DNA from: Vibrio alginolyticus NBRC 15630 = ATCC 17749
Lineage (GTDB): Bacteria > Pseudomonadota > Gammaproteobacteria > Enterobacterales > Vibrionaceae
Reading direction: 5' to 3'
Assembly (NCBI RefSeq): GCF_000354175.2
Contig: NC_022359.1
Span: 780,001-812,000, forward strand
DNA: 32,000 bases
The notes below the pieces were generated by a model. It saw only the letters and a list, made by a program, of their open reading frames with translations, was not told the origin of the DNA and made no database searches. Each line of letters begins with the position of its first letter. Positions within the stretch are counted from its first letter, which is position 1. Both the position numbers and the translations under genes were made by a program. Below are positions 1 to 32,000 of this stretch, piece by piece.

Positions 1-46
1 TAGCTTTAAGGATTGGAGCAGATAGACCTAACGAGGTAAAACCCAT
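1..46 (-). CDS. First 15 codons of a DEAD-box ATP-dependent RNA helicase (RhlE-like); the gene runs leftwards out of the window
   Basis: The reverse complement of 2..46 reads ATG GGT TTT ACC TCG TTA GGT CTA TCT GCT CCA ATC CTT AAA GCT = MGFTSLGLSAPILKA. This matches the N-terminus ahead of the Q-motif in RhlE-type helicases (E. coli RhlE starts MSFDSLGLSPDILRA, from memory). It is too short to appear in the ORF track. Confidence 0.45.
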   Translation of the reverse strand, partial: MGFTSLGLSAPILKA

Positions 47-331
47 ATGTATGATTCTCAATTGTAGAGTTAGATAACAACGCGCCGAAAACAAATCGGT
101 GCGAAAAGTGCGACATTCTGAGGCTTTTACGCGCAGGCTTCAACTAATTCCGTCATGGATAAATATTTGAACTGGATCTCATTTCTTTTTGGCAGGCAAA
201 ACTGATAACTGGTTTGGTCGATCGATTGAATGGTTTTACGTTGGCGATGCCCATTCTTACATCGCTATCACGGTATGCAGTTTTAGTTTATCAAATGCTG
301 TTCGGAGTGTGGGGGAGGCTTGCTCCTTTCA

Positions 332-1042
332 TTACTCCGCTTTTGCATGCGTTAAAAACGCACTCGTCAATTGCTGAAAGAGCGAATCTACCGATGGGCG
401 GTCGGATACATGATGGAAGAGCGGTGTGTGGACATCACCACGAATATCATCGCTGTGACCGCAAAGCTGATTACACATTCGTACTGGTTCGACAATCTTC
501 TCGACGTCGGCATCAATCAGAATGCATGCTTGTGACAATACCACTTGTCCGCCGCCTTTTTTAAGTAAAACACGCTGCGCGGTTCCCACGACTTTTTGCC
601 CGCCAATGTTGAGGTTGTACTCGCCATCGCAGTAGGAATAAGGCGTAGCATGAACATCCACTTTCACGCCGAGCTGTTTAAAGAAAACCGTTAATATCGC
701 ACATAAATCGAGATACGCTTTTTTGATGTTGTAAGGCTCGCCTTCTGGCCAGTGGTAAATGTGGGATAGATTGATAATACCTGGCACTTGAGGGACTGGT
801 GCACCACCGGTTTTACGGGAAAAGAGTTTCCAGCCCGACATGTTTAACGCATGTTCTAACTCATTAGACACTGGCCATTTCTTACCAGCGGGAAGCACGA
901 GCGTTGGACTTTTTACTTGCCAAAGCAATAGCACTTGCGAGAGTTGGTTGGACTGAACTTGTTTAATGAGCTCATCTTCTTTGTCAAATGCATCAGCGAC
1001 TTCCGTAGCTGTGTAGCGAATTAGCTTATTTTTAGCAACCAA
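332..1042 (-). CDS. Lipoate-protein ligase family protein (BPL/LplA/LipB catalytic domain only, 236 aa)
   Basis: Intact 236-aa ORF with a TTG start. The GGQKVVGTAQR motif resembles the Lys-containing acyl-adenylate-binding strand of LplA/LipB-type enzymes. The length fits a catalytic domain without the LplA C-terminal accessory domain. Confidence 0.7.
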   Translation of the reverse strand: MVAKNKLIRYTATEVADAFDKEDELIKQVQSNQLSQVLLLWQVKSPTLVLPAGKKWPVSNELEHALNMSGWKLFSRKTGGAPVPQVPGIINLSHIYHWPEGEPYNIKKAYLDLCAILTVFFKQLGVKVDVHATPYSYCDGEYNLNIGGQKVVGTAQRVLLKKGGGQVVLSQACILIDADVEKIVEPVRMCNQLCGHSDDIRGDVHTPLFHHVSDRPSVDSLFQQLTSAFLTHAKAE

Positions 1043-1266
1043 ACTCTATCCCTCGCGGCTATTTAATCGTTACTGTTGTATCTCAGATACAGCTTTATTG
1101 CTAGGTCTGAGTGATTAGGCTTTTGCTCGCTAGCTGCATGATCACCTTTTGGATCTTTTCCGTTGTCCATTAATTCTGCTTGAACACGCGATAAAAAGTT
1201 TTTGCTAGTCATCACATCAGCCATTCATAAAATCTGCCATCTATGAAAAATTTTGGCGATATAAGT

Positions 1267-1593
1267 ATGAAAAAGCGAGTGATGACTCTCGCGTTAGCGG
1301 CATCATTAACGGGATGTGTGACGTCCCCAACTCAAGAATCTGAGCAAGTACAGGTGCTTTGGGACAATGTGAATGCGATTGAAAACTGTGAACTAATGGG
1401 TACCGTGATCGGCTCAGAAGGACACTTTTACGACTACTGGTTTCACGCAGATAAAGACATGGTTTGGGGGACGCTAAACCAAATGCGCATCAAGGCGGCG
1501 GATTTAGGCGCAGATACCTTGTACTTGTATCAACCGTTGAGCTTTTCTACGTCAGTGACGATGTTTGCAAATGCTTACAAGTGCAAACAGTAG
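1267..1593 (+). CDS. Small outer-membrane-type lipoprotein (DUF4156-like)
   Basis: MKKRVMTLALAASLTG|C is a classic lipobox signal peptide. The mature part is ~90 aa and ends ...AYKCKQ. I prefer the internal ATG at 1267 over the track start at 1243 because it gives a canonical lipoprotein signal. Confidence 0.65.
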   Translation: MKKRVMTLALAASLTGCVTSPTQESEQVQVLWDNVNAIENCELMGTVIGSEGHFYDYWFHADKDMVWGTLNQMRIKAADLGADTLYLYQPLSFSTSVTMFANAYKCKQ

Positions 1594-1614
1594 CGATTTT
1601 CTTGCTCATAATTG

Positions 1615-1641
1615 AAAGACAGGCGCTGCTCGCCTGTCTTT
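1615..1641. terminator. Bidirectional intrinsic terminator between convergent genes
   Basis: Perfect 11-bp stem AAAGACAGGCG / CGCCTGTCTTT with loop CTGCT. A/T runs flank both sides. It lies between the stops at 1593 (+) and 1673 (-). Confidence 0.7.
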
Positions 1642-1672
1642 GATGCGTTCTACAAATACTGGCGACTTTGCG

Positions 1673-2701
1673 TTAATTGACGTTTGCTGTCGCCACCGCT
1701 GATGTATCAGAAAACGACAACGTAAAGTCTCGCTCGGTATTAAGTACTTTGGCTGGAAACTCTAAGCTCAACTGTGTATGTGGCGCGACTTCTGAAGCAA
1801 TGCTAGTAACGAATTTTCGGGTTTCTCCAGGAGAGATCGATATGTCACTTCCACCTTGTGATGAGAGCTCAGCGATACCCATTGTTTCAAGTGTGTTACC
1901 TGCAGTATCCGCCAGGTGTAATAAAGATTCTGACTTGTAGATTAATTCTCCACTTTCTGTGCGATATGCATTAAACGAGTTGAAATTTGGTTGCAATGAT
2001 CCTTGTGAACCAATGTTAGTAACGGAAAATGTCACATTAGCGCCATCAAAGTTCTCGACTCTTACGAGTACGTTACCGTCTTGGTAACGAGCGGCTGCAG
2101 CCGCGGTTGCTTGCTGTTTCTGCCTCTGTTTCTCTTTTTCAATGTCGCTTAACTGTTTCTGCTCATTAGCGATTCGATTCTTTGCCATGTAGTACGACTG
2201 ATCGACCATTGCTATTAAAGCGGGGATTGAATACAAAGTGAGGCCTTCCAAATGGTCAAAGTCGATTTTGGCATGTTGAGTACGTTTATGATTAGAAAAT
2301 TGGCAGTAACCATCAATCAAACTGATGAAAGCCACTTCAAAAGTGCCCTGTAATCGGCTTACTTCCTGTGCTGCTTTCTCTAGATTTGAGCGGACTTTCC
2401 GAATCTCTTCCAAACTCTTTTGTGAAAGACGACCGTTTGGCGATACGTCGTTAGAAACCGAAACCAGTTCTTCGGTCACAAATGGATTGTTTTCGGCTGG
2501 AATCACCGTAGTGATACGGTTGGATTTGGTGATGTCTTCGCCCAATAAAACCATCATTTTTTGCGATGCGGCAGTTGTGTTGCCCGCTAATACGTCACTA
2601 CAGTTTGGCGACGTATTGGCATACACGGCGAATGCGGTAAAAAGTGAAAGTGTAACGGACCAGCCGATGGTGACGAGTCCTGTCGTGGTTCGAGTATTCA
2701 T
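1673..2701 (-). CDS. Hypothetical exported protein (342 aa): signal peptide, central coiled-coil / Q,K,E-rich linker, beta-rich C-terminal domain
   Basis: The N-terminus MNTRTTTGLVTIGWSVTLSLFTAFAVYA|N looks like a Sec signal. A SD-like AGAGGGG lies 8 nt upstream of the ATG. The central stretch NEQKQLSDIEKEKQRQKQQATAAAAA is coiled-coil-like. The C-terminal ~130 aa alternates polar and hydrophobic residues (VLVRVENFDGANVTFSVTNIG...PGETRKFVTSI...), which suggests a beta-sandwich. I recognise no family. Confidence 0.7.
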   Translation of the reverse strand: MNTRTTTGLVTIGWSVTLSLFTAFAVYANTSPNCSDVLAGNTTAASQKMMVLLGEDITKSNRITTVIPAENNPFVTEELVSVSNDVSPNGRLSQKSLEEIRKVRSNLEKAAQEVSRLQGTFEVAFISLIDGYCQFSNHKRTQHAKIDFDHLEGLTLYSIPALIAMVDQSYYMAKNRIANEQKQLSDIEKEKQRQKQQATAAAAARYQDGNVLVRVENFDGANVTFSVTNIGSQGSLQPNFNSFNAYRTESGELIYKSESLLHLADTAGNTLETMGIAELSSQGGSDISISPGETRKFVTSIASEVAPHTQLSLEFPAKVLNTERDFTLSFSDTSAVATANVN

Positions 2702-3057
2702 CCTGATAACCCCTCTGTCATTTGGTGCGATTCACTGACGTAATTGCCAATCAAAAGATTGGCTCGCGACATTCAGAATGGTTCTGGTCAACCCTTCGTA
2801 GTGGGTATGCCCACAGATGCTTTTTTAGTCGTTTATCAACCGCTAAGCCACGATTGATAAAGTGTCTGAAATTGAGAGCATTAACGCTGCGAAGTTGATG
2901 TCTTTGACTGAAAGATAGACGTAACTTTTCTAACCATCAAATACGTGATTGAGTTCTCATTTTTATATGAGTGAGAGGTTCAAGAGAAAACAGGCACTTA
3001 CTGTAGAGAGTTGATTTGAAGGAAAAATATAAATTTTTTTGGGGAACTTTTTTGATG

Positions 3058-3092
3058 CTGCCTTTGAGACTTTTTTTGAATCTCAAAGGCAG
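3058..3092 (-). terminator. Hairpin 21 nt downstream of the aminotransferase stop (atypical terminator or mRNA-end stabiliser)
   Basis: Perfect 12-bp stem CTGCCTTTGAGA / TCTCAAAGGCAG with an 11-nt loop. Neither strand has a proper U-tract after the stem, so confidence is low. Confidence 0.35.
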
Positions 3093-3112
3093 GTTCTTAC
3101 ACTCGCGTTCAA

Positions 3113-4261
3113 TTACAACGTGTTGAGGACATCCGCGAGTCGAGAGACAGCTGTCGTCAGTTCTTCTGGTGTGGCATTGGTAAAGTTAAGACGCAGAGCG
3201 GCTTTTACCTTTGAACCTTCTGGATAAAAGACCGGGCTAGGCACTACAGCAACCCAGTTTGCGAGAAGGTTTTTCGCCAGTTCGAAGGTGTCACATTCTG
3301 GAATCTCGACCCAAACGAACATACCACCATCGACAGGTTTGAGTACGCAACTTTCTGGCAGCTGTTTTTGTAGTTCAGCAAACATGACATCGTAACGTGA
3401 TTTGTAAAGCGCACAGATGGTTGAAATGTGCGTTTCGAAGTTGTCATGTTGGAGCAGGCCATGCAGCAAAGCTTGCATAGGAATACTAGAGTGCAGATCG
3501 GCACCTTGTTTAATTTTGATGAGTGGCTCAAGGTAGCTACTCTTGCCCGTAACTACACCAATACGCAAGCCTGGTGAAGCTATTTTGGAGAAAGAGCGCA
3601 ATACGATGGAGTGCTGTGGGCAGAAGTCCGAAACCAGTGGAAGCGCTTCACCAGAAAAACGCAGCTCGCGGTATGGTGCGTCTTCAATGAACGCCACGTC
3701 GTATTGTATACAAAGCTCGGCAACTTTTTGGCGAGTCTCTAGCGCCCAGCATACGCCCGTTGGGTTGTGAAAATCGGGTACGGCGTAGAACATTTTTGGT
3801 TGCTGCGTGGCAAAGCACTGTTCGAGTTCTTCAAGGTTTGGGCCACACTCGGTTTGTGAAACGGTCACGATGTTGGCTTGCACTAGACCGAATACTTGCA
3901 TAGCACCAAGGTAGCTCGGTGCTTCCATCACCACTTTATCGCCCGGATTTACGTACGCACGCGCAATCAAATCTAGCCCTTGCTGAGAGCCCGTTGTGAT
4001 CATAGCCAAATGAGATTCCGGCAGCTGGTAATAATCGGTCAAAAAGTTAAGTAGCGGGGCGTAGCCTGCTGTTGCGCCATATTGAAACACCTCTGGCATA
4101 TTAGCGAGGTTTTCGAGCGTCGGTTTCATTAAGTCGATCGGGAAGGTTTTTTCGTCCGGCAAGCCACCTGCAAGAGAAATGACGTTCTTATCGCTCGCTG
4201 CTGCGAGGATCTCTCGGATGTAGGATGACTTAGTTTGTTGTAATGACTGTGCGATTTCCAT
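3113..4261 (-). CDS. PLP-dependent aminotransferase, class I/II fold (2-aminoadipate / aromatic aminotransferase-like; no MocR-type HTH)
   Basis: 382-aa ORF. SFSKIASPGLRIGVV carries the PLP-lysine motif (SxSK). NPTG and the AxPxY-type patterns (MEAPSYLG, DAPYRELRF) are typical of fold-type I aminotransferases. Confidence 0.85.
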   Translation of the reverse strand: MEIAQSLQQTKSSYIREILAAASDKNVISLAGGLPDEKTFPIDLMKPTLENLANMPEVFQYGATAGYAPLLNFLTDYYQLPESHLAMITTGSQQGLDLIARAYVNPGDKVVMEAPSYLGAMQVFGLVQANIVTVSQTECGPNLEELEQCFATQQPKMFYAVPDFHNPTGVCWALETRQKVAELCIQYDVAFIEDAPYRELRFSGEALPLVSDFCPQHSIVLRSFSKIASPGLRIGVVTGKSSYLEPLIKIKQGADLHSSIPMQALLHGLLQHDNFETHISTICALYKSRYDVMFAELQKQLPESCVLKPVDGGMFVWVEIPECDTFELAKNLLANWVAVVPSPVFYPEGSKVKAALRLNFTNATPEELTTAVSRLADVLNTL

Positions 4262-4329
4262 GTGCTGTGCTTCTCGTAATTGTCTTTTTTTATGTCAGAA
4301 ATAGTATAGGTAAATTGCCAAGCTTGGTG

Positions 4330-4365
4330 TGTCCATTTATGCTGTTAAATATGTCCATTTATGCT
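4330..4365 (+). promoter_or_regulatory. Tandem direct repeat TGTCCATTTATGCT x2 (22-bp register), candidate AraC-family operator
   Basis: TGTCCATTTATGCTgTTaAA (4330-4349) and TGTCCATTTATGCTaTTtAA (4352-4371) share 18 of 20 nt. The start-to-start spacing is 22 bp, about two helical turns. They lie in the 125-bp divergent region between the aminotransferase (start 4261, -) and the AraC/GyrI gene (start 4387, +). Confidence 0.45.
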
Positions 4366-4386
4366 ATTTAAGCGAAAGTTTACTCC

Positions 4387-5256
4387 GTGAGCCATCAACA
4401 AGTTTCCAGAATCAATGACGTGCTGTTTTACATTCACCAGGACATTAGCAGAGATTTATCGGCTAAAGAGCTAGCAGATGTAGCAGCCTATTCTGAACAG
4501 CACTTCCATCGTATTTTTAAAGATGTGGTAGGGGAGTCTGTCCATCAATATATCCGTCGAACAAGAATGGAATACGCCGCCAATCAACTGATGTTTGATA
4601 CCAGCTCATCGGTGTTAGACATTGCTAACAAGTGCGGCTTTAGCTCGGTATCTTCTTTTAGCCGAGCGTTTAAAGCAACGTTCGCTATGTCTCCTGGTGC
4701 GTGGCGAAAGCATGATTTACAAGTCGCAGAAAAGCCGTATCTAAAAGATCCGGAAGTGGCTGCGGGTTATCATCGGGTTGCTAAACGCGAGTTGCCAGAA
4801 CCTAAAATTATGGAGGTTCCACAACGCTTTGCGGCTTATGTGCGGCATGAGGGTTATAGCCGTTCCATTCGCAATGCGTGGCTGATTTTGAAGGCGTGGG
4901 CAAGCTCTGAGAATCGGGACTTTTCGGTTCAATATGGTTTGCATCACTCCAACCCCGCTTGGGTCGAGCTAGATAAGTGTCGCTATGTGGCTTGTATGGC
5001 GATTGATAAGCCGCTTAAAGTACGCGGTGTCGTGAATCAAATGACGATTCCGGGTGGTTTGCATGCTGTTTTTCGCTTAACAGGCGTATATGGAGAGCTT
5101 CTTCCTCAATTGAGTATGGTGTTAGAGAAGTGGTTGCCGAATTCAGGCTTTAAGCAGCGTTCTACACCCGCTTATGTTCACTATCAGAAAAACCATTTCC
5201 TTAGCCATGATGAGGCGTTTGAGCTGGACTTCTATCTGCCCATCAGCTTTTTCTAA
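4387..5256 (+). CDS. AraC-family transcriptional regulator with a C-terminal GyrI-like effector-binding domain
   Basis: GTG start. The N-terminal ~105 aa form a double HTH (LSAKELADVAAYSEQHFHRIFKDVVGES...IANKCGFSSVSSFSRAFKATFAMSPGAWR). The C-terminal ~160 aa have the size and pattern of GyrI/Rob/SbmC-like ligand-binding domains. Confidence 0.85.
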   Translation: MSHQQVSRINDVLFYIHQDISRDLSAKELADVAAYSEQHFHRIFKDVVGESVHQYIRRTRMEYAANQLMFDTSSSVLDIANKCGFSSVSSFSRAFKATFAMSPGAWRKHDLQVAEKPYLKDPEVAAGYHRVAKRELPEPKIMEVPQRFAAYVRHEGYSRSIRNAWLILKAWASSENRDFSVQYGLHHSNPAWVELDKCRYVACMAIDKPLKVRGVVNQMTIPGGLHAVFRLTGVYGELLPQLSMVLEKWLPNSGFKQRSTPAYVHYQKNHFLSHDEAFELDFYLPISFF

Positions 5257-5336
5257 TTGGAGTATTTATTTACTATCCGTAAGGAAGAAAATGCTAAGCT
5301 CTATATGGTGATTTTTTACAAATAATTGAAAATTAA

Positions 5337-6239
5337 ATGAACATCGATCATGTAAAGCTATTTGTCCGTTTGGCTTCGACACACAACATCAGCATGGCTG
5401 GTCAGGAGCTTGGACTTTCTCCTGCTGTCGCTAGCGCACACATCAATAAACTTGAGGACAGCTTAGGAGTTCGTTTAGTTCATCGCACCACACGCAAAGT
5501 TTCCTTAACTGAAGAGGGGCAGGCTTTTTTACCTCACGCGGAGGAGGTCCTTGCAACAGTGGAGGCAGCAAGGGGAGCTGTTGGCTCAGGGCAGAGTGCG
5601 CCAACGGGAGTATTACGTATAACCGCCTCTGCAACTTTTGGTCGCTTGCATATTGTGCCCGCATTAAAAGGTTTTATGGCGCGTTACCCAGGGTTAACCG
5701 TGGACTGCCGATTTTCTGATTCCATTATTGATCTGGTTGAGGGAGGTTTTGATGTCGCCATTCGTGTCGCTGAGTTGAAAGATTCTTCATTGGTTGCAAG
5801 AAAGCTTGCGCCAGATCGTCGTATTATCGTTGCATCACCAGATTATATTGAACAATTTGGGAGACCTAACAAGCCCCAAGACTTGGCGAATCATGAATGT
5901 ATTAACTTAGTTGGAATGAATAATTGGTCATTCAATACAAAAGATGGAATGTTCAATGTAAGAACTTCTGGTCGTTTTAAAACCGATAATGGTGATGCGA
6001 TGAGAGACGCGACGGTAAACGGGTTAGGTATTTCTATCAACTCGGTTTGGAGTGTTTATCAAGAATTACAAAGTGGTCAGCTAGTGGAAGTACTCGAAGA
6101 TCACCCTTTAGCGATGGATGCTGGGATTTGGGCTGTGTACCCAAGCTCTCGTTTAATTGCGCCTAAGGTGCGTGCTTTTATTGATTACTTTGCTGAATAC
6201 TATGGCACGCCACCTTATTGGGAGTTTGCGGAAAAGTGA
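5337..6239 (+). CDS. LysR-family transcriptional regulator
   Basis: N-terminal wHTH (FVRLASTHNISMAGQELGLSPAVASAHINKLEDSLGVRLVHRTTRKVSLTEEG) followed by a LysR substrate-binding domain. 300 aa. Confidence 0.9.
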   Translation: MNIDHVKLFVRLASTHNISMAGQELGLSPAVASAHINKLEDSLGVRLVHRTTRKVSLTEEGQAFLPHAEEVLATVEAARGAVGSGQSAPTGVLRITASATFGRLHIVPALKGFMARYPGLTVDCRFSDSIIDLVEGGFDVAIRVAELKDSSLVARKLAPDRRIIVASPDYIEQFGRPNKPQDLANHECINLVGMNNWSFNTKDGMFNVRTSGRFKTDNGDAMRDATVNGLGISINSVWSVYQELQSGQLVEVLEDHPLAMDAGIWAVYPSSRLIAPKVRAFIDYFAEYYGTPPYWEFAEK

Positions 6240-6316
6240 TAATAAGTTTCAATTATCGAATACATTGTTTTTAAGGTCCGAATAAAAACGAACCTCAAGA
6301 TAATTCTTAATTGTTA

Positions 6317-7120
6317 TTAATAGAGTTTGCTTAGGATTAATTCAATACTATCAATTATCTGCTGTGTTTTGCTCTGATCTAATGCATCAGGGTGTGGGGG
6401 CGCGAATGCTTCAATGTCATTATCGAAGTACATACCATGCGCTTGAGCAAACTCTTCTGATAGCGCAGCGCGAGTTAGAATATCTGCTCCTAAGCGGATA
6501 TCACCACCAGCAACCCCATAAGCATCTTTAACCATCTTACTACCTAGGAATGATTTTGGGTTTACTGATACCAACATAGGGCCAGTGTTCTTAAGCTTTA
6601 GTCCGATTGCTCGTGACCACATCGTTAATGCCAATTTGCTTTGGGCATATGCTTCGCCATCTGACAATGGTTTATTACCGACTAAAGCGCTAGTGTTTAC
6701 TGTTGTTTGTGCAGCTGAAGACAAATTAACCACACGACCCGTATCACCGAGCAACGGCAATAGCTCTCTAGTGAGTAAGTAGGGAGCAATGGTGTTGACT
6801 GCGAAGCGTACATCAAGACCCTCTTTAGTTCTTGGATTTGGTGTTGCGTACACACCAGCATTGTTAATGATGACGTCTAAACGATTGAACCGTTCTGTTA
6901 TCTCCATCACTATCTGTTTTACCGCATTGGGAGAGGATAAATCAGCAACAAGGCTTTCAACTTTACCACTTTTCATCTCCCTCAAAATTTGCTCAACTTG
7001 TTGAATTTTCTCTATATTCCGGCCATGGATTATTACGTGTTGTTCACGGTTAATTAACATTTTCGCGGTTTCTAAACCAATACCGTCAGTAGATCCAGTA
7101 ACTAGAATTGTCTTTCGCAT
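6317..7120 (-). CDS. Short-chain dehydrogenase/reductase (SDR) family oxidoreductase
   Basis: TGSTDGIG is the Rossmann TGxxxGIG motif. NNAG and YAQSK (YxxxK) are the active-site motifs. I prefer the start at 7120 (MRKTILVTG, GAGAG SD ~7 nt upstream) over the track start at 7132. Confidence 0.85.
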   Translation of the reverse strand: MRKTILVTGSTDGIGLETAKMLINREQHVIIHGRNIEKIQQVEQILREMKSGKVESLVADLSSPNAVKQIVMEITERFNRLDVIINNAGVYATPNPRTKEGLDVRFAVNTIAPYLLTRELLPLLGDTGRVVNLSSAAQTTVNTSALVGNKPLSDGEAYAQSKLALTMWSRAIGLKLKNTGPMLVSVNPKSFLGSKMVKDAYGVAGGDIRLGADILTRAALSEEFAQAHGMYFDNDIEAFAPPHPDALDQSKTQQIIDSIELILSKLY

Positions 7121-7348
7121 GATCGCTCTCATTGTTGAGGGTTATTATAGAACGATCATAGTGGCATCTTTTGCATTCGACTATTGAGACTAAAAAGAAA
7201 ACACTTTCTAGGAAAAATTGAAAATAACTTTGTTGTTCTTTTTGTGGACGGTGCGACGAATTAACGTCTCATTAGATGCTACGGTTATACATGTGGTGCT
7301 CAAAAATTAGGCACTGTTTTGTACTCAAATAATAGCCAAGAGGTCTCT

Positions 7349-7588
7349 ATGTTAGGTGAAAATCACTCATTAACTCATGAATTCCCAGAACATTTGGATA
7401 CCATTACTCAGCTTACCGAAAACGATGCATCATTTGCTGAAACCGTTAAAAACTACAATGCTTTAGATAAGGAAATCCGCGTACTAGAACTTCAAGGAAG
7501 CCCGATTGATGATCACGAAATGAACGTGTTAAAACATAACCGGGCTGAGCTCAAAGACTGGCTCCACTCGCGAATAATGGGTTCTTAG
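7349..7588 (+). CDS. DUF465 / YdcH-family small protein
   Basis: MLGENHSLTHEFPEHLDTITQLTENDASFAETVKNYNALDKEIRVLE... matches my memory of the YdcH/DUF465 pattern (HxLxxEFPE...F..L...Y..LD.EI). An AAGAGG SD lies 6 nt upstream of the ATG at 7349. Confidence 0.7.
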   Translation: MLGENHSLTHEFPEHLDTITQLTENDASFAETVKNYNALDKEIRVLELQGSPIDDHEMNVLKHNRAELKDWLHSRIMGS

Positions 7589-7601
7589 TGACGAAATGAT
7601 C

Positions 7602-7630
7602 ATCGGCTCGTAAATTGCGGGCCGATTTTA
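7602..7630 (+). terminator. Intrinsic terminator after the DUF465 gene
   Basis: Stem ATCGGCTCG / CGGGCCGAT (9 bp, one G-U pair) with loop TAAATTG, followed by TTTTA. Confidence 0.55.
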
Positions 7631-7661
7631 GTTCCAATGGACGATGCCAAGTGTGCAAACA

Positions 7662-8333
7662 TTAGGAGTGCTGAGCAGGAGCTTGGAGCGGCAGGTGACC
7701 AGTTTTTACCCAAATGATCGTTTCTTGCTCTACAAAAGGAAAATGCTCGCTCATATGTGGGCTTCGGATCCAAGAGAGAGCGGGATAGGTACCTAGCTCG
7801 TCTCTAAACTCTCCTGACAATACGAAAATTTCTTCACCACCAAAGTGACGGGGTGGTTGAAACTTCTCACCTTTTGGCCATTTAACCAACGCGACATGTT
7901 CGTGCTCAAAATGATGCAGAGGCATGACTTGCAACCCACCGACACCACTCTGCCAGCTCGCTTGGTTTGTATTAATGCGAACTGTTTCAAGATCCTCAGA
8001 TTCGAACTGATTTAGTTTAACTAAAATCACACAGCCTTCTTTGCTAAATGGTGCGTGTTGACTTCCTGGAGGGTTACGAAGGTAAGTGCCAGCAGGGTAG
8101 TCACCGTATTCGTCAGAGAATACTCCCTCGAGCACCAATATTTCTTCTCCTCGAGGGTGAGGATGAGTCGAAAACTGCGAATTTGGCTTGTACTTAACGA
8201 CGCTGGTGGTATGCCCTGATTCTTTGGCTTCTCGTTCCAAAGGTTTGCGCCACACACCTTTGGAAGGGCTGGCGATCCACTCCTGTTGAGCAGTATCTAT
8301 CACGATTCTTTTTGAAAAATCCATATTCAACAT
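7662..8333 (-). CDS. Bicupin protein (two ChrR-like cupin domains; no anti-sigma N-domain)
   Basis: Two repeated modules of similar design: ...HPHPRGEEILVLEGVFSDEYGDYPAGTYLRNPPGSQHAPF... and ...PPRHFGGEEIFVLSGEFRDELGTYPALSWIRSPHMSEHFPF.... Each has the G-x5-HxH...E...H cupin-type pattern seen in the ChrR C-terminal domain. Confidence 0.75.
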   Translation of the reverse strand: MLNMDFSKRIVIDTAQQEWIASPSKGVWRKPLEREAKESGHTTSVVKYKPNSQFSTHPHPRGEEILVLEGVFSDEYGDYPAGTYLRNPPGSQHAPFSKEGCVILVKLNQFESEDLETVRINTNQASWQSGVGGLQVMPLHHFEHEHVALVKWPKGEKFQPPRHFGGEEIFVLSGEFRDELGTYPALSWIRSPHMSEHFPFVEQETIIWVKTGHLPLQAPAQHS

Positions 8334-8484
8334 ATTGAAATTCCGTTACTTATTTAATTACTAATTCTCATTAGTATACGTATAAAAAACATCAATTGAT
8401 TCATTTGTTGATAGCCCAATTCATGGATTGAGTACGAACATGAAATCGGAGCCTAATTTAAATTTCTGCTTGTGTAATGAGAAT

Positions 8485-8499
8485 TGTTATATTATAACA
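8485..8499. promoter_or_regulatory. Candidate Zur box 1 (perfect 15-bp palindrome)
   Basis: TGTTATATTATAACA equals the core of the gamma-proteobacterial Zur consensus GAAATGTTATAWTATAACATTTC. It lies 43 bp upstream of the GTG of the His-rich OMP gene. Confidence 0.65.
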
Positions 8500-8512
8500 T
8501 CGAAAAATTAAA

Positions 8513-8527
8513 TGTTATAACATAACA
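8513..8527. promoter_or_regulatory. Candidate Zur box 2
   Basis: TGTTATAACATAACA matches the TGTTATAWTATAACA core at 14 of 15 positions. It sits immediately upstream of the AGGAAA SD of the 8542 gene, 28 bp centre-to-centre from box 1. Confidence 0.6.
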
Positions 8528-8541
8528 AAAAGGAAAAAGTA

Positions 8542-9684
8542 GTGAATAAGAAATTGGTGTCTCTCGTGATCGGTAGCATTTTTGCATCCCCTGTTTTTGC
8601 CGACACACTATCGAACCCACAGATTGGTGTTGTTGTTGATGGCTACTACCAAGATGGCCAACGTCATAATTCTGAGCGCGAAGAAGGCTTTGGTCTAGGC
8701 CATACGGAATTAAACTTCTCATCAAATATCGACGACAAGTTTTACGGCGCATTGACCGCGGTTCTTGAAAGTCATGGTGATGAGACAGAATTAGAGCTTG
8801 AAGAGGCATTCATCGAAACTTTGGCATTGCCATATGGTGTAAACGTGCGCGCTGGCCGATTCCTATCTGACTTTGGTTACCTGAACAACCAACACATGCA
8901 CACCGATAGCTTTGTTGAGCGTCCAATTGCTTATCGTACTTTCCTTGGCTCGCACTACTACGATGATGGTGTACGTGCAAACATCGTGTTGCCAACCGAC
9001 CTTTATGTAAAACTTGGTGTAGAAGCGCTCAGTGGTAGCAAAATGTCTTCTGTCGAAGATGGTTCTGAAGTTGGCGTGTACACCACGACGCTGAAGCTTG
9101 GTAGTGACTTCTCCGAATCTTCAAGTTGGCAGTTTGGTTTAAGTTACCTGCGTAACGAAAACGGCAAGGTTAAAGAATTCGAAGATCACGACCACGGTCA
9201 TGAAGAAGAGCATGAGCACGATCACCATCATGGCGCAGCAGTGACAGGTGCGAACCTTTACGGTGCTGATTTTGTTTGGAAATGGGCACCAGACGGTAAT
9301 TACAAATACAGCAACTTCACGCTATCGGCTGAATACATGCTGTTAGACGGTGTGGTAGATAGCAAATATAAAAACGATGCAGAGTCACCAGACAACTTAA
9401 GCGCTTACTATGTTTCGGGTGTTTATCGCTTCAACCCAAGCTGGTCAGCAGGTCTACGTTACGGTGAAGCAGAAAGCTACGATGGCCACGCGCACGGCGA
9501 CCACATGCACTTCACTGCACTGAATGATAAAGAAATGGATGCGATGATCGCATGGGATTCTTCTCACTTTGGTACTATCCGTGCTCAATACACTCGCATT
9601 GATAACCAAGACAGCGAGACAGACAACGTATTCACTCTGCAATACGTGATGACATTTGGAGCGCACGGTGCACATGCGTTCTAA
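8542..9684 (+). CDS. His-rich outer-membrane beta-barrel-type protein (probable zinc-regulated OMP)
   Basis: GTG start with an AGGAAA SD. Signal peptide VNKKLVSLVIGSIFASPVFA|D. Amphipathic beta-strand-like segments run throughout, and the C-terminus ...FTLQYVMTFGAHGAHAF ends in Phe, an OMP beta-signal-like feature. Acidic His clusters are EDHDHGHEEEHEHDHHHG and GHAHGDHMH. There is no TonB plug or TonB box. Confidence 0.75.
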   Translation: MNKKLVSLVIGSIFASPVFADTLSNPQIGVVVDGYYQDGQRHNSEREEGFGLGHTELNFSSNIDDKFYGALTAVLESHGDETELELEEAFIETLALPYGVNVRAGRFLSDFGYLNNQHMHTDSFVERPIAYRTFLGSHYYDDGVRANIVLPTDLYVKLGVEALSGSKMSSVEDGSEVGVYTTTLKLGSDFSESSSWQFGLSYLRNENGKVKEFEDHDHGHEEEHEHDHHHGAAVTGANLYGADFVWKWAPDGNYKYSNFTLSAEYMLLDGVVDSKYKNDAESPDNLSAYYVSGVYRFNPSWSAGLRYGEAESYDGHAHGDHMHFTALNDKEMDAMIAWDSSHFGTIRAQYTRIDNQDSETDNVFTLQYVMTFGAHGAHAF

Positions 9685-10600
9685 GCTGACATTAAATAAA
9701 TGCAGTTTAGCGATGATGGCGGCGGGGGCTGCCATCATCTCTTCACCTGCTTTGGCTCTGAACATCTTTGTTTGTGAGCCAGAATGGAAAGCCCTTCTCG
9801 AAAGTCACGCCCCAGACGCGACCATCTATTCCGCGACCACCGCCAAGCAAGATCCTCATTATGTACAAGCTCGCCCTTCTTTGATTGCAAAGATGCGCCA
9901 AGCCGACATGGCAATGTGTTCCGGCGCGGAGTTAGAAGTAGGATGGTTGCCTATGTTGCAAGTTCGCAGTAGCAATGGTGCGGTGAAAAACGGTTCACAA
10001 AGCATGATCTACGCGACCGATTTCGTGCGCATGTTAGACACTCATGATCATGTCGACCGCAGCATGGGGGACATTCATGCGCACGGAAACCCACATGTAC
10101 AGTTTGCGGCGAATGACATGGTTGCGATTTCGCGTGCTTTGACGGAACGTTTGAAGAGCATCGATCCTGATAACGCGCAAAGCTATCAAGTGAATGGTAT
10201 GAAGTTCCGCGCTCACTGGCGTAAAAAGCTCAATGAGTGGAATGAGAAAGCCGCGCCATTAAAGGGTAAACAAGTGGTGGGCTATCACGAAACCTACCGT
10301 TACCTATATGATTGGCTTGGCATGGAGCAAATCGCTGACCTCGAACCAAAGCCGGGCATTTCTCCTACCACTTCTCACCTTCAATCCTTAACTAAGTTGG
10401 ACTCGGATTCTTTTGAAGCGATTGTCTACTCGTCGCATCAAGACCAGCGTCCTGCAAACTGGCTACAGAAACAAACCAATAAGCCGCTGATTCAGCTGCC
10501 TTTAACGGTTTCTGATGGCGAAAGCTTGGATGAAATGTACGACCAAGTTATCGATGATTTGTTGGATGTGCTCGTGCAACCTGTTCCGGTGAAGATCTAA
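9674..10600 (+). CDS. Periplasmic metal (zinc-type) binding protein, cluster A-I ZnuA/TroA family
   Basis: Signal peptide MRSKLTLNKCSLAMMAAGAAIISSPALA|L. Conserved DPHY and GNPHVQF His motifs, HETYRYL and the spacing are typical of ZnuA/TroA SBPs. There is also a His-rich patch DTHDHVDRSMGDIHAHGNPH. The ATG at 9674 overlaps the upstream stop (9682-9684) by 11 nt. Confidence 0.85.
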   Translation: MRSKLTLNKCSLAMMAAGAAIISSPALALNIFVCEPEWKALLESHAPDATIYSATTAKQDPHYVQARPSLIAKMRQADMAMCSGAELEVGWLPMLQVRSSNGAVKNGSQSMIYATDFVRMLDTHDHVDRSMGDIHAHGNPHVQFAANDMVAISRALTERLKSIDPDNAQSYQVNGMKFRAHWRKKLNEWNEKAAPLKGKQVVGYHETYRYLYDWLGMEQIADLEPKPGISPTTSHLQSLTKLDSDSFEAIVYSSHQDQRPANWLQKQTNKPLIQLPLTVSDGESLDEMYDQVIDDLLDVLVQPVPVKI

Positions 10601-10603
10601 ACC

Positions 10604-11398
10604 ATGGCAGATTATGCATGGCTATTACCTGCGGTGCTGTGTGGCTTGATTGCTCTGGTCGGTAACGTGGTGCTCGGGCAGCAAGTGTTAAAACGCCAAA
10701 TTATCTTTATTGATTTGGCGGTGGCACAAGTTGCGGCCTTGGGGGCTGCACTAAGTCACTATTGGTTGAACCAATACGATCTCTTTTCTGGTTCTTTCTT
10801 TGGTGAGATGGTTGGCCCTTGGGTGATGTCTTTGATGCTTTGCGGTTTGATTGCCTTAATGGAGAAACGATACCAGCAACATTTAGAGCCCATGATTGGC
10901 AGCTTGTTTGTCGTGTCTGCATCGCTGGCGATCCTGCTGGTGAGTAAAGACCCACACGGCGGAGACTTTATTCAAGGCATTCTTAATGGGCAATTGTTAT
11001 GGGCGACTTGGGCAGACGTTTGGCCTTTGGCACTCATTACCGCTGCGATGTTGCTATTGGTTTGGTTAAAACCTGCGTTTATGCGCGGTAGTGGTTTTTA
11101 TCTGATCTTTGCAATCCTGATGCCCATTACGGTCAAGTTAACCGGCATTTATTTAGAATTTGCTTTGTTGGTTATTCCAGCTTTATGTGCGGCAGCATTG
11201 AAGGGAACTCGATTCTTTGTCGCTAGTATCAGCATTGGTATTGTTGGGATCTTATCGGGTATTGCCGCATCGGCTCGCTATGACTTACCGAGTGGTGCGA
11301 GTATTGTGATCACCCTGTTTATTGCTGGCATGTTGTTTAATCTCTTGCTTCAGCCTTTTCTGGTGAAAATAACAAAACCAGCTTTTGTAAGAGATTAA
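10604..11398 (+). CDS. ABC-3 family (ZnuB-like) metal-transporter permease
   Basis: 264 aa and very hydrophobic (~8 TM). Blocks align with my memory of E. coli ZnuB: [27 protein letters not shown] vs [38 protein letters not shown] vs [22 protein letters not shown] vs YDTPAGPSVVL. It starts 3 nt after the SBP stop. Confidence 0.8.
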   Translation: [264 protein letters not shown]

Positions 11399-11410
11399 GA
11401 GACAAGTAAT

Positions 11411-11456
11411 ATTGGTCTGATGAAGTAGTATTTGATTAATCAGACCAATACTTTTC
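11411..11456 (+). terminator. Intrinsic terminator ending the metal-uptake operon
   Basis: 11-bp stem ATTGGTCTGAT / ATCAGACCAAT with a 17-nt loop, followed by ACTTTTCT. Confidence 0.65.
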
Positions 11457-11698
11457 TATCCAAGTCCTCCAATCGTGTAACTTTGCGCCTTCCAACACAC
11501 TTTCTTACGTTGATCTTGCCATAGTCATCAAGTTGCCTTGATTAGTTCACATTCGACTCCCAGACTGTTTCTATAGTTTTTATTAGATATAAAAGACCCT
11601 GCGTATGAGAAGCGCAGCTGTAACGCGACTAGGCATAAAAACAAAAAACGCTAGGGATACAAGCGAATTTGTAATCTCAACATTTAAGGAAGACCAAG

Positions 11699-12418
11699 AT
11701 GAAACCGGAAAAAGTAGCAGTAGTCACTGGTGCGGCTCGTGGTATTGGCCAAGCGATTTGTGAGCAATTACTGGAGGATGGATTCCACGTAATCGGGCTA
11801 GACATATCGCCCGTGGAATGGAGCCAGTCGGCGCAGCTAAGCAGTTATCAAGTCAACTTGTGTGATGCCGAAGCTGTCAGTGAAGTGGTAGAAAGTGTTG
11901 TAGAGCAGCACGGAAGAATCGATGCTCTGGTTAACAACGCGGGCATCACTCGAGATGCACTGTTGCCAGACATGTTAGAGCAAGACTGGGACAGCGTGAT
12001 CGACGTGAACCTAAAAGCGGTGTTCTTACTCACCCAACGTGTTGCTCCTGTCATGCTAGAGCAGGGCACAGGCAGTATTGTTAGCATTTCTTCTATAGTG
12101 GGAACGGATGGTAATATCGGCCAGAGCAACTACGGCGCAAGTAAAGGCGGCGTCATCTCAATGAGCAAAGGCTGGGCGAAAGAACTTTCAAGAAAGGGTG
12201 CACAGATACGCGTCAACTGTGTCGCGCCAGGCTTTATCGCCACCGACATGACCAAGAACCTGCCAGAGAAAGTCATTCAAATGATGGAAGGCAAAACCCC
12301 ATTAGGGCGCATGGGCTCAGTTCAAGATATTGCCAATGGCGTCTCTTTCCTAACCTCAGACAAGAGCGCCTACATCACAGGCCAAGTGCTCAAGATTGAC
12401 GGTGGGTTGGTATTATAG
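11699..12418 (+). CDS. SDR oxidoreductase, 3-oxoacyl-ACP reductase (FabG)-like
   Basis: VTGAARGIG (TGxxxGIG), NNAG and YGASKGG (YxxxK), with a ...IDGGLVL C-terminus typical of FabG-like classical SDRs. A GGAAG SD lies upstream of the ATG. Confidence 0.85.
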   Translation: MKPEKVAVVTGAARGIGQAICEQLLEDGFHVIGLDISPVEWSQSAQLSSYQVNLCDAEAVSEVVESVVEQHGRIDALVNNAGITRDALLPDMLEQDWDSVIDVNLKAVFLLTQRVAPVMLEQGTGSIVSISSIVGTDGNIGQSNYGASKGGVISMSKGWAKELSRKGAQIRVNCVAPGFIATDMTKNLPEKVIQMMEGKTPLGRMGSVQDIANGVSFLTSDKSAYITGQVLKIDGGLVL

Positions 12419-12440
12419 CTCGTTAATCAAAACCCAAAAT

Positions 12441-12479
12441 AAAAACGCCTTTTACTTATATGAAGGGCGTTTTTGTTTG
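12441..12479 (+). terminator. Probable intrinsic terminator after the FabG-like gene
   Basis: AAAAACGCCTTT...GAAGGGCGTTTTTGTTT forms a ~9-bp stem (two G-U pairs) followed by a T-run. Confidence 0.5.
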
Positions 12480-12621
12480 AGGAACCCGACTTATGTGAGT
12501 ACTACTAATAGAAAGCTTCGATTTCGCTTCGAGTTGAGTTTTTGAAGCAAAAGGCCAATACGTTTGAATAGCGTCGGGCGTCTCCTCTTAAACACTGCAT
12601 TCCCTAAAGCACAGTATTCCC

Positions 12622-12652
12622 AAAAGAAAAGCCCACCGAAAAGCGGGCTTTG
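12622..12652 (-). terminator. Probable intrinsic terminator of proA (minus strand)
   Basis: The minus-strand RNA reads AAAGCCCGCUUUUCGGUGGGCUUUUCUUUUGGG: a 7-bp stem (one G-U pair) plus a U-rich tail, ~27 nt after the stop at 12679. Confidence 0.5.
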
Positions 12653-12678
12653 TTCTCTTCTAATAACGAGAAGAATAA

Positions 12679-14283
12679 CTAGTAGCTCGCTTGAATGCTG
12701 ACACCGCTATAGTTTGAGTAACCTTGAATCATGACGTGATAACGTCCACTTTGTGTCGCACTGACCGTACATGTTTCATTGTTACCGTATTTGAAAGGTC
12801 GGCAGTCCCATGCATTCAGTGCTGGTTTTGCTCCAAAACGGAGATACAAATCCGCATCACCACTTCCACCATACATTTGTACGGTTAAACGCTGCCCAGC
12901 TTCTACATCAACATAGTAATACGCTACTTGACCAGTTGAACCACTTAAACCACTTATTGGCACGCCCGAGGTTAATTTGCCTTCTGGGTCCGGTGTTGGG
13001 TCTGGGCCACCGCAGTCTTGGCCACAATCTTCATCCGTTAAGCTATAAAGTAGCTTGTTCACGCTGCCTCTTGTGTCCGTCACTTTTCCGCTAGTTGCGC
13101 GGCTAACGATCAAGGCCTCTACTTGGCTTGGAGACAGTGAACTGTTTTCTTGAAGATACAATGCTGCTACACCCGCCACATGTGGCGTCGCCATCGAAGT
13201 GCCACTAATGGTTTTGTAGCCACCGTCATACCATGCAGATTTGATTTGTGAACCTGGCGCAAATACATCCACACAACTGCCCCAGTTTGAAAAACTCGAA
13301 CGTGCATCCGTGCTAGTGGTCGATCCGACAGTTACTCCGGAAGCAACGCGTGCTGGAGAATAGTTACACGCATCGGCGTTGGAGTTACCTGCTGCTAGCA
13401 TAAAGCTGACACCTGACTGAACCGCACTTTGCACCGCACTATCCAGAGCGACGGATTGACCGCCGCCTAAACTCATGTTGGCGACTGAAGGTCCGGAAGC
13501 GTTCGCAGCCACCCAGTCCACACCGGCAATAACACCAGAAGTAGAACCCGATCCGGTACAGCTCAATACTCTCACGCCGACAAGGTTGACGTTTTTCGCA
13601 ACACCATACAAGCTGCCGCCAATGGTGCCAGCTACGTGTGTGCCGTGTCCATTACAGTCACTTGCATCTGCATCGTTATCGACAAAGTCATACCCTGAAA
13701 CTGAGCGACCACCGAACTCAACATGCGCGTTATTCACACCAGTATCGATGACATAAGCCGTTACCCCAGTCCCATCAAAGTTGGCACTGTAGTTGTTATC
13801 GAGTGGCAAGTTTCGTTGGTCGATTCGGTCTAGTCCCCAAATGGCATTGGTTTGATTTGCGTCTGCCGAGACTATTGGGTCAAGCGATAGGATTCTGTCT
13901 TGCTCAATGTAGTCCACACGAGGATCAGAACGCAGATCTTTTAGTTGCTCAGGACTCAAGTTAGCGACAAATCCACTTATCGAGTGGTCAAAAACCGACT
14001 CCACTTTTACCGAATACAAACCAGACATGCGGTCTACGGATTGTTGCGTGAATTGCTCGAATTCCGTTGAGTTGCTCGCCATCATTTGCGGTTGTTGAAA
14101 TACCACTATGTAGCGATCTGCAATGGCGATCTCGTCCGGTGCGAGCATTAATGTGGCTGGTAATATGTCCGGAGCTTGTTGTAACTCTGTACTGTCCACA
14201 ATCTCATTGGATTGCGAAAAAGCGAGAGAAGAATGAAAACAGAGCGCGGAGGTGATACAACAACTTAGTAGTTTCTTTAACAT
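12679..14283 (-). CDS. proA: Secreted alkaline serine exoprotease, subtilase family S8, with N-terminal I9 propeptide and C-terminal PPC-type domain
   Basis: Signal peptide MLKKLLSCCITSALCFHSSLAFS. The catalytic triad motifs are AYVIDTGV (Asp), HGTHVAGT (His) and GTSMATPHVAG (Ser). The C-terminal ~100 aa form a pre-peptidase-like beta domain. The 534-aa product from the ATG at 14283 matches my recollection of V. alginolyticus alkaline serine exoprotease A (ProA), both nearly residue-for-residue and in length. The track start at 14331 adds 16 unlikely residues. Confidence 0.9.
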   Translation of the reverse strand: MLKKLLSCCITSALCFHSSLAFSQSNEIVDSTELQQAPDILPATLMLAPDEIAIADRYIVVFQQPQMMASNSTEFEQFTQQSVDRMSGLYSVKVESVFDHSISGFVANLSPEQLKDLRSDPRVDYIEQDRILSLDPIVSADANQTNAIWGLDRIDQRNLPLDNNYSANFDGTGVTAYVIDTGVNNAHVEFGGRSVSGYDFVDNDADASDCNGHGTHVAGTIGGSLYGVAKNVNLVGVRVLSCTGSGSTSGVIAGVDWVAANASGPSVANMSLGGGQSVALDSAVQSAVQSGVSFMLAAGNSNADACNYSPARVASGVTVGSTTSTDARSSFSNWGSCVDVFAPGSQIKSAWYDGGYKTISGTSMATPHVAGVAALYLQENSSLSPSQVEALIVSRATSGKVTDTRGSVNKLLYSLTDEDCGQDCGGPDPTPDPEGKLTSGVPISGLSGSTGQVAYYYVDVEAGQRLTVQMYGGSGDADLYLRFGAKPALNAWDCRPFKYGNNETCTVSATQSGRYHVMIQGYSNYSGVSIQASY

Positions 14284-14629
14284 AAAATGTTCCTTGAAAT
14301 CATAGTCTTGTTGATTTTTACCTAGTACCAAACTGTCAACACGAAAACACAGACAATCAGCGTAGTACGTGCTGAAGTGACGTTACACAAGTCAAACTAG
14401 ACAATGAGCAATTATATGCATAACTGATAATAATTCGCATACTCAGAAACATGATCAATAACCAAGCTTTATTGAAATTGAAATGCAAAGATTCATTTAG
14501 ACTTAGAGCAAAATCCCTAAAATAGAATAATTCTACACACCTGGCATATTGCCTGTTATATGACCTCATCTTACCGATAATTTACGCAATAAAAACCTAA
14601 CTATCCTTTCATTGGTCACAACTCAAATC

Positions 14630-15005
14630 GGTTGATAGATGTTAATATAGCCACCTGATTTCTGATGTTTTTTAACTCATGGTTACTATCCAAGTTCAAT
14701 GTCGTTTCTGTAATAAAACCAGAGCCCGTTCGTGAACATGGAAAAGGGCATTCTGGCTTTCCTCGCTCCAGATGTATCGAGTGTCGAAAGAGCTTTAACT
14801 TGATTAAGTTTACGAAGCCCGCAAGCCAGATGTAAAAGAAAAAATTGTTGATATGTCAATGAATAGCTCTGGCGTTAGGGAAACAGTACAAGTGTTGAAT
14901 GTCGCATACAACACGGTATTGAGCACTTTAAAAAATCTCGCGCCAAGGTAAGTAACCTCAATGCCTTTCGATAAAGCAAATATAAGACTAATTTGTAAAC
15001 TTGAA
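14630..15005 (+). mobile_element. Decayed, truncated IS1-family element (InsA region plus the first ~18 codons of InsB'); non-functional
   Basis: Read with frame corrections from the ATG at 14679: MVTIQVQCRFCNK / PEPVREHGKGHSGFPRSRCIECRKSFNLIKFTKPASQ / (D)VKEKIVDMSMNSSGVRETVQVLNVAYNTVLSTLKNLAPR* then VTSMPFDKANIRLICKLE. This parallels IS1 InsA (zinc finger CxxC...CxxC; ...[45 protein letters not shown]) and the InsB' start (SVTSRIQPGSDVIVCAEMDE). The IS1 slippery motif TTAAAAAAC survives as TTTAAAAAATC at 14927-14937. Upstream, GGTTGATAGATG...CTGATTT...GTTTTTT (14630-14675) loosely resembles the IS1 left end. Confidence 0.7.
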
Positions 15006-15201
15006 AGGCTAGCTGTATTGGTTGAGGAATATGAGGAAAACACTTCCCCATTTAAGAACTGAAACACACTTTTGCCCCTTTTCGTGTTAGCACGGAAACT
15101 GTCCTGCTACCAGACTTGTGTTTCAATAGTGCCTTGTAGTATCGAAAACACTTACCACAAACTCTAGAGATTTATGTACTATACCACCTACTGGAAGCTT
15201 G

Positions 15202-16155
15202 ATGGGTGGTATTGACGTGAACTTATCTCAAATTGATCTGAATTTGCTCTTTGTTTTAAAGCACTTGCTCGAAGAGAAGCATGTATCTAACACCGCTATG
15301 GCTTTAAATATGAGCCAGTCTGCGGTAAGTCGAGCACTGCAAAAAATGAGAGTTTTCTTTAATGACGAATTACTGGTGCGCAAGAAATACGGCTATGAAC
15401 TGACTCCAAAAGCAGAGTCAGTAAGGCAAGACATCAATAATGTGATTACCAGTTTAGAAAAACTTGCCCATAGAGACTCGTTTGATCCGAGCACTGTATC
15501 AAGCACCGTTAAGGTTTACGGCCTTCTTCCTCAGATTAATACCTTAATGCCTAAGGTTATCGCTAAGATTCGGCAAGAGGCTCCAAACCTTAAGGTCAGT
15601 TTGGACTCAGCACCAAAACGTCATTTTGATGCGTTGGTGGCTGGAGATGTTCATTTCGCACTTTCCTCTCATCAACCGCCAAGCTCTGAGCAAAATATCT
15701 ATCGAATGGTTGTTGCTAAGCGTACTTTCCGTTTGCTTATGAGCCGCTATCATCCACTGGCCGATTTAGAGCTAACTCCAGAGCGTTTGGCCGAATTTGA
15801 CTTTGGACAAGTCTCTTTGCAGGGTGAGAAGCGATTGTCGTTTGAGCATAAATACCAAGAGCTAGGGTTAGCGAACAAAAAAAAGCGTTTATCAGCGCCA
15901 GTGCAACTGAATAACTTTAGTTCTGCTCCAAGTATCGCTGCGGAGACTGAGATTATATTTCATCTACCGACACCTTTTGCAGAGGCAGCTTGTCAAGACC
16001 CTCGCTTGATCGTTCGAGAAGTACCTGCCGAGCTACAGTTGGACTTTCAAGAAGTCTTCCTATATTGGCACAAACGCTTTAACGATGATCCTATGTGTGA
16101 ATGGGTACGAGAGATCTTTAAACAGCTCTATGTTGGAACCGATACTTTAGCTTAA
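15202..16155 (+). CDS. LysR-family transcriptional regulator (the IDLNLL N-terminus subgroup)
   Basis: ...NLSQIDLNLLFVLKHLLEEKHVSNTAMALNMSQSAVSRALQKMRVFFNDELLVRKKYGYELTPKAE is a wHTH, followed by a LysR substrate-binding domain. The start is ambiguous (TTG 15199, ATG 15202, GTG 15217). Confidence 0.85.
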   Translation: MGGIDVNLSQIDLNLLFVLKHLLEEKHVSNTAMALNMSQSAVSRALQKMRVFFNDELLVRKKYGYELTPKAESVRQDINNVITSLEKLAHRDSFDPSTVSSTVKVYGLLPQINTLMPKVIAKIRQEAPNLKVSLDSAPKRHFDALVAGDVHFALSSHQPPSSEQNIYRMVVAKRTFRLLMSRYHPLADLELTPERLAEFDFGQVSLQGEKRLSFEHKYQELGLANKKKRLSAPVQLNNFSSAPSIAAETEIIFHLPTPFAEAACQDPRLIVREVPAELQLDFQEVFLYWHKRFNDDPMCEWVREIFKQLYVGTDTLA

Positions 16156-16240
16156 ATGCTTATATCGGGTAATTCGTGGTTAACTATTCGTATATTGGAT
16201 AGTGATATTCTCTTTTCTCGATAGTGATTAACTTGTCAGT

Positions 16241-16279
16241 GATTATGATAATCAGGTTTAATTGATAATAATTATTAAA
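16241..16279. promoter_or_regulatory. Candidate Fur box(es) upstream of the TonB-dependent receptor
   Basis: GATTATGATAATCAGGTTT (16241-16259) matches the 19-bp Fur consensus GATAATGATAATCATTATC at 14 of 19 positions. The adjacent GATAATAATTATTAAATGC (16264-16282) matches at 12 of 19. Both lie 25-66 bp upstream of the ATG at 16307. Confidence 0.5.
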
Positions 16280-16306
16280 TGCAATTACATTTTAAGCCTA
16301 TTCAAT

Positions 16307-18250
16307 ATGAAGCCTCTTTTCACATACTCTCTATTTTCTACATCAGTTGTTTCTGCTTGTATTACTGTACCTATGGTCGTTGTTGCAAATGACCAGTTAC
16401 CTGAGACTGGTATCAATACAACAGCAATGGAAACCGTAGTGGTTACAGCCTCTGGTTACGAACAGAATGTCACAGAAGCGCCAGCAACAATAAGTGTTCT
16501 CACCCGAGAGCAACTTGAAAATCGCTCATATAAAGATTTGACTGATGCTTTAAGTGATATACCTGGGGTAACCGTTACAGGAGGTGGTGATGGCCAAGAT
16601 ATCTCAATTCGAGGTATGCCTGCTCAATATACGGCCATTCTTGTTGATGGCAGGAAGCAGTCTGGTCGAGAAACTCAAACTAATGGTAGTACGTTTACTG
16701 AACAAGACTGGCTTCCCCCGTTGAGTGCAATTGAACGTATTGAAGTTGTACGTGGCCCTATGTCAACCCTTTATGGGTCTGATTCTTTGGGGGGTGTGAT
16801 TAATATTATTACGCGTAAAAATTATCAAGAGTGGCACGGAAGCTTGCGTGCAGAAACGACGCTTCAAGAAAATTCAAAATCTGGAAATAGCTATCAAGGG
16901 CAGCTTTACCTTGCTGGCCCTGTCATTGATGGTCTGTTGAGTACTTCTTTGACTGGACTGTATCAGGAAAGAAAAGAAGATGAAATTGAAGGTGGTTATG
17001 CAGGTAAGACACTCGACAACTATCGAGCTTCTTTGTACCTCACACCTACCTCGGATGACACTTTTACTCTGGAGTTCACCAATCATAACCAAGAGCGAGA
17101 GACCACTCTAGGTAAATCAGTGGAGCGAGAGTCTCAAGTTGCAGTACGAGAATATGAACGCCAATCTATTGGTTTTAGCCACGACGGAAACTACTCTTGG
17201 GGTACAAGTTCTTCATTTATCAGTAATGAAACAGTAAAAAATATCGGTGCAGATAAAGAAGTCGAGAATAGTCAAATTAATACGCAATGGGGTCTGCCTC
17301 TTAATGCTCACTACTTAACACTGGGCGCATCTTTCGAGCAAAAGGATCTGACTGACAATAAACTGTCATTGACCTCTAAAAACAAGCAATGGGCAGTATT
17401 TGCTGAGGACGAGTGGTATCTCACGGATACATTCGCTCTCACCCTTGGTTTACGTTATGACGACAATGAGATCTTTGACGGGCAATTTAGCCCAAGAGCT
17501 TACGGGGTCTGGTCTATTGACCCTAGTTGGACGCTAAAAGGTGGTGTGTCTACGGGTTATCGAGCACCTAGTTTGACACAAATGGACGAAGAGTGGGTTC
17601 AAGAGAGCTGTAGAGGGCGTTGTTCTATTTACGGTAATCCAGACTTAACAGCAGAAACCTCCATCAATACAGAGATGGGACTGTATTACGTTAATGAGCG
17701 AGACCTTTCTGCAAACATTACTTTGTTTTACAGCGACTTCAAAGACAAGATCGAAAGTGAGTTTGTCGATCCGACGTGTACTGATAGCAGAAGTTGCGAC
17801 CGCACTTACGTCAACATTGATGATGCGAACAGCTATGGTGCAGAAAGTTCCGTATCTAAGGGTATTACAGAGTCAATTACACTAAGTGCAACCTACTCGT
17901 ATACTCGTAGTGAAAAGAACACTAATGACGATGATGATGGCTTGCCTCTTGTACAAGCACCTGAACATATCTTCTCACTTAATGGTGATTGGGCAGTGCG
18001 TGATGATGTTGCTTCATGGGCCCGCATGAACTATCGAGGCAAAGAGAAAAACAACATCACTAGTGATAGCACAAGAACGTTGGCACCTTCTAATACTTAC
18101 GTGGATCTCGGTGTGAACTGGCGTGTAACTAAGAATGTGAAGTTAATGGCAGCGGTTTATAACTTGTTCGATGAGCAAATCACAGAGGAAGAGTTTGGCT
18201 ACATTGAAGATGGCCGACGCTACTGGTTAGCTGCTGAAGCGACTTTCTAA
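16307..18250 (+). CDS. TonB-dependent outer-membrane receptor (CirA/IrgA-like size class, probable ferric-catecholate/siderophore receptor)
   Basis: Signal peptide MKPLFTYSLFSTSVVSACITVPMVVVA. TonB-box-like ETVVVTAS. Plug-domain motifs are IPGVTVTGGG...ISIRGM, ILVDGRK and ERIEVVRGPMSTLYGSDSLGGVINIITR. The barrel ends ...RRYWLAAEATF with a terminal Phe. I prefer the start at 16307 over the track start at 16262. Confidence 0.9.
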   Translation: MKPLFTYSLFSTSVVSACITVPMVVVANDQLPETGINTTAMETVVVTASGYEQNVTEAPATISVLTREQLENRSYKDLTDALSDIPGVTVTGGGDGQDISIRGMPAQYTAILVDGRKQSGRETQTNGSTFTEQDWLPPLSAIERIEVVRGPMSTLYGSDSLGGVINIITRKNYQEWHGSLRAETTLQENSKSGNSYQGQLYLAGPVIDGLLSTSLTGLYQERKEDEIEGGYAGKTLDNYRASLYLTPTSDDTFTLEFTNHNQERETTLGKSVERESQVAVREYERQSIGFSHDGNYSWGTSSSFISNETVKNIGADKEVENSQINTQWGLPLNAHYLTLGASFEQKDLTDNKLSLTSKNKQWAVFAEDEWYLTDTFALTLGLRYDDNEIFDGQFSPRAYGVWSIDPSWTLKGGVSTGYRAPSLTQMDEEWVQESCRGRCSIYGNPDLTAETSINTEMGLYYVNERDLSANITLFYSDFKDKIESEFVDPTCTDSRSCDRTYVNIDDANSYGAESSVSKGITESITLSATYSYTRSEKNTNDDDDGLPLVQAPEHIFSLNGDWAVRDDVASWARMNYRGKEKNNITSDSTRTLAPSNTYVDLGVNWRVTKNVKLMAAVYNLFDEQITEEEFGYIEDGRRYWLAAEATF

Positions 18251-18282
18251 TCTACTTACTTTTTTAAGCGAATAACAAAACA

Positions 18283-19161
18283 ATGAATACGAAAATTAAG
18301 TCTGCGATGACCTCTCTGCTACTTATGCCCTTTGTCTGTTTGGCTGGGGAGTTCAATGTAGAGAAGGATATCTTGTTCAAAACTGTAGGTGAAAGAGAGA
18401 TTAAACTCGATCTTTATACTCCTTCGGTTGAATCAAATACTCAGTACCCGTTATTAGTCTGGGTACATGGTGGTGCATGGAAACGTGGGAGCAAAGACGC
18501 CATCCCAGAAAAGAACCCATTATTACTTCAGTCTGTGTTGAATGAAGGTTATGCGCTAGCTTCAGTTGATTATCGTTTAAGTGGAGAAGCGATCTTTCCT
18601 CAACCAGTACAAGACATTAATGATGCACTGAACTATTTGTACGACAATGCTGAAAAGCTCGGTATTAAAGCGGACAATGTTGTGATAATGGGACGCTCTG
18701 CTGGCGGGCACCTCGCTGGCTTTATTGGTGCGACTAACTCGGCATACAACCAAGTAGATTTCTATGAGCCACCAAAGTACAAGGTCTCAGCCGTAGTAAG
18801 CTTTTTTGGCCCTACCGATTTACTTGAGTTAAGTAATAAAGGTGGCAAGAAAACCAGCAAAAAATCGTCTGTATCTCGTTTCTTAGGAGATATTCCAAAC
18901 AATATTCCAAAGCTTGCCAAGAAAGCATCAACGACGAGTTATGTGAATGAAAATACTCCACCATATATACAGTTACACGGCACCTTGGATAAGCGAGTGC
19001 CTCTATCTCAAAGTGAGATACTTAAGGCTAAGCTTGATGAGCATGGAGTTACCAACCAACTTTTCATTGAAGAAGGTGTAGGACACAGTGCACCTGTCTT
19101 TGATACCGAGAAGTACGTTACTCATGTTTTGGACTTCTTAAATAAACACTTTCCGAACTAA
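18283..19161 (+). CDS. Exported alpha/beta-fold hydrolase (esterase/lipase-type)
   Basis: Signal peptide MNTKIKSAMTSLLLMPFVCLA|G. Oxyanion-hole motif VWVHGGAWKRGS (HGGxW), nucleophile elbow GRSAGGH (GxSxG), and a C-terminal His in EGVGHSA. It starts 32 nt after the receptor stop with no intervening terminator. Confidence 0.8.
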   Translation: MNTKIKSAMTSLLLMPFVCLAGEFNVEKDILFKTVGEREIKLDLYTPSVESNTQYPLLVWVHGGAWKRGSKDAIPEKNPLLLQSVLNEGYALASVDYRLSGEAIFPQPVQDINDALNYLYDNAEKLGIKADNVVIMGRSAGGHLAGFIGATNSAYNQVDFYEPPKYKVSAVVSFFGPTDLLELSNKGGKKTSKKSSVSRFLGDIPNNIPKLAKKASTTSYVNENTPPYIQLHGTLDKRVPLSQSEILKAKLDEHGVTNQLFIEEGVGHSAPVFDTEKYVTHVLDFLNKHFPN

Positions 19162-19205
19162 CGCTCTAGTCAATATAAGGCTTAAAAGTTCAAGGGGAAA
19201 TACTG

Positions 19206-19233
19206 AGCCAACTGTGATTACAGTTGGCTTTTT
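19206..19233 (+). terminator. Intrinsic terminator after the receptor-hydrolase pair
   Basis: 10-bp stem AGCCAACTGT / ACAGTTGGCT with loop GATT, followed by TTTTT. Confidence 0.8.
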
Positions 19234-19715
19234 CATGTATCTCTATTGGGCATTTTATCATTCTGATTAATGGGAGCGGCTGGCTCATTTTCAGGCAGTG
19301 GTTGAATAAATCTATGACTACTTTAGGGTATGTATTCTAACGTACTTCTGTCCAAAAAAGTGTTTCGTTAGCTTGAATTAGAACAACAAAGCGCTCTTCA
19401 CAGAAAATGAAGGTCGTTTATCTCGTCTTAACAGCCTTTCAAGTTGTTTGAAATGAGGTATCGAGATCCGCTTCGCTCTTAGTTACGTTCAACCTTAGCT
19501 GCTACTTTTCATCAATAAATAGAGATGAGTTACCATCAAGTAGCATAGGGAAGCGAGGGAGTATTCTCTCAAATGAACATTAAACTCCTTCTTTGTAGCC
19601 TGTCACCTTCAAACTACTTCCTCTAGCGCTAACAATTAATTCAAATGTGCGCTGGTTAATGATTTTTCTGTAAGTAACACAATTGAACGTGATAGAAGTA
19701 ACAAAATGGCCTCTT

Positions 19716-19735
19716 AAAGGTAACGTTCCCGAAAA
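19716..19735 (+). promoter_or_regulatory. Candidate ScrR (LacI-type) operator, distal site upstream of scrY
   Basis: aaaggtAACGTTCCCGAAAA shares the 14-nt core AACGTTCCCGAAAA exactly with the site upstream of scrA (22510-22523). The central ACGT/CG is typical of LacI-family operators. Confidence 0.5.
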
Positions 19736-19835
19736 GTTTATATATTATCGCCCTCATTGATATAAGTAGTAGAGACGCTCTGAGTACGAGCGCTCTGAAA
19801 TTCAGGCTTTAGATGGACATTTAAAGTCACCATAA

Positions 19836-21275
<1,440 letters not shown>

Positions 21276-21303
21276 AGGGATCTAACCGACAAAGAGTAAT
21301 AAG

Positions 21304-21335
21304 AAAAGCGCCAACTGATTTCAGTTGGCGCTTTT
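21304..21335. terminator. Bidirectional intrinsic terminator between convergent scrY and scrR
   Basis: AAAAGCGCCAACTGA tt TCAGTTGGCGCTTTT is a 15-nt perfect inverted repeat with A-run and T-run flanks. Confidence 0.8.
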
Positions 21336-21338
21336 TCA

Positions 21339-22325
21339 TTAACAGGACTGACGCTCAATTGTTTTGAATGTTAGTACCATCTTACTCATTTCAAAACTTC
21401 TGTTGGCAATTCTATCTAGTAGCAGTTTCGCACCATTTTCACCCGCTTTATCAAATGCATAGTTAAATGTTGATAAGGTTGGGGTGCACACTGATGCGAG
21501 CTCATCATCACCAACTCCTAGAACTAAAACGTCTTTACCCGGTGTTAACCCGAGCTCTTGAATCGCTCTCATCGCACCGATAGCAATACGGTCTGTCGCA
21601 CAGAACAAGCCATCTAGCTTAGGGTTCTTTGTTAAGTGTTGTTTTGCCAATGAATAGCCAGAATCGATGGTAAAGTCACCACGAGCATGGAAGGCGATCT
21701 CAAAACCATGATGCTGTAGCGCTTGAACAAATCCTTCAGAGCGTTGCTTATCTACCGCGATATCGTCACCTTGCACACCAATAAAACCCATGGTTTGGCA
21801 ACCTTTTGCAACCAGTCTATTTCCCGCTTCAAACCCTACTCGTGCGTCATCATGAATGATGCTTGGAATATTAAACATGGAACCATCTTGACCGACGAGC
21901 ACAACTGGAACGGCTGAGTTTTGAATTGCTTTTACCAGTTTGGAATCGAGGTGGGTGGCGTAAAGAATGATCCCTTCAACCCGTTTTTGGTTAAAGATCT
22001 GAATGTACTCCAGTTCTTTTTCGTGGGCTTGGTGAGTGCTAGCAAGTAAGACATGTTTCCCGGCTTTTTCAAGGACATCGGTTAATCCATCGACACCTTG
22101 GGATGTGGCATGAGAGGAAACCCGAGGAACAATGACACCAACCAGATTGGTCTTTTGAGATTTTAGATCTTTAGCGACTTGGTTCGGCACATAGCCACAC
22201 TCCGCTACTGCTTGGCGGACCTTCTGTTTTGTCGCTTCTTTTACGCCATACTCATCGTTTATAACCCGTGACACTGTTGATTTTGATACGCCAGCCAGAC
22301 GGGCGACATCATGCAGACTCGCCAT
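21339..22325 (-). CDS. scrR: LacI-family repressor of the sucrose regulon
   Basis: MASLHDVARLAGVSKSTVSRVINDEYGVKEATKQKVRQAVAECGYVPNQVAKDL is the canonical LacI/GalR HTH plus hinge, followed by a periplasmic-binding-protein-like sugar domain. It is divergent from scrA. Confidence 0.9.
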   Translation of the reverse strand: MASLHDVARLAGVSKSTVSRVINDEYGVKEATKQKVRQAVAECGYVPNQVAKDLKSQKTNLVGVIVPRVSSHATSQGVDGLTDVLEKAGKHVLLASTHQAHEKELEYIQIFNQKRVEGIILYATHLDSKLVKAIQNSAVPVVLVGQDGSMFNIPSIIHDDARVGFEAGNRLVAKGCQTMGFIGVQGDDIAVDKQRSEGFVQALQHHGFEIAFHARGDFTIDSGYSLAKQHLTKNPKLDGLFCATDRIAIGAMRAIQELGLTPGKDVLVLGVGDDELASVCTPTLSTFNYAFDKAGENGAKLLLDRIANRSFEMSKMVLTFKTIERQSC

Positions 22326-22505
22326 TGTTCCTATCCATTCTGTTTTTCGTTTTTGGGATTGTTTGCAAAGAGAAGATGAAAAGCTCTTTGATAAGTAGCG
22401 ATTCTAACCTCCTATACTGCTCTTAGGGAGAGAATTTGACGATCATTCTCACATTCTCTCTGCTTTATCTTTGATCATTTGGTTTTATTGAGCAAAAATC
22501 TGTTT

Positions 22506-22523
22506 TGCAAACGTTCCCGAAAA
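22506..22523 (+). promoter_or_regulatory. Candidate ScrR operator upstream of scrA
   Basis: TGCAAACGTTCCCGAAAA lies ~40 bp upstream of the scrA ATG (22561). It shares TGCAAACGTTCCC with the proximal scrY site and AACGTTCCCGAAAA with the distal one. Confidence 0.55.
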
Positions 22524-22560
22524 TTTCGCAAGCTCAGATAATAATCCAATGGGGTATGAA

Positions 22561-24000
22561 ATGAATTATCCGGCAGTAGCAAAAGAGTTGTTAACTCTAT
22601 TAGGTGGTAAAAGCAACATCACCGCACTTGCGCATTGTGCGACACGCTTACGCCTTGCCGTTGCAGATGAGCAAAAAATAGATGAACAAGCGATTGATAA
22701 CCTTGAAGGGGTAAAAGGGCAGTTCAAAGTTGCGGGTCAGTACCAAATCATTTTTGGATCAGGCATCGTAAACCAAGTTTATGCAGAAATGGCGAAGTTG
22801 ACGGGTATGAGTGAAATGTCCACCAACGACGTTGCGTCTGCTGGCGCAGAGAAACAAAACATTGTTCAGCGCGCGGTGAAAGGGCTGTCTGATATTTTCG
22901 TCCCAATCATTCCCGCAATCGTCGCTGGTGGTTTGTTGATGGGTATCTATAACCTATTGACTGCTCAAGGCTTGTTCATTGATGGCAAATCTTTGATTGA
23001 TGCCAACCCAGGACTGACAGACTTGGCGAACATGATCAACACGTTTGCGAACGCGCCGTTTGTTTACCTGCCTATTCTGCTGGCATTTTCAGCCAGTAAG
23101 AAGTTTGGCGGTAACCCATATTTAGGGGCGGCGCTAGGTATGTTGATGGTTCACCCTGACTTGCTGAATGGTTGGGGATTCGGCGGCGCATCTGTGTCTG
23201 GCAACATTCCGGTTTGGAATATTCTTGGCTTTGAAATCCAAAAAGTGGGTTACCAAGGTTCGGTGTTACCGGTTTTGGTATCGGCATTCATTCTTGCGAA
23301 GGTTGAGCTAGGCTTACGTAAAGTCATACCTTCTGTTTTAGACAACCTTTTAACGCCATTACTGGCGATTTTCATAGCGGGTTTGCTGACGTTTACTGTC
23401 GTCGGTCCGTTCACGCGTGATATCGGTTTCCTATTGGGTGATGGTCTGAACTGGCTATACAACACTGCTGGCTTTGTTGGTGGTGCGGTATTTGGTCTTA
23501 TTTATGCTCCGTTTGTTATTACTGGTATGCATCACAGCTTCATTGCGATTGAAACTCAACTTCTTGCGGATATTGCGACGACGGGCGGCACCTTTATCTT
23601 TCCTATTGCGGCGATGTCTAACGTTTCTCAAGGAGCGGCAGCGTTGGCGGTGGGCGTGATGAGCAAAGATAAGAAGATGAAAGGTATTGCGATTCCATCG
23701 GGTGTTACGGGTTTGCTGGGTATTACAGAGCCAGCCATGTTTGGTGTTAATCTAAAACTACGTTACCCATTTATTGCGGCAGTTTGCGCTGCGGCGTTAT
23801 CAAGTGCGTTCATCACAATGTTTAATGTGAAAGCTCAGGCATTGGGCGCAGCTGGTCTTCCAGGCATCATTTCCATTACGCCAGAGAAGATTGGGTACTA
23901 CATCGCGGGTATGGTGATCGCGTTCTTGACCGCATTTGTTCTCACCATTGTTCTTGGTATGCGTGACCGCGCTAAAGTCGGTAGAAAAGCAGCGGCTTAA
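22561..24000 (+). CDS. scrA: PTS sucrose-specific enzyme IIBC component
   Basis: The N-terminal EIIB domain has the phospho-cysteine motif ITALAHCATRLRL. A multi-TM EIIC domain follows (GITEPAMFGVNL). There is no EIIA domain, so as with enteric ScrA it presumably uses EIIA-Glc (Crr). I prefer the start MNYPAVAKELL at 22561. Confidence 0.9.
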   Translation: MNYPAVAKELLTLLGGKSNITALAHCATRLRLAVADEQKIDEQAIDNLEGVKGQFKVAGQYQIIFGSGIVNQVYAEMAKLTGMSEMSTNDVASAGAEKQNIVQRAVKGLSDIFVPIIPAIVAGGLLMGIYNLLTAQGLFIDGKSLIDANPGLTDLANMINTFANAPFVYLPILLAFSASKKFGGNPYLGAALGMLMVHPDLLNGWGFGGASVSGNIPVWNILGFEIQKVGYQGSVLPVLVSAFILAKVELGLRKVIPSVLDNLLTPLLAIFIAGLLTFTVVGPFTRDIGFLLGDGLNWLYNTAGFVGGAVFGLIYAPFVITGMHHSFIAIETQLLADIATTGGTFIFPIAAMSNVSQGAAALAVGVMSKDKKMKGIAIPSGVTGLLGITEPAMFGVNLKLRYPFIAAVCAAALSSAFITMFNVKAQALGAAGLPGIISITPEKIGYYIAGMVIAFLTAFVLTIVLGMRDRAKVGRKAAA

Positions 24001-24060
24001 TCTGAACTCCTTAAGGGTGGAGTCCCCCAAAATCCACTTCTTTTCCTAAATGTTTGGGGT

Positions 24061-24095
24061 GCTAGCCAAGCACTAATGGCTTGGCTAGCCTTTTT
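24061..24095 (+). terminator. Strong hairpin plus T5 between scrA and scrK (intra-cluster terminator or attenuator)
   Basis: Perfect 11-bp stem GCTAGCCAAGC / GCTTGGCTAGC with loop ACTAATG, then CTTTTT. It lies 61 nt after the scrA stop and 70 nt before the scrK ATG. Confidence 0.7.
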
Positions 24096-24165
24096 CAATT
24101 TTTACTTGGTAGTGAAGGTGTTCAACACGTTGGACTATCAGGGCTTTAATTTCAAGGTAAGCAAG

Positions 24166-25089
24166 ATGAATCAAGTGTGGGTAACTGGTGATGCTGTTGT
24201 CGATCTAATACCGGAATCTGAGACTTCTTTACTCAAATGTCCCGGTGGTGCACCAGCGAATGTCGCCGTAGCAATTGCTCGTCTATCTGGTAAGAGTGCG
24301 TTTTTTGGACGTGTAGGTGATGACCCATTTGGTCGCTTCATGCAATCAACGCTCGATCAAGAGGGCGTGAGCACGGAGTTTCTCGTTAAAGATCCTGAGC
24401 AAAGAACATCAACAGTGGTGGTGGATTTAGACGAGCAAGGTGAGCGCAGCTTTACGTTTATGGTAAAACCGAGCGCTGATCAGTTTATGTCTGTTGAAGA
24501 CATCCCAAACTTTAAGCAAGGTGACTGGCTACACGTTTGCTCAATTTCACTGGCAAATGAGCCAAGTAGAAGCAGCACATTTGAGGCGATCAAAAGAGCA
24601 AAAGCCGCTGGTGGTTTCATTAGCTTTGACCCTAACTTGCGTGATGAAGTGTGGCAAGATCAATCAGAAATCCAAGCTGTCGTGATGAAGGCTGTAGCGA
24701 TGGCCGATGTGGTTAAGTTCTCTGAAGAAGAGCTTTTGTTCTTGACTGACTCAACGTCGATGGCGCAAGGTTTACAACAAATAGCCTCTTTGAATATTGC
24801 TTTGGTCTTGGTGACACAAGGTGCGAAAGGTGTTTGGCGCGTCTTTGAAAGTCAGAGTGAACTGATCACAGGTCAAGTCGTTAGTCCGATTGACACCACA
24901 GGTGCGGGTGATGCTTTTGTCGGAGGGCTACTGGCATGCCTGTCTCGGCATGACGATTGGAAAAATCATCCTGTTGTTAGCTCTGCGATTCAATGGGCAA
25001 ATGGCTGTGGTGCATTAGCGACGACGCAAAAAGGCGCAATGACCGCGCTTCCGACCCAGACAGAGTTGCTGCAATTTATTGGGCAATGA
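24166..25089 (+). CDS. scrK: Fructokinase (PfkB/ribokinase family)
   Basis: MNQVWVTGDAVVDLIPE..., GGAPANVAVAIARLSG, and the C-terminal DTTGAGDAFVGGLL with GCGALATTQKGA are PfkB signatures. An AAGGTAAG SD lies upstream of the ATG at 24166. The track start at 24076 runs through the terminator hairpin and is unlikely. Confidence 0.9.
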   Translation: MNQVWVTGDAVVDLIPESETSLLKCPGGAPANVAVAIARLSGKSAFFGRVGDDPFGRFMQSTLDQEGVSTEFLVKDPEQRTSTVVVDLDEQGERSFTFMVKPSADQFMSVEDIPNFKQGDWLHVCSISLANEPSRSSTFEAIKRAKAAGGFISFDPNLRDEVWQDQSEIQAVVMKAVAMADVVKFSEEELLFLTDSTSMAQGLQQIASLNIALVLVTQGAKGVWRVFESQSELITGQVVSPIDTTGAGDAFVGGLLACLSRHDDWKNHPVVSSAIQWANGCGALATTQKGAMTALPTQTELLQFIGQ

Positions 25090-25120
25090 TCTTCAGATCC
25101 AATTTCAGTTGAGAAAAATT

Positions 25121-26575
25121 ATGAGCTTAAACAACCGTTGGACTGTAGAGCAAAGATATCGTCGACTTGAGCAAATCCCTCAGTGTGATATCGAAGAAAT
25201 GACACTTTCACGTCAGCAAGATAAAGGCTTTCCTAGTTTTCATATCGCCCCTAGATTTGGGCTGTTAAATGACCCAAATGGGTTGTGCTATTTCAATGGT
25301 GAGCACCACATCTTTTACCAGTGGACGCCTGTGGGACCAGTCCATGGAATGAAGTATTGGTACCACCTTTCTACTAAAGACTTCATCCATTTTAAAGATC
25401 ATGGCGTGGGTCTTCATCCTGACCAAGACTACGATTCACATGGTGTCTATTCGGGCGGTGCTTTGGTGGAAAACAACAAGGCTTTGCTGTTTTTTACTGG
25501 TAATAAGCGTGACCAAAACTGGAATCGAATTCCAACACAGTGCTTTGCCACCATGGATTCAGATGGCAACATTGAAAAGCATGGTGTGGTCATTGAGAAC
25601 GAACATTACACGGAGCACTTTCGTGATCCAAAAGTTTGGAAGAAAGGCGACGACTATTTGATGGTGGTGGGTGCTCAAACCAAAACCGAGCATGGTTCAA
25701 TGGCGCTCTATCAAAGCAAAGATTTGAAAACGTGGCAGCATAAAGGTCCTATCAAGACCAAGTTTTCTGACCTTGGGTACATGTTGGAGTGTCCTGATTT
25801 CTTTGAGATTAATGGTCAATCGGTGATGCTGTTTTCTCCACAGGGCGTGAGCAGTAATAATCCTTATGATTTCAAAAACATCTATTCTGTTGCGTATATC
25901 GTGGGTGATCAGTTGAACCTAGAGTCGATGATTTTAGAAAACCACCAAGATATTTTGCAGCCAGATTATGGGTTTGATTTCTACGCCCCACAAACCTATT
26001 TAGATGAGAATGGGCGTCGCATTCTTATTGCATGGATAGGGTTGCCAGAAATCGACACACCATCGGTCACACACCAGTGGGCAGGAATGTTGTCTCTTCC
26101 TAGAGAACTAACGTTGAAAGATGGTTTTCTTGTTCAAGCTCCGCTCCCTGAGCTGAAGAGTTTAAGAAAAGAAGAGGTGGTCTTTGCACAATCCCATACA
26201 CTGGAAAGCACAAGTTGTTTGATCCAATTAGACCTTGAGGGCGATGGCTTTGAACTTGAGCTGAGTAACCTCAAAGGTGACAACATCGTCTTTAGTGCGA
26301 CAGAGCACGAGTTTATGCTGGACCGTCGTCACATGTCTCATTTGTACGCAGAAGAATTTGGTGGTATTCGAAAAGCACCAAGATTGGACGCTAAGCAGAC
26401 GATTGAGATGTATATCGACAATTCTGTCATCGAGATTTTCATTAATGGCGGCAAACACACGATGACCAGTCGTTTCTTTATTGATGACCTCAATACGGTA
26501 ACGTTGAGAGGGTTGGAGCAAGCAAGGCTTTTCCCTTTGAAAGGTATTTCTGGTTTGTTTGAATCAGCTAAGTAA
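25121..26575 (+). CDS. scrB: Sucrose-6-phosphate hydrolase (GH32 beta-fructofuranosidase)
   Basis: GH32 catalytic motifs are present: GLLNDPNGL (NDPNG), FRDPKVW (RDP) and MLECPDFF (EC). I prefer the start MSLNNRW at 25121. Confidence 0.9.
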   Translation: MSLNNRWTVEQRYRRLEQIPQCDIEEMTLSRQQDKGFPSFHIAPRFGLLNDPNGLCYFNGEHHIFYQWTPVGPVHGMKYWYHLSTKDFIHFKDHGVGLHPDQDYDSHGVYSGGALVENNKALLFFTGNKRDQNWNRIPTQCFATMDSDGNIEKHGVVIENEHYTEHFRDPKVWKKGDDYLMVVGAQTKTEHGSMALYQSKDLKTWQHKGPIKTKFSDLGYMLECPDFFEINGQSVMLFSPQGVSSNNPYDFKNIYSVAYIVGDQLNLESMILENHQDILQPDYGFDFYAPQTYLDENGRRILIAWIGLPEIDTPSVTHQWAGMLSLPRELTLKDGFLVQAPLPELKSLRKEEVVFAQSHTLESTSCLIQLDLEGDGFELELSNLKGDNIVFSATEHEFMLDRRHMSHLYAEEFGGIRKAPRLDAKQTIEMYIDNSVIEIFINGGKHTMTSRFFIDDLNTVTLRGLEQARLFPLKGISGLFESAK

Positions 26576-26591
26576 CGGTTTCGAATACATT

Positions 26592-26630
26592 AAAACGCCC
26601 TTCATTGATTTAGTGAAGGGCGTTTTTCTT
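26592..26630 (+). terminator. Intrinsic terminator after scrB
   Basis: 13-bp perfect stem AAAACGCCCTTCA / TGAAGGGCGTTTT followed by a T-run. Confidence 0.8.
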
Positions 26631-27012
26631 TCTAACTATCTAACTTAACTGCCTATCACGCACGTAAGTTGTTTGAACTAAGGTATCCAGAACAACTTCA
26701 TTCTTGGTGACTTTGAAGTTTAGCGGTTGTTCTAAATCCCCAAATAGTGGCGCGCCGCCGAGTGTCGCTTACTCATCGCTGGCATCTCGAACCTAGTTCA
26801 CATTATCGCGACGTTTTTACTTATAGCGTGAAAGAAAATCCCATAACCAAAGGTTCTAACTAAAAGAGATTGCAGGACTTTTATTTAGCGAATTCGACCT
26901 AATATCTTGAGTATGCCTAATCGCAGTTGGCGAAGAGGTGATGTTAATAATGCTTGCTGGCGCGTAAGACCCGTCAGTTTGAAGATGCATTCAAACACAA
27001 TAAGGGAAAACA

Positions 27013-27870
27013 ATGGCTAACGAATACATTCCACCAAAAGTTTGGACAAACGATAATGAAAACGGCGGTCAGTGGGCGAGCATCAACCGTCCGGATTCTG
27101 GCGCACGTCATGAGCAAGAGCTTCCAGTTGGTGAGCACCCATTCCAACTTTACTCAATGGGTACCCCAAATGGTCAGAAAGTGACGATCATGTTTGAAGA
27201 GCTTTTGGCGGCTGGCGTAACGGCAGCAGAATACGATGCATACCTGATTAAGATTGGCGATGGCGACCAGTTTGGCTCTGGCTTTGTGGCTGTTAACCCA
27301 AACTCTAAAATTCCGGCATTGGTTGACCGTTCGGGTTCTGAGCCAGTGAACGTGTTTGAATCTGGCAACATCTTGTTTTATCTAGCAGAGAAGTTTGATC
27401 ATTTCTTACCAAAAGAAGGCGCTAAGCGTGCTGAGGTAATGAACTGGTTATTCTGGCTGCAAGGTTCTGCGCCATATCTAGGCGGTGGTTTTGGTCACTT
27501 CTACGCGTACGCACCAGAGAAGTTCGAGTACCCAATCAACCGCTTTACAATGGAAGCAAAACGTCAGTTAGATGTATTAGACAAGCGTCTTGCGAACAAT
27601 GAATTCCTAGGTGGCGATGAGTACAGCATCGCTGATATCGCAACATGGCCATGGTACGGCAACCTTGTGTTGGGTCGTGCTTACGATGCGGCTGAATTCT
27701 TAGACGTAGAAAGCTACAAAAACGTTGTGCGTTGGGCAAAAGTAATTGATGAGCGTGAAGCGGTAAAACGTGGTCGAATTGTGAACCGTTCATGGGGTGA
27801 AGAATGGGAGCAGTTACCTGAGCGCCACAGCGCAGAAGATATTGATAAAGTATTGAAACTTAAACCATAA
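27013..27870 (+). CDS. yghU: Nu-class glutathione S-transferase / disulfide-bond oxidoreductase (YghU-like)
   Basis: Long stretches match my memory of E. coli YghU: PPKVWT...INRP.SG..HE..LPVG.HP.QLYS.GTPNGQKVTIM.EELLA.GV..AEYDA.LI.IGDGDQF.SGFV.VNPNSKIPAL, MNWLFWLQG.AP.LGGGFGHFY.YAP.K.EY.INRFTMEAKR.LDVLDK and AVKRGRIVNR. Confidence 0.9.
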   Translation: MANEYIPPKVWTNDNENGGQWASINRPDSGARHEQELPVGEHPFQLYSMGTPNGQKVTIMFEELLAAGVTAAEYDAYLIKIGDGDQFGSGFVAVNPNSKIPALVDRSGSEPVNVFESGNILFYLAEKFDHFLPKEGAKRAEVMNWLFWLQGSAPYLGGGFGHFYAYAPEKFEYPINRFTMEAKRQLDVLDKRLANNEFLGGDEYSIADIATWPWYGNLVLGRAYDAAEFLDVESYKNVVRWAKVIDEREAVKRGRIVNRSWGEEWEQLPERHSAEDIDKVLKLKP

Positions 27871-27941
27871 GCAATCTTGGCCTAGCTACGTCAAATGAGT
27901 TTAGTTTTATCTATGCTTATACAGTGACCTTAATCAAATCT

Positions 27942-27972
27942 ATAGCGCACCATATACGGTGCGCTATTTTTA
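27942..27972 (+). terminator. Intrinsic terminator after yghU
   Basis: 10-bp stem ATAGCGCACC / GGTGCGCTAT with loop ATATAC, followed by TTTTT. Confidence 0.8.
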
Positions 27973-28189
27973 TTCTCATTTAGTCTCGAAATGCTAATTT
28001 ATATCACCTCTTGAAGAGCATTTAGTTCGTAGATGAATCTTTAATGTATTTATATATTATGATGCAAAACAAAGCTCATATTTCCATGTTAAATATGGAC
28101 TGGTCATACTGCTTTGTAATAATTAAATTATTTAAAAATTATAAACTGATTTTATATCCATTATAAATAAAATTAATGATAATTAATAT

Positions 28190-28218
28190 TTGACATAACC
28201 ACTAAATTTATGTGGAAT
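28190..28218 (+). promoter_or_regulatory. Possible sigma70 promoter for the small ORF at 28335
   Basis: A consensus -35 TTGACA (28190-28195), a 17-nt spacer, then TGGAAT (4 of 6 to TATAAT). In AT-rich DNA such matches arise by chance, so confidence is low. Confidence 0.25.
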
Positions 28219-28334
28219 ATGCGGGTTGATTTGTTTTGAAGAAATAAAATTAATTTCTAGTACTTTTATTTAAGACAAGCTTAGCTTTTAGCGATGTTTA
28301 ATTATTAATGCTTATATCATGAAAGAGGATATGT

Positions 28335-28595
28335 ATGATGTCGTCGTTTGAGTCGTACTGGGCTGGGATACGTCAAAGAATAGCCGCACAAACCGAAGGT
28401 AACCGCAGTTTAAAGTCTCTAGTCATTAAAAAGCAGCGTGTGAACTTAAATAACAGTGGGTTATCCTTTCGCGCTAAGTCCGGATGCCTTATCCCTCACT
28501 GTTATACCAAGTTCTCTGATGAGATAAACCTAAAAACATCGAAAAAATCGTCTCTTAGTTTTAAAAAAGGAAAGCTGTATTTTTCTCCAGTTTAA
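28335..28595 (+). CDS. Hypothetical small basic protein (86 aa), family unrecognised
   Basis: A strong SD AAAGAGGA lies 6-7 nt upstream of the ATG. By eye the ORF is noticeably less AT-rich than its flanks. It ends in three in-frame stops (TAA TAA TAA). The product is Lys/Ser/Arg-rich (MMSSFESYWAGIRQRIAAQTEGNRSLKSLVIKKQRVNLNN...). I recognise no homology. Confidence 0.35.
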   Translation: MMSSFESYWAGIRQRIAAQTEGNRSLKSLVIKKQRVNLNNSGLSFRAKSGCLIPHCYTKFSDEINLKTSKKSSLSFKKGKLYFSPV

Positions 28596-29050
28596 TAATA
28601 AATGAAATTTGCATAAATTATAATATTAGGTTTTTAAATTTATCGATAATTAATTACGATTTTATGATGCGTTTTCAATATGTTTTCTTGGTAAATAATT
28701 AGCTGGGCTTATTGTTGCTTGTTTTTGTTGTTTCCTATTTAGATATGGATAAAAGCTCAACTACTTTTCCTATACCAACTTACTCCCTGAATTGGCTTGC
28801 GCGCTTTTTCTCCCCTCTAAAAAAACATAGCGTTACGGAATTATTTTTGCTCCTGTTTCATTCTTCAAGACGAAAGCTCTACCTACCTCTCATTATTTTC
28901 GACAAACATTGAGTAAAAGTAACCAATCGTAACAAGGTGGCTGTAACTGAGCGCCGTTTCAATATACTCGTTTTTTAACTAGGTAATCCCGCGCTTTGAA
29001 TTCATTCGGGTACCGTTTGTAAGCCTTAAATGCTACTAAGATAAGATGTC

Positions 29051-30223
29051 ATGATGAGAAAAAGTACTATATTACACACAGTGTTAATTACAGGGTTCGC
29101 TGCTGTATCCTCGTTGGCTTATGCTGCGCCTTCAGTTGTGCCAAATGCGCCGGAACTCAGTTCTCGTGGTTATGTTTTGATGGACTTCCATACGGGGAAA
29201 GTACTGGTTGAACGTGATGCCCACAAACGTTTAAACCCCGCGAGTTTAACGAAGTTGATGACTGCTTATGTAGCTGGTCAAGAAATTAATACAGGCAATA
29301 TTACGTTGAATGATGAGGTTGTCATCAGCCGAAATGCTTGGGCAAAAAATTTCCCAGATTCTTCAAAAATGTTTATTGAAGTCAATACTTCCGTTTCTTT
29401 GTCTGACTTATACCGTGGTCTGATTGTTCAATCTGGTAACGATGCCAGTGTCGCTATTGCTGAGCATGTTGCGGGAAGTGAATCAGGGTTTGTGAGTTTG
29501 ATGAATAGTTGGGCCGCCAAGCTTGAATTGTCTAACACGGCATTCACCAACCCTCACGGCCTAGACAGTGACGGTTTATATTCGACACCTTATGATATTG
29601 CCAAGTTGGGCCAAGCGATTATTCGTGACTTACCTGATATCTATCCGCTGTATAGCGAAACCTCGTTTACTTACAATGGCATCACTCAATACAACCGTAA
29701 TGGCTTGCTTCGTGATCGTAGTATGAATGTCGATGGCATGAAAACTGGTTATACAAGCGGCGCGGGTTATAGTCTAGCGACTTCTGCAACACAAGGTGAT
29801 ATGCGTTTGATTGCCGTAGTGATGGGAGCGAAGAGTGAGAATGTTCGTGAATCAGAAAGCAAGCAGCTGTTGAGTTATGGCTTCCGCTTTTACGATACGG
29901 TAATGCCGACTGAGGCGGGTGCGGAACTTGCGAAAGCTCGAGTTTGGATGGGCGAAAAAGACGAGCTTACTGTCGGCGTAGCTAACGATGTTTATCTCAC
30001 TTTGCCAAAAGGAGATGTAAAAAATCTGCAAGCGGAAGTTGAATACAACGGTGATTTAGTTGCGCCAATTTCTGAGCAACAAGTGGTTGGTAAAGTGCTT
30101 TACAAAGTCGACGGTAAGGTCGTAAATGAAGCCGAGCTCGTTGCATTGGAGTCCGTGGAGGAAGGCAGTTTATTCAAGCGAATTTTAGACTGGTTTAAGC
30201 AATTGGTCGCTAGCTGGTTTTAA
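29051..30223 (+). CDS. D-alanyl-D-alanine carboxypeptidase, PBP5/6 type (DacA/DacC family, peptidase S11)
   Basis: Signal peptide ...SSLAYA|A. The active-site motifs are ASLTK (SxxK), QSGNDAS (SxN) and KTGYT (KTG). The C-terminal amphipathic membrane anchor is LFKRILDWFKQLVASWF. Confidence 0.9.
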   Translation: MMRKSTILHTVLITGFAAVSSLAYAAPSVVPNAPELSSRGYVLMDFHTGKVLVERDAHKRLNPASLTKLMTAYVAGQEINTGNITLNDEVVISRNAWAKNFPDSSKMFIEVNTSVSLSDLYRGLIVQSGNDASVAIAEHVAGSESGFVSLMNSWAAKLELSNTAFTNPHGLDSDGLYSTPYDIAKLGQAIIRDLPDIYPLYSETSFTYNGITQYNRNGLLRDRSMNVDGMKTGYTSGAGYSLATSATQGDMRLIAVVMGAKSENVRESESKQLLSYGFRFYDTVMPTEAGAELAKARVWMGEKDELTVGVANDVYLTLPKGDVKNLQAEVEYNGDLVAPISEQQVVGKVLYKVDGKVVNEAELVALESVEEGSLFKRILDWFKQLVASWF

Positions 30224-30435
30224 ACAGTAGCGAACTTCTGTCTATATCACTCTATCTTGTTAATGTTCTATTAAATCAATTTACTAAGACGACCAACGTG
30301 GTCGCCTTACGTTTTTGGAATACTCGTTGCGTTAAAACACAGGCCCTCTTGTAAGGGTGTGTTTTTACCTGACCAAGAGCGTTTTGTGTTTTTGGGTGCG
30401 AGAGAAAAGAAACTAGAACAAGAATGGAGTGACAC

Positions 30436-30843
30436 GTGCACAAGATTTTATCTTTGACATTGATTTTATCGCTCATGGGCTGCGCTATGCCTTACCAGCA
30501 GGAGGTCGATAGCGGCCAATGTGTTGGAGTCATGACCTCTCAGGATGCATATGGTTATTTAAACCCAAACCATTACACGATGCAGGTACTCGCGCTAAAG
30601 CAAGAAAAAGATGTGAAAGATTATATTCGCTATATCGATCCCAAGCATCCGGTTTGGGTTAACTGGAAAAACAGCCGAGGCACGCGTTGGTATACGGTAA
30701 CTGTTGGTGATTTTAAAACGAAGCAGGATGCCTACAATGCGCTTTCTTCATTACCAAGCCGTGTAAAGCAGTCATCCCCGTTTGTGCTGACTTTTGCGGA
30801 AATGCAGCGTAAGCAACAAACGAGTGTTGTGAGAATGCGTTAG
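30436..30843 (+). CDS. Small lipoprotein with a C-terminal SPOR (septal peptidoglycan-binding) domain
   Basis: GTG start. Lipobox LSLMG|C. The C-terminal ~75 aa YTMQVLALKQEKDVKDYI...RWYTVTVGDFKTKQDAYNALSSLP fit the SPOR betaalphabeta-beta pattern (y.vQvga.....a........g..y.V.vG.f.....A......l). Confidence 0.7.
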   Translation: MHKILSLTLILSLMGCAMPYQQEVDSGQCVGVMTSQDAYGYLNPNHYTMQVLALKQEKDVKDYIRYIDPKHPVWVNWKNSRGTRWYTVTVGDFKTKQDAYNALSSLPSRVKQSSPFVLTFAEMQRKQQTSVVRMR

Positions 30844-30849
30844 CCAACA

Positions 30850-30877
30850 AAAAACGGAAGCGATGGCTTCCGTTTTT
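30850..30877. terminator. Bidirectional intrinsic terminator between the SPOR gene and the peroxiredoxin gene
   Basis: 12-bp perfect stem AAAAACGGAAGC / GCTTCCGTTTTT with loop GATG. Confidence 0.8.
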
Positions 30878-30893
30878 GTATTTAGGAGTAAGC

Positions 30894-31367
30894 TTAAAGC
30901 GCCGCTAAAATCGTTTCTGCTTTGCTTGCTTCAAACTCTTTTGGCTCTTCAACGTTAAGCTTAGTCACTGTGCCGTTTTCAATGATCATCGCGTAACGTT
31001 GTGAGCGAATACCACCAAAGCCGCCTGTATCCATTTCAAGACCTAATGCTTTAGTAAAGCTAGCGTCGCCATCACCCAACATCAGAATCTCAGAAGCGTT
31101 TTGAGCTTCGCCCCACGCTTGCATCACAAATGCATCGTTTACAGAAACGCACGCAATTAAATCAACACCTTTTGCCTTTAGCTCATCAGCTAATACCACA
31201 TAGCCTGGTAGATGAGCTTCTGAACAGGTAGGGGTGAATGCGCCAGGTACAGCAAAGAGTACGACTTTCTTGTTCGCAAACAGTTCTGTAACGTCGTGGT
31301 TAACCATACCATCGGCAGTCAACTCACTTAGAGTTGCAACTGGTAGAGCTTGGCCTTGTTGAATCAT
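30894..31367 (-). CDS. Peroxiredoxin, Prx5 subfamily (AhpC/TSA fold)
   Basis: 157 aa. LFAVPGAFTPTCS carries the peroxidatic Cys in the Prx5-type PGAFTPxCS motif. The length and the remaining sequence fit stand-alone Prx5 proteins. Confidence 0.9.
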   Translation of the reverse strand: MIQQGQALPVATLSELTADGMVNHDVTELFANKKVVLFAVPGAFTPTCSEAHLPGYVVLADELKAKGVDLIACVSVNDAFVMQAWGEAQNASEILMLGDGDASFTKALGLEMDTGGFGGIRSQRYAMIIENGTVTKLNVEEPKEFEASKAETILAAL

Positions 31368-31493
31368 GATTATATTCCTTTTTGTGTGCTAGTTTAGCTT
31401 TCTCAGTCTAGCGTTTATAAATGCGGTTAACCACAGAGTTTTTGTAGGGTTTTAATACCTACGCGTTTGACCTAAGGCGTGGCACTGATGCCT

Positions 31494-32000
31494 TTATTGC
31501 AACGCTTCGTGCTGGTTTACGTATTGGCTAACAAGGTGACGATATTTCGCCTTTAACTCGTTATCGATAAAGCTGGCATCAATCGCGTTCATTGTAAATT
31601 GGGCAAGTTCACTCTTACTCATTGGATGTGCGTTGTTGACGGCCAGAAAGTTATCCGTCATGTAGCCACCAAAGTACACAGGATCGTCTGAGTTAATCGT
31701 TACAGCGACACCTTTTCGTAGCAAATCCACAATATTGTGATCTTTCATATCGTCGAATACACATAGCTTAAGATTCGATAACGGACACACTGTCAGTGGC
31801 ATTTGGCTTTCGATTAAGGATTCAACTAATGCTTCATCATCAACACAGCGAACACCGTGATCCACGCGGCTCACGTAAAGCATTTCAATTGCATCGCTAA
31901 TATTTTGTGCGGGGCCTTCTTCACCTGCGTGAGCAACGGTAAGTAAGCCTTCTTCTACTGCTTGTTTAAATACGCGCTTGAATTTAGCTGGCGGATGACC
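31494..32000 (-). CDS. add: Adenosine deaminase, C-terminal ~168 codons (the gene continues rightwards out of the window)
   Basis: The frame is open from 32000: GHPPAKFKRVFKQAVEEGLLTVAHAGEEGPAQNISDAIEMLYVSRVDHGVRC...LTVCPLSNLKL...VTINSDDPVYFGGY. HAGE, DHG, CPLSN and SDDP are adenosine deaminase metal and catalytic motifs. The track shows only the part from an internal Met (31883). Confidence 0.9.
   Translation of the reverse strand, partial: GHPPAKFKRVFKQAVEEGLLTVAHAGEEGPAQNISDAIEMLYVSRVDHGVRCVDDEALVESLIESQMPLTVCPLSNLKLCVFDDMKDHNIVDLLRKGVAVTINSDDPVYFGGYMTDNFLAVNNAHPMSKSELAQFTMNAIDASFIDNELKAKYRHLVSQYVNQHEALQ

Follow-up and report, generated by a model that had tools for sequence, protein, structure and literature searches.

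We analysed a 32,000-nucleotide stretch of the Vibrio alginolyticus NBRC 15630 genome (the window), in which three genes on the + strand lie tightly coupled in the order outer-membrane protein, ZnuA-family binding protein and ABC-3 permease. The first gene (8542–9684, +) encodes a 380-residue outer-membrane protein, called 'omr' in the Vibrio literature, that starts with a GTG at 8542 preceded by AAGGAAA, carries a Sec signal peptide and ends in Phe. The second (9674–10600, +) encodes a periplasmic cluster A-I zinc-binding protein of 308 residues, ZnuA2/ZnuAII, the ortholog of Vpa1307. Its ATG at 9674 overlaps the stop codon of the outer-membrane gene by 11 nt, and an alternative TTG start is found at 9656. 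The third (10604–11398, +) encodes ZnuB2/ZnuBII, a 264-residue membrane domain of the ABC-3 or type II importer kind that lacks a partner ATPase; its ATG at 10604 comes 3 nt after the binding-protein stop (10600). This tight coupling, with its 11-nt overlap and 3-nt gap, had been described in a sequence-only reading of the locus, and the coordinates bear it out. That reading also placed a terminator after the operon. Although a simple consensus scan called no terminator after the permease, the RNA of 11400–11457 folds into a hairpin with an energy of −18.5 kcal/mol (z = −3.66) and CUUUUCU directly after it, and we annotate a terminator-like hairpin 3' of the permease stop codon (11400–11460, +).

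Two Zur boxes, to which no strand is assigned, precede the operon. Box 1 (8485–8499, TGTTATATTATAACA) is a perfect palindrome of 15 bp, and box 2 (8513–8527, TGTTATAACATAACA) ends 14 nt before the start codon of the outer-membrane gene. Both sit where they had been reported, and with up to one mismatch allowed they are the sole matches to TGTTATNNNATAACA in the window, against a chance expectation of 0.11 per window; 0 of 100 shuffles reached two matches. Boxes occupy the equivalent position in all 27 loci of a group comprising Vibrio, Moritella, Photobacterium and Endozoicomonas (L007–L033). Across 87 loci, 32 have Zur boxes upstream, compared with 11 matches in 1.65 Mb elsewhere, and at many of the orthologous loci the box 2 15-mer itself recurs ahead of the gene for the outer-membrane protein. 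Searching the upstream regions of the Shewanella and Ferrimonas loci yielded no Zur boxes of the Vibrio type. By its promoter boxes the operon is a predicted member of the Zur regulon, and the position of these boxes is conserved across Vibrionaceae, Moritella and Endozoicomonas.

The operon is the V. alginolyticus ortholog of V. parahaemolyticus omr-znuAII-znuBII (vpa1307; VP_RS21420-21430), which comprises the same three genes and does not differ from it in kind, the outer-membrane proteins being 86% and the permeases 78–87% identical. The suggestion that this architecture is uncharacterised therefore does not stand: the Vpa1307/ZnuAII binding protein was studied in 2013 (PMC3794297), and 'omr-znuA2-znuB2' appeared in 2023 among the genes most strongly induced by zinc limitation (PMC9817125, in part). 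Excerpts of the latter report 283-, 543- and 1034-fold induction of the V. parahaemolyticus orthologs under zinc limitation, and a return of expression to baseline when zinc was added. PMC3794297 does not discuss the missing ATPase, nor do the portions of PMC9817125 that we draw on, and the coupling-helix deletion described below goes unmentioned there as well. The published annotation missed that the outer-membrane protein is a predicted porin, that the ATPase-less trio is conserved and that the permease has lost its docking element.

In that literature the product of omr goes by the name of TonB-dependent receptor, a label that our porin prediction contradicts. The 380-residue protein has no Pfam or NCBIfam match. 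Its AlphaFold2 model (pLDDT 82.9) is a barrel of 16 strands whose best Foldseek matches are VhChiP, OprP, MOMP and PorB (TM-scores 0.48–0.59, probability 1.0), in agreement with the beta-barrel proposed from its sequence features, and Porin_4 weakly matches 9 of 42 relatives (best E = 2.6e-5). We rejected the assignment as a TonB-dependent receptor given the lack of a PF07715 or PF00593 match, the length of 380 residues, the 16 predicted strands and the porin-like structural matches; the window does encode a genuine TonB-dependent receptor (16262–18250), and that protein matches both Pfam models. We therefore predict a porin. The most conserved segment, residues 109–139 (SDFGYLNNQHMHTDSF..., 8866–8958, +), would correspond to loop 3, the putative constriction loop, judging from the strand order of the model. 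H118, H120, D122, R127, H138 and other residues in it are invariant across the 42 relatives, and its H-x-H..DF motif is retained at 21–37% identity. A His-rich loop 5 (residues 206–237, EDHDHGHEEEHEHDHHHG, 9157–9252, +) joins strands 9 and 10 and, by strand parity, would be extracellular; its pLDDT is low. In all relatives this loop is rich in His, Asp and Glu despite its variable length, and H226 and H228 are invariant. The C-terminal motif GAHGAHAF, which with the stop codon spans 9658–9684 (+), contains the invariant residues G373, A374, H375, A377 and H378, and the form G-x-H-[GP]-A-H-x-[FY] is retained in five of six distant relatives, the protein of locus L087 ending otherwise. The gene's dN/dS is 0.03–0.04, and relatives are present in at least 510 species genomes.

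The predicted fold links this protein to the 16-stranded porins VhChiP, OprP/OprO, PorB and OmpC/F, as do the aromatic residue at its C-terminus and the long, conserved segment taken as loop 3, but sequence identity is only 9–15%; the conserved His and Asp residues, the His-rich loop 5 and the GAHGAHxF end are its own. TonB-dependent zinc receptors (ZnuD, TdfJ, Caulobacter ZnuK/L/M) are likewise Zur-regulated outer-membrane zinc gates, yet these receptors are TonB-dependent 22-strand barrels with a plug domain, against 380 residues and 16 predicted strands here. The loop topology and the selectivity proposed for the putative porin are read from this model, which is of low confidence in the His-rich loop.

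The binding protein belongs to the ZnuA family by its PF01297 match (109.7 bits; cut-off 29), and its PDB sequence matches are ZnuA and AdcA. It scores below every NCBIfam equivalog cut-off (ZnuA, for example, 35.7 versus 268) and therefore represents a distinct ZnuA subfamily. Its histidines H62 (DPH), H141 (NPH) and H205 (GYHE) align with the ligand positions of Synechocystis ZnuA and are conserved, as are H135 and H235, in 79–87 of 88 relatives. All three zinc-ligand histidines are thus in place, and the protein is predicted to bind zinc. Deleting vpa1307 lowers growth in TPEN, and an H69A/H148A mutant does not complement the deletion (PMC3794297). In strain RIMD2210633, excerpts of PMC9817125 describe no phenotype for the single binding-protein deletion and a minor role visible only in combination with a zrgA deletion; growth of mutant strains under TPEN was restored by added zinc (PMC9817125, in part).

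The expectation that the permease would match ABC-3 models was borne out by PF00950 (52.9 bits, cut-off 20.1), with an alignment in two stretches; the profiles of NCBIfam as well as Pfam are interrupted where the coupling helix is deleted. In Foldseek its AlphaFold2 model (pLDDT 94.4) is matched best by PsaC (TM-score 0.72), with HI1470/71, HmuU and BhuU next. Profile and predicted fold together indicate that it is still folded as a type II ABC importer, even though E. coli ZnuB is matched in sequence only at E = 0.003. The translocation cavity of ZnuB is lined by D36 and H40, and the double mutation D36A/H40A impairs growth when zinc is limiting (PMC12236471). The corresponding stretch of TM2 here is DLAVAQ (10712–10729, +), with Asp37 retained and Gln42 aligned with His40, which substantiates the reported loss of the ZnuB-block His. 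The exchange is typical of the subfamily: Asp is found in 229 and Gln in 226 of 230 sequences, so that the Asp-and-His pair is absent, and D37, Q42 and E95 of the cavity are nearly invariant. A DPHGG motif (10949–10963, +) lies in the loop before helix alpha1, whose homology to ZnuB alpha1 suggests a periplasmic location; about 86–90% of the 230 sequences share P117, H118 and G119, and no motif of this type was found at the aligned position of ZnuB.

These features bear on whether the permease is a translocator at all. ZnuA2 could be an extra scavenger that feeds canonical ZnuBC, the permease-like protein serving as anchor, receptor or regulator. Accessory binding proteins that share an ABC importer are known, such as AdcAII with AdcCB (PMC8416893, in part), and the cavity change from His to Gln would fit a protein that does not transport. 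We nevertheless regard this as unlikely: its gene invariably accompanies those of its two partners and evolves under a dN/dS of 0.022, D37, Q42 and E95 of the cavity are nearly invariant, and docking of ZnuA2 onto ZnuB is not obvious because the ZnuA2 subfamily is only 23% identical to V. cholerae ZnuA (PMC3794297). The cargo is a second question. Harder cavity ligands (Asp, Glu and Gln, no His) are unusual for zinc, small chelates could fit through a channel as wide as a porin, and a DUF2946-like CxxC protein is added in many non-Vibrio loci, all of which would suit import of another metal or of a zinc–ligand complex (a metallophore) in place of free Zn2+. Set against this are the Zur boxes, the binding site of three histidines that characterises zinc-specific ZnuA proteins, the need for two of those histidines in the ortholog (PMC3794297) and the effects of added zinc on expression and on mutant growth under TPEN (PMC9817125, in part), and we give a different cargo little credence.

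Absence of an ABC ATPase, first noted for the vicinity of the operon, holds for the entire 32-kb window. A six-frame scan of the whole window found no LSGGQ-type signature and a single Walker A-like match, in ORF 22549–24000, a candidate that we rejected as Pfam identifies it as a PTS EIIBC protein; ABC_tran matched none of the window ORFs of 120 aa or more. All 86 related loci in which the trio is complete have the identical gene order, across a range that runs from Vibrionaceae through Shewanella to Thiobacillus, and no adjacent ABC ATPase was found at these loci by motif scan or in Pfam-annotated contexts. A 'long' sister clade of the permease likewise occurs in ATPase-less trios, which adjoin Fur-family or ZIP genes. 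As encoded, the system is not a complete ABC importer, since the window contains no gene for a cognate ATPase and none adjoins the trio at the related loci. An operon of ZnuABC type that recently lost its ATPase gene and is decaying would account for the gene missing from the window, and this is the sole point in favour of decay. The conservation of the locus refutes it and leaves decay with almost no probability: the same ATPase-less trio extends from Vibrio to Thiobacillus and to metagenomic sister clades, a dN/dS of 0.02–0.06 indicates strong purifying selection on all three genes, and the V. parahaemolyticus ortholog is induced up to 1000-fold (PMC9817125, in part) and contributes to growth (PMC3794297). 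With the same order, no adjacent ATPase in 86 loci and this level of constraint, absence of the ATPase is therefore a conserved trait and not decay.

The permease itself has lost the element by which an ATPase would be engaged. Its short cytoplasmic TM5–TM6 loop (11060–11095, +) is the site of a deletion of about 19 residues that removes the ATPase-coupling helix. The segment W133–F165 measures 31 aa in this permease; 167 of 230 sequences agree with it in length and 214 do not exceed 36, against 50 in E. coli ZnuB. The deletion, present in those 214 of the 230 subfamily sequences, coincides with ZnuB alpha2, whose residues 154–162 are the main ZnuC contact (PMC12236471). At this point the model has a 20-residue TM5, an 8-residue loop and a helix of only 5 residues (157–161), and the permease lacks the coupling helix that marks membrane domains of type II importers. 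What remains of the loop, P-x-x-L-x-G-x-G-F-Y, shows conservation of its own and could bind some cytoplasmic partner. In the 'long' sister clade the coupling segment is the least conserved region (mean pairwise identity 0.15 versus 0.37 for the rest). Some of these sequences retain an I[ST]xxPxxAxxxG-like coupling motif yet have no adjacent ATPase, so absence of the gene from a locus is no proof of ATPase independence.

The sequence-only reading had proposed that the importer borrows an ATPase in trans or works without one. The lack of a cognate ATPase stands; the trans option is weakened because this subfamily has the coupling helix deleted and the sister clade conserves it poorly. ZnuB2 powered by a docking ATPase encoded elsewhere, ZnuC or Zrg, would otherwise leave the pathway unchanged, and it is a possibility that we take seriously but consider doubtful. 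Vibrios do encode ZnuC and the Zrg ATPase elsewhere in the genome, both within the Zur regulon (PMC9817125, in part); the type II importer fold appears fully retained in the ZnuB2 model, the short cytoplasmic loop is conserved, and the sister-clade motif just described would suit a partner acting in trans. However, the main ZnuB–ZnuC contact is gone from 214 of 230 sequences, the trio has no linked ATPase in any of 86 loci spanning several bacterial classes, and induction is mismatched, znuC rising only 8-fold where znuBII rises 283-fold (PMC9817125, in part).

Without an ATPase gene and with the docking helix lost, the permease may import zinc without ATP. We lean, with slightly better than even confidence, towards a Zur-repressed zinc pathway made of porin, binding protein and membrane domain, uncoupled from an ATPase and with a gradient-driven inner-membrane step. 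Under zinc scarcity, Zur would leave both boxes, which overlap the promoter region. This would allow expression of the three genes, whose translation is coupled. The 16-stranded porin would pass zinc over the outer membrane without TonB, helped by its His-rich surface loop L5 and the conserved His and Asp residues of constriction loop L3. The periplasmic ZnuA-type protein would bind the metal through three histidines and probably hand it to a homodimer of the ABC-3 membrane domain, which has neither coupling helix nor ATPase gene; we infer both the direction of hand-off and the dimerisation. The binding protein would gate this inner-membrane step, driven not by ATP but by the inward electrochemical gradient of Zn2+, to which membrane potential and tight cytoplasmic zinc buffering would contribute. 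Two absences, of a gene and of a single structural element, suggest ATP independence. Our analysis supports the broader proposal of a Zur-box-fronted, TonB-independent zinc module that spans three compartments and has no cognate ATPase.

Among known systems other than the V. parahaemolyticus operon, ZnuABC of E. coli and Vibrio likewise has a three-His cluster A-I binding protein, an ABC-3/type II fold and Zur control. Unlike ZnuABC, the trio has no ZnuC, is shorter by the roughly 19 coupling-helix residues, carries Gln for ZnuB His40 and adds the periplasmic DPHGG motif and a dedicated outer-membrane protein. If the trio is ATP-independent, it would resemble TRAP, TTT and ZIP/ZupT systems and NBD-truncated MsbA in binding-protein-gated or gradient-driven uptake, an analogy of function alone. 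MsbA-MD, an ABC exporter stripped of its nucleotide-binding domain, retains gradient-driven transport (PMC4979069) and so offers a precedent. The TRAP, TTT and ZIP folds are unrelated to it, and the MsbA case is an engineered truncation of an exporter, not a natural importer. AztABCD and ZrgABCDE provide further Zur-regulated zinc uptake alongside ZnuABC in the same organisms. AztABCD includes its own ATPase and has no outer-membrane component. Zrg, too, differs from the trio in having its own ATPase and no outer-membrane component (PMC9817125, in part). Many of the non-Vibrio loci carry an extra gene, that for the DUF2946-like CxxC protein.

The operon consists of three tightly coupled plus-strand genes. 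The omr gene (8542..9684) starts with GTG after AAGGAAA; its 380-aa product carries a Sec-type signal peptide and has Phe as its last residue. The ATG of the gene for the binding protein ZnuA2 (at 9674) overlaps the omr stop by 11 nt, and the ATG of the gene for the permease ZnuB2 (at 10604) follows the ZnuA2 stop after 3 nt. ZnuA2 matches the Pfam ZnuA model (109.7 bits), ZnuB2 matches ABC-3 (52.9 bits, split into two stretches), and the omr protein has no match in Pfam or NCBIfam. We found no ABC ATPase in the 32-kb window, either by a six-frame motif scan or by Pfam searches of ORFs of at least 120 aa, none of which matched ABC_tran. The six-frame scan returned zero LSGGQ-type signatures and one Walker A-like match, which was dismissed as a hidden ATPase: it sits in an ORF (22549-24000) that is a PTS EIIBC by Pfam. 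A sequence-only reading had described this coupled trio, named its binding protein and ABC-3 permease and reported that no ATPase accompanies them; that observation was carefully made and is real. That reading also placed a terminator after the trio. A hairpin at 11400-11457 on the plus strand, 3' of the ZnuB2 gene (-18.5 kcal/mol, z = -3.7), is followed by a U-rich tail (CUUUUCU), but a consensus terminator scan made no call for it.

Both Zur boxes claimed for the operon are present, box 1 at 8485-8499 (TGTTATATTATAACA) and box 2 at 8513-8527 (TGTTATAACATAACA), and they are the sole matches to TGTTATNNNATAACA in the window with at most one mismatch; a shuffled window is expected to hold 0.11 matches, and 0/100 shuffles give two. 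Vibrio-type Zur boxes lie upstream of the trio in 27/27 of the related loci L007-L033 and also in Endozoicomonas, Psychromonas and Psychromonadaceae loci, against a background of only 11 matches in the remaining 1.65 Mb. In up to 800 nt of sequence ahead of the outer-membrane gene, the Shewanella and Ferrimonas loci (L001, L034-L086) contain no Vibrio-type Zur box, and their upstream regions share no common perfect palindrome; databases nevertheless label the Shewanella outer-membrane protein 'zinc-regulated'. A gene for a two-domain ChrR-type cupin (7662-8333, minus strand) diverges from the operon and shares with it the intergenic region that holds the Zur boxes (8334-8541). This gene might also be under Zur control, since a minus-strand promoter-like site (8518..8491) overlaps the boxes.

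As a zinc-starvation operon, the trio is already known. The omr protein shares 99% identity with V. alginolyticus proteins and 86% with one from V. parahaemolyticus, and the V. parahaemolyticus binding protein, Vpa1307, was described as a novel ZnuA subfamily member by Liu et al. 2013 (PMC3794297). In that study Vpa1307 was expressed only under TPEN, depended on two conserved histidines for its function and contributed to cytotoxicity, and strain VP3218 required it to grow normally when zinc was depleted; the operon was tied to cytotoxicity and in some measure also to virulence (PMC3794297). Passages of a second paper report that zinc limitation induces the orthologous genes VP_RS21420-21430 by 283-, 543- and 1034-fold, and that their role in strain RIMD2210633 is minor and seen only when zrgA is deleted (PMC9817125). 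The suggestion that no characterised system has such an architecture thus needs qualifying: the operon itself was known, but its absent ATPase is discussed neither in PMC3794297 nor in the passages of PMC9817125, and our literature search found no paper that comments on it. The combination of a missing ATPase with an outer-membrane partner is not known to have been analysed before. The name 'ZnuA2' in a paper on magnetotactic bacteria means Liberibacter ZnuA2, which is unrelated.

We compared gene neighbourhoods, as the sequence-only reading had proposed. The contexts of distant homologs (Shewanella sediminis, Endozoicomonas elysicola, a Thiobacillus MAG and two other assemblies) repeat the trio in identical order, and ABC_tran genes are absent from the surrounding 6-8 kb. 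The Thiobacillus trio adjoins a cobW (COG0523) gene and a dksA paralog, typical company in zinc starvation. A scan of one genome per species identified at least 510 genomes that encode an omr-protein relative. The order omr protein, binding protein, permease is the same in 86/86 related loci with a complete trio; a further locus (L070), whose contig ends after the start of the binding-protein gene, lies outside the 86. A motif detector found an adjacent ATPase in none of the related loci. The only ABC proteins within 10 kb, probably exporters, are encoded by two opposite-strand genes near the Photobacterium loci L020 and L021 (589-619 aa), and their recovery indicates that the detector works. 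In comparisons with other vibrios, dN/dS is 0.03-0.04 in omr and 0.04-0.06 in the binding-protein gene, and the permease gene gives 0.022. This conservation and these ratios led us to reject a decaying ZnuABC operon, a reading that orthologous loci with an adjacent ATPase would have favoured; none of the related loci has one. On comparative evidence, then, the trio is a conserved unit and not a decayed operon.

The comparison also revealed variation around and within the operon. Outside Vibrionaceae, a fourth gene often precedes the trio (L001:7591-7878, L004:5382-5687, L006:5340-5669, L088:3599-3874 and L090:3561-3851 among related loci). Its product of 91-109 aa carries a hydrophobic segment near the N-terminus, a CxxC motif and, towards the C-terminus, a RAPP motif, with weak, sub-threshold DUF2946 matches in three of the five (E 0.001-0.02); the Vibrio window has no ORF of this type. 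Relative to V. diabolicus (L007), the omr protein is 96% identical, the binding protein only 82% and the permease only 78%; the corresponding values for V. owensii (L008) are 95%, 99% and 96%. Because identity and dS jump between the omr and binding-protein genes in the comparison with L007 (dS rises from 0.58 to 1.83), the sequences suggest that the operon (8542-11398) is a mosaic with a recombination breakpoint near this junction, a pattern that fits the horizontal transfer proposed for vpa1307.

The unusual part of the trio is ZnuB2. Its structural model is confident (pLDDT 94.4) and has the fold of a type II ABC importer membrane domain, most similar to PsaC (TM-score 0.72), then HI1470/71, HmuU and BhuU; by sequence, it matches E. 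coli ZnuB at only E = 0.003. A cryo-EM structure places the main contact of ZnuC with ZnuB at the cytosolic helix alpha2 (residues 154-162), after a long TM5 (PMC12236471). Aligned with ZnuB, ZnuB2 and its relatives lack ~19 residues at the alpha2 position, and Pfam and NCBIfam profile matches to ZnuB2 break where this deletion falls. The W133-F165 segment spans 31 aa in 167/230 sequences and at most 36 aa in 214/230, compared with 50 in E. coli ZnuB. In the model, a 20-residue TM5 leads into an 8-residue loop with a 5-residue helix. The cavity of ZnuB is lined by D36 and H40, and mutating both (D36A/H40A) leads to poor growth when zinc is limiting (PMC12236471). ZnuB2 keeps the aspartate (Asp37), has a near-invariant Glu95 and, as the sequence-only reading had noticed, has lost the histidine, with Gln42 at the His40 position in 226/230 sequences. 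Unlike ZnuB, it carries a DPHGG motif before the periplasmic helix. Searching 1.84 billion representative proteins with ZnuB2 returned only 1305 clusters at E <=0.001, which by estimate would make this a minor branch of the very large ABC-3 family. The evidence here makes the trio a distinct, widespread Znu-type variant with a membrane domain that lacks the ATPase-docking element.

A sister clade of permeases served as a control. Its 12 members keep a full-length coupling segment (43-50 aa) and were expected to have an ATPase. Three of the 12 sequences come with enough flanking DNA to judge context, and all three lie in a trio, alongside genes for ZnuA and a homologous outer-membrane protein; none of these three trios has an ATPase. 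We therefore rejected a clean link between coupling-helix deletion and ATPase loss: the ATPase-less architecture is older than the deletion, and absence of a linked ATPase gene cannot alone prove ATP-independence. No region of the sisters is less conserved than the coupling segment: its mean pairwise identity is 0.15, compared with 0.37 outside the segment and 0.47 in TM6-7, and it also varies in length. A working coupling helix in an ABC importer is expected to be conserved, the opposite of this pattern. The simplest history suggested by these sequences is that the ATPase partnership was lost, the docking element relaxed and the element was then deleted. Among the metagenomic sister loci, a Fur-family gene adjoins the trio in L087 and L088, the latter with an additional ZIP-family zinc transporter gene. 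Genes for an NrfA-type cytochrome, ferredoxins and DsrE neighbour L087-L090 and suggest anaerobic hosts.

The three ligand histidines of ZnuA2 align with those of Synechocystis ZnuA and are kept in 79-87 of 88 relatives, among which H135, H235, D128, R129 and D133 are likewise conserved. Where classical ZnuA has a long His-rich loop, ZnuA2 has a short loop that holds D128, R129 and D133, and the protein scores far under every NCBIfam equivalog cut-off. By these sequence features, ZnuA2 represents a separate subfamily of ZnuA-type proteins and is predicted to bind zinc.

The omr protein has been published as a 'zinc-regulated TonB-dependent receptor', a name that has spread through databases and papers. 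Its AlphaFold2 model instead predicts 16 strands (pLDDT 82.9), in line with the earlier beta-barrel claim, and the best solved-structure matches are 16-stranded porins (VhChiP, OprP/OprO, MOMP, PorB and OmpC-type), with TM-scores of 0.48-0.59 at 9-15% identity for the top structures. Pfam detects no Plug and no TonB-receptor domain; as a control, the genuine TonB-dependent receptor of the window (16262-18250) matches both Plug and barrel models. Together with the strand number and the porin matches, this led us to reject a TonB-dependent receptor, and we correct the name to predicted 16-stranded porin. Pfam Porin_4 matches weakly in 9/42 omr-protein relatives. A sequence search against solved structures gave a single match, spurious and via a His-tag. 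Conservation peaks in the long loop that links strands 5 and 6 (aa 109-139), where H118, H120, D122 and H138 are invariant; its H-x-H..DF core is kept in relatives of only 21-37% identity. A His-rich stretch (aa 206-237) between strands 9 and 10 would be an external loop, going by the usual strand parity of porins. The C-terminal GAHGAHxF motif is invariant in 42 aligned relatives and present in 5/6 more distant proteins examined. As a predicted porin, the omr protein becomes a candidate zinc-selective porin, and we infer a zinc-selective or zinc-attracting diffusion channel, an outer-membrane zinc route hardly described so far in Gram-negative bacteria.

We lean, with modest confidence, towards a pathway in which the porin and ZnuA2 serve a ZnuB2 uncoupled from any ATPase. 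Release of Zur would derepress the operon; zinc would enter, presumably selectively, through the porin and be captured by ZnuA2, which would dock onto a putative ZnuB2 dimer. Ligand exchange would then carry zinc to the cytoplasm, possibly through His118 (of DPHGG), followed by Asp37, Gln42 and Glu95, with the membrane potential and very low free cytoplasmic zinc as the presumed driving force. Of this scheme, the parts and their predicted folds, the conservation, the deletion, the regulation and the contribution of the binding protein rest on this analysis or on published work, and the selectivity, the sequence of hand-off, the dimer and the energy source are suppositions. MsbA-MD, an ABC membrane domain engineered without its ATPase, carries out gradient-driven transport (PMC4979069). 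Our literature search for ABC importers that lack an ATPase in nature found none, only this engineered truncation of an exporter. An ATPase acting in trans could also power ZnuB2, which we consider unlikely. According to passages of PMC9817125, zinc limitation induces znuC 8-fold and znuBII 283-fold, a gap that weakly fits independence from ZnuC. Other rivals share what is left of our credence. Tentatively, and at somewhat less than even chances, we propose that in the trio a type II ABC importer membrane domain has shed its ATPase, the first natural case of this kind, and acts as a Zn2+ uniporter or secondary carrier that is gated by the binding protein, driven by the membrane potential and supplied by a dedicated His-lined zinc porin.

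If this is true, the trio would add a third class to the binding-protein-dependent secondary transporters known as TRAP and TTT, and hundreds of proteobacterial species would possess it. ATP-driven transport is what defines ABC importers; a relative that is conserved, under strong selection and highly induced, yet has lost its ATPase gene and docking helix, would show how evolution can turn a primary transporter into a gradient-driven one. Confirmed ATP-independence would make the finding considerably more important, and Vibrio would offer a simple genetic test system, with mutants and zinc-limitation assays already in existence.

The cupin, DUF465 and SDR genes were rejected as members of the system, being adjacent only in Harveyi-clade vibrios. 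Directly downstream of the SDR gene, which follows the operon, lies a gene for a secreted subtilisin-family protease (12679-14331, minus strand) that has an I9 propeptide and, at its C-terminus, a PPC domain. A LysR regulator (15199-16155), the genuine TonB-dependent receptor with its Plug and barrel domains, and a BD-FAE-type esterase (18283-19161) form what looks, from its gene content, like a siderophore uptake and hydrolysis unit (15199-19161). It is followed by a sucrose or fructan utilisation cluster (19851-26575) that encodes a LamB-type porin, a LacI-family repressor (minus strand), the PTS EIIBC, a PfkB kinase and a GH32 hydrolase.
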